A stretch of DNA of 64,000 nucleotides from Isurus oxyrinchus (taxonomy: Eukaryota). The notes under the pieces are model-generated. The model was given only the letters and a program-made list of their open reading frames with translations. It was not told where the DNA came from and ran no database searches. The translations under genes were made by a program, and so were the position numbers. The stretch covers positions 5,704,001 to 5,768,000 of the forward strand of contig JANJGN010000026.1 in assembly GCA_026770705.1 (NCBI GenBank). The letters run 5' to 3'. Of this stretch, positions 1-64,000 are shown piece after piece; positions within the stretch are counted from its first letter, which is position 1; the number at the start of each line of letters is the position of its first letter.

Positions 1-298
1 TACCTTCGACAGCATCGTCAGAACCCGAGAGTTCTGCGACATCGAAGGACAAGGACAGCAGGTGAATGGAAGCACCAACACCTGCAAGTGCCGCTCCAAG
101 TCACACACAGTATTCTGATTTGGAAATGTAGATTTTTTCCTTCGTTGTTATTGAGTCAAAACCCCAGAGCTCCCTTCCCGCCAGCACTGTTTTTGGATTT
201 GTGCCACACACAAGATGGCTCACAAAGACATTCTCCAAGGCAATTAGGTATGGCTAGTAAATGTCGGCCTTGACAGAAATGTCAACATCTGTGAATGG
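1..298 (+). mobile_element. 3' end of shark HER1/HE1-type LINE/SINE
   Basis: Degenerate tail ...TTCTCCAAGGGCAATTAGGTATGGCTAGTAAATG...; related tails recur at ~1270-1400, 31520-31730 and, inverted, at 6000-6200 and 26530-26800. Confidence 0.6.
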
Positions 299-411
299 AG
301 TAGAAGTAAGAATAACTGAGTGAAGGTCTGCTGTGATATAAACATAGACATGCTTTGGAGGAGTAATAATTGAGGCAGCGTATGTATGTTTTCATGGAAG
401 CAATCGCGCTT

Positions 412-431
412 TCACTGCCACCTGGTGGCGG
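412..431 (-). promoter_or_regulatory. CTCF-like motif
   Basis: Minus strand reads CCGCCACCAGGTGGCAGTGA, closely matching the CTCF core CCASYAGRKGGCRS. Motif match only. Confidence 0.45.
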
Positions 432-700
432 AAGATTGCCATTGATGTTACTGTAAAATGCCTTTATCGGTTATTGTTTCTCATATTAACGCATCTAGAA
501 ACAAGCTACAATGATTTACAAGATCATTATATTCTACAGGGGATTGCAAAGGATAAAAAATGCAAAAGAGTCCGTATAAGTGAAGCTTTGTTGTGCAAAG
601 AAATATTAGCAAAAGGACAAAGAGGTTCAAAGCCTGTTAATTTACATTAATGTATATTTATTGTCGTTAATGGAAGGGAGGGATTTTGATCAGGGAACGT

Positions 701-790
701 TTGTGTGTGTGTGCGTTTGTGTGTGTGTGTGTGTGTATGTGTGTGTGTTTGTGTGTGTGCGCGTGTGTGTGTACGTCTGTGTTTGTCTAA
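701..790. repeat. (GT)n microsatellite
   Basis: Imperfect GT dinucleotide run. Confidence 0.95.
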
Positions 791-1564
791 CTATGTCTCT
801 GTGTCTGTTTGTTTACTGTGTCCCTCTGCGCGTTTGTCTAAACACTTCACTCTTAATGTTTCTATGCGAATTATGCAAAGGTAAATGATTATGTTTTCCA
901 GTTATGTTTTAATGTTGTATTCCCTTTAATTCAAAATATACTTTGAGGTCCTGTAATAGCTATAATGTGCATCGATTATCCATTTATTTTGTGCTCATAT
1001 TTAGATCGCATTGTCCCACCGACAATTCTGTTACCAAGGCAATGTCTGTCTGTCCTCAGAAATCATTTGTAAATGTGATTAAATCGGAGCATGCATAATG
1101 TGTATGAACACATTGTTCTTTGTGACAGATTGTTAGCTGATCATCAACGCATCACACGGGGCCTGGTACTGATTTCGGCATGTTGCAGTAAAAGTGCGAA
1201 TCTCACTATACGTGACCTGAGTTTTTAATTGCCATTGGAAATGTCTTCAGAAGCAACTCAGAGAGTTGGACCAAACCCTGCAGGTGATCTGCAGTTGTTC
1301 AAAAGGATGCCTCTGTAACCAACTTCTCCAGCGTAATCAGGGATGGGCAACAAGTGCCCGCCGGGCCAGAGATCCCCACATCCCATGAAACAATTAAAAA
1401 AAAGATCCAAACCGATCACGCAATTTTTAACGTTTATATTTCAATCTGAACTTTCTCTTCTTTCCCGCCAGCCTCTCTCACCTCACACCTAAAAACTGAA
1501 ATGATAAGCTTCAGTTCCTGCTGCAGGCGGCTGAAGGCCTTTGGACCATCTGAAGGTCCCAGGA

Positions 1565-1660
1565 CACTGATGAAAGCTCTTCAAACTTAACTCTGTCTCT
1601 CGCTTCACAAATGTTGCCGAACCTGCTGAATATTACAGGAATTTTTGTTTTCATTTCAGT
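1565..1660 (+). mobile_element. Old Penelope-like terminal fragment with decayed hammerhead motif
   Basis: CTGATGAAAG...AAACTTAACTCTG...ACCTGCTGAATATT...TTTTTGTTTT, similar to the younger copies at 4494 and 14917. Confidence 0.5.
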
Positions 1661-2300
1661 TCCAAGGACACTGCCTCCGCTGCCACATCTCCACTGAAGT
1701 TATTTTTTATGGCTGAGCTCAGAGAGAGATTTCATGTGGTTAATTTCGCTGGTCTGACAGAAGAATCCTTCAATTGTAAAATGGGCAACATTACCAGCCC
1801 GCCTCACTCAACCCCTCCCCAACGCTGCATCCCTCCAGAGGTCGGATTTCAAACCATTCCACAACATGCATGAAGAGATTTTACAAGGCGGAAACCGCTG
1901 GTCTTTGTATCTTTCAAAGCTCCCCTTCCATCTGCAAGTTGTTCTGAGATTTTTAGACAAGTTCCCCCTTAATGGTGGAGACGGAAGCCTCTCCGTCTTT
2001 GGGCTGTAATCTGCCAGGATGAGATTTTCCTCCGCGCTCCCTTTCTGTAATCTCATGAAACTCGAGCCTGGTGGTGTGAGCTTCATACCTAGAGCGAAGA
2101 CGCGCAGGAGAGCGAGAATGGACCGAAAACCAGCAGCACCAAACAGCACTGAGGTACATTTATTTCCCAACTTCACCGTTTCAGTTAGTCACTGAAACCT
2201 AGCGGTGAAAGATGGGAACCGGCCTCAGTCTGTGTGCATCACCGAGGTGCAACTGTCGAGAAAACACCAGATTAACACGTATTGATGATAGAAATTCTTC

Positions 2301-3364
2301 TCACTGTTTAATGAATTTAACACTTACAGAAAAGGGATATTTCACCACATTCTTCAGCTCCTCTCTGAATTTAGTCTGGGTCACTGCATAAATAGCCGTG
2401 TTGGTGCAACAACCCAGGAGCTGAAACATAAATCCCAGTTGCTGTACAAATTTAGGTGTTTATAAATAGATAAAAGCTAACAGATACAACCTGTTACAAA
2501 TAGAATATATCAAAAAGATCGCCCACAGCAGGATAAAATTCCCAGATATAGCAAACAGTAAAATGATGGATTTCCTACGTTTCTCCATCTCTGGGTCACT
2601 GGGATTCTCCCCATTGCAGTGAGCCCGGAGTCTCCTGTGGGCTCTGCTCGACACTAAAATATATCTGACAGTTAAAGAATTCAACACCAAAATCAAAACA
2701 AATAGTGCAAATGGGGTTAAAGTATAATGAAAGAATTCGATTGCTGCCCACATTGATGAAAGATCAGCATCCTGCACTAATATGCAAAGCCAAGGATTGT
2801 TGGAAATCCAATATATGCCTTCATACATAAAATACCAGAAAGTGTTCTTCACAAAGAACAGCAGATTCAATGTTCCGAGAACCACAGCCGTTGCATGCTC
2901 AGTGCAATATTTTGTTTTCAACTTCTGGTAACAAATGGCCAGGAATCGATCAAATGTGAAAGAGACAGTGAACCAGAGAGAACAATCTGTGGCTGCAAAA
3001 AGCAGGACAGCATGGATATTACAGAGTTGACGTTTCGAGTCCTCATGACCCTTCGACAGAATTAATTTTATGGTCATGAGGACTCGAAACGTCAACAGTT
3101 TTCTTCTCTGCCAATGCTACCAGACCTGCTGAGTTTTTCCAGGTAATTCTGTTTTTGTTTTGGATTTCCAGCATCCGCAGTTTTTTGTTTTTATATATGG
3201 GTATTACAGACTTTAATCCTCCACATGAACTGAAACTGATCCCAATAACAAATAGAAATCTGCCTAAATATGAGGTCAATGATAACGACCAGTAGATCCA
3301 CGGTTGCCATGGACACCAGGTAACGGGTAACACATTTTGAGAGACTGCACCTTCCCCGAGACAA
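2301..3364 (-). pseudogene. GPR139/GPR142-like GPCR pseudogene, exon 2
   Basis: Reads LSRGRCSLSKCVTRYLVSMATVDLL...KVCNTH, then an insertion (3026-3196), then CNIHAVL...FTFDRFLAIC...EMEKRRKSIILLFAISG...; in-frame TAA at 2462-2460; then TM7 ...LLGCCTNTAIYAVTQTKFREELKNVVKYPF...KQ and TGA at 2303-2301. The acceptor and first codons of the exon were not found. Confidence 0.9.
3026..3196 (+). mobile_element. Short Penelope-derived insertion with 5' inversion, inside GPCR exon
   Basis: 14-bp target duplication ATGGATATTACAGA (3012-3025) / ATGGGTATTACAGA (3197-3210); perfect 25-bp inverted repeat at 3026-3050 / 3072-3096. Confidence 0.85.
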
Positions 3365-3934
3365 TCCTGTTGTAGCAGGAAACCAAATACAGCAGCAGGT
3401 CCCAGCGCCATTTGCTGACAGTATTCATTGAGTTCGGAGTGAAAATCATTCATCCCATGAACGTGCTGCAAATTGCACACATGGGCTTGGAAATCCATAT
3501 TCAGGATGGGCTGTGATATGGGCCAAAGCGAAATGGTTCATTTTCTGACAAGTCATTTGAGTTGAATATGAAAGTTGTGGAAACAAGCAAATACAAATTT
3601 GTATTCATAAATTGCCCTTCAGATCAAAATATCCTGAAGTGCTTTCCTGATAATGGTTGTTCCTGCCAAAAGCACAAAACATTTTAGACTTTACGTCAGG
3701 GACAACCAAACTTTCTATCAAGTCAAAAGAACAGGATATCAAATGGTCCGCCGAATTGAAGAAAATAAAATGGAGACTCAATCCGAGCTGGATACTGAGC
3801 GATGGAAAGGAACAGAAGAGAGTGAGTGGCACCCCAAAAATCAGGCTGAGAGAGCATGGGGTAATTTACTAATGGATGGGACGTGTGTTTTGGATCAGGA
3901 ACTGAATAAGCCAGTGTTTGGGACTTGAATGTGT

Positions 3935-4745
3935 TACATAAGAATGCAAGAACTACGAGCAAGAGAAAGCCATATATTCCCTCTGGCCTACTCTACTGTT
4001 CAATAAGACCATGGGCAATCGCCGACCTCGACTTTCCAACACTTTTCCTGTTTTCCTTGACTGTCTTAGACCCCAAATATCAATTGATCGCTTTCTTGAA
4101 TATATTTAGAACAAAAGCCCGCTAGATTTGATAATTCTAAAGTTTCACCACTGTCTGAGTGAAGAAAATTGTTCTCATCTCAATCCTGAATGGCCCACCT
4201 CTTATTCTCAGGATGTGGACCCTAGTTCTGGGCTCCCCATCTCGGGGAAACATTCTCCAAGAATCTACCCTATGAGGCCCTTTAATAATTTTCTATGATT
4301 TGATGAGGCTTCCACCCCACCCTCTAAATTTAAGAAGGTGCACGTCTAATTTGATTGATTGATTATTTCACCAAATAATGTTCCTTAGGCAAGTAGACCG
4401 AAACTGTACACATTAATCCAGATGTTTTATCAGCAATCAACTGTATAATTCTATCAACAGTTCCTTACTCGAATAGAGGGAACAGTACCATATGTTCTGT
4501 TAGGTCGAAAGGTCATGAGGACTCGAAACGTCAACTCTTTTCTTCTCCGCCGATGCTGCCAGACCTGCTGAGTTTTTCCAGGGAATTCTGTTTTTGTTTT
4601 GGATTTCCAGCATCTGCAGTTTTTTTTTTGTTTTTAGTACCATATATTATCCTGCTGACTTGATCTATTGCATGTTAGCTTTCTCTGGTGTGTGTACCCG
4701 AGCATCCAAATTACGTGAATTTACAATATTTACCAGTCTCTCTCT
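3935..4745 (-). mobile_element. CR1-type LINE 3' fragment
   Basis: Reverse complement of the RT C-terminus/3' UTR seen in other CR1 copies in this window; interrupted by the insertion at 4494-4635. Confidence 0.7.
4494..4635 (+). mobile_element. Short Penelope-derived insertion
   Basis: Near-identical to the body of 3072-3192; flanked by the 10-bp TSD AGTACCATAT (4484-4493, 4636-4645). Confidence 0.85.
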
Positions 4746-5989
4746 TCTTGGAACGTTGGATAAGGATAGAATGAAATACGTCTGTGTTACTCGCTCAGAG
4801 AAACTGAAGATACGGGCACAACATTAACACAGGACAGTGGAATGTGTGTAAAGTAATCCGTGAGGTAATTTATAAACGCAATGGTCCCGATCTCCCAATC
4901 AATGGTGATATTGGGGTGATCAGTGCTGATTGTGAAGATAATTACATCCCTGCCTTTTTCCCATCCTTATACCCGGTTCCTCTTGTCCCGACTTTAGTAG
5001 TAATTCCTGGGTGCAGCCATTTTGGGGAACAATGGTGAAGAGGTGCAGCAGAGATGCCACAGCAGCAGAGATGCCACAGGAAATTCTTCAAAGGTCTTAT
5101 GCGTTTTAATGCGAGTGAGGCCCGAAGGTGGGTAGGGGAGATGAGATGGGTGTGAGGTGTGTTGATGGTGGTGTGGTGAATAGCTTGATTGGGGTTGGGT
5201 TGGAAGACACTATGGGTTTCAGTCGGGTCGGGAGTGAGTGGACGGACGAAGGTTGGTGAGGGGTGTGCAGGTGGATCGAGAGGATAGCAGTCGGAAAGCA
5301 GGTATTTTGGGGTGAGTAGATGGGGGCACTGTGGGTGGTTGTTTGTGGATTGAATGTGGGAGGTCTGTGTGTGGGGTTGGGCGCACATGGGCTGCGTTCG
5401 ACTGTTATTCAGTGACGCATGTTCGAAATTAACAGCAGGTAAATACTGGGGTATGTGTCTGGGTAAGTGTCACACAACAGGACCAAGAGACAAAAACTGA
5501 TGTCAGTGTCGGAGTCATTGTCAGAGAGCCCGGGAAGCATAAATCCACCCATCAGGAGTTTAAACGTCTTGGTTAATTACCACGCTAGTGCGTGTATCAA
5601 AACTTCTGATTGTTTCCGATACAAAACAGCGGCGGACATTTCAATATTCATTAATGTTGGCCTCGAGAGATCCGAGTTAATGATACAGTTAGTATGAATT
5701 CACAGAAACTGGCTTCAGACACCAGCTTCAACAGAAAGATAACTCATGAAAGAAGGAAATGGAAACCAGGTCAAAGAATGCTGGAATAGGTGGAATAACA
5801 AAAAAAAAATGGATTTTAAGAATTTTCTTAAAGGAAGAGAAGGTTGTGGCCAGGGCGACAAGTTTAAGAGGAGGTTCAGGCTTGACAATCTTAATCTTTC
5901 ATTGTGGTCGCAATGTCAAAGGCTGCAGACATGTTGAGAGGAAGAAAGAGAGACAGTATGACATTAGTACAGTCACACATCATTTTTTA

Positions 5990-7190
5990 AAGAAATATTA
6001 TTCATTCATGGGATTTGGACTTCGCTGGCTGGGCCAGCATTTATTGTCCATTACTAGTTGCCCCTGAGGTGCTGGTAATGCGCTGCCTTCTTGAACCGCT
6101 GCAGTCCATATTTTGTAAGTACACCCACAGTGCTGTTATGAAGGGGATTCCAGGATTTTGACCCAGCGACAGTGAAGGAACAGTGATATATTTCCAAATG
6201 AAAATGGTGAGTGACTTGGAGGGGGTCTTCTGGATGTTTGTGCTCCCGTCTATCATCTGTGCTTGTCCCCTGAAATGGTCGTGGTCATGCGTTTGGAAGC
6301 TGCTGTGTCAGACGAAATGGTGAATTCCGGCAGTGCATTTTGTAGATGGTGCACACTGCTGCTATTGCGCGTCATTGGTGGAGAAGTGAATGTTTGTGGA
6401 TGTGGTGTAAATCAAGTGGGTTGCTTTGTCCTGGATGTTGTCAAGCTTCTTGAATGTTGTGGGAGCTGCACTCATCCAGGCAAGTGGGGATTATTCCATC
6501 ACACTCATGACTTGTGCCTTGCAGATGATGGACAGGCTTTGGGGATCGAGAAGGTGGGTATTTCGTTGCACTATTCCTAGTCTCTGATTGGCTCTTGTAG
6601 CCACAGTATTTATATGGCTGGTCCAGTTCAGTTTCTGGTCAATGGTAATACCCAGGACTTTGATAGTGGGGGATTCAGTGATGCTAATGCCATTGAATAT
6701 CAAGAGGCGATGGTTAGATTCTCTCTTGACGGAGATGGTCATTGCCTGACACATGTGTGGTTCGAATGTTACTTGCCACCTGTCAGCCCAAACCTTGTTA
6801 TTTCCCAGGCGTTGCTGCATTTGGACATGGACTGCTTCAGTAGCTGAGGAGTTGTGAATGAGGATGAACATTGTGCATTCATCAGCCAGCATTCCCACTT
6901 TTGACCTTGTGATGGAAGGAAGATGAAGCAGATGAAAATGGTGGGGCCGAGGACACTACCCTGAGGAACTCCTGCAGTGATGTCCTGGAGCTGAGAGGAT
7001 TGACCTCCAACAACCAAAACCGTTTTCCATTGTCTTAGGTGTGACTCCAACCAGTGGCGAGTTTCCCCCCTGATTCACATTGACTCCGGTTTTGCAAGGG
7101 GTCCTTGATTCCACACTCTTTCGAATGCTGCCTTGATGTCAAGGGTAGTCACTCTCCCCTGACCTTGGGTGTTCAGCTCTTTTTGTCCAT
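5990..7190 (-). mobile_element. HER1/CR1-L2-like LINE, RT region and tail
   Basis: ORF fragments GVPQGSVLGPTIF, ADECT(=ADD), LGITIDQKLNWTSHI. Confidence 0.85.
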
Positions 7191-7199
7191 GTATGACAC

Positions 7200-10100
7200 A
7201 AGGCCAGAATGAGAGCGCTGAAGCATTCATTTCAAAAAGTGATATCAGCAAAAGATGAGATTTGACTGGTGAGTAGTGGGTAAGTCTTTTTCTCCCGTAT
7301 TTTCCCCCAGGTTAAAATTGATTAAGGTAACGAAAGGTATGTGTTCTAGTTTTCATTTAAAATACATAAATAATTTAACATTTTTTGCTTAAAGTAAGGG
7401 TTTTTTTCAACTAGAGGAATGGGAGTGCAGCTCAGTCCCGTGAAATGTATCGCCTGCAAAATGTAGGAAGTCCTCGATGCTCCTTGTGCTCTAATCGACC
7501 ACGTGTGTAGGAGGTGCCATCAGCTGCAGCTACTTGAACTCCGAGTTTTGGAGTTTCTGCGACAGCTGGAGGCACTGAGGTACATCCGTGAGGCTGAGAG
7601 TTTCGTAGATCGTATGTTTTTAGATGTGGTCACACCACAGCTTATGCAAGTACTTGCACAGAGGGAATGGGTGACCATCAGTCAGAAGAAAGGTGTCAGG
7701 CAGGTAGTCAGGAAATCTCCAGGGTGCATCTCGCTCGAGAGCCGTTTCTCTGTGTTGGAAAACAGTAAGAGTTATGGTTCCTTTGGGGAGTGCAGCCACG
7801 CTCATGGCGCTGTAAGTGGCTCAGCTGCACGAGGCGGGGATTAAATAGAGGGGAAGAGCAATAGTGGTAGGAGACTCGATAATAAAGAGAACATATTGGC
7901 GTTTCTGCGGCCGGAGACGTCTCTCCAGGAAGCTATGTTGCCTCCCTGGTGTCAAAGTCTATGATGTCACTGAATGGCTGCAGGGCATTCTAAAGGGGGG
8001 ACAGCAAACAGGCAGAGACCGAGGCACATATTGGCACCAATGACATAGGTAGAAAGAGGGATGAGGTCATGTAAGCAGAATTTAGGGAGCTAGGAAACAG
8101 ATTGAACAACAGGACCTCAAAGGTAGTAATCTCTGGATTACTTCTGGTGTCACACGCTGGTGACTATAGAAATTGGAGGCTAGTCCAGATGAATGTGTGG
8201 CTGGAGAGATGGTGCAGGAGGGAAGGCTTTAGATTGCTGGGACGTTGGGACCATTTCTGGGGGCGTTGGGATCTGTACAAGGTGGACAGGTTGCACCTGA
8301 ACCGGAATGGCCTCAACTTCCTTGCGGACATCTTGGCTAGAGCAGTTTGGGAGGGTTTCAATTAACTTGGCAGGGGGATAGGATCCTGAGAGGTGGTTCA
8401 GCAGGGGGAGATGCACACCAAAAATTAGAAGAGAGAGCAAGTGAGTCTGAAAGGCATAGAATTTATAGGCCAGTTAAGACATAAGGGAGTTTAGCAAAGT
8501 TGGATGGATTTTATTTTAGTGCAAGGAGCTTGACAAATAAGGCAGGTGAGTTGAGGGCAAAAATTAACACATGGAAATGCGATGTCATTGCTGTCACAGA
8601 GACATGGTTGAGAGAGGGGCAAGATTGGCTGTTCAATATTCCAGAATATAGGGTCTTCAGGCGAGAGAGGGAAGGGAGCAAAAGTTGATGGGGCATCGCA
8701 AAATTGATCAAGGAATCAATTACAGCAGTAAAGAAGGATTGCATGTTGGAAGGTTCCTCAAATGAAGCCATATGGGTAGAACTGAAAAACAAAAAAGGAT
8801 TAATCACACTGCTGGGTGTGTCCTTTAGGCAGCCAATCAGTTAGAGAGAAATAGAGGAGCAGATATGTTGGCAAATTTCAGAGAAGAGTAAAAAAATAAT
8901 GGGGTATTTCAACCTCACCACCATTACTGTGGGCTATTGATACTGTGATAGGGTGAGAGGGAGCAGAATTCTTAAAGCACATCCAGAAGCGCTTCTTAAG
9001 CCAGTACATAGAAAGCTCAACAAGAGAGGGGCCCGTCCTGGACTTAGTTTTAGGGAATGAAGCTGGACAATTGGTAGAGGTGTCAGTGGGGAAGCGTTTT
9101 GCAGAAAGTGATCATGACTCCGTTAGATTCAAGGGTGTTATGGAATAGGAAAAGGATAGGTCATAAAGCAGAGTTCTAATTTGGGGGAAGGTCGATTGTA
9201 ATAAGATTAGGTATGATTTGGCTAGAGTGGACTGGGAGCAGCTATTTTTAGGTAGATCTGCGTCAGAGCAGTGGGTCTCATTCAAGAAGGAAATAGGGAG
9301 AGAACAGGGCTAACGTATTCCAGTAAAGACAAATATTGGGACCAACAAATCCAGGGAATCCTGGATGTTGAGGGATTAGATAAAGTGCAAAAGGGTGTCT
9401 TATGGCAGGGACCGAGGGCTGAAAACAAAAGAAGCCCTAGAGGAGTATAGAATGTGTAGGAGAGAGTTAAAAAGGAAATTAAGAGAGCCAAAAGGGGCAT
9501 AAGTAAACATTGGCTGGTAAAATAAAGGCAAATCCAAAGTTATTTTACAAGTGCATTAAGAGTAAGAGGATAATTAGGGAAAGATTAGGGCCCATTACGG
9601 GCCATAGTGGTAATTTGTGTGTAGAGCTGGAAGACGTAGGTAGGGTTCCAACTGAATACTTTGTGTCGGTGTTCACAAGTGAGAGGGATGACAGAGAGAC
9701 TGTGATATAATTAAATAAATTAACATAGAAAGGGAGGAGGTTCTAAGTGGTCTGGCAGGTTTAAAAGTATATAATTCTCCAGGCCCGGATGACATGTATC
9801 CCAGGCTATTGAATGAGGCAAAGGAGGAGGTAGCAGCGGCGCTGCTAATAATTTCCAATACCTCTCTGGTCACAGGAGAGGTGCCACAGGACTAGAGGAC
9901 AGCCAATGGCATACCTTTATTCAAAAAGGGAGGAAGGTATAAACCAAGGAATTACAGGCCTGTAAACCAAACCTCAGTGATAAGGAAACTATTGGAAGCA
10001 ATTCTGAGGGGCAGAGTCAATCTACACCTGAAGAGGCAGGGATTAATCTAGGACAGTCAGCATGGTTTTGTTTAGGGGAGGTCATGTCTGACCAAATTGA

Positions 10101-11320
10101 TTGAATTTTTTGAAGCGGTGAGAAGATATGTAGATGCTGGCAATGCATTTGACGTAGCCTACTTGGATTTCAGAAAGGCCTTTGATAAGGTCCCTCATGG
10201 GAGATTCATAACGAAGGTAAGAGCCCATGGGACCCAAGGCAAATTGGCAAATTGAATGCGGAATTTGCTGAGTGGCAGGAAGCAGAAGGTCATGGTCGAG
10301 GGGTATCTTTGGGACTGGATGCCTGTGTCCAGTGGGGTTCCACAGGGATTAGTGTTGGATCCCTTGCTGTATGTCGTATGTATAAATGATTTAGACTTGA
10401 ATGTAGGAGGCTTGATTAGTAAGTTCGCAGATAACACGAAAATTGGTGGGGTGGTAAATAATGAGGGGGATAGCCTTAAATTACAGGGGGGCTGGTCAGA
10501 TCGGCTGATCAGTGGCAAATGGAATTTATTCCGGATAAGTTTGAGGTGATGCACTTTGGAAGGAAAAACAAGGCACGGGAATACACGAAGAGTGGTTGGA
10601 CGGTGGGAAGTACCGAAGATCAGAGGGACCTTGGTCTATATATCCACCGGTCCCTTGATGTAGCGGCACAGGTAGATAAGTTGCTTAAAAGGCATATTGG
10701 ATACTTGCCTTTATTAGCTGAGGCATAGAATATAAGAGCAGGGAGGTTAAGCTGGAACTGTATGAAACACTGGTTAGGCCGCAGCTAGAGTATTGCGTGC
10801 AGTTCTGGAATCCACATTATAGGAAAGATGTGATTGCACTAGAGAGAGTGCAGAGGATATTTACCAGCATGTTGCCTGGGTTGGGGAGTTAAGTTATGAG
10901 GAGAGGTTGGATAGACTGGGGTTATTTTCTCGGGAGCAGAGGAAATTGAGATGTATAAAATTATGAAGGGCAGGGTAAATGGGAAGGAGATTTTCTCTTT
11001 GGTGGAGGGATCAATAGCAAGGGGGCGTGGATTGAAAGTAAGGGACAGGATGCTTAAAGGGGATGTGAGGAAGGAGTTTTTCATCCAGAGGGTGGTGGGA
11101 ATCTGGTACTCACTGCCTGAAAGGGTGGTAGAGGCAGAAACCCTCACAACATTTAAGAAGTCTTTGGATTTTCATTTGCGATGTCATCACATACAAGGCT
11201 ATGGGACTAGTGCTGGAAAGTGGGATTAGAAAAGTTAGGTACTTGTTTGACCAGCGCATACTCGATGGGCCGAAGAGCCTTTTTCAGTGCTGTGAACTTC
11301 TATTACTCTGACTCCATAAC
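7200..11320 (+). mobile_element. Near full-length degenerate CR1 LINE (ORF1 zinc finger + SGNH esterase; ORF2 APE + RT)
   Basis: ORF1 from ATG 7419: CIAC...CRRC, VVGDS, HIGTND, DRLHLN. ORF2: DVIAVTETWL, GVPQG, KFADNTK, FFIQRVV..W..LP. Multiple stops and frameshifts. Confidence 0.9.
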
Positions 11321-14300
11321 TAATGTAGCACAGAGACGTTGAAGGTGGCAGTAGTTGCAAAATCTTTGTAGAGGAAAGAGAAGTTAGAGACTGAGTGTTT
11401 GCTTAGAGGGACTGAAGCGTCAGGGTTGTTTTTTTTACGGAGAGAGGGGTGATGGCTACAGATTGGAACAGCAGATGAACAGTGACTAAGCGGATGGGGT
11501 TATTTACTATACCAGCAACTGAGGAACATGGTGAGGAAGTTCGGTGTTCTGCCGTTTTCTGGGAGTAAGGTGAACCGAGCAGGTGAGGGGTCTCATGGAC
11601 AAGTTGAGAGGATGTGAGGTACAAAAGTCGAGGAAGGTGTGAATTCTGGACAGTCAGGGACGAATTTAGGGGACTTTTGCCGGATACATTAAGAGAAGGG
11701 GCAGTGGGACCGGCAGCTAAACAGTCTCAATCTTTGTGGCAAAGTTCTTCAAGAGTCTCTCACACTTACTTTTAGAGTGAAGGTGGAGGGAGATGTTTAT
11801 ACATTATTTGTAGCATTGGAACAAGTTGGGATTGATTTTGGATTTCAGAATGACTGGAAGAGTGAGCAGTTTTGCTTCGGGTGAATCCGAAGCGAAAGTG
11901 CTTTCTGTGCTCAGGCCGGATCCCCCGTTGACTGTTTAAACCAATCATTTTCCATTGACACTTTGACCGGAATTTTGGAAACCCGCCCCCAACACCTATC
12001 CCACCCCCCGCGGCGGTGCTGCCGAGCCATTGACATCTCCATTCACATCTGCGGGACCTGGAGATCCTGTTGACGTGAAGGGCTGGAAAATTGCGCTACA
12101 AGTGCGGGTTACTGGACTATACAGGTCCTGAGGTGATGGCCGTACCAGGGAGACTGCCAAGGATAAGAAAGAAACATAACGCAAAGGATACCAAAGATGG
12201 GGCTGAGAAGGTGACTGAACGGATTGGGAGCTGCAGGAATGCAGCAGTGTGGGGGCCGGTTAACATCCAATTGGTTTGGAATTTGGAACTAGGTGTAGCT
12301 CCTCCTCCCACTCCCCAGTTACCCGGATGGTGAAACAGACAATCTACCAGACAGAGAGAGATTACGTCAACTCATCCTATCAACAGGAAAAACTCAACAA
12401 GCTATCAGTAAATTGATTGAGAAACTTGAAGTAGTGTCATAAAGTCTCAGCTACTCTCCCACACCCTGATCACCAATACTCAGCTTGGGATATACCTGAA
12501 ACATCCCGATGGAAAAACACAATTTTCACATGCAGTTCACATGCAGAAATCATTTCAATGGGAGTCAAAGTACACTCAAGAGCTGATTCTCCTGCTGCCC
12601 ACTCAGCACCCAACCCACAAACCCATCAAACACCTGGAACTATCAAATCTGAAATATGATGCAAAGCTCAGTAATCATCTGGGTGGGTATCACAACGTCA
12701 CACAATGAGCAGAATCACGTTCTAGTACAGAATAGATGGTTTATCAGTGACCGTCCATTATTGGACTCAATATTCACCACCTCTCCTCTGTGGATGCAGG
12801 AAGCATGACTCCAGGAACAGCTTTCCCAAAACCTGGGCTTACTTTGACAATATTTCCCCAACTTCACAGCGAAAAGGCGAACAGCTGCAATACCGTTAAC
12901 TCCAGCAACCACAACCATTCTCCACAAATGGTGAGATCCACTATTTCTAACGCACAATCCGGATTTGCACAGATAAGCCCGCCCTTCATCAATGTTTAGT
13001 CAGAGTTCTGGAATTCCCTCACAACAGGTGGGAGCACCTTTAGCAGAAGGACTACAGCAGCTCAGCAAGAAGACCCAGCACTAGCTTCTCAGCTCTCCTC
13101 TGGATAGACAATAAATAGAACATCGTACCAATCACCATTTCCCAAGGACACATTCAGAAAACCATTTCAGTGGGAGAGGAACTATGGTCTACCATTATGA
13201 ATAAATTAAGGCAGAGGCAGGGAGGGAATTGATGTCTGCCGGCAGAAACAGGAATGGAGTAAAAGGCTGGGGTGAAAATGGAATCTGTAAGTAGGAAGGG
13301 GAACTGATTTATCTAGGGAAGGAATAGAGTCAGGTGTCAGGGAGGTGAATAGAGTTTGTGAAAAGAGTATGGAGGTTGTGGCCAAAGCCAAAAATGATGA
13401 ATTCAGTTACATTTCTGAAAATATCATTAATAGTTTGAATCATTTGTTGACACTTGAACCTTTACAACCAATGCACTGCAAACTGCAGACGAATTGTTTC
13501 AAGGCGAACTTTGTACGTACAATGCAAAATCCGATTTAACAAACAGACTCATACTTTCAATAGAGTGATGATCTGAGCAGTAAATAATAGACAGTGGGGC
13601 AACAGTAACTGTGTAAACACTTCTGGAGCAGCCTTTCTCCTGCTTCTGGGAACTGAACAGATGAAAAACTGACAGAGCGATTATGAGACTGGAATTATCT
13701 AAAGATTCCACTGTTCACAGTCCTACATTTATAATCAGCTGGAATTGTTTATACTAAGAGGAGCTGTTGGATAGTTAATGTGGATCATAGAAATCTATGG
13801 AACTGTCACTGAACAAAGGAAAAATGTAATTAATCCGTCCAAATACAACAGATTTTTTTTCTTGAACAGTGTAAAAGTTTCAATCCTCGCCCGACAATCT
13901 GGATTTGGTGACTCTAAGATAAAGCGGGAAATAGCGGAAGGGTAAGGTGTTGCCTGGAGCTGAGTCATTATTGGAGGTGTCACTAATTTCAGCGTTATTC
14001 GTGATCTGTATTCTACTCTGGTTTCTACGGAACAGCGTTGTTTACAATCTCCATCAGAACGTAACACCGATACCCACAAAACATATTTCTGATCAGATAT
14101 TAGGCTTCAGTTCAGAAATCAGATTGCAGCTGTTCAATAACTATAATCTATCAATAATATTTATTGTTTAAAATAGTCAACCAGGCAAATTATTTTTTAA
14201 AGAAATCAGTTGAAGCAACTCATGAAATATAGAAACGTTCAACCGTGAACAGGGAATCAGCAACCGATGAAATGTTAAATTACAGAAACACAGAGTATTA

Positions 14301-14416
14301 CAAGTCACAAAAGACAAGATATACAAAGGATACAATTAATCACCGCACCGAAAGCACTTGGACAGCAAGCACAGTGAGAAACGTGTTATAAATAAATTTC
14401 AAAAATAATGACTTAC

Positions 14417-14537
14417 CAGGAACACCAACAGCAGCGAGGAGCCGATAGTAACTCCTTTGTAAATCATAAATTACCCACAGAATCCGAAGTTCAGTTGGAA
14501 TATACCAGAACATGATCTCATTTTTTGTGAGATCCAA
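14417..14537 (-). pseudogene. Exon 1 of the GPR139-like pseudogene
   Basis: ...LQRSYYRLLAAVGVP-G|GTAAGT, a phase-1 donor homologous to exon 1 of the intact paralog (YYPFLATIGVP-G|GTAAAT). TTG at 14537 may be a mutated start; an in-frame ATG lies at 14513. Pairing with exon 2 at ~3364 is inferred. Confidence 0.75.
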
Positions 14538-14602
14538 TGATCACTGTTTGAACCGGAGATAACACTCTGACAAACATTCGTATACACATTGAACATAATG
14601 CC

Positions 14603-14642
14603 TTGATATAGGCGGAGCAGAGTCTCCAGTGATTCAATTAAA
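14603..14642 (-). promoter_or_regulatory. Putative GPCR core promoter (HD site + O/E-like + TATA)
   Basis: Minus strand TTTAATTGAATCACTGGAGACTCTGCTCCGCCTATATCAA; same layout and spacing as 33190-33226. Confidence 0.5.
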
Positions 14643-14916
14643 CAATACACTGAACTGCATTAGTCACAGTCGCTGAACAAACAACATGACTTTGTATGGG
14701 CACAATACCATAAAATCAACGTGGCCTTCCTGACAAGTTAATTCATCCAAAAGCAAGCACGTTACTTCAACAGCTTTTGCGAAATAAAGAGGCCAAGGGA
14801 ATCCTGCTGGCTTACAGCACTGATCAGAAATTGACAATTTCAATTCTCTGATTATTTCTGAGATAAAATTAAACCTGCAAATTGAGAATTTCAATTTATT
14901 TCTCAGGGAATGAAGA

Positions 14917-15023
14917 TAACAAAACAAAAGCAGAATTACCTGGAAAAACTCAGCAGGTCTGGCAGCATCGGCGGAGAAGAAAAGAGTTGACGTTTCAAGT
15001 CCTCATGACCCTTCAACAGAACA
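14917..15023 (-). mobile_element. Short Penelope-derived insertion
   Basis: Same family as 4494-4635; 9-bp TSD GAATGAAGA (14908-14916, 15024-15032). Confidence 0.85.
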
Positions 15024-15149
15024 GAATGAAGAAAGTAGGCGTGTGAAAGGATGGACAGGAGCAGTAATGGTCAGATAGCACGAAAGGGCATCGATTATCT
15101 AACGATAAAAAACGGAAACTAGGGGATTGGTAATTTTAAACTGTTGTCA

Positions 15150-15600
15150 GCTCTAACAGCTACGGTGGAACTGAGACCATGGACTGACAGTTGTTATTTA
15201 ACGTTAACGCTGACACTGTAAGTGATACCCTGGGGTACCAAACATCGTGTGATTAATAACCATGTAATATTGGTTTCCATGGAACTGGGACCCTGTCTAA
15301 CACGGTGATCTTTTAAAGTGATAAATAGGTTCAGCAATGAGCTGACAACAGATGCCATCGTCAAATGGTGACCATGTGATTGACATCTGGTGTTCTATTG
15401 GTCTTGTACCCGACACTTCAGTCCAACAGTGACCCTGTAACTGATAGCTCGAGCTACCATTGACTTTACACCTGGCAGTCCAGTCCAGCAGCCACTTTGT
15501 AACTGATGCTTGAGTCCAAAAATGACTTTCTACCTGATATCCCAGTATAACATTGATCATCTACCTGACACTTCCGTCTGGCAGTTACCTTGTGCTACGC
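15150..15600. repeat. Degenerate ~30-bp minisatellite
   Basis: Recurring units like GACACTTCAGTCCAACAGTGACCCTGTAACT. Confidence 0.55.
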
Positions 15601-15939
15601 ATGCCTAATGCTACAGTTCATGTTTTAGAATATATCCTTTATTTTTCGTAATGAAATATTTGACTGTAGACAGTGGGGAGGTCGGGTTGATAAGCTTGTA
15701 AAAGCTGCCCCAAAGTAAATGCATGTCAAACATTTACCGTTTACTTTGGAGATCATCACACTTAAAAAAAACTGGGGCCATATTTACCAGACGAAGCAAG
15801 TGATTTTCTTGACTAGAGAGTTTTAGGATGTAAGAAAGGGAAACAGAGAGAGAGAGGGAGAGAGGGAGAGAAAGACAGACAGACGGAGGGGGGAGGGGTG
15901 GGGTGGGGTAGAGAACGAGAGAGAGAAAGAGAGAGAGAG

Positions 15940-16660
15940 AGATGTGGATGTGAAGAGGATGTTACCTCTTGTGAGAGTCACCATTGAAAATAAGAGGTCA
16001 CCCATTTGAAACAGAGAGGAGTAGACTTTTTTTTCACACAGAGGGTCGTGGTACTTTGTAACTCTCTTCCAGAAAAGGTGGTGAAAGCAGAGTCTTTAAA
16101 TATTTTTAAGGTAGAGGTGGACAGATTCTCCATAAGACTATAAGACATCCATGCAAAAGAAGACCATTCGGCCTATCGAGCCTTCTCCGCCATTCAAAGA
16201 TATCATGACTGATCTGATAGTCTTCAATTCCAATTTCTTGCCTTTTCCCCGTAACCCTTTATCCCCTTACTGATTAAAAATCTGTCTATTTCAGCCTTAA
16301 GTATACTTAACAACCCAGCCTCTACAGTTCTTTGTGAGAAAGAATTCCATAGGTTCATTACCATCTGAGGGAAGAAATTCATCCTCATCTCTGGCATAAG
16401 TGGAGCAATCCCTTACTCTGAGATTATGCCTTCTAGTCCTATAGTCTCCCACAAGGGGAAACAGCCTCTCAGCATCCACCCTGCCAAAACGTCTAAGAAT
16501 CTTATATGTTTCAGTCAGGAAAACTCTTATTTATCTAAACTCCAATGAGCACAGCCTCAACCTACTCAACATCCCCTCATAAGAAAATCCCTCCATGCCC
16601 GGGACCAACCTAGTGAACCTTCTCTTCACTGCCTCCGATGCTAATATATATTTCCTTAAA
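15940..16660. mobile_element. Two CR1 3' fragments (+ 15940-16135, - 16135-16660)
   Basis: MDAERLFPLVGDYRTRRHNL on the minus strand; a similar segment on the plus strand; preceded by a GA-rich tract at 15845-15940. Confidence 0.7.
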
Positions 16661-16664
16661 TAAT

Positions 16665-19600
16665 GGTTTATAATTACGTTCTGAATGATTCCTCTTCAGA
16701 TTTAGATTGAATCAAATCTGCATTTAGAATAATTCAGATTCACATTCTTATTGATTCAGATTCACAATCAGAATGATTCAGATTCAAAATGAGAACCATT
16801 GAGTTACAGATTGTGATTGAATGATATGAACATTAAGAACGTGTCAAATTCACATTCAGATTCACATTCAGAATGATTTACGTTCAGATTTTTGCTCATT
16901 CACTTTAAAGTTGATTCATATTCAGATTCGGATTGATTCAGAGTCGAATTCAGAGCTATTCACATTCACATTCAGAATGCATCAGTTTCACTTTCATAAT
17001 GATTCAAATTCAGTTTCAGATTGTTTCAGATTCTAATTCAAAATGATTGAGATTCAGATTCAGAATTAGCAGATTCGCATTTTGGATGATTCAGATTCAC
17101 ATTTCTATCGATTCAGATTCCAATTTGGAATGATTCAGATGCACTTCCAGGTACAAACATATTCGGATTGAGATTCATTCAGATTCGAGCTGAGAATGAT
17201 TCAGAATGATTCACATTCACATTCGAAATTATTCTAACTCACATTCAAAATTCTTGAGTTTATGCTTCAGATTGCTTCATATTCACATTTGAAATGTTTC
17301 AGATTGACTTTGGGATTGTTTCATATATAGATCTTTTCATATTCGGATATACAATGAATCAGATTCCCATTCAGAATGACTTAGATTAGCTTTCACAATA
17401 TTTCTGATTAACATTCAGATTGATTCAGATTCACATTCACAATGACTCAGATTCACATTCCGATTCATTACGTTTCACGTTCATAATGATTCAGATTATC
17501 ATAGAGATTGATTCTGATTCAATATTAGCAACATTGTGTTAGAGATTCTGATTAAGTCATGTGAAATTTCAGGACATGTCAGATTCTTATACAGAATGAT
17601 ACTGATTCACATTCAGAATGATTCAGGTTAAGATCGATTCAGATTCACATTCAGAATGCTCCAGATTCAAACTTAGCACCGTTCAGTTACGGATTGTGAA
17701 TGAACCATTTGAACTTTCAGAACCTGTCAGATTCGTGTTCTGAATGATTCTGGTTCACATTTGGAACGGTTGTGATTCAAATTCTGGATCGTTCAAGTTC
17801 ACATTGAGATTGACCCATATTAGGAGTCAGGTTGAATCAGGTTCTAATTCAAATTCAGAATTATTCAGATTCACATTCAGAATGGTTCAAGTTCACATTC
17901 ACAACAATTCAGGTTCACAGTCAGATCGATTCAGATTCTCATTCAAAACGATTCAGTTTCATATTCTGATTGAGTGATATTCGGTGTCGGATTCATTCAG
18001 ATTCTGATTCAGAACCGTTCTTATTCACATTGAAAATTATTTAGATTCAAATTCAGAATGATTCAGAATTGGATTCTGATTAATTGAGCTTCGGATTCAG
18101 AATGATTCCGATTCTCATTTTGAATGGCTCATAGAGAAATTCAGAACGATTAGAATTGAATTATGATTTATTGAGATTAAAGTACAAAATAATTCGGATT
18201 CATATTCAGATGGATTCATATTTGGATTCAGATTGATTCAGATTCACCTTCAGACTGTTCCAAATTCACTTTGAGATTGTTTTATATTCAGATTCATGCA
18301 GATTCATGTTTGGGTATGCAATGATTCAGTTTCCCATTCAGAAAGATTTAGATTCATATTCAGAATAAGTCAGGTTCAGATTCAGGTTAATTTAAGGTCA
18401 CATTCAGAATGATTCAGATCCAAATTCAGACTGATCCAGATTCACATTCAGAATGATAATGATTAAGATGCAGATTGATTCGGGTTCTCGTGGAGATTGA
18501 TTCAGGTTTGGGTCAGATTCACATTCTGAATGCCTAAAATTAATATTCATAATTATCCAGATTCACGATCTGAATGATTAAGATTCACATTCATATTGAT
18601 TCAGATTCACATTGAGAAGTCTTCAGACTCATATTCAGAATGATTCAGATTCAGAATCCGAAACATTCAGATTGACAAAGAGATTGATTCAGATTTGGAT
18701 TCATCTTGATTCAGATTCACAGACAGCACGATTCAGATTCAAAATTAGTGTCATTGAGCTTTGCATTGTGATTGAATAATGGGTACAATCAGCATATTCC
18801 AGATTTTCATTTAGATTCCCATTGCAAAAGATTCAGATTGATATTCAGGTTGATTAAGTTTCACAATGAGACTGATTCACATTCATTTTCAGAATCGTAC
18901 AGGTTCACATTTGGATTGATTCAGATTCACGTTCAGACTAATTTACATGCAAACTGTCACCAATTCACATTCAGATTGATTCATCGTTGGATTAAGATCG
19001 ATTCAGAATCGGATTCAGATTCATTCAAATTCACATTCAAAATGTTCCAGATTCACTTTCAGAATGATTCAAACTTACATAATATTGATTCAGATTCTAA
19101 TTCAGAATTATTAAGATTCAATTTCAGAATGATCCAGATTCAGATACACATTCTGAATGATCCAGGTTCACATTCCTGCTGATTCAGATTCACATTCAGA
19201 TTGATTCAGTTTCAGATTTAGATTCACTTCAAGGTTCAATCATATTGGAATTCAGGTTCATTCAACTTCGTGTTCGGAATGATTCAGATTCGTGTTCAGA
19301 ATGATTCAGATTAATATTCAGAATGATTTACATTCACATTCGGAATGATTCCAATTTACATCCAAAATGATTGAGATCATGCTCCAGATTGATTCAAATT
19401 CACGTTTGGAATATTTCAGATTTATTTTGAAATTATTTCACATTCAAATTTGGATTGTTTCAGATTCAGATACACAATAATTCAGATTCCCATTCATAAT
19501 TATTTATATAAATACTCATAAAGGTTCTGACACATATTCAGGCTGATTCAGATTCACATTCAGGATGATTGAGGTTATTATAGAGATTGATTCAGATTCA

Positions 19601-22600
19601 ATATAAGCATAATTGAGATACAGATTGTGGCTGAGTCATGTATAAATTCAGAACCTGTCACGTTCATATTTAAAATAATACTGATTCACATTCAGAATGA
19701 TTCAGATTCAGATGGATTCAGACTCGCATTCAGAATTATTCAGATTCACATTCAGAATCATACACACTCATATTCAGAATGATTCAGAATCTCATGGGGA
19801 TTGATTCAGATTTGATTTCAGATTGACTCAGATTCACATTATGAATCATTCAGATTCAAATTCTGAATTATTCAGATTTAAAATTAGCAACATCAAGTTA
19901 CGGATTGCGATTGAATCGTGTGAACATTCATAACGTGTCAGTTTCGCATCCAGAATGATTCAGATTCAAATTCTGAATTATTCAGATTCACCTTGAGATT
20001 CACTCATATGTGAATTTGGGTTTAAGCAGGTTTGGATTCACATTCACAATGATGTAATGGCATATTCAAAATGATTCAGATTTACATTCAGAAAGATACA
20101 GATTCGGATTCAAATTGATTCAGTTTCTCATTGTAAATGATTCAGTTTCATTTTCAGATTGGTTCATATTCAGATTCAGATCCGGATTCACCATGATTCA
20201 GATTCATAATTGTAACAATTCGGATTGACATGGAGGATAATACAGGTTATTTTAGGGATTGATTCAGATTTTAATTCAGATTGACTCAGTTTCACTTTCT
20301 GAATGATTCTGATTCAAGTCCTGAATGACTTAAATTCAGATTGAGGTAGACTCATGTTAGGATTCTGGTTGAACCAGCTTAGAGTTCACATTCAAAATGA
20401 TTTAGATTCATATTCATAATGATTCAGATTCGCATTCAGAATGACTCAGATTCACTTATAAAATGATTAACTGTCAGATTCAGATTGATTCGGATTCGGG
20501 TCAGAATTACTTCGATTCGCATTTTGAATGGTACGTAGTGACATTCAGAGCAGTTCAGAATCGGACTCTCATTGATTCAGATTAACCTACAGAATGGTTA
20601 ATATTCACATGCAGATTGGCCCATATTTGGTTTCAGGATGATTCAAATTAACATTCAGAATGATTGAGGTACATATCCATAATATTTCCGATTCAGATCC
20701 AGAATGATTCAGGATGATTCATTTCACCATCAGCGTGTTTTAGATTTGCATTGAGATTGTTTTATATTCACATACAGAGTGATATATGTTCGGGTACAGA
20801 TTCCCACTTAGGTGGATTTAGATTCATATTCAGAATGTTTCATATTCACATTCAGATTAATTCAGACTCACATTCAGAATGATTCACATTCACATTCAGA
20901 TTGACTAAGATTCACATTCAGAATTATACACATTCGCATTCAAAATGAAACACATTCACATTCATTATGATCCGGATTAACATGCAAATAGATTCAGGTT
21001 TGGTCAAATTCACATTTGGAATGATTCAGATTCACATCGAGAGAGAATTAAAATTAGCACCATTGAGTTATGGATTGTGATTTATTCATGTGAACATTCA
21101 GGACATGCGAGATTCATATTAGGACTCTGGTTGATTCAGATTCCGGTTCACATTCAGAATGACTTAGTATCGTATTTAGTCTGGATCAGATGCAGATTAG
21201 GATTAAACCAGATTCACATTCAGAATAACACAGAATCACATGCATTTTCACATTCAGAATATAAGATTCACAGCCAGCAGGGCACAAACTCACATTCAGA
21301 ACGATACAGATTCACATGCAGAGTGATTCAGATTCCCATGTGAACTGATTCAGATTTGGATTCAGATTCATTCACATTGCAAATCATTCGGATTCACGTT
21401 CAGAATAATTCAGATTTAAGATTTGCACCACTGTGTTATGCATTTTGAGTGACTCACGTGAACATTCAGAAAGCGTCAGATTCACAGTGAGAATGATTCT
21501 GATTCACCTTATGATTCAGTCTCATGCTGAGATTGACTCATATTATGATTCAGATTGAATCAGGTTCGAATTCACATCCACAATGACTTAGATTCATATT
21601 CAGAATGATTCAGAATAACATTCAGAAGGATTCAGCTTTATCCAGATCCTGATTCAGAATGACTCAGATTCACATTTCATATGGTTCAGATTCACATTCA
21701 GAATGAGTCAGAGTCGGATTATGATCAATTGAGATTAAGTTACAGAATGATTCCGATCAGATTCGGACGAATTCAGATTCGGGTTCAGATTCATTCAGGT
21801 TCAGCTTCGGAATGTTATAGATTCACATTGAGATTGTTTCATATTCAGATTCGGTTTGATTCATGTCCTGGTGCACAACGATTCAGATTCTCATCAGAAG
21901 AATTTAGATTCGTATTCAGAATGACTCAGCTTCACATTCAAATTATTGCAGATTCACATTCAGAATAATTCAGGTTCACCTTTAGAATGATACAGATTCG
22001 GATTCAGATTGATTTATGTTGTCATTTTTAATGATTCCGTTTCGTATTCAGGTTGATTCATTTTCAGATTCAGACCCAAATTCACAATGATTAAAACTCC
22101 TAATCACAATGATTCAAGTTCACATTCAGGATGATTCAGGTTCTCATAGGGAGTGATGCAGATTTTGATCCAGGTGCACATTCTGAATGATCCTGATTCA
22201 ATTTCTTAATGATTCAGGTTGAATGAGATATGCTCATATCAGAATTCCGGTTGAATCAAGTTAGAAATCACATTCATAATGGTTTAGATTCATATTCACA
22301 ATGATGTTAGAATGATTAAGAGTCAGGTTCAGATTGATTCGGATTCGAATTCAGAATTATTTCCATTCACAATTTGAATGGTTCAGTTTCACATTCATAA
22401 TGATTCAGAATCGTGTTATGATTAATTGAGATTCACCAATGGAATGATTCTGATTGCCATACAGATCGATGCCTGTTCAGCTTCAGAATGATTCAAATTC
22501 ACATTCGGAATGATTGAGATTCATATACAGAATACTTCTGATTCAGAACAAGAATCATTCAGATTGATTCAGAAATATCTTCGGCTTGTTGTAGATTCCC

Positions 22601-25600
22601 ATTCAGATTGCTTCATATTCAGATACAGATTAATATATATTCAGGTACACAATGATTCAGATTCTCACTCAGAAGGATTTGAATTCATATTCAGAATGGC
22701 TTAGATTCACATTCAGATTAATTCAGATTCACATTCAGAATGTTACACGTTCATATTCAGAATGATGCACATAAATATTCAGAATGATACTGCTTAACCG
22801 GCAGAATGATGCAGGTTCCGATGGAGTTTGATGCAGGTTTGGTCAGATTCACATTCTGAATGATTCAGATTCACATTGAGAGTGATACAGACTTGAAATT
22901 AGTGCCATTCATGGATTGTCAATTAATTATTTGAACATTCAGAATGTGTAGGCTCATATAAGGATTCAGGCTCCGGTTCACATTCAGAATGATTTAGTAT
23001 CGTATTCAGCATGACTCAGGTTCAAATTAAGATTAAATCAGATTCACATTCAGAATGACTCAGATTTAAAACTAGTGCCATTGAGTTATGGATTTTGACA
23101 GAATCGTGTGAACATTCAGAATGTGTCAGATTCACATTCAGAACGATTCTGATTCACATTACGATTCAGATTCACATTGAGATTGACTCATATTATGGTT
23201 GTGGTTGAATCAGGTTCGAATTCACCTTCACAATGATTTAGATTAGTATTCAGAATGTTTCAGAATTACATTCAGAATGATTCAGATTCAGATTCAGGTT
23301 GATTCCATTTCTGATTCCGGATGATTCGGACTCATATTTTGAATGGTTAAGATTCACATTCACAATGATTCAGTATGGGATTTTGATTAATTGAGATCAA
23401 CATACAGAATAATACTGATTCACATTCAGATTAATTCACATTCGGATTCAGATTGATTCAGATTCGCCTTCTGAATGTTACTGATTCACATTGAGATTTT
23501 TTCATGATTAGATTCGGATTGATTCATGTCCTGATTCACAATGATTCAGTTTCCCATCAGAAGGATCTGGAATCATTCAGAATGACTCACCTTCATGTTC
23601 AGATTAATTCAGATTCACATTCACATTGAATCAGATTCACATTTAGAATGAAACACAATCACATTCGCAGTGATACTGATTCACATTCAGGGTAACTCAG
23701 ATTGAAAGTTAGAATGACTCCAATTCATGCTGAGCTTGACTCATTAGTATACGTTTTGTTTCAGGTTCGGATTCACATTCAAAATGAATTAGATTCATAT
23801 TCAGAACGATTAAGATTAACATTTGGAATTATTCATGATCAGATTCAGATTGATTCAGATTCTCATTAAAATGCATTTGATAAGGTAACGCGTAAAAAGG
23901 TTATTGCACAATATAGGATCTCAAAGTATTGGGGAAATGTACTAACATGGATTCAGCATTGGGTAACCCAGAGAAGGCAACGAGTCGGGATGAAAGGGTC
24001 TTTTTCAGGTTCGAAAGATGTAACTAGCGGCATTCCACAAGGATAAGCCCTAAATCCTTCATTATTTTCTATCTATATTAATGACTTGGAGAAGTGGGGA
24101 GAGTATAATGTTTCCAAATTTGCCAATGAAACAAAAATATGTGGGAGTGCAGGCTGTGATGAGGACATAAGGAATCTTCAGGGGGATATGGATAGGTTGA
24201 GTGAGTGGGCAAAAAATTGGAAGTTGGTGTTTAATGTAGGAAAGTGTGAGGCCATGCATGGCAGGAAAAATCAAAAGGCAGACCTTTATTTAAATGGAGA
24301 GGAACTCCACAAAATTGAAGCAAGAGTGATCTGGGTGTTCCTGTACATGGAAAACAAAACGTTAGCATGCAATTGCAGCAAGTAATTATAAAGGCAAACA
24401 GAATTTTTAGCTGTATTGCTAGGGGGTTGGAGTTCAAAAATAGCAAAGTCTTGTTACAACTGTAGAGGGTGTTGGTGAGGCCAAACCTGGTGAATTGTGT
24501 AAAGTTTTAGTCCCCGTATTTAAGTAGTGATATTCTGGCATTGGAGGCATTTCAAAAAGATTCAGTAGGCTGATTGCTAGGATGAAGGGGCTGACATATC
24601 AAGAACAGTTAAGCAGAATTGGATTTTATTCATCAGATTATAGAAGAATGAAGGGTTATCTTTTTGAAACGTACACGATTCTGAGGGAGCTTCACAGGGT
24701 AGATGTTGAGAAGATGTTTCAACTAGTGGGGAAATCTAGAACTAGGGGACATAGTTCCAGAATTGGGGGAACTCATTTAAAAATGAGATGAGACGGGATT
24801 TCTTCTCTCAGAGGGTAGTGAATGGCTCGAATTCTCTATCCCAGAGTGTTGTGGAGGTTAGGTCACTGCAAGCATTTAAAGAAGAGATAGATAGTTTTTT
24901 GAAATGTCAGGGAGTGGAGGCTATGAGGAACTGGTACGAAAGAGGAGTTGAGGCCCGGTTCAGATCAGCCATCTTCTTATAAAAAAGAAGGGCAGGCCTG
25001 AGAGGCTGAATGGCCTACATATGTTCCGTTTTTTTATGTTCCCATGTTCTAATAATTCTGTTTCATATTCAGGTTGATTATATTTTGAATGATTCCGATT
25101 TGGAGTGAGAATGATTCAGATTCACCTTTGTAATAATTCAAATTCACATTCAAAATGATTCTGGTTCATGTTCAGAAATGATCACTTGGAGGTTCAGACT
25201 GATTCCGACTCAAGTTCAGAATTTTGGAGCTTCTGATTCAGATTGAATCAGATTCTCAAACAAAATGTTTTATAATTTTGTTCAGAACGATTCATATTCA
25301 AATCCCAATTGACTCAAATTCACATTCAGAATAATTCTGAATTGAATTCGTAATGATTCAGATTTACATTCATAATGATTCAGGTTCACGCTCTGAATGT
25401 TTAATGGTCACATTCATATTGATTGAAGTTCATATTGAGAATTATTCAGATTCACATGCAGAAAGATTCAGACTCAGAAAGATTTCGATTCAAATTCAGA
25501 ATGATACACTGTCGGATTCAAATGGATGTAGACTCTGATTGAGAAAGATTCAGATTCACATTTATAATGACTCCAATTAAGATTCAGATCGTTTCCATTC

Positions 25601-26525
25601 ACATTAGGAGCAATTCAGAGTCACATTCATAATGATTCAGATTCACGCTCAGAATGATTCTGGTTCACAGCCAGAAAGAATCTTTTGAAGGTTGACGTTG
25701 ATTTGGGCTCCCAATCATAACTATTGAGCTTCTTTTTCAAATGGAGTCAAGTTAACATTCAGAATGACTCAAATTCACGTTCATAATGATTCAGATTCAC
25801 CCTCTGAATGATCCAGGCACACATTCATATTGATTCAAAATCACATTGAACAGTATAAAGATTCACATGCAGAAAGTTTTGGACTCAAAATAATTCCGGA
25901 TTCAATTCATAATGATTCATTTCCTGATTCAAAACGATATTGATTAGGAATCAGAATGATTCTGATTCACGTTCAGAATAATTACGCTTCAGATTCTGAT
26001 CTTTTCCGATTCACATTCAGAGCAATTCAGATTCACATTAGGAATAATTCAGATTCAAAATCCGAAATATTCAGATTGACAAAGAGAATGATTCAGATTC
26101 AGATTCAGCTTGATTCAGATTCACCTTGGGAAAGATTCAGATTCAAATTTAGCACCACCTAGTTAAGGATCGTAATTGAATCAAGTGAACATTAAGAACG
26201 TGTGAGGTTCACATTCTGATTGATTCAGATTCACATTCAGAATGATTTAGATTAATATTCAAGTTGATTACCTTTCACATTGAGAAGTGTTCACATTCAT
26301 ATTCAGAATGATGCAGATTCCCATTCAGAGAAAAATAGAATCAGATTATTGTTGATTCATGTTAAGGTATGTTCATACTCTGATTCGGATTGTTTTAGAA
26401 TAGATTGAGGTTTATTCAAGTTCAGAATGATTCAAATTCAGATTGAGATTGATTCAGATTCTAATTCAGAATGATCCAGATTCTGTTTCAGAATGATTCA
26501 GAATCAGATTCAGAATGATCCAGAT
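16665..26525. repeat. ~10 kb degenerate satellite, 22-bp unit TTCAGAATGATTCAGATTCACA
   Basis: Hundreds of TTCAGA/TTCACA hexamers with ATGA/TTGA spacers, all in one orientation; interrupted by a CR1 at ~23871-25050. Confidence 0.95.
23871..25050 (+). mobile_element. 5'-truncated CR1 LINE inserted in the satellite
   Basis: VSKFANETKI, FNVGKCEAMH, RDFFSQRVVN; 3' tail TATGTTCCCATGTTCT. Confidence 0.9.
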
Positions 26526-26529
26526 TCAC

Positions 26530-27680
26530 AATTTTAAATCATTCAATGGACGTGGGCTTCTCTGGCCAGCATTTATTGCCCATCCCTTTTGCCTGTCGCT
26601 GGTGGTGAGCTGCCCAATTGCGCCACTGATGTCCATATGGTATAGGCGCACCCACAGTGCTGATAGGATGAGAGTTCCAGGATATTGACCCAGCGACAGT
26701 GAAGGAATGGCCAAGTCAGGATGGTGAGTGACTTGGAGGGGAACTTTCAGTTGGCAGTATTGCCATTTATCTGCCACCAATGTCCTTCTACATGTGTGTG
26801 GTCATGGTTTTGGAAAGTGCTATCAAAGGAGACTTGGTGAATTCCTGCAGCGTATTCTGTAGATGGCACATGCTTCTTATATTGTGCGTCGGTGATAGGA
26901 GGAGTGAGTGTTTGTGGACGTGGTGCTAATCAAAAGGGCTGTTTTTTCCTGGGTGGTGTCAAGTTCCTTGAGAATTATGTAAGCTGCACTTAGCCAGTAA
27001 AGTGGGGAGTATTCCATCACACTCCTTACTTATGCCTTGTAGATGATAGGCAGGCTTTGGGGAGTCAAGAGGTGACTTACTCGTCACAGCATTCCTAGCC
27101 TCTGGCCTTCTCTTGCAGCCACAATCTCCCGGGATGTTGATCGTGGGGGATTCAACGATGGTAATGTCATTGAACATCAGGGGACAATGATTGGATTCTC
27201 TCTTTTTTGCGGATGGTCAATACCTGTGTGGCGTGAATATTAACTGCCACTTCTCAACTCAACCCTGGACATTGTCCAGGTCTTGCAGCAATTGGGCATA
27301 GACTGCTTCAGAATCTGAGGAGTCAGAAATGGTGCTAAACATTGTGCAATCATCAGTGAACATCCCCAATTCTGACCTTATGATGAAGTAAGGTAATTGC
27401 TGAAGCAGCTGAAGATGGTTGGGCCGGGAATACCACCCTAAGGATCTCCTGCAGTGATGTCTTGGTGCTGAGATGACAGCCCTCCAACATCCACAAGAAA
27501 TTTCCTTTCTGCATGTATAACTTTAACCAACCGTAACTTTTTCCCCTGATTGCCATTGACTTCAGTTTTGCCAAAGCCCTTTGATGCCACACTTGGCCCA
27601 ATGTTGCCTTGGAGTCGAGGTCCGTCACTGTCACCTCACCTCAGCAGTTTATCTCCTTTGCCCATCTTTGAACCAAGGCT
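26530..27680 (-). mobile_element. HER1-like LINE fragment
   Basis: Collinear with 5990-7190 (QVWHQRALAKLKSM, ESPTINIPG). Confidence 0.8.
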
Positions 27681-27699
27681 TTAATCAATATTTGTATAT

Positions 27700-30600
27700 T
27701 TGTGGTGCAGCTATATTAATCCCTAGAATAAATAGAACCCTGCACTGGGAAATTTCTCCACCACTCCAACAATCACGTCTCCTGTTTTCACGTTTTAAAT
27801 TTATATTTTTATAACTAAATTGGCTTGAACCGCCATGAATTCCGCGAACTAACACATTCTCCTGCAGTAACTCTTCTGGACAGCAGATGGCTCTATCGCA
27901 TAGCATTAATGTGTGCATAACCCCTGTATCTTTTAGGCTCTTAACCGACATTCCTGCCTTGCTCGGAAAGCGTGGAAACACTTTTCCTTCGCATATGAGC
28001 TATTTATGGGTCTCTGTAACTTGCCCTTCAGAACTTCCTTCGGCAGGTTGTGAAAACCTCCCCGCCTCTCTGGCGAATACTGACTGTTCCGTTTTCATCT
28101 GTACAAGGGATATTGGCCTGTCTTGCATGTGTTCAACTTTAGAAGACTGCTATCGTTCAGCTTGCTCCGTGTTACTAATACTTTTATAATCATAGGTTTA
28201 CTTTATCTCTGATTCTCTTGCTGGGCCCCGTATGATCCTTTTCCTACACTCAACTACTTGTGTGATATATCAAAAGTATCGGATAAAACGGCAGTTTCCC
28301 TGGAGTTTTTAATGGTTTTTCATCTAACTATGTCTTGATGGTTACTGGAATAGTATTTCTAAATTATTCCATAATCATAATGTTCCTTAAATTGTCATAA
28401 GTCTTGTCTAATTTCAAAGACCTCAGCCTTGGTTCTCGAAGAAATTATTCATTTTCCTTGAAAACTCTACATATGGTTGATTAGTTCTATTTCTTACAGA
28501 CCTAACCTTCAACTGATAAGCTTCAAAGACAATTTCATATGCACTTAGTATTGCGCTTTTAGCTTCCTCGTAGCCTGCACATGGGACCTCTGATAAGCTC
28601 GTGTACATATTCGTTACTGTACCTGAGAAAACACTTAGTAGCATTATGTCGAAGTATCTCGTGGCCAATTCAATTTCATAGCTACCTTTTCAAATCATCT
28701 GAAACATCTTTCAATTCCATGCTCCGTAAAATTAGGCACTAACTTAAGATTTTTTGTTAAATCAAATTCCTCAAAAAATCAAAGTCACCATTTGAATCAC
28801 CAATTCTTCTTTCCTCCTTTATTGTAAGTTTTACTTTAGACAATTCACACTGCCTGGCTTCTTTCTCTCTCTGAAACTCTATATCTCAACTTCTCTCTTT
28901 CCTCAGTTGCTACCTTCTGTCTCTATAGTTGAAGTTCGAGCTTTCACATTTCTATTTATTAAGAACATAGGAACATAAGAAATAGTAACAGTAATATTCA
29001 GCCCCTCGAGCCTGCTCCGCCATTCAATAACGTTTTCCGATGTTTCAGAATCCACATTTCCACCTAACCCCGAACACCTTTGAGACCCTTGCCTAACAAG
29101 GGTTTGTCTATCTCTGCCTTAACAGTATTCAATGGCCCCGCCTTCAATACCTTATGAGGCAGAGAATTCCAAAGTCGCACAACCAGCTTTGAAAGAATAA
29201 TTCCCCTCATCTCTGTCCTAACAGACCTCTTGCGACTTTTTCCTTTTCCTCATCTTGCCCTTCTTCCTCCCTCCCCATCCAAGTGCTTTTATTTCTATTT
29301 ATTCTAATCTGTCCTTATCTTCTTCTTCCTCATTTCTTTCAAATTCAAGTTTTCTCATTTCTCAATTTACTTCTGATTCAAGTCCCTTCAGTTCAATTTC
29401 TTGTTCAAGTTAAAACTTCTTCATCTGCAACTGAAGCCCTACAAATTCCAACTATGAAACACGATTCTCAAGTGTCTCTTCCTCTAACTTTAAATGCTGA
29501 GTAAGCAGTTCAACCATATGAGCCTTAAAAAAATCAGCGTTTATTTCTATCTGGGCTTCATCTGATAACTCTTTTAGAGATTTCAAATGCTCCAAAGTTA
29601 CATTTTGCACTCCCAGAAAAGTCTTAGCAGTTGCATTTTCAAATCCAACCACTTTACAGTCCATCAACACAAACACCCTGACTTCAGCACTCTCTTTTTA
29701 GGTTAACAAATTGCAATTCAAGCAAATAATTTTAAATCAGGCAAAGACCCCCCAAAATTTATTGCAACTTCAGCCGATGTTATTTGCTGAGCAAGACAAA
29801 TCCTAGAGGGAAACCTGTCTTCCTGTGCATAACATTTGCATTTGTATTTTGAAAACAAGAAAAAAAAGCGACTGATCCAAGAAGCATAGAATTTCAAAAG
29901 ACCTTTAGGATTTTGAAACGTCAAAAGATTTATTAACAGGAAGGAAAACAGTGACAATTTAAGATTAAAGTTACGAAGTTGAAACAGTACTACAAAACAT
30001 TGCCAGCACCCTGCCCACAAAACCCCAAATAATCAGGATACACAAGTAATCTATTTGGAAACAACATCCTTACATATTTTTAACTATAAAAATCCATAAA
30101 TATTATCTCAAGTCAAAGCTGCTAATTATTTAGAAAGGATTTACCACATGGCTCTTCAAACACTTGCGCTCTGCTGCGGAAATCCAAGAAAGTTCGGAAC
30201 ACAAACTGCTTTCTGGATAAAATATAACCTTTTTTTTCTTATTTGGCTGGAAGACTGTTTTCAGATATATTACATTGTCTCAGGACAGAGCTGGTCTCAG
30301 GACATCTTCCTCGCACAACCACCACAAATGAGCTCAGCATCTTGATACTAGCAAAATACTGTGGATGTTGGAAAGCTGAAATGAAAAGAGAAACAAAAAA
30401 AGGCACCCCGTTTTCTGTTTTTATTTCAGCTGAACATCTTTCCTTAAATATCCTTTTCCCCTTTCATCTTAGAGTCTATTTTCCTCAGCACCTTCTTGAG
30501 CTAAACCTTTCCATAATAGAAACATCATTAATATTTTCCAATGCCTCCACTTTAGGGTGAAATAAGATATAACAACCTTCCCGTTTTTCTGATGAAACAA

Positions 30601-30960
30601 TTGTAAGTTTCAAACATCTTTGACACTCTGCTTTGAAATTTAACAGCTGCAAGGTCAATTCCCTATCTCCAAATGCGAATTTTAATAACGCACCCTATTT
30701 ACTTCGAAATCCAACTTCACTGTTGCCTCTGATTGCAAATATATGTAACTTGCACCTTCACACTTTTATCTCTCAAGTCATAGATGCAAGCAGCCTCTAT
30801 GAACCTAACCCAAGCTTTATAAATAATGAGCACACACACAAATACACAAGCATCTATTTAGAAAACCAGCTTATTGCCAAAATACTTTCGAAAAAGCATG
30901 CATCTTGTTATAAAACTGTAATAATTTTTCATATTGTTATTGAGATTTATTGCAAAGTAG
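27700..30960 (-). mobile_element. Gypsy (Gmr1-like) LTR retrotransposon remnant: putative LTR + gag
   Basis: Gag-like ...YTSLS...YEEAKSAILSAYEIVFEAYQLKVR...QPYVEFSR (28423-28668) and N-terminal part (29452-29676); degenerate PBS-like TGGGGGGTC...GATTT at ~29735-29756. LTR extent is uncertain. Confidence 0.65.
28960..29225 (-). mobile_element. CR1 3' fragment nested in gag
   Basis: AAGAACATAGGAACATAAGAAATAG tail followed by CR1 3' sequence. Confidence 0.7.
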
Positions 30961-31519
30961 GCATATAGGTGTGGTTCTGGATGTTTCTGTCTGTGTGTAA
31001 TATATTTGATTTGCTAATGAGTAATCATGGATGAGACCTTAGCGAATAATGTGCAAAGGAAGTAAATGAGATGTTTGAATTTCAAAGAGATGGTAGGATG
31101 TTTACAAATGGCGCGATAAGCAATGCCAAGCATTGTGCTTATTTTTCTAAAAAGGAAAGTGCTTATATTGGTATCAAGAAAGATATTTATTTTATGGGAA
31201 AAGTAAATTTGTGAAGACATATGGAATAGTGGAATTTAGAGGTTAAAGATGGAGAACCATATATAAAGCGGAAGGAAAGGCTATTTTAGGGTTGAAACAG
31301 GGACATGTAATATCTAACAGGAGTCCGTGAAGCAGCTTTGGAGAAGCCTCCAGCCATATTTTGCAAAAGTCTGCTGTGGACAGTAACTAAAGCTGGAGAA
31401 AAGCCTTTTGGAATTCTATTATCGCCTGGGTGTTGTGGTAACGTGCTGGCTTGCTTTTAAAATCTAAAATCTATTTTGAACTGTTGCATTAAAAGCGGTA
31501 GGTAAGTGCTCCTGCAAGT

Positions 31520-31890
31520 CTAAACTATTTTGACTTGGAACTATATCGTCGTTCCTTCACTGCCACTGGGTCAAATTCCTGGAACTGCTTTCAAACATCA
31601 GTGAAGGTGTAACTTCATCAGGTGGACTGCAGTTATTCAAGAAGGCAGCTCACAACCATCATCACAAGGGTAATTAGGGGTGGACAACAAATGCTGGCCT
31701 TGCCACTGAAGCCCACATCCCATGAAAATTATCCGCTGCTCTCACTTAGTTTGGCTAATGTGAGACTCCAGATCCACAGAAATGTGGTTGACTCTAAACA
31801 GCCGTCGGGAATTGCCTAATAAGCCGTTCATTTCAAGGGCAATTAAGGGAGGGCAGCAAATATTGACCTTTCCAGCGAAGCCCACACCCC
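31520..31890. mobile_element. HE1-type SINE/LINE tails, tail-containing pieces in both orientations
   Basis: AAGGGTAATTAGGGGTGGACAACAAATGCTGGCC and AAGGGCAATTAAGGGAGGGCAGCAAAT. Confidence 0.6.
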
Positions 31891-31894
31891 ATTA

Positions 31895-31990
31895 AAAATA
31901 TAATAATAATATAATAATCATAATAATAATAATTATTATTATGAATAAGGATAATAATAATGATGATAATAACAATAAAAAATAATAACA
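31895..31990. repeat. (AAT)n microsatellite
   Basis: Imperfect AAT run. Confidence 0.9.
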
Positions 31991-32009
31991 ATATGCTGCA
32001 AATCTGCTC

Positions 32010-32760
32010 ACAGGATGTCGATGGCTGGAACAAGATCTATCCACAAGGAATGTCACCAGTTTCAACTGGACCTGACCACACAGAAATTAATAGGGTGGAA
32101 CTAGGTCTATCCACAGTGAATGTAACAGGTTGAATTGAACTTCTTCACACTGCATTAAAGCGCCTTAATCTCCGCCTCTGTGCTGAGAGTAAACAGGTTG
32201 AATTGGCCCTCTACACATTGTTATTAAACTGGGCCCTGAAAAACTGAATTTATTACCGCTGCTCGTACAAATGTGCATTTCAATGCTTGAAATAAACCAG
32301 TTGGCCTGGACTGAGATCGGCTTCTGAACACTGAGCGCAGCCTATTGAACATCTCCTCCCCAAAGTGAATTTAACCATGATGAACTGGACATGTCCCGGA
32401 CTTTCTGAAAATTTGTGGAATGAATCCGGGCACAGTCACGGTTCCGGTATTAGTGCGGACATGTACGCGAAAAAAATATATTAAAATGAAACTGTGATCA
32501 ACTAGACCAGCCTTTGCAGAATTACAATTCAATTAACTGGCGATATCTATACTGAATATATTCACCCTTAACTGGACATGTGAACAGTGAATGCAACTGC
32601 ACTGGCCTGGGACAATGTACCGTCAATGCACTCGTGCAGAAGAGAATGAAATGCTACTCTGCTGATCTGGACTACAATTCACTCAACGTAACGGTGCCGA
32701 ACCAGACCTGTCCTCACTGAAAATAACACTGCATGATTGGAAATGTAACAATTAATTCAC
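32010..32760. repeat. Degenerate ~35-bp minisatellite upstream of the GPCR
   Basis: Units like AACTGGACCTGACCACACAGAAATTAATAGGGTGG / AACTAGGTCTATCCACAGTGAATGTAACAGGTTG. Confidence 0.65.
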
Positions 32761-33189
32761 AGAGGTTGATTTGAGTTTGTATGCACAGCTCCAGAGTACT
32801 TGAAGTCAATGGTGTTACAGCACAATGTCATAGGGACTGAACAATGTTCAGGAATGAGAACTAAACCGAGTTTTTCCTTCGAGCCAGAATCTTTCTGGTT
32901 CATTGACGCTTGTGCTGAGACTTAACGCAGTATTGGTGGGTTCACAGCGGATAATTATCCATGCATATTACTCGTTTTCGCCATTGAAACCACCTATTTA
33001 GCCTTTCATTATCTTCTTATGAAGGGACATAATTGGAAGTACATAACTGTACTCCCTGGGTATTTTACGTTAGAGACTATTCGGAGCCTTTTAAAAGCAT
33101 TACATACAATCAAAAAATAAACACGATCCTGGCAGCAGCTGCAGTAAACTGTTTGTTTCAATTAGTATAAATATGCAAAGAGTCAAACA

Positions 33190-33226
33190 TTTAATTAACT
33201 CCCGGGAGCCGGACATCGGGTATAAA
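33190..33226 (+). promoter_or_regulatory. Putative GPCR core promoter (HD site + O/E-like + TATA)
   Basis: TTTAATTAACTCCCGGGAGCCGGACATCGGGTATAAA; TATAAA at 33221-33226, 57 bp before the ATG at 33278. Confidence 0.55.
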
Positions 33227-33277
33227 CGTGACAATTTTTCCATGTCGTATAGAACGCGCTGACAACTATTGCTAAAC

Positions 33278-33347
33278 ATGCACGGATCACGGAAAGATCT
33301 TTTCTTTGCCATTTACTATCCTTTCCTTGCAACTATCGGGGTTCCAG
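33278..33347 (+). CDS. GPR139/GPR142-like GPCR, exon 1
   Basis: MHGSRKDLFFAIYYPFLATIGVP + G, then donor GTAAAT (phase 1). Confidence 0.85.
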
Positions 33348-34279
33348 GTAAATTATTGTAGTTAATTGTTTCTTACGGGATTCATTGATTATATGTTATC
33401 ATTGCTCTCATTTACTCGCGGCTCTTCTCTATTGTACCGACATCTTCTCCCTGCTCCCTTCCAAGGTATCTTTATCCTTCAAGCATGGAATTTCTTCAGT
33501 CCAATTGACATAATTTCTCCTCTTTACAATACTTTCACATATTAGTTCTCCAATTCAACGACATAATTACTTACATTTACTGCTGCAATTTATAACCATT
33601 AATGATATAATTTCTCCCCTTTAACAGTGTACTTTTAGTCGTTTATCAGTGTGGTTTCTTCACATTACTGCAATCAATTCTCCCCTCTCTCTTGATAATA
33701 TCAGTTTGAACTTTACTGGATAAATCTATCCAATGCAATGGTCACAGCTAAAAATAATGATAGATTTTTTTTCCTCTTCCAAAGTATAATTTCCTCACTC
33801 TTGCTGCACAATTTCCTACGGTTACTCATACCATTTCACAGCACAAACGTGATCCTATCCTGTTGACACCATCACTGTGGGTGAGTTGTCACATTTTTAA
33901 GACAGTGTAAATGTAGTTTTATTATGCTATTGACACTGATCAGTTTCGACAAGAGATTCACTGAATGAAATTATTCAGAACTTTATTAAACCCCCTCTGC
34001 ATTTTATGATGAACTTTTTTGATGGGACATTACTAACCATTAATTTGTTAACAGAAATATGTTCAAAGTAACGAGTGTTGACTGTACGAATGAATCTGTG
34101 CTTGTGCTCAACTCACAGAATGCACTGTCTCTGCTCTCATACCGAAACACCTATCTACTCATCTCGATTCTCCTCCTCCACCTTAGATGCTGCTGATAAT
34201 TCTACCGTGTCAGCTGCTGAGTCCGGTTATCTTTGCTGCTCCTAGCATCTGCTAATGTCCAGGACTGTCCACTCAACGA

Positions 34280-34765
34280 AGAACAAAGAAAAGGTCAGCA
34301 CAGGCCCTCCAAGCCTGCGCCGATCATATTGCCCGTCAACTAAAACATTTTGCACTTCTGGATTCATAATCCCTCTATTCCCATCCTATTCATGTATTTG
34401 TCACGCTGCCTCCCAAACACCACTATCGTACCTGATTCCACCACCTCCTCTGGCAGCGAATTCCAGACACTCGCTACCCTCTGCGTAAGAAATTGCCCCG
34501 CACATCTCCTGTATAGTTTCCTCCTCTCACCTTAAATCTATCTCCCCTAGTAATTGACTCTTCCACCCTGGGAAAAAGCTTCTGACTATCTACTCTGTCC
34601 ATGCCACTCATAATTTTGTACATCTCTTTCAAGTCGCCTCGCAATCTCCGTCCCTCTCATGAGAACAATCTGAGCTTCTCCAACCTCTCCTCATAGGCAG
34701 CATCCGGGTAAACCTCCTCGGCACCCTCTCCAACGCCTCCATATCCTTCTGATAATGTGGGGATA
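34280..34765 (-). mobile_element. CR1 3' fragment in GPCR intron
   Basis: CR1 3' RT/UTR sequence on the minus strand. Confidence 0.7.
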
Positions 34766-35229
34766 ACTCCTTCAGTCTTTCCTCCCTATAGTTTGTGCCG
34801 CCATAATTGCTGGCACTTCTCGTATCTGATACAAAAGTTTTAATTGCAATATTACGAAATTTATCCTAACAGTACAGTGCAGCACGAAACAGGAGTTGCA
34901 TTCTTAACGGGAAGAGACCTTATGATCTGCTAGCTCTGGGGGTCCATGTCGACAATAGAGATCCCAGGCAACTGCCAGGAGAGGCGCTGGGAGTTACAAG
35001 TGCGGCTCGTCAAAATCTCTAATAGTCTGAAACTATGAATTGCCCTATCGTGGCTCTCTATCTGAGGATCATTTTTATACAGCTAGGCTGCGGAGCTTTC
35101 CAATAGTGGGTCATTTTAGCGTAATTCACAGAGTGAGGCCCGAACCCAGCTGGATATAATACGTTGTAGAAATAAGTTTCGGTTTGAACTTCTTGTTAGT
35201 TTATCTTTTGCGGTCTCTTTCCTCGATCG

Positions 35230-36270
35230 TTTAAATATCACTCGCGGAGTATCACAGGGATCAGTATTTGTGCCCCAGCTATTCAGAATATATATCAATG
35301 ATTTGGATGTGGAACCTAAATTAATATTTATAAGTTTGCTGACGACACGAAACTCGGTGGGAATGTGAGCGATGAGGAGATTATTAAGTGACTTCAAGGC
35401 GACTTTGACAGGTTCGCTGAGTGGGAAAATAAGTGCCATATGCAGTATAACTTCGAAAACTGTGAAGTCATCCACTTTGGTAGGAAAAACAGAACGGCAG
35501 GGCATTATTTAAATGGTAATAGACTCGGAAATGTTAATTTACAAAAGGATCTGGGTGTCGTTGTACACCAATCATTGAAAGCAAGCATGCAGGTGCAACA
35601 AGCAGTAAACGAGGCAAATGTTATGTTGGCCTTCATTGTGAGAGGACTGGAGGACAAGAGCAAGGATGTCTTACTACAGCTGTACAGGGCCTTGGTGATA
35701 CTACACCTGGATAATTGTTTGTAGTTTTGGCCTCCTTACCAAGGAAAGGGTATACTTGACATAGCGACAGTGCAACAAAAGTTCACCAGAGTGATTCCTG
35801 GGATGGCAGGATTGTCGTATAAGGAGATCTTGGGCCGAATAGGCCTGTATTCGCTGAAATTTAGAGGAATGAGAGGGAATCTCATTGAAACATATGAAGT
35901 TCTGACAGGGATGGATAGACTGGCTGCAGGTATGATAGTTCCTCTGGCTGGTGAGTCTAGAACAAGGGGTCACAGTCTCAGGGTATAGGGTAGAAAATTT
36001 AGAACTGAGATGAGGAGAAACTTCTTCAATCAGAGGGTGGTGAACATATGGAATTCTCCATCACAGAGAGCTGTGGAGCCCAGGTCATTGAATATATATA
36101 AGAAGGTAAATGGCAGATCTCTGGATTCTAAAGACGCTAAGGGGTATAGGACGAGTGCAGGAGTACAGCGTTGAGATAGAGGATCAGCTATGGTCATACT
36201 CAATGGTGGAACAGGCTCGAATGGCACAATGACCTACTCCTGCCCCTCGTTTCTATGTTTTTCTATGTTC
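35230..36270 (+). mobile_element. CR1 RT fragment in GPCR intron
   Basis: KFADDTK; NCEVIHFGRKN; RTRGHSLRV. Confidence 0.85.
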
Positions 36271-36602
36271 CGATCACCTGTGATACGTTATTGATGCCAT
36301 TCCCTTTCTCTGTGTGGTGTTCCCACGTTTGGTGCAAAGTGTTTGTGACGGGCTTACATTTATTAGGTATTTGCCCTTTCCTACTTTAAAACGAGACATA
36401 ATTTATTATTTTATTCACAGGAGACGTTCCTGTCGCTTAAAGGACAATTTCCAAACAGCATCATGTGAAAAGCACAATATTTCACACAGAAACCAGTGAA
36501 ATGAATGTTATTTTGGGTTTCGAACAGTAGCGTTGCTGTTCCCAAGAACTCACATGATAAAGACACTCTCGCTTATTCAATTTCTCTCACTCTCTCTTAC
36601 AG

Positions 36603-37522
36603 CTAACTTGGCAGTGATTATGATCCTGTCTCGAGGAAGATGCGGTCTCTCCAGGTGCATCACTTACTATTTGGTTTCTATGGCCGTGTCGGACCTCATG
36701 GTGATTATCAATTCTGTGATATTAAACCGGATCGCTGGTATTTATTTCCCATTTAGTTTCCTGGCCATCACACCGGTCTGCAGTCTCCGTTCTGTCTTCA
36801 ACTATGCAGCCTTAGGCTGTTCAGCACTATTAACGGTCGCTTTCACCTTTGATAGATTTGTGGCCATTTGTTGTCAAAAGTTGAAAATAAAATATTGCAC
36901 CGAGAAGGTGGCAGCGCTGGTTATCGGAACAGTCTGCGCAATCAGCTGTTTTATAACTTCCTTCTTGTATTTGATTTATGAACCTTTGCACACAATTCAC
37001 AATGTACCCTGGTTCTGCAGCATAAAGCACATATTTTATACGTCACCTTCTTGGGTGACATATGACTGGATTCTCCACATTTTAACTCCTTGTCTCCCGT
37101 CCATTCTGATTTTACTGCTCAATGCTTTGACTGCCAGGCACATTCTCGAGGCCAGTCGGGCCCGCAGGAGACTCCAGGCCCAGAGCAGTAGAGAGAATCA
37201 GACTGACCCAGAGATGGAGAAGAGGAGAAAGTCCATTGTTTTACTCTTTGCCATTTCCGGCAGCTTCATCGTATTATATTCGTTAACTTTTATCACCTTC
37301 CTCTACGTCAGAATTGCGAGAGTTACTTATTTCTCTGGTTCCAACTTCAATGAATCAAATGTCATTCTGGAGGAAAGTGGATTTATCTTGAAACTTTTCA
37401 GTTCCTGCATCAATCCTTTTATTTATGCCGGAACCCAGAGTAAATTCAGAGAGGAGTTAATAAATGGGGTGAAATATCCACTCAGTTTCATTTTTAAATT
37501 ATTTAAATTACGAGAAAGGTAA
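36603..37522 (+). CDS. GPR139/GPR142-like GPCR, exon 2 (spliced protein 329 aa)
   Basis: Pyrimidine tract + AG at 36601-36602, phase matches exon 1 (G+CT=Ala). Seven-TM pattern with NL (TM1), MAVSDL (TM2), FTFDRF (TM3), TPCLP (TM5), SSCINPFIY (TM7) and helix 8 KFREEL. The frame is open to TAA. Confidence 0.92.
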
Positions 37523-38007
37523 ACCCTACATGAATGGCACATTATAACTGATTTGTTTGTTCTCTGGCTCTATGTAACAACTGACCTCTCCACCCAGGTA
37601 CAATGTCATTCTCTTCACAATATTTATCCATTGTGTAATTTTAAAGCTTTGCAATTTGTTCTCGGTCAGTTTCTAGTTCTTTTACCAGCTGTGACCCAAG
37701 CCTGGTTCATTCTCACAGCTCCACGGGCGCCTCAGTATCACTACAGTAATGTGGGCGAGAGAGTCTGGCCTGTCATCTCTCATTGGATACGCATTCAAAC
37801 TGTCTAATGAAGAAATCTCAATATCCCTCCTGGGTAAAGTTTGGTTCACGAGGGTGGAATACGCTCTGAAATTGGAATGCTTATTGTTCCATGCACTGCA
37901 CCCCTTTTACTGAGCACCGACATGCACCCACATATCTGTGCCACTGTCAGGTGTGCATAAACTTAATAGCAGGGTAATTAGTGGAAGGGATTAGTTCAGT
38001 CTTTCAG

Positions 38008-38273
38008 AGGGGAGTGCGACAGGAAGACGCTGGGGCATGTGGTCAGTAGCAACTAAATGAGAGTGTCAGTGGTGGAAGCTGGGAGAGGCATTCAGTAGCA
38101 CCTACAGGACAGTGTGAGAGGTGGACCCTGCGGCAGGCAGTCAGCAGAACCTAGAGGAGAGTGTAAAAGGAGGTTATTGCAACAGACAGTCAGCAGCAGT
38201 TAAAGGAAAGTGTGAGAGGAAGACCCTGCGGCAGGCTATCTGCAGCACTTAGAGGACAATGTGAAAAGAGGAC
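38008..38273. repeat. 49-bp minisatellite, ~5.5 copies
   Basis: AGGACAGTGTGAGAGGTGGACCCTGCGGCAGGCAGTCAGCAGAACCTAG and variants. Confidence 0.85.
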
Positions 38274-38289
38274 CTATTCTTCCCTGTCA

Positions 38290-41200
38290 GAGCCGAAGTG
38301 AGACGTCAAAGGAAAAGAGGTAGGTGGGTATTCCTTCAGTTTGTGCTTTGATTGGCCAAATGTTTTAAATCTTACTACAGCTGAACGGTAAAGTTTAGAA
38401 ATTTACTTTTACAATAGGTAACATCCAAATTAATTAATTGAATAGAATAGGGTTGGCTGGGCAGGGGATGTGTTGCAGATATAGTTTGGGGGATTGGTGG
38501 ACGGTGGTATGATGCAAGGTGACCACATCTGTAACAAGTGTTGGCTGCTCGAGGAACTTCAGCACCGAGTTGATGAGTTGGAATCTCAGCTGTGGACACG
38601 GCGACACATCAGGGAGGGGGAGCTTTTACCTCGATTCCGTGCTTCAGGAGGCAGTCGCAACCTCTTAGATTGATTACTTTAAATTTTGACCGTGGTCAGA
38701 GACAGGAGGGCGTGGCTGCGAGTGGGGCAGGTTTGGGGATCCAAAAATTATCTGTGGAGGAGCTTCAGCCGGTCACTTGTCCAATAGGTAAAAGGTTCTT
38801 GCTCCCACTGTGGACGAGGGCAGAGACTGCATGGAGGATGAGCGAACAGACTACAACATTGTGGTACAGAACGCCTTTCAAGTGCAGTGAGGAAAGAGAA
38901 ATGAGCTTTTAATAGGGAATAGCATAGTTACGGGAATTGATATTGTTCTCTGCAGTAAAGGCAGAACTCCGTGAAAGCTGGGTGTGTTGTCTACCTGATT
39001 CCAAGGTTAAGGACATCTCCTTTGTGCTGAGAGGAACTTGGAGTGGAAGGCGAAGGATCCAGTTGTCGTGGTCCACGTAGGAAACAAAGATTTGGTCGCA
39101 CTAAGGTAGAGCTTCTGCTAAGGGGCTAGGAGCAGATCGGGACTAAATTAAAAAGCAGCATCACAGAAGAAATAACATGCAGATCAGTACCTGAGCCACG
39201 TGAAAATTAGCTTTGCGTAAAAAACAGATTAGAAAGGTAAGTGCGTGGCTCAAAGATTGGCGTGGGAGAAATGGTTTCCGATTGATTGGGGTATTGGCAC
39301 CAGTACAGGTGAAGGGGAGAGCTCTACCGTTGGGATGGGCTTCGTTTGAACCATGTTGGGAAATGTCCTGGAAAATCTTATAACTAGGGTTGTTGATGGA
39401 ATATTAAAACAATCATTATGAGGTGCGGGGGTGGGTATGGACCTACTGAAGGGAAGTTTAAAGATCAAAAATTAACGAGAGGGCAGAGGTATAGAGCAGT
39501 GAAGACGCGAACGATACTCAAAGTGTAACAAGAAAGGGCAGAAAATATAAGGAGAAGAGTGCAGCCGAAATCAGAACCAGAATGGGCAAGAATGGTGAAA
39601 ATCAAAGTAAAAGGCCTTTTATCTGGATGCTTGCAGCATTTATAATAAGATAGCTGAGTTGAAGGCACAAATAGAAATAAATGAATATGACTTGATAGCT
39701 ATTACAGAGACATGGTTGCAGCGTGTCCAAGATTGGGAACTCAATATTCAAGGGTCTTCGACTTTCTAAATAAGGACAATTACAGAGGTATGAAACTGAG
39801 TTGTCTAAAGCGGGCTGGGAAAATAGGCTAAGGGGAATGTCAGTGGATGACCAGTGGCGAACATTAAAGCTGATATTTCATAACTTTCATCAAAGTATTA
39901 TCCCTGGCCAAAAAAGGACTTGAGAAGGATGAACCACCTGTGGTAAACAAACGTGGTCAAAGAGAGCATCGAGTCAGAACCTCGGGCGTCCAAATTGGTG
40001 AAAACTAGTGGTAGGCCAGGGGATTGTAATTTTTTTGGGAGCCAACAACAGATCGCTAAAAAGATAATGAAGAGGGAGACAATTGATTATGAAACTAAAT
40101 TGGCAAGAAATATCAAAACAAACAGAAAGAGCTTCCACGGGTATATAAAAGAAAGAGTGGCTTAAGTGAGCATGGGACTCATGGAGGATAAGATTGGAGA
40201 GCTGATAACGAGGAATGCAGAAATCGCATGCAATTGAAACCAATATTTTGCTTCGGTCTTCATTGTGGAGGGCGCAATAAACATCCAAAATATATCAGAT
40301 AAACAAGGAGCTAATGGAAGGCATGATCCTGCAACAGTCTCTATCAGGAAGGAAAATGAATTTGACAGACTAATGGGACTATAAGCAGACAAGTCGCCAG
40401 GACCTGATGGTCTGCATCCAAAGGTTTTAAAGGAAGCAGCTGCAGAGAACTTGAGGCATTGGTCGAAATATTCCATAACTCACTGGATTCCGGGAGGGTC
40501 CCAACGGTTTGCAAAACTGCTAATGTGATGCCCCTGTTCAAGAGGAGAGGGAGACAAAAAGCCAAATTCTATAGGACAATCAGCCTGACATCTGTCGTTG
40601 GGAAAAGCTTGAATCTATTATTAAGGAAGAAATAGCAGGACATTTAGAAAAGCTTAATGCAGTTAAACAGAGTTAACATGGTTTTGTGAAAGGGAAATTA
40701 TGTTTGACAAATTTGCGAGAGTTCTTTGAGGATAAAGAATGCAGGGTTGTTAAAAAGGGAACCAGTAGATGTGGTGTATTCCGATTTCCAGAAGGCATTC
40801 AATAAGGTGCCAAATAAAGTGTGTTTTGACAAGATAGGAGTCCACGATATTGGGAGTGATATATTAGCATGGATTGAGGATTGGTTAACACACAGAAGAC
40901 AGACAGTTGGGATTATTAGATATTTTTACAGTTGGAAATGTGTAACTAGTGGAGTGCCACTATGATCAGTTCTGGAGCCCCAAGTATTTACTTCCCATAT
41001 TAATGACTTGGAGGAGGGGCCAGAGTGTAATGTATCCAAATTTGCTGACGATACAAAAATAGGTGTGAAGGCATGTTGTGATGAGGACAGACTGAAGCTG
41101 CAAGGGGATATAGAGAGGCTAACCTATTGGATAAAGACGGCACAGATGGAGTTTAATGTCACAAAGTGTGAGGTCATGCATCGAAAGGCAGACTATTATT

Positions 41201-41960
41201 TAAATAGAGAGAGACTCCCAAAAAGTGCAGCACAGAGGGATCTGGGTGTTTTTGAGATTGAAACATAAGAAGTTAGCATGCAGGTGCAGCAAATAATTAA
41301 ACAGGCACATAGAATTTTGGCTGTATTTATCAGGGGTTGGAGTTCAAAATATAGAGAAGTCTTGTTACAACTGTACAGCGTGTTGGTGAGGCCGCACCTG
41401 GAGCATTGTGCACAGTTTTGGCCCCCATATTTAAGAAAGGATATAGTGGCATTGGTGGCACTTGAAAAGAGATTCACTAGGGCGGTTCCTGGTATGGATT
41501 GTTGATTATCTAGAACAGCTGAACACGTTAGGGCTTTATTAATTAGAGTTTAGAAAAATGAATGGGGTGATCTTATTGAAACGTGTACGATTCTGAAGGA
41601 GATTGACAGGATTGATGTTGAGAAGATGTTTCCACGAGTGGGAAAATCTATAACTAGGGAACATAATTACAGCATAAGTGGACACATATTAAAAACCGAG
41701 ATGCAAAGGAATTTCTTCTCTCAGATGGTAGTGAATGTCTGTAATTCTGGAGCCAGAGCATTATAGTGGCTAGATCACTGAAAGTATTTAAAGAGGAGGT
41801 AGATACATTTTTGAAATATCGAGGAGTTGATGGCTATGAGGAGCTGGCACGAAAGAAGGATTGAGGCCTGGACAGATCAGCCATAATCTTTCTGAATGGC
41901 GGGGAAGGCTTGAGGGGCCGAATGGCCTACTCCTGCTCATATTTCTTATCTGTTTATGAG
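38290..41960 (+). mobile_element. Degenerate CR1 LINE with ORF1 remnant and internally deleted ORF2
   Basis: ORF1-like remnant at ~38450-39410; IAITETW; DVVYSDFQKAFNKVP; KFADDTK. Confidence 0.85.
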
Positions 41961-43925
41961 AGAGGCGAAGAGCAATGGGGAACTAGGGAATTGTGAAGCC
42001 TACAAAGATGAACACAACTAAAAAAGAAATAAGGAGGGAGAAGATTAAATAAGAGGGTAAACTAGCCAGTAATACAAAAGAAGATCGCAAGAATATTTTT
42101 TACATTTATAAAGGGGCAGAGAGAGGCAAAAATGGACATTGGGCCGCTGGAAAATGACACTGGAGAAGTTGTAGTGGGGAACAAAGAAATGGCGGAGGAA
42201 CTGAATAAGTACTTTGTGTCAGTCTTCACAGTTGAAAACACGAGTAACGTCCACAAAGTTCAAGAGAGTCGGGGGCAGAGGTGAGTATGGTGGCCATTAC
42301 CAAGGAGAAGGTGCTAGGAAAACTGAAAGCTCCGAAGCTGGATAAATCACCTCGACCACATGGATTACAACCCAGACTTCTGAAGGAGATAGCTGAAGAG
42401 ATAGTGGAGGCGGTAGTGGTGATCTTTCTTGAATCACTGTAGTCAGGGAGGGTCCCAGAGGACTAGAAAATCGCTAATGTAACCCCTCTGTTTAAGAAGG
42501 GAGTGAGGCAAAAGATGGGAAATTACAGGCCGATTAGCCTGACCTCAGTCGTTGGTAAGAATTTAGTGTCCATTATTGAGGATGAGATTTCAGAATACTT
42601 GGAATTGCGTGTTAAAATAGGGCAAAGACAGCATGGTTTCATCAAGGGGAGGTCATGCCTGACAAATAAATTAGACTTCTTTCATGAGGTAACGAGTAGG
42701 TTAGTTAAAGGAGAGCCAATGGATGTTATCTACTTGGACTTCAAGAAGTCTTTTGACAAGGTGCCGCACAGGGGGCTGATCAGTAAGATAAGAGCCTATG
42801 GTGTTGGAGGCAAGATATTAGCATGGATAAAAGATTGGCTGTCTGGCAGGAGACAGAGAGTGGGGAGAAGGGTGTCCTTCTCAGGATTGCGGCTGGTGAC
42901 TAGTAGAGTTCTGCAGGGGTCAGTTTTGGGACCACAACTTTTCACATTATATAGTAGTGATCTAGATGAAGGAACTGAGGGCATCCTGATTAAGTTTGCA
43001 GATGATACAAAGATAGGTTCGAGGGAGAGGTAATATTGAGGAGGCAGGGAGACTGCAGAAGGATTTGGACAGGTTAAGAGAATGGCCAAAGAAGTAGCAG
43101 ATGGAATACAATGTGGGGAATTGTGAGGTCATGCACTTTGGTAGGAAGAATAGAGGCATAGACTATTTTCTAAATGGGGAGAGAATTCAGAAACCTGGAG
43201 TGCAAAGGGACTTGGGAGTCCTAGTCCAGGATTCACTTAACGTTAACTTGCAGGGTGAGTCGGTAGTTAGGAAGGCAAATGCAATGTTCGTATTTATTTT
43301 GAGAGGACTAGAATATAAATGCAGGGATGTGCTGCTGAGGCTACATAAGGCTCTGGTCAGATCATATTTAGAATATTGTGAGCATTTTTGGGCCCCGTAT
43401 CTCAGGAAGGATTTTCTGGCCCTGGAAAGGGTCCAGAGGATGTCCACAAGAACGGTCGCAGGAATGAAAGGCTTAACATATGAGGAACATTTGCAGAATC
43501 TGGGTCTATACTCGATGGAGTTTAGAAGGATGAGGGGGGAATCTGATTGAAACTTACAGAATTCTGAAAGTCCTGGAGATGGTGGACGTGGGGAAGATGT
43601 TTCCTTTACTAGGAGAGACTAGCACCCGAGGGCACAGCCTCAGAGTAAAGGGAAGACCTTTTAGAACAGAGATGATGATAAACTTCTTTAGCCAGAGAGT
43701 GGTGAATCTATGGAATTCATTGCCACAGAAGGGTTTAGAGGCCAGGTTATTGAGGGTATTTAAGATCAAGATAGATAGGTTCTTGATTGGTAAGGGGATC
43801 AAAGGTTACGGGAGAAGGCAGGAGAATGGGATTGAGAAACTTATCAGCCATGATTGAATGGTGGAGCAGGCTCGATGGGCCAAATGGCCTAATTTCTGCT
43901 CCTATGTCTTATGGTCTTATGGATT
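41960..43925 (+). mobile_element. Second 5'-truncated CR1 LINE (less decayed)
   Basis: [46 protein letters not shown]; tail TATGTCTTATGGTCTTATGG. Confidence 0.92.
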
Positions 43926-45134
43926 TAAGGCAAAAGAACATGTTATTCACCTTCTACTCAGCTGATTAGTCTATTAGGACAGCATCGTCAGTTTTATCAA
44001 AGGAAATGAAAGAAACCACTAAGTTGCCTCTTTTTAAAGGGATATAAACAAGAAGCAAGATCATAAAAGAACATGCAGCTTAGTAAATTAGCTGAAAATA
44101 TAATTGTCACCATTCACTGTGTACTTAAGTCCAATTTGTTTTCTGCCATTTTCCTACCCGCACGATGCAAAGATTGTGGAGTTGTTGACTGATCAATGCA
44201 ATCATCCTCTATTAATGAGCCTATTAAAGACTCCGAACGAAGAGAGAAAATGCGATTGTGGAGGGCTTTGGGAAGGGTTGGCTGAAATCATTGCTGCAGT
44301 ACTACTAGAGTCTAGCACAGATTTACTCGCTTTCCACGAGCAGCACTCCATTGATAAACAGCAGCTGACAGGCCCATCACTGAATCTATTGGGTTGCTTT
44401 GGATGGACACTATCCTGAAGTCACACAATCGAAAGGCTGAGGTACCTCAAGATTCCAGATTTCTACCATTCACTTCAGCGGAAGCTTGGGCACATCACTT
44501 TGCAACTGATGGACAAAAGAGATGCAATTTGGGCGATACGCTAGTGCTACTTAAAGATCCAAGTGGCTTAATTGCTGGTAAGGCATTTCCCCCCGAAACT
44601 CTTCAGTGTCTTTTGAAGAATTCTGGATTGTTTTTTAAGGAAAGTTGGTGATTTTGTGCGGATGCGTTGTACTTCATAAAGGTTGCATGATATGTGGGTT
44701 CAGCGGCTGGAGAACCATTAAGCTTACAGCAATACAGATAGGACGTAACAGAGACAGCGGAGAGGGAAGGCTATGTTCAATACTCTCTTACAAATTCGAA
44801 TCTGACACCTCCCTTCTTTTCACTGACGGGAAGCAAGCTAAAGCATCGAACATACCGATGTGTCCTCAGATTCGTGATTTCCTCCATAACGCCCCATCCA
44901 GTTCCTTGACTTGGCGCTTTGCAACAGAAGGTGTGTTGTCTTTTTTTTGGAGGATGGTGGGGGCAGCCCCCTGTTAGCTGAAACACCAGACGTGTTGCCG
45001 CTGCATAAGAGCAATGCTGAAAAACGCTAAACTGACAATTGAACATTGTTTGTTTACCTTAATTCCCAGATATTCTAATGGATGAAATAATTATAACTTG
45101 CTTTGAAATTCATTCTTCCCTCATTACTTACGTT

Positions 45135-47450
45135 AACCTTATATCATTTTATTCATTGTCATATGTTCTCGTCCCTTAATATTCCTGTGATATGTTTTGC
45201 CTTTTACCGTGATGACAGATTCAAAATACCTGTCCAGAGCTTGCTGGCTTCCCATTATTAATTCCCCAGGATCACCTTCCAAGCAACCAATGCTCATTTC
45301 GTTACTCTTTTCTCTTTTATATATACATACATCTAGTACACACATATATATAATTTTCTCTTGAGCTTTCCCTCTCGCACTAATTTCTACCTTCTTATTG
45401 TTTCTTTTTAGTATTTATTTGCTTATAAAGTCTATCTTACAGTCTCATCTTTGCTCTAAGTTTGTTTCAATGTGATACTAACTTTAACTTCTTAAGTTAT
45501 CCACGAATGGTGCACCCTTCCCATTGAGTATTTATTTCACATTGGAATTCCGGAGTATTGTGAAATATCTCCTTAAATGTCTATCATTGCTACCTAGAAG
45601 CTCCTATACTCAGGTGTTATGAATAAATTGTGTCTCATTGTGCATTACAATGTCTGAAATAGCCGACTACCTGGTTGGCATGAGAACATAGTGTTTAGAT
45701 ATTGCACACCATGAACTCATCTTCTAGGCTGCCTTGTTAATCTTATTTTTGGAAACGATATGAAGATTAAAATCTCTGGCATGAATTCCATTGACTTTCT
45801 TTAAAGCCACATTTATTTATTTCTGTATACTCTGTACAATGAGTACAATATACTTTTAAGGAATCTATAAACTACTCCCTCAAGAGAATTCCGACATCTG
45901 CTGTTTCTTATCTCCACCCAAACTGATTGTACATCTTGACCTTCTGAACAAGTTCATCTCTGACTACTGTACTAATGTTAACCTCAATTAGCCAAGCTAT
46001 GCCACCACCTATTTCTAGCTTCCTGCCATTCTGAAATTTGGAAGACATTTGATTAGTCATTTAACATCTATGGTCAACTTGCAACCACCTCTCTAAAGCG
46101 TCAATCAGGCCATGCATATTTATGTCTATTGATCCTATCAATTCATTAATTTTGTTCTGAATGCTGTGCGTATTCAGATACATATCTTAAAATCCTGCTT
46201 TTTGTGACCATTCGGGTAAACACTGGTCTTATGTGCCGGTCAACTTTTACGTTTTATACACTCTGTCACTTCCTGCCACACTCTGGTTACCATTAAACAT
46301 TTCACTGTCCTGTCCTATTTCCTTGTCTTTTATCCTTATTTCACCACATTTACTCTCAAGTGATCGCTGCACCCCTGACACTCCCGCAACAACCGTACCC
46401 CGCAACCACTCCCCCTCCCAGCCCCTGGAATATTTAACTGAAAGCCCTCTCCAACGCGTGAGATTTAGAATGCGTCAGAACACAGATCCCAACATGACTC
46501 AGGTGAAAACTGTCCCACATTCCGCTTTCCGCAGTGTTGGCACCGGTGACCGTTGAAGCAAAACCGATTTCTTCCACATCACCCTTTGATCGATGCATTC
46601 CACTCCATACTGTCATTTACCCTGTGATAATTTGCGCCTGGCTGTTGCATTAATGCTGGAATTATTGTCTTTCTGGTCCTGCTTTTTAAAATTAGACCCT
46701 AGCTACCTGTAATCCATAAGCAGCAGCTCTACTTTGGTCCCATCTATGGTGCTCGTATCTACAAGTTCTATGGAAATTTGATACTCTCCCTCGAGCCCAG
46801 AAGTCATGTCCTATGCTGCGGCACCGAGCAGATGACAGAGCCTTCTGGACTGATGGCTGTCAGCTGCCGAAATCCGTGTCGACCCTCTGGCTATACTGTC
46901 TCCCACTTGCTCTAGATTTCCCCACATTCCCATTTCAATGGCTTCCCGAACCTCGAATCCATGTCCAGATCACTTATCAATGCTGCAACCACCGATTTGT
47001 TTCACACAAGCTGCGAGCACCTAGTACCGATTTGATCATTTCAAGGGCTAAGGCCGCTCCACTTCGAACTTCTCAATCTCCGTATCTGACTCATTGCCGC
47101 CATTCCCTCCATTCTATGACAACGGACAAAATCGGGAGGCCCCAGCTGAAGCCATATGATTGCCTTTGGGAACAAAGAGCCCAAGGTATCTTTCGCCTTT
47201 CGTGCAGCATCGCAGCTTCCGAAGCTCAGTGTCGAGTTCAGTAACTCTGAAGTGAGTTACTTGAGCTTCAGTCAATAACTGCATGCGTGGATGATACAGA
47301 CAACCACCAGGTCCTACATATTACAGGTGCAACACAACACCTTCCTTCTTACCCTTATTGAGATTTAATTAAAAATCAATTCATTGATTTCTTTGTTACG
47401 TTTCAATTAATGCCTCTGGGCCTGATACTTTTATGCTTTACTCGTTTATA
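45135..47450 (-). mobile_element. Old CR1 LINE (ORF1 and 5' ORF2 remnant)
   Basis: Reverse-complement similarity to the ORF1/APE regions of 38450-40300. Confidence 0.6.
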
Positions 47451-48942
47451 GTTCAAATTTCTGATATTCACACGCCCCCATTAACATTTCGTATTAGGTA
47501 ATAGAGAAAGAGAAAATATTCACCGAATAAATCACTTATCTTCTTTCCTATCAGATAACCCTTCCAGTTCCCCACAATGCTCTGAACTCACAGTTTCTCC
47601 CGCTGAGATCTCCAAACTCTCGCTTCTGTCTCCAGATTTCCCTTTAATTCTAATCTGCAACTTGTGTCTTCTACAGTTAATTGAGGCTGAAAGATGCCTC
47701 AAAAAGGAGTGCCTCTTCTCTCATCGACCTCTAATTCACAAGTGAGCCAATTTCCCGACTTTGCACGCGGTCTACATTGCACTCCAGCGTTGTTTCCTCT
47801 CTTTGTATCCTGCTTACCAAATTGAAGAGCCAACAGGAAACAGGGGGCTGAAACGAATGAGGCGGAGTGGATACAGCGTCTTAACTGGAAAAGTGGGCTC
47901 AATGCATTTGGTTAAAGGAAAATAAATTGCGATGCTAACATGCTAAATGAAAGTGAAGGAGTATGAGGCAGCAGAGAAGAAGAAACAAAGGATTCGATGC
48001 AATGGAGCAAGTGGAAGGAAGGAGCTGATGCATTGGTAGAAAGAGAAGAGACAGTAGGAACGCATTGCGCTAAATGGAAGAGCCAGGCTTGAGATGGGAT
48101 TGTAAGTTAAAGCAGTGCATAGAGGCAGTGGGAAAACTGAATGAGGTAAACCGGATATATAGAAGAAGAGGGGTGAAGGAAGATGTATCATTGGAATAAT
48201 TACACATAGACATTGAAATTTGTTATTGAAACTAAATTCGGAAATTTTCAACAGTAGGTGAGAATGAGAGCTTGGAAGAGAAATAGAGCCATAGTGCATT
48301 GAATATGCGAATCCTAAACACTCCCAACAGAGGGCAGCAATATGAGGAATGCAGATGAAAATATTTCAAAGCGTGTGATTACGGATGTTGAAGGCGAATA
48401 AAAGGGTATTCTGCTCCCTGGATTTTACAGGGGTGTTGTATAGATCTTGCATCCACGATGATGTGAAATCACACATAACATGGACAAAGCCGCAGATTGG
48501 CTGCTGGGTGTTAATTGTCTCAACTGAACTTAAGTATACACAAGTGCAGTACATTGATTGGATGGTCACTTGAGCACTTTTGAAGAGATACTTCCTGACA
48601 CAGTTGACTGAATAATACTCCAATGGTAGGTTCTGCCCGTGGAAGTCAGCGGCGTTCCGACTTCCGGGATCGCCATCAATGCAAAGATGTTAGTGTGGTA
48701 ACTGCCACCAGATAGCGCCTAGGGCGGGTTACAGAGCGTCATCCTGCTCAATGAGAGGTAGAGGGCGGGGTCTCCGGTATCTGAGGCTGCACATCATGAC
48801 ACAGAACAATATAAGGTCCAGCATTTTTATGGGCCTCTTGGCACGGATCAGAGTCAGGTGAACCTTGAGATAATCTCTAGCGTGATGAAGATTTGTGCAA
48901 TTTACAGTGTGGACAGATGAGTCAACTTAATTTGTCGCTAAA

Positions 48943-50600
48943 ATAAAAGGAAAATACTGCGGACGCTGGGAATCTGAAATTTAAAAGCAAAATCAGAAAA
49001 TACTGGAAAAAGCTCAGCAGGTTTGGCAGTTTTTTTTTTGAGATCGAAGCGGAGAACGTTTCGAGTTTCCCTGACTCTTCTTCAGAACTGAATAGCGATA
49101 GAAATGCCACGGATTTTAAACTGTTGAAGAGAGGGGATGGAGCGAAACAGATGGTCGAAACAGCTGGAGACTTCACAATGATGCCATGGACATAAGACAA
49201 TGGTAACGCTAAAGACTAAGGCAGGTGCTAATAGTGACATAAAGGTCAGATAGCAGAATGTGCTAATTGCAGAACAAGGGCCCGCGCTCTCTGAAAGCAA
49301 AAAAAAATAGGAACACGTTACAGACTGCCCCTGTTAAAGGGAAGGAGGTGGGGGTGGGAAAAATGTCAAAATGAAGGACAGAGTTCATGGTCTGAAGCAG
49401 TTGAACTCAGTGTTAATCCAGAAGTCTGTCAGGTGCCTATTCAGAAGACAAGGCTTCCAATTAGATACTTTACAAGCTTCCAGGCTTAACATTAAGTTCA
49501 TTAATTCAGACCATGATCTCTGGCCTACATGTTGATATTTTTCTCCAACCCCATCCTCCCACAGGGCAAGTCTGTAACTTGTTCTTATGCTTTGCTTTCA
49601 CAGGCGCTGACCTTTGCCGTCAGCAACTCTCTGACCTTTAAATCAGCATAAACACCCACCTTAGGCTGTATCACTATCATTACCATTCTGTCACAGGAAG
49701 ATAGGAACAGGAGAAGGTCATTCAGCCTGTCGAGCTTGCTTCACCATTCAATACGATCATTGCTGAATGAAAACTTCAATGGCTTTTACCCACGCTATCC
49801 CCATAACACATTATGTTATTGTTAATCAGGGATCGCCCAAACTCTAGCTTAAACATACTCAATGACTGAGGTTCCACAGCCTTCTGGGGGAAAGAATTCC
49901 AAAGATTCACAACCCTCTGAATAAATAAATTTCTCCTCATCTCTGTCCTAAGTGGGATTCGCCTTATTTTGAAATTGTGTCCACTGGTTCTAGACTGTCC
50001 AAGCAGTGGAAAAATCATACGTGCACCTACCCTACCCATTCCTTCAAGTATTTTGTAGATTTCATTGAGATCACGTCTCATTCTTCGAAACTCTAGAGAA
50101 TGCAGGCCCCATTTCCCCAATCTCTATTCATAAGACAGGCCCCACCCCCCCGTTCAAGGAGCAAGTCTGGTGAATCTTCGTTGCACCCCCCTCTATGGCA
50201 ATAATATCCTTCCTCAAGTAAGGGGACCAAAACTGCCCACAGTACTCTAGATGCGGTTTAACCAAGCTTCTATACAATTGAAGCAAGACTCTACTACCTC
50301 TGTTCTCAAATCCTCTGCTAATAAAGGCTGACATTCCATTAGCCTTCCTAATTTCCTGCCCCAGCTGCATGTGTTGTGTCCATGTCATTTGGTCACGTCT
50401 CGCCTGAGCTCCCACCTATCCCGGACCATCTATTTTGCTCCACCCACCCAATCCCTCTCTTCAGCAGTAGTAAAAAGCACATTTCTACCTCTCTTCACCT
50501 CTGAAGAAGAGTCATACGGACCCCAAGGGTTAACACTATTTCTCTCTTCATTGATGGTAACAGATTGACTAAGTTTTTCCACAATTTACAGCTTTCATTT
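48943..50600. mobile_element. Head-to-head Penelope-like 3' ends (arms ~48943-49455 - and ~49455-49692 + 50375-50600 +)
   Basis: Both arms start at the GIY-YIG C-terminal motif (F.LGTLQ.SGLN.EFN.FR-like) and end in the hammerhead-bearing terminus; the right arm is split by a CR1. Confidence 0.7.
49700..50370 (-). mobile_element. CR1 3' fragment nested in the Penelope arm
   Basis: LYRSLVKPHLEYCGQFWSPYLRKDI; NLFIQRVVNLWNSFP. Confidence 0.9.
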
Positions 50601-50939
50601 TAAATATTGGCTAATCTCCGCCAATCATGTATGTCTGTATAGGTGGCAGAATTTTTAAACAGCAATAAGCCTCTCACTTTCTGTCAATGAGGGGTTCTAC
50701 ATTTATCACATATTTCCATACATAGGCGTCTGCACAATCGGAGTGAGGAGCGAGGTGTTTTATCAGGGGTAAAGCTTCCGCCAGATTCCATGAGGTTGCC
50801 CTGCGATGGGGCAGATATCTGTGTATGGAAACATGAGATAAATGTACAGTCCACCAATTATAAACGGTGGGCCCTTGCTGATCTCTGAAACTTCTCCATT
50901 TATGAAAAATGACATAGTTGATAGAGATTAACTAAAATA

Positions 50940-51420
50940 TAAAATTAAAACAGAAAATGCTGAAAAACTCAGCCAGTCTGGCAGCATCTGCGGAGACAGA
51001 AACAGAATTAACTTTCCGCTCCCAAATAATTATTCAGAGCGAAATAGAGGTAGAAATGTGATTAGGTTTACCCTGCTGAAGCACGTGTAACAAACTATAA
51101 GGTCAGGAATCGCTGGGAGCTCAGGGGAGAGTTGACAAAGGTGTCATGGACACAGAAGAAAGGAAGTGGTAATGATAGACGTAAAGTGCTGTTCCTTTCG
51201 GTTGGATTGGGGAACTGGAGGAACAGCGCCTCATCTTCTGACTCGGCACTTTGCAGCCTTCTGGACCAAACATAGAATTCAACAAGTTCAGACTGTCATG
51301 GTCAACCCACCTCCTCCCACAGGGTCAAACTGTGACTTGTTCTTATATTTTGCTTTTAGAGAATACTGACCCTTGTTCTGCTCTTAGCAAATTCTGTTAC
51401 CTGATTCAGATGTTTTTTTT
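50940..51420. mobile_element. Penelope-like remnant (inverted terminal piece + endonuclease C-terminus)
   Basis: The plus strand at ~51212-51290 encodes ELEEQRLIF*LGTLQPSGPNIEFNKFR; the minus-strand terminus lies at 50940-51170. Confidence 0.75.
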
Positions 51421-52549
51421 TCACGATGGTACTGACATAAGTACGGAGATGAGTTTCAATTGATTTTTCTGTTTATTAAATAACTGAATTGAAACTCCAC
51501 CAGCCACTTATGGTGGGTTTTGACCCTGTGCTCCCTAAGCGTCAGTCTGGGTTTCGGGATCACTGGTTCAGTATTTACATTACCACTCCACCACCATTTG
51601 CCCGAATCCCAGCGACTCGACACAACAAACCAGATTCATTCTGCTTTGTGAAATGGTGGTGTGTTTGTGTTGCCCTCTTATTTTCTGGCTAATCATTTCC
51701 TGATTGTAAAGTTTTAACTGAAACCCCTGATGTGAAGCGCCTTGAGCACCTTAACGGCTCTGGATATGGTGAGATGGTGAGATTTGTCATAGAAATTGAA
51801 TGAATAACTATGAAAATTATTGAAACTTGATAGAAAATGCTGTAATAGTCTACTTTATGTTTTTCAAAACTCTCCTTGGTGAGTGTGGTAACATTGAATA
51901 GGACCATTTTTCGCTTTTACCATTTAACATTTTCACTGAACAGGGCACTTGTTCCCTTAGGAGTTCTTTAGAAGACTGTCGAGGTCAACTAGATCTTCTC
52001 ATGAACGCCTTAAAGGTAAAGAACTGCTCTTTTCGAAATAAACTTGAGATGATGCAACCATAAAATTACCTTAATCAATAAAATTGTTAGACGTCTATGA
52101 AAACAACAGCAATGTTGTCAAATAAATTCAAACATTCTTAACTCTAGCAATGGTGGCGGCAAATCTGATTAAAAGAATTTGGAAATAAATGATTGTTGTT
52201 TGTTCACAGTAAAATCGCGCCCTCTGCTGCTGTATTTTATGACCTGAAAGGAATGATTCTTTACAGGACGGAGATTTTGGGCATGGAAATAATAGAAAAT
52301 CACGGGAAAGTGTGGTAAATTGATTGAACAGGAACCTACGTATTAACGACATAGAAATACTTTCAGCCTCTGTGACAACCTTATACCTTGTAAGATGGGT
52401 ATTCCGATCATCGAAATCTAAAATAAATTGCACTGAACTCAACAACAAAAAAGCAAGGGCATCCAATGCCGGAGGTATTAATGGAGAAACAAATACAATT
52501 AAAGAGTAGAAAATGTATGACAGCGCTCTTTCAGGACGTTGCGTATAAG

Positions 52550-52770
52550 GGGGACTATCCAGGAGCTCCATCTATCAGGAAAACCAGGGATTGTATCAGG
52601 GATTATGTCAGGGACTGTACAACAGAGCATGTCCTGGAGTTCCATCTGTCAGGGAGGTCAGGGATTGTACAAGAGGGAAATGCTCCGGTGCTCCATCTAT
52701 CAGGGAAAACAAGGATTGCATCAGGATTGTACAAGAGAGAATGTCCTGGAGCTCCATCTATCGGGGATAG
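52550..52770. repeat. Compound tandem repeat
   Basis: Four GGAGCTCCATCTATCAGGG-like cores separated by variable numbers of CAGGGATTGT subunits. Confidence 0.8.
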
Positions 52771-53403
52771 GTCGAGGGCGCAGCTGGAGGAGGTCTATGC
52801 GATGGGACCAGATTAGTTTTGTCATCAGCGCCTGCCTCACCCAACTCAAATTCAAATTTGTTTCAAATAGAACAGAATAATATTTGCCGGTTTCAACTGA
52901 TTTGATGCGAGTTTGTAATGATATTATAGGAATACACAGGGGTGTAAATATTGTGCATTGTTAGGCAAAACGCAACTATTTGAAAGACTTGAATAAGAAT
53001 GTGCATTATGCAGTAGCAACTCACTGGAGAGTTATGAGGGTTGAAAAGATTTAACAGGATCTATTTTTCATTAGAGGTCTGGAACCAATAAAACGGATAA
53101 ACAAGATGGATATTCAATATCTATAACGTTATTAATTCAGAAAAAAATATTGTCGTTTGGTTCTTTTGATCTCCAACGGGAGGGAAGCTTCATGCGGCTG
53201 TTCAGGAAAATTTTGTGCAATGTTAAGATAAAATAAATAAATGGTCGCGGGGGAGGTGTGGGGTGTGGAGATGTGTTAATGGAGGATCGACTGAATTTAT
53301 TATTAGTGCAGAGTGAGTGAATTAATTTAATAAAAGGCATTTGGGTTAGTTGATTGTGGAAAGCGGTACATTCAAGTGTTTCAGTGGAGAAATTGTCTAA
53401 TGT

Positions 53404-53463
53404 TCCATGGTGCCCTTGTGGTTAGGAACCACCGAGACCCGGGTTCGATTCTCGGTCAACTGA
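53404..53463 (+). pseudogene. tRNA-Glu pseudogene lacking the anticodon
   Basis: TCCATGGTGCCCTTGTGGTTAGGA / ACCACCGAGACCCGGGTTCGATTCTCGGTCA aligns to vertebrate tRNA-Glu with ~12 nt deleted across the anticodon arm. Confidence 0.75.
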
Positions 53464-53519
53464 GCGCAACTCGGCTCAAGGAGATATTTGGAATCGTTCT
53501 CTTTGTTAGATGAAGTTTA

Positions 53520-54110
53520 GAATGTAAGATGGAGGGCTATATACTCGAACTGTATACAACATTACTTAGGCCACAAGTTGAGAACTGTGTGTAGTTCTGC
53601 CCACCTCATTACAGAAAGGATATAATTGCACTAGAGAGTGTACATAGGAGATTTATGAGCATGTTGCGAAGACTCGAAAAAATGCGACTGAGAGGAAACA
53701 TAGGATAGGCGAGTGTTGATCTCATTGGAACAGGGGAGGCTGAGGGGAGGTTTAATTGAGATGTACAAAATGGTGTAGGGTCTGGTTAGAGTGCATGGGG
53801 AGAGCATATTTACCTTAACAGTGAGTTAAGTGACGAAGGGACATAAATTTAAAGCAAGTAGTAGAAAGGTCAGAGGGGAGCATAATGATTTTTTTTAATA
53901 CCAGATGTTAGTGGGGATATGGAAATCACTGCCTGAAACGCTAATACATGCAAGAGCCATCAACTGATTTAAAAGGTGTCTGGATATGCACCTCAAGTGC
54001 CGTAACCTGCAGGTCTACGGACCAAAAGCTGGGAACTGGGTTTTGGCTGGATGGCTCGTTTTTTGGCCAGAGCAAACATGATTTCTGTACAATAAACTTT
54101 GTGACTCTAT
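53520..54110 (+). mobile_element. CR1 3' fragment
   Basis: Collinear with 10740-11310. Confidence 0.7.
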
Positions 54111-54799
54111 GAAAAATATCAGTTATTGAGCAGAAACACGCTGTTCTTTCAGGCTGGTCCCATTGAGACCAGGATCGTCAAGGCCAATGGCATCTTTTGA
54201 TAAATAGGCAACTCGACTTTCTAATATTGCACATTTTGATTGATAGGTACAAACATTTAATGAGAATAATTCTATTATTTTATTGGGACCAGCTGAATTG
54301 CTCTCAGGAGGCCTGCACGCCCACATTGCTCCCTTCTGTGTTGTATCAATTCTATTCCATGACATCATTACAACATGGGTTTCCATTTCAGCATTGGAAA
54401 TGCAGAGTTTAAACTTAGTTTTGGTAACTTCACGGGGGTAGAATGACTTGCTTCAAGATTATTTATCTCTGAGGTACTGAAGCACAGTTTTCCCATTTGC
54501 CTGAATTGAAGTGGGAATAAGAAGTGCATTCTAATCTAAGAGGCACAGTTCCTCAGAATAAAGTGGGGGGAGGATAAGGAGGAAGGGAGCTGTGTGGTGG
54601 GGGTGGTGCAGTGGCGGGGGTTGGGGGTGGTGCTGTGGAAGGGTGGGGGTGGGTTGGGGGGAGATCGCAGAAGGGGAAAGGTTGCTCTTTGCTTCCCTGC
54701 AATGGTGCCCGCAAGAGATTTGACACTTCTTACCATAGATTGATGTATCGATGATTGAAATTTCCCTTATTATACAAAAAACAGCTGATTTTTTTTCAC

Positions 54800-55175
54800 A
54801 GAATCACAGTATTACAGAATCACACAGTGCAGAAGAGGCACCTTGGCCAATCGAGTCTGCACTGACATGAGAAACACCTGACCGACCTACCTAATCCCAT
54901 TTACCAGCACTTGGCACATAGCCTTGAATGTTATTATGTGCCAAATGCTCATCCAGGTACTACTTAAAGGATGTGAGGGAACCCGCCTCCACCACACTCC
55001 CAGTCAATGCATTCCAGACCGTCACCACCCTCTCAGTAAAAAAGTTTTTCCTCACATCCCCCCTAAGGCTCCTGCCCCTCACCTTGAACTTGTGCCTCCT
55101 TGTGACTAAACCTTCAACTAAGGGGAACAGCTGCTCCCTATCCACCCTGTCCATGCCCCGCATAATCTTGTACAC
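54800..55175 (-). mobile_element. CR1 3' fragment
   Basis: YKIMRGMDRVDREQLFPLV...KNFFTERVVTVWNAL. Confidence 0.85.
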
Positions 55176-55325
55176 ATTGTGTGTGTATAATATAAGGTCG
55201 GGAACAAAGAAAGGAAAATGTCGATGAAGGCTCCCCAGATAATTGGGCACCTTAGTGCAGAGATTCAGTTTCAATATAGGAATCCAAATAATTCAGATTA
55301 CTTCAAGGGACGAGAAAGCACAAGG

Positions 55326-55331
55326 TTTATT
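55326..55331 (-). other. Candidate polyA signal of the Ig light-chain gene
   Basis: AATAAA on the minus strand, ~360 bp after the C-exon stop. Confidence 0.4.
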
Positions 55332-55688
55332 CTGCTAAAGCTGAGAAATGTTGATGCTGCGTTATTAATCGCTTCCTAACGAAACATAATTGAAGCAACT
55401 GAGCCCCATTCGTTTGAAAATATCAGTTACAATTCACAGGCATAGGAGGAAACAATTATCGGCATCTTAAATATGGAACAGGTTACTCTCAGTTTGGTTA
55501 TTGTTAGAGAAAATTAAAAAGCAATTCTGAAATTTATAATTCCTGCTGTTTACAATCTCACAAATACTTAGCCAAGAAATTAAAACTTCACGCCGTTCAG
55601 ATACATTAACTAAATCTACCGAGATAACCGCCACGTTTCGTTTTGAAATTAAACTCAGGAGGTATTGCTTTGAACTAATAACCGGTCT

Positions 55689-56022
55689 TTAGAGATTGCA
55701 GGTGTCCAACCTGATGGATTTCTGAACCAGGGTGTCCTGAGACTTGTATTTGAAGAGACACGAGTAATGTTCCTTCGAGTTCCAGGAGCAGACAGGGACC
55801 CTCAGGTAGCTGCTCATGCTGTAACTGTTGTCAGCCTCATGATTCGGTAGACTTGTGCACACTCCACTCTGCGTCTCACTGCCCCACACTTCCCACAGAA
55901 TGTCCACGAAAGCTGCGTAGAAGCCCCGAATCAGACAGCTCAGCGTCACTGTTTCAGCTGAAGTTACTACCTGGCGCGAAGGAGGAAACAATTCCAATGA
56001 TGGCACATCTGTAGTTGACGAT
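55689..56022 (-). pseudogene. Ig light-chain constant (C1-set) exon
   Basis: PSLELFPPS...VTLSCLIRGFY...LW...ETQSGV.T...DNSYSMSSYLRVP..WN...YSC...KSIRLDTCNL*, with a near-terminal Cys typical of light chains. Acceptors at 56022 (out of frame) or 56008 (in frame). Confidence 0.88.
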
Positions 56023-56876
56023 CTGTAACAGACGGTACATAGATGACATGGACTGTCACTGTAAGAGTCGTTATTGTAGCCTAACGTTATGGTTATCACA
56101 GAACCATAGGAAAATACCACACAGAATGAGGCCTCCATCAGTGCGGTTTTCCATATAATTATTCATCTTGTCTCAGTCATGTACTCTTTTTCCTTAGCCC
56201 CGTAATAGTGTCCACTAAAATATACATCCCATTCCCGTTTCAAAGTTTTATTGAATCTGCTTTCAGCGTCGTCCCTTCCCTGCCCTCCAGATCACAACAA
56301 ACCGTTGCATAAAAAGAAAAATAAATCCCGCATGGCCGCTCTGGTTCTTCTTCCAATTGCTTTATATCTGTATTCTGTGATTAAGGACTTTCCTGTCAGT
56401 GGTAACAGTTTTTCCTAAGTTTCACTGTTGAAGTCCCTAATGGTTTGAATATCTGCATTAAATTACCCCATAACTGTCGCTATTCTAAGGAAACAACAAC
56501 CCCAGGTTTTCCAGTCTGTCCACAGAACTCCCGTCATGCTTCTCTGGTGGGCTTAGTTATGGGCTCATGATCACACCATTACAATTTCGGGAATTGAATT
56601 CAATTAAGCTGGAGGCAAACAAGCTCCAGAGTGTTGTTAATAGCCAAGTGGCTCCCAGGGAATGGACCAACCCCATTCCTACCCGCCTTGTCTATATGTG
56701 ACTCAGTCCCACACTGGTAATTACATTTTGGTTCACTGAGGGCGAATAATAATAGGCCACCTTCGCTCTGTAGCCCACGATGTTCAAAAATAACATTGTA
56801 AATGCTACGACGCCATTATTTACTATCACCGCGTAACATTTTCACCCCTATCTTTTAGTTTTAACAATAGTTTGAT

Positions 56877-56984
56877 GGAAAATTCCTTGAATTGCTTGGT
56901 GTGAACAATTTGCTAAATAAAAGGGGAACTTTCCATTTTGTGTTATATATTGGGGAACTCCCAAACAGATATTTCAAACATCTG
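56877..56984. promoter_or_regulatory. Candidate J-C intronic enhancer (kB-like cluster + E-box)
   Basis: GGAAAATTCC 56877-56886, GGGAACTTTCC 56924-56934, GGGGAACTCCC 56952-56962, CATCTG 56979-56984. Confidence 0.45.
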
Positions 56985-59668
56985 CCAGCAATACGAACAG
57001 AATCATCGCCGCTGTCACATTTATTTGTTCTACAAAACGTATTCCACCCAATGTGCTTCTGATTCGGCTCCACTACAACTGAGAGCGCAACTGCTCGGTG
57101 TGCTGTAGACCAGTGCACACTAAGCCTTGCGCATGTCTGTAAAAATGGATTCGTGTAATATCCTCAGCTGCTTGTTATCTTTTATTGAGGAGAAACGCCT
57201 TTATTTTTCGTAAACGTACTTACAGCCAATGGCCCAAAAGCGAATCATTAAAAGAAGCATTGCCTGTATTTATTTTTACAGAAATTGATTACATTGTATT
57301 GCTCTATCGCGAAAAATTGGTTAAATTCTAATCTGCAACCTCGACATTCAAACCGATAAATGCACCGCTTTATTGTTGGAAAGATCGAAGCCTTTGCACT
57401 AACAACTTTAAAAATCTCATGCGCTAACTTAAAAAAAGCTAACCAGAAGTGAGCTTTCCAGCGCAAGATCCAACTGATTGACCCACACTTCAGAATCAAA
57501 ATGTCTTGCAATAATTTTGGCTATAAATTCGCCTAAGGCGGCGGAACAATACAGGCGGCATTGATTCTACCGGCCGTTCTACACAGCGCCTGATATCCTT
57601 GTCCATGCAGTTAGTGGAGCTGAGTATCGGGAGCTGTTTGAATCATGGCCGACATTGTCTATTTTCTTACACTTATCAGTAGCATGAGGAACAATTGAAT
57701 GAAAAATAAAAGCTCTAAAATTATTACAAATGCTTTGAACTGTCGGGGAAGTAATTGCACGGGTCACTTTCTGAATTAAAATAGGAAATGCATCAAAGAA
57801 TATGTTCCCTGCGTTGCATTGAAAGACAAGTTGGGCATTCACTGGCTTCAATTGCCATGGATCGAAGGAGAAGGCATCTATATCCCATCTGCATCCCATC
57901 ACCCTGCACTGAAATGAGAGCAATTCTTCCTTGCCGGAACAAATAACAATCGGAGGCAATTTCAACCTTTTTTTTTCTTTTCGGAATTATTGTCATTTTC
58001 TGAAATTAATTCTATTGATGGTGATGTTCATACGTGATTCATTGAACATTCGTATTTGAACGTTTCTTTGCCTCGGAGCTCCGCTCTAAACTAATGGCTT
58101 ATGGTTCAAAATGTAATAATACATGGCAGCTCCAAATTAAATACCCTTTCTTCTCAATATTGTACTGTAGGAAATTTAAACCAACAATTTCCTGACTCAA
58201 ACGCTACCACTCAGAGTGCTACCACTAAATCATGGCTGTTACAACAGAAATGATACCAAGAGGGAGTGTAACGGCCCTCTGTGTAAACATTAACATCATA
58301 CTCGGTGTTCCAGTCGAATAATATCACAATTAAATTGTTTCATTCTTAACCTGTCCCACTGTATTAACCTGCAACTTAAAGTGCAATAACGTCTAGTTTT
58401 TTTTAAATAAATACTGATTGATGCGAAGGAGCTTTTCCAATGATCATGGCAGAGGTCTGCAGTTTCATTTAATATTTTACCACGAAGGTCAATTTGCTCG
58501 ATGCGTTTATACAGAAAAAATTGTGCCGAAAAACCAGTTCGGAACAGAAGTGAAAAATGAACTTTCAAATCCTATAAGTTATTGACAACTAATATTTCTT
58601 TTATTATGCTTCATGCTTAACATTTCTGCATATTCAGATATTAAATTGTACGGTTTGCCAATAATTGAAAGATCGGGTGATTTAATTTTTGGTAGCCGTA
58701 CTTGTTCAGATTTAAAGATTCTATTGTTCCGATAAATTTCGGTTTATTTTACAGTGTACACTTTCAGTTATTCGAGCCAATGCATTAGATATGGAAGTGA
58801 CTGAAAATACATTCATTGAAAGAATGGTGATTTGTTGGTTATACACCGTTCAGCCACAAAATAATAACTGCTCACTCACTCCGCTGGCACCATGCCCCAG
58901 AGCAATAATGCATATGGCTGTGTGACCATAAATACATGTAGAATTGAAGAGTGGTGGTAATAAGATAGATTGATCAAACGTTAAGGAAATGAATATCCTG
59001 TAAGAGCAAGTGCCACTCAATGTTAAAATACCGTCCAGTTTTAACCAATTTCACATGGCAATACCAACTAGCTCCCAGAAATAACAAATATCGCCCAATA
59101 ACAATGAATAAAGATTAGCAACAACAAACATCGCCTACTATTGGGAAACTTATCTTCACCACAATGCACGATAGGGATAGGAATTCGCCTTGGCAGTGGC
59201 ACAAATCAGGCCGTATCGGTGAGGCCGTTGGTTCAGTGCAGCCCCTGACATTTAGTTCCATTGGCTAAAATGCAACTGACTATTGGCCGCTGGGAAAAAG
59301 ACGCGGCCTATCTGATACCGTCCATCTCGTCTCAAAGACGATTTTTAACTCGTGGAATCCAAAGAATTTCGGAATCACTGCTTCGTATCCCGCGAAGCTG
59401 AGATTACCCCCACTTTCTTGCATTCCTGACAATAATTTTTATATGGGCAACATTAACGCGTGACCTCGTCTCAGCTGAACTATCACCGAGTCCACCTATT
59501 TTAAACTAATAAAATACCAACTGCCGAGTATCTTAAGCACTGAAGGAAATGTCATTGCCGTGGTGTCGGGCTTGCGAAGTTTTGACACAATGACTGTTGC
59601 AACATTGTGTAATATTTTGCAATCCAAAGTGTTCCCTGAACACAAACACGGCCTCAATATTGACTTAC

Positions 59669-60027
59669 CTAGTACGTGTAGCTCTGTACCTTCACCAAAA
59701 TTATATCCATAATCATAAAACGCACAGTAATAGACGGTCGAGTACTTCAGCTCCACTTGGTTGACCGGAGAGAGAAACGGTTCTTTGGGTCGACTCTAGA
59801 ATGGGCGAAGCGGTCAGTGAACCCTGAGCATCGGTGCAGTGCAACTCCATCATTGGTGCTTTTGTGGGTCAGGATGCACACCGGTGGCTTCCACGGCGTC
59901 TGCCAGAACCAACGGAGCCACCTATCCCCGATACCTCTGTTCTTTACCGAGCAGTTTAAGGTGACGGACCATGCTGGGACGGCAAAGGCAGTTTCGGTTT
60001 GGAGCAGTTCGGGAAGTGCCCAGACAC
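59669..60027 (-). pseudogene. Germline-joined VJ exon of Ig light chain (type I/sigma-cart-like), 1-nt frameshift
   Basis: TTACAG|..VWALPELLQTET...VTLNCSVKN...WLRWFWQTP...SGFTDRF...FSLR [frameshift ~59764] NQVELKYSTVYYCAFYDYGYNFGEGTELHVL-G|GTAAGT. No RSS between V and J. Confidence 0.9.
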
Positions 60028-60151
60028 CTGTAAGGATCAGAGTAAAAGTGATGAGTTCAGGCCAAAGGGAAAGGATAAAGGTAGCATGGTACGTTTTGGG
60101 TCAATACACTTTTAAATCTTTACAGCAAAATCAAATCAACATTTTACTCAC

Positions 60152-60197
60152 TGGAGAAACACGTTAGCAAGAGAAGCATCATATAAACTGTGTCCAT
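60152..60197 (-). CDS. Ig leader exon
   Basis: ATG at 60197; MDTVYMMLLLLTCFS + A|GTGAGT; 46 nt, phase 1, followed by a 124-bp intron. Confidence 0.88.
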
Positions 60198-60284
60198 GGT
60201 TACACTGAGGTACGCGCAGTGATTGACAAACTGGGACTGAGATTCTGACTGTCTGTGCAAAGGTAGAAATTGGGTGCGACACAG

Positions 60285-60346
60285 TTATAATCCAAACCAA
60301 GGAATCTTATTGGCTGTCAGCAACACGCCTTCAAAAATGCAAATTA
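60285..60346 (-). promoter_or_regulatory. Ig light-chain promoter: decamer/octamer, CCAAT, TATA
   Basis: Minus strand TAATTTGCAT (60346-60337) matches the TNATTTGCAT decamer; CCAAT 60313-60309; TTATAA 60290-60285. Confidence 0.8.
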
Positions 60347-60989
60347 ATTTGATGGGAAGAGAACTGGACAACAGACCGAAACCCATGGACACTTGGAAAT
60401 TAAAATTTATGCCGATTGTGAAAATAGCAATTGCAGGCGCAATGTCTGGAAAAAATCCAACACTCACGTATTTGGTAATATCAGCAGTCTTAACTGCCCC
60501 CTTTGTAAATCCCTCATAACATGTACATCTACATGATCTATCTCCCCTTCACCATGCTGAGGCTATGCTCCCTTGCTGGACAGTCAACGAGTATGCTAGC
60601 TTTTCTTTAAAGTTGTGTTTTACTATCCAGCCTGGAAGTTGCCATTGCTAATGTGAATTGAGGACCTTCCGTATTCTAGTGAAACGTCGATTGCCGCTGC
60701 AACACTGCTAAAAGCAGCAGAAAAGGGTTTGGTGCAGCGACATGTTAATGTCGCTGGTGTTTGACATTACAACTTATTTTTGGCCTGATGTAACTCACCA
60801 GCACTTAGAAAGTCAAAGAGATCATCATTCAGCATTTATACTTGACCACAACACAACAACACAACTGTGGATAAATAGAAGTTCTCTGCTGCAGATGTCT
60901 TCCAGTCTACTGAATGGAATCATCAAATGATACGATGAAGAAGGAAGACTCTCTTTCTACCTTTGCGTGCTCTATAAGATTTGTTGAAT

Positions 60990-61620
60990 TTATCTTCGCT
61001 CTTTCCCAGTTGACCTGCAAAAATCCCCTTCAATTTTTTTTTCAAATTCCCTGTTGAAAGTTATTATTAAATCGGTTTCCACCATCCTCTGAAGAGTGAA
61101 TTCCAGATAATGAGCGAATAAAATCAAATAAGTAAATCCTGCTCTACACCCTGACATCCTTCCTAATCTGTGGTGCACACAATTGACGAGAATACTCCAA
61201 CTGTGCTGGCAATAGTGTTCTATTAAGATTTAACATGAATTCCCTTATTACCTTTTTGTCTTTGCATTTAAAGTCAAGGCCCATATTTGTCTTTTTAGCA
61301 GCCTTCTCAAATCCGCCTGCCAATTTCAGAAATTTGTTCACACATACTCTCCTCCGTCCCTTCAAGGGATTACTCCGCTATTTGATTTGTTAATTTATTT
61401 AATTTGTATTAACTTATTTCCCCTTAATTTGACTTAATTGTTATTTTTTTCCAATAAGGGAATACAGCCTCCAGTCTGGAAAATAACCATTTACCACAAC
61501 TATCTGTTTGCAGTCCCCTAACTATTTTATATCAACGCTGCCACGGCCCGTATAATCCTGTAGACTTCACTTTTGAAGCAAATTGATTCTTTATTCTCAG
61601 TAACAGTGCCTGTAGAGATT
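60990..61620 (-). mobile_element. Old CR1 fragments
   Basis: LNRTLLPAQLEYSRQLCAPQIRKDV, a decayed CR1 RT C-terminus. Confidence 0.6.
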
Positions 61621-62619
61621 GGATGACAATGGAGAAAATCAACTCTGTCTCTCACTGAACGCTAAGAGGTGTAGAGTTGTTTGTAGAGGTATTTCTCCTG
61701 TTCTGTCATGTGCCAGACAGTACTTCTGCTTTACTGAAAGATATTGCGACAGCAAAACGACATTTTCCCCAACATATTTGCAATAGTTCTTCGCCACAGG
61801 CAGCAACTGAGGTGGATATTAATGCACCTTTCAATCCATTTTTAAACAAAGTAAGATGAGCAGACTGAGCAGTACTCGGGGTCATTTTACTTTTTTCCAG
61901 GAAAGGGCGCGCAGGATGGGCCAAAATGCTTGGTTTCTTTTGTAAACGTGTTTGTTTATATAGTTTTACCAATCGAATTGCAATGCTTCCCCTCGAACTT
62001 ATACTCCGGTTAGTTTTGCAGATTTACGTGGTACTGACATTATTATTTGACAAACTATAACAAAAAAACAATCAATCTTTATGTTTTTTGCAAGTGTGGC
62101 TTGTCTGCCATCCCGATCAATTGTAAAAGATATAAGTCAGTAAAATCAACTTGCTAACACTCTAGCTGCACTCAGGAAAGCTGCAAATACACAAACACGA
62201 CAGAGCTGCCTGTGCATGTGAGCTAACTGAGGCGGCAGCTGTATAACTCGTTCAGCGCTAAAGGCTGAGCTTGATGCTGACAGTGAATGAAAACTAACAT
62301 TATTGCGTTCATTTCTGACACCCTGGGTAACAAAACGACTCAGGTTGTTTTCAGAAGAATTTCTTAGCGGTACCGTTGCTGTAAAAATAAAGCACGAGGC
62401 AATAGCCAACACTAACTTTCAAATCATTTATGAAAATTTTCAAGTGGGAAGAACACATACTATTCATGTTGACTCGAAACCAAACAGAGTGATTCCAATT
62501 TCCACACCTAAATTTTACTAATAAAAGACATCGCGAAGAATACGACAAAGAAACACAAGACAGACTCTTAAAATAGCAAAGAATCTTATTAACTTTAAAT
62601 GTAATAATCGGTTAATGCT

Positions 62620-63960
62620 CTTGGAATGTAAGGAATAAGTTACAGTGAATGATTATTGTTCATTTCATCTATGATACCTTACAACACTGGGATGTTTTAC
62701 ATTCGATGTGAAGTATATCAGAAAAGGTGTTAATTTACTATTCATTTCATGCGAGGGATAATAAAGCGACAAAAAATTATTAGATTTTATAGTAATGGAT
62801 TATTGTTCATTTAATGTGAGGGGTGTTACAGATACATAACTAAATCATGTAATGTGAGGTGTACTCCAACAATGGAACGTTGTTAAATAAAGTGAGCTAT
62901 AATATGGAAATTGGTTATTATTCACTTAATATGATGCACCTGAAACGAATGGATTAATGCTCAAGTACTTTGAGGTATACAACAACAGGGTCAATGTTCA
63001 TTTAATTTGGAGGATATTTCAATCGTAGAATGTTGCTCGTTTAATGCAAGGGATATCAAATATATACATTACTGTACATTTCATATAACATACATTACAA
63101 AAATTCATTTTATTCAGTTATTATAAGGGATACTTGAGGAATAGATCAGTGTGCATTTAATATGTTGCATATTGAAGAAATGAAGTACTGTTCGTTACAT
63201 TTCAGGGATATTACAGTGATTGCTCCTTTGGAGTGAGTTTATTAAAGGAATAGATTACTACTCAGTTCAGGTGAGGGGTATTACAGCACTAGTTTATTGT
63301 TCGTTTCATGCATTCCAACAATGAATTAGGATTACTTTAAAGCCTTGTACATAATGGCAAGGAATTAGTGTTCGTTTAATTTGGGGAATATTACAGGTGT
63401 GGATTATTGATTAATTAATGTAAACTGCCTCGGAGCAATGGATTATTCATCATTTAAAATTAGTTTTATTGCAGCAATACATTATTGTTTTTAATGTGAG
63501 GGATATTACAACACTGGATTATTTTTCCTTTACCGTCTGATGTGTGGTAACAATTGATCAGTGTTCATGTCATGCCAAGAGTATGGCAGAAATGGATTAT
63601 TGAACATTTGTTGTGAGTTATATTAAATTTAAAGATTATTATTCAATGAATTTGTGTGACTCTGCAGTAATGACATGCATATTCATTTAATATGAGGAGT
63701 ATTGCAGCAGTGGAACATTGTTCATCTAAAGTGAGACATATCAGAACAATAGATTATTGTTCATTTCTTGTGAGTTACAGAGTTACAATGAATTACAGTT
63801 CATTTAATGTGATTAACATTACTGTAATGAATAATTGTTTATTTAATTTGTTGGCTGAATAAAATTAGAAACAAGGCAGCGCAGTTATGTTTTTAGCCTG
63901 AATTAATTCGCTGCCTCCGTGCTCCATCTGAAACTCAGAAATTATTGTTCATTTTTATTT
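62620..63960. repeat. AT-rich ~39-bp degenerate tandem array
   Basis: Consensus near GGATATTACAGCAATGGATTATTGTTCATTTAATGTGAG; may continue beyond the window. Confidence 0.85.
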
Positions 63961-64000
63961 AATTGAAGATTATTTGGAATTCAAGAAATTTAAACAGACA

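What the first reader, a model, noticed from the sequence alone, without database searches (positions are those of the whole stretch)
33030..33226. Olfactory-type promoter module shared by two divergent GPR139-like genes: a candidate shark chemosensory receptor family
Seen: the intact gene has TTTAATTAACTCCCGGGAG..TATAAA (33190-33226) and the pseudogene has TTTAATTGAATCACTGGAGA..TATATCAA (14642-14603, minus). The TAAT-to-TATA spacing is 29 and 30 bp, although the proteins are clearly diverged and the flanks are unrelated. A second TAATTG (33030-33035) + TCCCTGGGTA (33053-33062) pair lies upstream of the intact gene. Established: adjacent homeodomain (Lhx2/Emx2, TAATTR) and O/E (EBF, TCCCNNGRGA) sites are the signature of mammalian odorant-receptor promoters; GPR139 and GPR142 respond to aromatic amino acids; amino acids are fish odorants; sharks have very few classical ORs. 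Inference: this clustered, birth-and-death GPCR family may be an unrecognised olfactory receptor repertoire. The O/E matches are imperfect.
Basis: partly seen in the sequence, partly recalled or inferred. Interest (0 to 1): 0.8.

Follow-up and report, generated by a model that had tools for sequence, protein, structure and literature searches.

The report
Shared promoter module of shark GPCRs
Two old copies of a receptor gene family that has multiplied greatly in sharks and rays keep the same short control sequence just before their first exon, but nothing here shows that it is a smell-receptor switch or that the genes work in the nose.

Summary
A TAATTR site, 2 nt, a TCNCNGGAG element, 11-13 nt and a TATA box lie 57 nt (intact gene, +) and 97 nt (pseudogene, -) upstream of the start codons of two exon 1s. 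I validated both exon 1s against homologues. The 19-nt core is 15/19 identical. With the equal TATA spacing it appeared in 0 of 2000 shuffled pairs, while the flanks do not align and the proteins are about 46-50% identical. It is most likely a conserved proximal promoter module.

The "olfactory" reading is not shown:
- The O/E-like elements are 2 mismatches from TCCCNNGGGA (162 such sites in the window).
- Juxtaposed Lhx2/Ebf motifs mark mouse OR enhancers rather than promoters.
- GPR139 is the nearest solved relative only by profile, and its four key agonist-binding residues are not kept.
- In four RNA-like runs, contigs start at the exon 2 acceptor. None covers exon 1 or the module, and the only joint seen uses a donor 286 nt upstream of the TATA box.
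- The tissues of these runs are unknown.

The upstream TAATTG/TCCCTGGGTA pair looks like chance.

The parts
33190..33226 (+). Promoter-proximal module of the intact gene: TAATTA (33192-33197), 2 nt, O/E-like TCCCGGGAGC (33200-33209), 11 nt, TATAAA (33221-33226). The TATA box starts 57 nt before the ATG at 33278.
14603..14642 (-). The same module upstream of exon 1 of the dead paralogue: TAATTG (14640-14635), 2 nt, O/E-like TCACTGGAGA (14632-14623), 12 nt, TATATCAA (14610-14603). The TATA box starts 97 nt before the ATG at 14513.
33030..33062 (+). Upstream TAATTG (33030-33035) and TCCCTGGGTA (33053-33062), 17 nt apart. Probably chance: no counterpart in the paralogue, and T33033 reads C in the X1 contig.
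33278..33347 (+). Coding exon 1 of the intact gene (MHGSRKDLFFAIYYPFLATIGVP plus the first base of the next codon). Donor GT at 33348-33349.
   Evidence: Among the 80 homologues with the GxP anchor, 72 have a 23-aa N-terminus of this type.
36603..37522 (+). Coding exon 2 of the intact gene (7tm_1). Acceptor AG at 36601-36602.
   Evidence: Contigs of 4 RNA-like runs begin at 36602.
14418..14513 (-). Exon 1 of the second-subfamily paralogue (MFWYIPTELRILWVIYDLQRSYYRLLAAVGVP). Donor GT at 14416-14415.
   Evidence: Homologue N-termini of the type MSLSFWIKLKILWVITDVQKIYYPVLATFGVP.
2295..3413 (-). Exon 2 of that paralogue, dead. It has an in-frame stop (window 2460-2462), a change of frame, and a ~170-nt mobile-element insertion at about 3023-3190.
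32600..32935 (+). 3' part of a non-coding upstream exon seen in run X1. Donor at 32935|GT, joined to 36603. The contig continues about 660 nt to the left of 32600.
   Evidence: tables 5 and 8. Stop codon in the joining frame at 32923-32925.

Best explanation
This is a conserved proximal promoter module of an elasmobranch family of two-exon class A GPCRs that is distantly related to GPR139 and greatly expanded. The layout is TTTAATTR, then AN, then TCNCNGGAG, then 12-13 nt, then a TATA box, shortly before coding exon 1. Shown: the layout, its retention in two paralogues of different subfamilies whose flanks no longer align, and the validity of both exon 1s. Inferred: TBP/TFIID binds the TATA box and transcription starts roughly 25-35 nt downstream (recalled rule). 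Also inferred: the TAATT site, bound by some Q50-type homeodomain protein, and the adjacent GC-rich element sit at about -45 to -60 and confer the family's shared tissue or cell specificity. Which factors bind, and in which tissue, is open. Lhx2/Emx2 plus EBF in olfactory neurons is one candidate among several.
For: - 15/19 identity with TATA at 31/32 nt from the module start, against 0 of 2000 shuffled pairs.
- No other upstream similarity by blastn. Proteins are 46-50% identical, so these are old duplicates.
- Only these two places in 64 kb match the merged module pattern with 0 mismatches and a TATA box. They are also the only two exon-1-like ORFs followed by GGTAA.
- Both exon 1s match homologue N-termini.
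- The spacing HD-2-O/E-11-TATA in the intact gene equals the grammar noted by other readers on other pieces of this genome (s1-870781). That is a lead and I did not test it.
Against: - There are only two copies here and the statistic is post hoc.
- One of the two genes is dead, so the module is not under selection there now.
- No RNA contig in four runs covers exon 1 or the module (bins 33137-33494 have depth 0).
- The only joint into exon 2 comes from a donor at 32935, upstream of the module.
- The X2 and X3 contigs carry 173 and 184 nt upstream of the acceptor that lie nowhere in 32600-36601 at >=95%.
- No TSS was mapped.
Confidence: 0.6

Rival explanations
1. Olfactory-type promoter. The module is a juxtaposed Lhx2/Emx2 + EBF site that drives sparse expression in olfactory sensory neurons, and the family is an unrecognised shark odorant receptor repertoire.
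For: - A TAATTR site is juxtaposed to a half-palindromic TCCC/GGGA-like element.
- OR promoters often hold O/E, HD and TBP motifs (review PMC12547500, passages).
- The family is large and clustered, with pseudogenes.
- The N-terminus is very short.
- Variable positions cluster at pocket positions 3.29-3.36, in ECL2 after the Cys, at 5.43 and at 6.51-6.58 (helix numbering is my inference from anchors).
- Classical OR/TAAR families are tiny in sharks (PMC6368271).
Against: - The O/E elements are 2 mismatches from the consensus and such sites are common.
- Juxtaposition is the enhancer signature, not the promoter signature, in mouse (PMC5608512).
- EBF and homeodomain factors act in many tissues.
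- Catshark OSNs appear to be all microvillous, with ORs/TAARs mostly silent there (PMC10116579).
- The 50 most specific 'brain & olfactory epithelium' genes of catshark held no GPCR (PMC11979771, passage). This is weak evidence, since single receptors are lowly expressed.
- Spliced contigs occur in 4 runs from 4 studies without use of the module. Their tissues are unknown.
Confidence: 0.17
2. Chance resemblance. Two common short motifs and a TATA-like string happen to lie upstream of both exon 1s.
For: - A 15/19 match somewhere between two 300-nt regions arises in 146 of 2000 shuffles.
- HD sites average 0.5 per 300 nt, and the pseudogene upstream region has only one.
- A global MAFFT alignment did not pair the modules.
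Against: - With equal TATA spacing it arose in 0 of 2000 shuffles, and with TAATT in both in 4 of 2000.
- Both lie within 130 nt of validated start codons.
- Other readers report the same grammar at other paralogues of this genome (untested here).
Confidence: 0.08
3. The working promoter lies further upstream. Transcripts start 1 kb or more before the module in a non-coding exon, as in run X1. The module is then an intronic or alternative element, or a relic.
For: - Joint 32935|GT..AG|36603 in X1, with about 1 kb of contiguous upstream contig.
- A second X1 contig runs unspliced across 32916-33122.
- No contig lies on exon 1.
Against: - That isoform skips coding exon 1, which is conserved across sharks (72 of 80). 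The joining frame has a stop 4 codons before the donor, so it cannot encode the full receptor.
- Its depth is 6 against 31 for the exon 2 contig.
- The contigs differ from the window by 1-3% and may come from another allele or copy.
Confidence: 0.15

Closest known systems
Mammalian odorant receptor promoters (HD + O/E sites, often with TBP motifs)
   Same: AT-rich upstream region with TAATTR sites. A TCCC..GGGA-like element and a TATA box lie within about 100 nt of the start of a gene of a large clustered GPCR family.
   Different: The O/E match is poor (2 mismatches). In mouse the two motifs are usually not juxtaposed in promoters (PMC5608512). OR coding regions are intronless with non-coding 5' exons, whereas here the first exon is coding. 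No factor binding or olfactory expression is shown.
Greek Island composite Lhx2/Ebf motif of mouse OR enhancers
   Same: A homeodomain site and an O/E-like site lie directly side by side at a fixed spacing, and the O/E half tolerates degenerate purine/pyrimidine runs (PMC5608512, passage).
   Different: That motif sits in intergenic enhancers, not at -30 to -60 of a TATA box. I could not compare spacing and orientation because the logo is in a figure. No further composite lies in the 18-kb intergenic region here.
GPR139 (and GPR142), receptors activated by aromatic amino acids
   Same: It is the best solved relative by family profile: E 3.3e-18 and 69 bits, against 50 bits for the next hit, over nearly the whole length. 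The GxP-(A/V)N motif in TM1 is shared.
   Different: The single sequence does not find it at E<=1. Key residues F109/H187/W241/N271 correspond to Y/L/Y/F here and vary across 141 members. The family has the TM3-ECL2 cysteine pair, whereas the aligned GPR139 position 3.25 is D. GPR139 is a single brain gene, while this family has hundreds of copies.
TAARs and rodent vomeronasal FPRs (non-olfactory class A GPCRs recruited to olfaction)
   Same: They are precedents for a class A family expanding and becoming chemosensory. For FPRs this happened by acquiring a receptor-type promoter (PMC7873101, abstract in search listing only).
   Different: Olfactory expression is demonstrated for those families. 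Here it is not.

Membership tests
OR-type promoter (HD + O/E) | Homeodomain site TAATTR within a few hundred bp upstream of the start | tested here: met
   The intact gene has 3 distinct sites in the 300 nt upstream; that script counts the palindromic 33192 site twice, giving 4, a count reached by 1% of 300-nt windows. The pseudogene has 1 site, a count reached by 30% of windows.
OR-type promoter (HD + O/E) | O/E (EBF) site close to TCCCNNGGGA | tested here: inconclusive
   The module elements have 2 mismatches (162 such sites in 64 kb). Only the 33053 site has 1 mismatch (11 such sites). 1-mismatch TCCCNNGRGA sites are not enriched: 64 against 77 expected.
OR-type promoter (HD + O/E) | Bound by Lhx2/Emx2 and EBF; active in single olfactory neurons | not testable with these tools
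   Run tissues are coded. No contig lies on the module or exon 1.
Greek Island composite motif | HD and O/E sites juxtaposed at a stereotyped spacing | tested here: inconclusive
   There are 2 nt between the sites in both copies. The mouse spacing and orientation are available only as a figure (PMC5608512).
Greek Island composite motif | Located in intergenic enhancers of receptor clusters | tested here: not met
   Both copies lie 11-13 nt before a TATA box and within 130 nt of an ATG. No composite lies in the intergenic region 14.9-32.9 kb.
GPR139/GPR142 | Closest relative among characterised receptors | tested here: met
   Profile A2 against PDB: GPR139 at E 3.3e-18, next hit 1.8e-12. The single sequence does not find it at E<=1.
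GPR139/GPR142 | Agonist/amino-acid site residues F3x33, H5x43, W6x48, N7x38 (PMC5430874 abstract) | tested here: not met
   The window gene has Y, L, Y, F. Across 141 members the counts are Y103/F20; H71/R21/D16/L13; Y73/W62; F59/Y57/N11.
Vertebrate chemosensory receptor repertoire (general hallmarks) | Large, clustered, birth-and-death family with variable pocket positions | tested here: met
   82 of the 120 best hits come from one species. A second subfamily occurs in sharks, skates and rays. There is a pseudogene next to an intact gene. Entropy peaks fall at TM3, ECL2, TM5 and the outer half of TM6. This pattern is also common in non-sensory GPCR families.
Vertebrate chemosensory receptor repertoire (general hallmarks) | Expression in a chemosensory epithelium | not testable with these tools
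   No tissue labels were available. The supplementary expression tables of PMC11979771 are closed.

The most novel reading that the evidence does not exclude
The several-hundred-member elasmobranch family related to GPR139 is the missing large odorant (or other external chemosensory) receptor repertoire of sharks and rays. On this reading its members are switched on one per neuron through the conserved homeodomain/O-E-like/TATA module. That would be an OR-like regulatory grammar arising, or surviving, outside the six known vertebrate chemoreceptor families.
Probability: 0.15. Interest if true: 0.9.

Novelty: new variant of a known kind. Interest (0 to 1): 0.45.

Why it matters
Sharks are famed for smell, yet they have only about 65 known chemoreceptor genes, nearly all V2Rs (PMC6368271). 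A family of hundreds of fast-diversifying class A receptors with a shared promoter module is an obvious candidate to fill that gap. It is directly testable with olfactory rosette RNA-seq, in situ hybridisation and TSS mapping. Even if the family is not olfactory, a fixed-grammar promoter kept across old paralogues gives a handle on how a very large, undescribed vertebrate GPCR family is regulated. My four paper searches found no paper on the family in the held library.

Tried and rejected
- A first composite pattern with a 5-nt gap was mis-specified. The real gap is 2 nt, so the pattern missed both modules, and I replaced it with the script.
- A global MAFFT alignment of the two upstream regions did not pair the modules. 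I used ungapped window scans instead.
A back-translated exon-1 pattern found 0 stretches in metagenome contigs. The search for related loci with profile A2 gave 105 pattern matches, none confirmed.
- The ESM Atlas gave only generic 7tm_1 clusters. These included the family's own 'probable GPR139' clusters and invertebrate Srw/Srx-type expansions. They are leads only.
- Single-sequence PDB searches did not reach GPR139. The profile did.
- A word search of earlier findings for RNA evidence was blank.
- TE origin of the module is rejected: 30000-38000 against the window shows no other copy of 32000-33350.
- An octamer-like ATGCAAAG at 33173-33180 is not shared by the other copy, so I did not pursue it.
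- I did not open supplements.
- I searched the gene model exon by exon. Exon 1 and exon 2 were never joined for any tool.

Full report
**What is there**

The window holds two genes of one class A GPCR family, in divergent orientation.

The intact gene (+) has:
- coding exon 1 at 33278-33347, encoding MHGSRKDLFFAIYYPFLATIGVP plus one base, with donor GT at 33348-33349;
- acceptor AG at 36601-36602;
- exon 2 at 36603-37522. This is a 7tm_1 domain with E 4.2e-24.

The second gene (-) has exon 1 at 14513-14418 (MFWYIPTELRILWVIYDLQRSYYRLLAAVGVP). Its exon 2 lies about 11 kb downstream, at about 3413-2295. That exon is dead:
- it has an in-frame stop;
- it has a change of frame;
- it carries a ~170-nt insertion at about 3023-3190. 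The insertion is 92-93% identical to copies at 4511-4629 and 14920-15010.

I searched the model exon by exon. The two exons were never joined.

**Are the exon 1s real?**

Of the 120 best homologues of exon 2, 80 carry the GxP-xN anchor, and 72 of those have a 23-residue N-terminus of the type MHGSPKGLVFAIYYPVLAAIGVP. This matches the intact gene.

A search with a piece of the dead exon 2 found a second subfamily in sharks, skates and rays. Its full-length members start with sequences such as MSLSFWIKLKILWVITDVQKIYYPVLATFGVP. This matches the exon 1 at 14513-14418.

A regex scan of all six frames gave 4 hits. Only these two are followed by GGTAA.

**The observation**

Both stretches read as the finding says.
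- Intact gene: TAATTA at 33192-33197, 2 nt, TCCCGGGAGC at 33200-33209, 11 nt, TATAAA at 33221-33226. The ATG follows 57 nt after the start of the TATA box.
- Dead gene: TAATTG, 2 nt, TCACTGGAGA, 12 nt, TATATCAA. The ATG follows 97 nt after the start of the TATA box.

The 19-mers starting at TTTAATT are 15/19 identical. They are the best 19-mer match between the two 300-nt upstream regions.

In 2000 pairs of dinucleotide shuffles:
- a 15/19 or better match arose in 146;
- such a match containing TAATT in both arose in 4;
- such a match followed by TATA at the same offset in both arose in 0.

The statistic was chosen after seeing the data, so it overstates significance. However, blastn finds no other similarity upstream, and the proteins are only 45.6% and 50% identical in the two aligned pieces. 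Retention of this one block therefore points to constraint over most of the time since duplication.

The merged module pattern has only these two zero-mismatch matches in 64 kb, and both have the TATA box.

**What is weak in the observation**

- One-mismatch matches to TCCCNNGRGA number 64, against 76.9 +- 10.7 expected.
- Against the strict COE/EBF consensus TCCCNNGGGA, both module elements have 2 mismatches, like 162 sites in the window. The consensus is in print in, for example, PMC2394523 and PMC4312928; I saw only the search listing.
- HD + O/E-like composites occur at 5 places (6 rows), against 1.6 +- 1.2 in 100 simulations. One of the five is in a SINE copy and one is in intron 1 (33363-33380).
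Its TAATTG reads TAACTG in the one contig covering it (33033 T>C). I take it for chance.

**RNA evidence (one read-laying run)**

None of the listed runs is on record as RNA. Even so, X1-X4, from four studies, behave as RNA:
- their contigs on exon 2 all begin at 36602, the acceptor;
- unique intron and intergenic bins are empty;
- one X1 contig shows a GT..AG joint.

That joint runs from 32935 to 36603. It links a non-coding upstream exon directly to exon 2. This exon is contiguous from before 32600, the contig is 1025 nt long, and the joining frame has a stop at 32923-32925. The joint skips coding exon 1 and leaves the module inside the intron. A second X1 contig runs unspliced over 32916-33122.

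No contig in any run lies on 33137-33494, which holds the module and exon 1. The X3 and X2 contigs carry 184 and 173 nt upstream of the acceptor that lie nowhere on 32600-36601 at >=95%.

Caveats:
- These are contigs, not reads.
- They differ from the window by 1-3%, so they may come from another allele or a near-identical copy.
- The runs were found by holding this gene.
- The tissues are coded.

This neither supports nor excludes use of the module in some unsampled tissue. It does show that the transcripts seen do not start there.

**The family**

The exon 2 search gave 2130 proteins at E<=1e-5 among 3730 candidates. The best hit is 80% identical, and 82 of the 120 listed come from Heterodontus francisci. 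The automatic names vary: GPR139, GPR15-like, capa receptor-like, FMRFamide receptor-like and TRH receptor-like.

Relation to GPR139:
- The single sequence does not reach GPR139 in the PDB at E<=1. Its best hit is CCK-A receptor at 9.3e-06.
- A 30-member profile puts GPR139 first, at 3.3e-18 and 69 bits, against 50 bits for the next hit.

So GPR139 is the nearest solved relative, but a remote one.

The residues shown by mutagenesis to matter for Trp, Phe and surrogate agonists are F109, H187, W241 and N271 (PMC5430874, abstract read). They align to Y, L, Y and F in the window gene. I used 141 of the 222 fetched proteins, those of 305-345 aa. Among them the counts are Y103/F20; H71/R21/D16/L13; Y73/W62; F59/Y57/N11. 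The inference from GPR139 to amino-acid odorants is therefore not supported.

Per-site entropy used 95 of the first 120 proteins, those of 297-345 aa. It peaks in the outer parts of TM3, in ECL2 after the Cys, in TM5 and in TM6. The intracellular loops and TM7/H8 are nearly invariant. The helix numbering is my inference from the N1.50, D2.50, C3.25 and R3.50 anchors. The pattern fits ligand diversification, but it is not specific to sensory receptors.

**Comparison with what is known**

- A review states that OR promoters are AT-rich and often have O/E, HD, MEF2A and TBP motifs (PMC12547500, passages).
- Monahan et al. report that directly juxtaposed Lhx2/Ebf 'composite' motifs are enriched in Greek Island enhancers relative to OR promoters. 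[quoted passage not shown] In layout the shark module therefore resembles the enhancer motif more than a typical OR promoter, yet it sits at a TATA box.
- In catshark, all OSNs express Go and TRPC2, ciliated OSNs appear absent, and ORs/TAARs are mostly not expressed in the nose (PMC10116579, passages).
- The 50 most specific 'brain & olfactory epithelium' genes included no GPCR, and the paper does not mention GPR139 (PMC11979771, find).
- Four searches found no paper on this family.

**Earlier notes of this scan**

Searches show that the same module was noted on several other pieces of this genome. Two follow-ups (s1-870781, s1-871174) reached the same verdict as mine: a conserved promoter, with olfaction unshown. 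I could not read those sequences. The grammar they quote, HD-2-O/E-11-TATA, equals the spacing in the intact gene here.

**Verdict**

This is a real module, probably functional and shared by the family (confidence 0.6). The olfactory reading remains an attractive but untested hypothesis (about 0.15-0.17).

Supplements were closed, so published tissue tables could not be consulted.

Noticed in passing
window 3023-3190 (-), with copies at 4511-4629 and 14920-15010: A young mobile unit of about 110-170 nt, with an internal inverted repeat and a hammerhead-like core, interrupts exon 2 of the dead GPCR gene. Its copies are 92-93% identical. One copy lies about 280 nt upstream of that gene's promoter module.
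   Followed up: partly
window about 31940-32935 (+), joined to 36603: A non-coding upstream exon of 1 kb or more is spliced directly to exon 2 in run X1, skipping coding exon 1. The X2 and X3 contigs carry other, unplaced upstream sequence (173 and 184 nt).
   Followed up: partly
window 33363-33380 (intron 1, just after the donor): A further TAATTG with an O/E-like TCCCGTAAGA on the minus strand lies 14 nt into intron 1 of the intact gene. The other copy has TTAATTGT about 77 nt into its intron, so the spacing is not shared.
   Followed up: partly
window 31524-31901, with copies at 6005-6208, 1281-1390 and 26542-26707: A SINE-like repeat family, 69-78% identical between copies, followed by an AT-rich (ATAATA)n tract at 31900-31990.
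   Followed up: no
window 34303-34760 and 35240-36240 (intron 1); 42503-43033: Repeats and LINE reverse-transcriptase fragments lie in the intron, with very high contig depth in all four RNA-like runs. Related copies lie at 24071-24868, 40945-41748, 43062-43891 and 49848-50345.
   Followed up: no
exon 2 protein, TM6 and TM7 (window 36603-37522): Many family members lack W6.48 (Y in 73 of 141) and P6.50 (P in 7 of 141). In 50 of 141 the NPxxY proline is T. The TM3-ECL2 cysteine pair is kept in 140 of 141.
   Followed up: partly
I did not examine it.
   Followed up: no

Follow-up and report, generated by a model that had tools for sequence, protein, structure and literature searches.

A frameshifted, germline-joined light-chain pseudogene of Isurus oxyrinchus, probably from an old branch of the sigma/sigma-2 group

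Anatomy of the locus

The window, by which we mean the whole 64-kb stretch of DNA analysed here, carries on its minus strand one immunoglobulin light-chain gene (Table 1), and this gene is an unprocessed, frameshifted pseudogene. Its leader, its V-J exon with the expected CDR3 and FGEG motif and without a recombination signal sequence (RSS), the following intron of about 3.6 kb and a single C exon with a terminal cysteine were all located as the original prediction had described them. The layout, with a split leader, a V-set and one C1-set exon and phase-1 junctions, is that of a light chain, and the light-chain identity is thus borne out. CDR1, CDR2 and CDR3 have 8, 10 and 8 residues, respectively. 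The 3' end of the C exon reads Cys-Asn-Leu-stop (stop at 55691-55689), and the C-terminal cysteine, the residue for the heavy-chain bond, is common to the window copy, to P0004 (the Chiloscyllium punctatum orthologue introduced below) and to P0005; the C domain of the window gene is 72% identical to that of P0004 and 74% to that of P0005. Pfam did not recognise the V piece of the window gene, and a protein search with that piece alone accounted for 0 of 84 candidates.

Table 1. Features of the light-chain gene, in window coordinates and in the order of transcription
Feature	Position	Strand	Details
Putative decamer/octamer promoter element, light-chain type	60337..60346	-	140 nt 5' of ATG
Leader exon	60152..60197	-	46 nt, phase-1 GT donor; resembles leader of orthologue P0004
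Leader intron	60028..60151	-	124 nt, GT-AG
Fused V-J exon	59669..60027	-	359 nt, one short; RSS absent; V 61% identical to P0004 V
1-nt frameshift, framework 3	59765..59771	-	tblastn of P0004 switches frame here
Premature TGA, codon 109	59747..59749	-	78 nt before exon end, ahead of second V cysteine
J-C intron	56023..59668	-	3,646 nt, GT-AG
C1-set constant exon	55689..56022	-	Terminal Cys, TAA; Pfam C1-set E 3e-15
Candidate poly(A) signal	55326..55331	-	Sole AATAAA/ATTAAA within 1.2 kb 3' of stop

A scan of all 64 kb for RSS (heptamer plus nonamer, at most 3 mismatches in total) gave one match, at 14289, and none in the gene; the exact pattern gave none in the window. The decamer, which we take to be a promoter element of light-chain type, is the sole match in the 64-kb window. 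Since 1.8 matches are expected window-wide by chance, it is only strand and place that speak for its role. No other immunoglobulin exon was seen in the 64 kb, nor an additional C exon or a membrane exon, and the presence of both introns confirms that the gene is not a processed copy. A tblastn match at 7419-7655 to P0095 was rejected as an immunoglobulin exon, as it aligns to the non-immunoglobulin front end of the P0095 model; the segment is presumably a retroelement ORF1. The gene had also been placed beside a GPCR cluster. Two seven-transmembrane genes lie in the window, at distances of about 18 kb and about 52 kb, the farther one broken; for the one at 36503-37519, a PDB search gave no match at E 1e-8.

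Relatives and position among light chains

Protein-level searches found only two annotated relatives, an intact 245-residue orthologue in Chiloscyllium punctatum (P0004, the identical sequence standing under two accessions) and a damaged gene model in Mustelus asterias, and we did not find the lineage described in the literature searched. CDR3 has eight residues in all three members, CDR2 has ten in both the window gene and P0004, and in the J motif of P0004 Leu replaces Phe. The CDR3-J sequences of the three are very different from one another, which leaves room for independent joins that happen to have the same length. Modelled by AlphaFold from a 25-row alignment, P0004 is predicted to fold as V plus C1 (pLDDT 89) and to match Fab light chains; the model from the single sequence (pLDDT 42) was unusable, and comparison with the ESM Atlas yielded generic V+C1 clusters only.

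V, C and joint trees all recover the lineage as a clade of its own (100/100). Sigma-cart had been named as the nearest relative, with considerable divergence and possibly a distinct sublineage, and all of this is supported, the nearness to sigma-cart by V: the best V matches are sigma-2 (42-44%), and the intact orthologue has 42% (V) and about 41% (C) identity to the named shark sigma-2 WKK30312.1 (P0157), the figures for whale-shark versus horn-shark sigma-2 being 68% (V) and 73% (C). Nesting with the whale-shark (orectolobiform) sigma-2 P0042 is rejected (AU p=7e-6), which rules out a recent copy inside shark sigma-2, and so is grouping with the lambda-like P0055 (p=4e-7); the lineage also lies outside the starred lambda/kappa-like clade (97/96) of a reference set without shark kappa. 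Three placements pass the test: a sister relation to shark sigma-2 (p=0.48), a grouping with sigma (p=0.31; a label that we infer for P0076 and P0128) and one with bony-vertebrate sigma-2-type rows (p=0.31). For the lungfish, caecilian and Heptranchias rows the sigma-2 label comes from species and tree, not from the database name. A broad sigma-2 assemblage that includes the lineage reaches 86/84, is unstarred and falls apart once the window row is removed. The stem of the lineage is long (0.5-0.8 changes per column), and the branch of the window C is short (0.083). Rapid evolution of a younger duplicate could imitate the depth of such a branch.

Shark sigma-2 (sigma-cart, type I, NS5) has the same leader-V-J-C cluster layout, terminal cysteine and CDR1 of 8 and likewise includes joined members and pseudogenes (PMC5192425); its CDR2, however, has 7 residues rather than 10, and in all three trees the canonical genes make up a starred clade from which the lineage is excluded. 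IgL sigma shares the long CDR2 but not the CDR1 (CDR1/CDR2 are 4-7/9-10 in sigma and 8/7 in sigma-2; PMC5985310 Table S5), has 30-39% identity and is kept apart from the lineage in the best trees. In coelacanth, gar and turtle, genes of sigma-2 type are germline-joined (PMC5985310); together with the lungfish, caecilian and Heptranchias (P0034) models they resemble the lineage in having a complete genomic V-J and in forming deep branches of a loose assemblage, but they differ in identity (30-42% per domain) and CDR2 length (7-8), and for none of them is a sister relation to the lineage supported (p=0.09 for Heptranchias). Joined NS4 (kappa) genes of nurse shark, including the pseudogenes R6 and R19, likewise show an inherited V-J join, retained introns and decay of joined copies, but these are recent joins amid near-identical split sisters (PMC2193156), whereas our lineage spans shark orders and protein-level searches found no split sister.

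A rival reading is a duplicate of canonical shark sigma-2 that is younger, evolves fast and has gained three residues in CDR2, which would make the lineage an odd joined cluster and not an old branch. The best V matches, the CDR1 length, the allowed sister placement and the long stem all agree with such a duplicate, and within sigma-2 joined clusters, like pseudogenes, are a frequent sight (PMC5192425). Against it stand the rejected nesting with P0042 and the starred sigma-2 clade, and the C domains of Chiloscyllium and the window, still 72% identical after their split, do not suggest a runaway rate. We therefore consider a younger duplicate rather unlikely.

Less probable again, indeed very unlikely, is a gene that was never split and survives from the VJ-C1 precursor as it was before the RAG transposon invaded it, like UrIg or PRARP. 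The lineage does branch deep, every member seen is joined, the protein-level searches gave no split relative, and the sigma-2 genes of coelacanth, gar and turtle are joined as well. UrIg/UrIg2, PRARP and other non-rearranging VJ-C1 genes (PMC12227049, PMC10751288) likewise have a single V-J exon, a split leader and a C1 domain. Yet the window gene differs from UrIg/UrIg2 in its one C exon ending Cys-stop, with no sign of an additional C exon or a membrane exon, and in its decamer. In trees built from a reference set without PRARP, Xenopus VJC1 and shark kappa, both of its domains group with light chains, a long way from those of UrIg-like genes; the special link to non-rearranging VJ-C1 receptors that had been suggested thus finds no support there. 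Horn-shark sigma-2, moreover, is split (PMC5192425), so that a joined state is easily derived, and the searches for split relatives covered protein models only, in which split loci often appear without J (P0052, P0154-P0156).

Frame damage and inheritance of the fused junction

The original prediction implied a working gene, and this part of it fails. The V frame shifts near 59768, inside a short TC repeat, and the reading frame that is whole in P0004 is broken here; in the C exon, two extra nucleotides near 56008 put the orthologue-matching acceptor at 56024-56023 out of frame, with an inner AG at 56010-56009 as an in-frame alternative. The window copy departs from 7 of 24 conserved V columns (one of them the break itself) and P0004 from 1 of 24. 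For C the counts are 7 of 28 and 6 of 28, so the window C exon is not more eroded, although the Pro of its GFYP motif is lost and it has 5 cysteines against 3. Splice sites and decamer are still intact, which counts against decay.

Public short-read DNA contig sets, X1 and X2 from one sample and X7 and X16 from a second species and two studies (the run records name no tissue), bridge the fused V-J without a gap. Over the V break none of the four sets has an indel relative to the window: X1 and X2 show 0-1 differences, and X7 and X16, with 15 and 14 substitutions, respectively, and no gaps, leave exon length and junction unchanged. Since three samples of two species share both fusion and frameshift, these are inherited, neither somatic nor errors of assembly; germline joining, as first proposed, is upheld, and somatic rearrangement is ruled out. 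X1 and X2 also hold a deeper version, about 91% alike, in which 59640-59820 is without cover.

Of the 14 substitutions that separate the V exons of the two species, 9 alter a residue, compared with 77% of sites (binomial p=0.34), and pN/pS is 0.54, though 14 changes make a weak test of neutrality. The V exon diverges by 3.9% and the whole gene by 3.1%; the C region differs at 13 of 424 nt (about 3%; X16), as much as the whole gene. The window copy thus appears to be drifting neutrally. A partly functional copy, in which the leader is spliced directly to the in-frame C acceptor to give a secreted constant-domain-only chain, is conceivable on paper: leader donor and inner acceptor are both phase 1, C is open for 105 codons, its branch is short, and sterlet offers a precedent in a separately expressed sigma C product (PMC5985310). 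We regard it as highly improbable, however, as the C region diverges no less than the rest, the GFYP Pro and the cysteine count have changed, and the inner acceptor seems to owe its existence to the 2-nt gain. That the frameshifts are assembly errors in an intact gene deserves next to no credence: single-base indels are common in long reads and the V break lies in a short repeat, but all four contig sets contradict an error in the V exon.

Interpretation and meaning for shark light chains

Overall, we believe that the window gene is the frameshifted, unprocessed remnant of a germline-joined shark light-chain gene, one that likely represents a branch of the sigma/sigma-2 group both old and separate. 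The V-J join would go back to a single RAG event in a germ cell that predates the split of orectolobiforms and carcharhiniforms. An intact gene would be activated in B cells by the decamer promoter without rearrangement and, by analogy, would supply an invariant light chain disulfide-linked to a heavy chain through the terminal cysteine. A model for such pairing may be the joined sigma-2 chain and IgM1gj of young nurse sharks, for which germ-cell joining and pairing are described in PMC2193156, PMC4279169 and PMC5192425. The window copy itself would encode only a 108-residue stub, and its message is predicted to be degraded by nonsense-mediated decay.

A bolder version, which we think doubtful, would make the lineage a light-chain isotype of its own, the sixth and not yet catalogued. 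Its genes would all be pre-joined and show the CDR pattern 8/10/8, and it would branch off where the sigma and sigma-2 radiation begins. Bamboo sharks would still make an invariant, innate-like antibody chain from it, carcharhiniforms would be in the course of losing it, and the window gene would be a dead copy. Great white LOC121270612 is entered as 'IgL sigmaprime' in Table S1 of PMC12227049; were this or any published sigma-prime sequence a member of the lineage, the latter would have been catalogued before.

Since the window copy is dead and a dead joined cluster is nothing unusual, this one gene is of limited interest. At the same time, the usual scheme gives sharks four light-chain isotypes (PMC12227049, PMC4279169). 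A pre-joined lineage as distant from shark sigma-2 as the isotypes are from one another would extend it by a further branch, one whose CDR pattern matches none of the five listed in PMC5985310 Table S5. It would also provide a datable, old germline join common to two shark orders. The intact bamboo-shark gene, with the protein XP_072406873.1, makes the lineage directly testable in a laboratory shark, where one may ask whether the chain is expressed in neonates and which heavy chain is its partner.

Anatomy of the fused gene

The elements that the original prediction described (a decamer, a leader, a fused V-J exon, a long intron and a C exon with a terminal Cys) were all located on the minus strand, and a pattern scan of the window found no RSS in or near the gene, in keeping with its claim of a fused V-J lacking one. 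Chance alone would give 1.8 decamer matches across the 64 kb; there is just the one, and its support is therefore positional. Using tblastn with all the Ig proteins collected, we found no further Ig exons in the window, which gives a view of 3.7 kb upstream. Some 18 kb separate the light-chain gene from the open 7TM frame, which lacks a clear start and may be exon 2 of a gene with two exons.

Features of the light-chain gene and of the rest of the window
Feature	Position	Strand	Details
Decamer	60346-60337	minus	sequence match
Leader exon	60197-60152	minus	46 nt
Leader intron	between leader exon and V-J exon	minus	124 nt
V-J exon	60027-59669	minus	359 nt
J-C intron	between V-J exon and C1 exon	minus	3,646 nt
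C1 exon	stop side 55691-55689	minus	ends Cys-Asn-Leu-stop; Pfam C1-set E 3e-15
Rhodopsin-family 7TM frame, open	36503-37519	plus	339 codons; Pfam 7tm_1 E 5e-24
Paralogous 7TM gene	2295-3364	minus	broken by frame change and stops; 46-50% identical to the open 7TM frame
AT-rich tandem array, decayed	62640-63970		unit of roughly 39 nt, 23 copies; lies 2.3 kb upstream of promoter
Presumed retroelement remnants (LINE-type ORF1, reverse transcriptase-like)	7419-8360, 42467-43547, 49776-50415		from translations

A separate lineage and its relatives

Two close relatives were found. The Chiloscyllium punctatum model P0004 (GCC38681.1 and XP_072406873.1) is intact and 245 aa long, and P0005, from Mustelus asterias, is a model whose front end is scrambled; the C-domain search matched these two among 6 candidates and the full-length search the same two among 125. 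A HMMER search of 1.84 billion representatives, where relatives above 50% would be hidden within one cluster, gave 4,332 matches; the best 150 of these included no further close relative, and the two-domain chains that come next have 41% identity. This scarcity suggests frequent loss or poor annotation, and counts against a widely conserved role.

Our trees used hand-chosen rows (V, 51: the window and 50 of 233 extracted domains; C, 43: the window and 42 of 513; joint, 25) without shark kappa, PRARP or Xenopus VJC1, and P0157 (WKK30312.1) is their only source-named sigma-2, all other isotype labels being inferred here. The lineage forms its own clade (100/100; stem 0.5-0.8), outside both the canonical shark sigma-2 clade (97/92, 100/98, 100/100) and the lambda/kappa-like clade (97/96). 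A loose sigma-2 assemblage includes it (V 90/77, C 87/85, joint 86/84, none starred), and falls open once the window row is left out. Grouping with the lambda-like P0055 is rejected (AU p=4e-7). A less likely reading makes the lineage a fast-evolving sigma-2 duplicate: the AU test allows a sister position to shark sigma-2 (0.48), as to sigma (0.31), bony-vertebrate rows (0.31) and the Heptranchias chain P0034 (0.09), and rejects nesting with whale-shark sigma-2 (p=7e-6). That rejection and the lineage's own clade uphold the distinct sublineage, one of the options first proposed. Against named sigma-2, P0004 reaches only 42% (V) and 41% (C) identity; the sigma-2 chains of whale and horn shark have 68% and 73% in common. 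In CDR1/CDR2 lengths (8/10) the lineage resembles sigma-2 in CDR1 (8) but not CDR2 (7), and sigma in CDR2 (9-10) but not CDR1 (4-7), going by the entries of Table S5 of PMC5985310.

Within the lineage, identity between the window and P0004 is 61% for V and 72% for C, and the window C pairs with the Mustelus C in the C tree (99/83). The predicted fold of P0004, V plus C1 (pLDDT 89, 25-row alignment), matches Fab light chains. A further, improbable alternative is that the gene is a never-split relic. CDR3 has 8 residues in all three members, in dissimilar sequences; the complete J of the genomic models points to a V-J joined in the genome for P0004 also, and split horn-shark loci give models without J (P0052).

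Other fixed chains appeared in the same collection. P0034 (Heptranchias perlo, XP_067833095.1), a divergent two-domain chain with a complete J, pairs with coelacanth P0164 (91/92), and may represent another deep lineage of pre-joined sigma-2-type genes, common to sharks and coelacanth. Caecilian and lungfish sigma-2-type models (P0058, P0098) have a complete J; these groups are absent from the list in Table 2 of PMC5985310. Eight proteins (P0010, P0018, P0022, P0033, from skate, P0038, P0065, P0095 and P0120) are multi-V membrane receptors with fixed V-J domains and mostly tyrosine-bearing tails, and those of their V domains entered in the V tree fall within the sigma-2 assemblage.

An inherited break

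The original prediction implied an intact gene and missed a frame change in the V-J exon: the part from framework 1 to the middle of framework 3 is read in one frame and the YYC-CDR3-J part in another, with a stop at codon 109 of the spliced message. This stop is 78 nt short of the exon end, and the decay rule for premature stops sets a usual distance of 50-55 nt, so the message would be a predicted decay target. It is unlikely that the window copy nonetheless gives a leader-to-C product. The C exon carries 2 extra nt near 56008, and the acceptor that matches the D-W-K-L-Q start of the orthologue is out of frame; an AG farther in keeps the frame. The window departs from 7 of 24 conserved V columns (one being the break) and 7 of 28 C columns, against 1 and 6 in P0004.

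The stretch is present in 20 of 24 DNA runs, and four public contig sets were compared in detail: X1 and X2 (both from one sample of organism A, which may be the source of the window) and X7 and X16 (from two studies of organism B), tissue not being on record. X1 and X2 cover the break and the V-J junction with 0 and 1 differences from the window, while X7 and X16 span the whole V-J exon without a gap, at 15 and 14 substitutions, which argues against the frameshift being an assembly error. X7 differs from the window at 148 positions over 4,801 nt, placing two species about 3% apart; because all four sets share junction and frameshift, both predate that divergence. Three samples from two species could not all carry a somatic join in their main contig, and the identical fused junction there confirms germline joining. 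Between species, 9 of 14 V-J exon substitutions are non-synonymous, against 77% of sites (p=0.34; pN/pS 0.54), and divergence is no lower in the exon (3.9%) than over the whole gene (3.1%; p=0.35), consistent with neutral drift on a weak test of 14 changes. X16 record 8 is 2 nt shorter than the window over 55600-56023, at a position not fixed within it, which suggests that the C exon gain is younger.

Over window 55600-60400, X1 and X2 also contain a deeper version that is about 91% alike. Its C exon lacks 11 nt at 55892, and its V frameworks 1-2 are closer than the window to the orthologue's residues; neither of the organism B runs compared (X7, X16) showed it. Such versions are likely a family of broken paralogues in organism A, though depth does not measure copy number and the sample may be mixed.

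Proposed origin and role of the lineage

Overall, an inherited fusion, an inherited frameshift, an intact orthologous model and a separate lineage are established: this light-chain gene is genuine and joined in the germline, is dead in the window's genome, and apparently stems from an uncatalogued deep branch of the sigma/sigma-2 group. The fusion would go back to a single RAG join in a germ cell, before the two shark orders, orectolobiform and carcharhiniform, split some 150-200 million years ago. We found no prior description of the lineage in the literature searched, most subscription papers lying outside its coverage; earlier cataloguing is possible, since a great white 'IgL sigmaprime' gene in Table S1 of PMC12227049 may belong to the lineage.

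A joined gene, needing no rearrangement, would supply an invariant light chain, a role for which the joined sigma-2 light chain described as the partner of IgM1gj (PMC4279169, PMC5192425) provides the model, and which would later have been lost in the window's own lineage.
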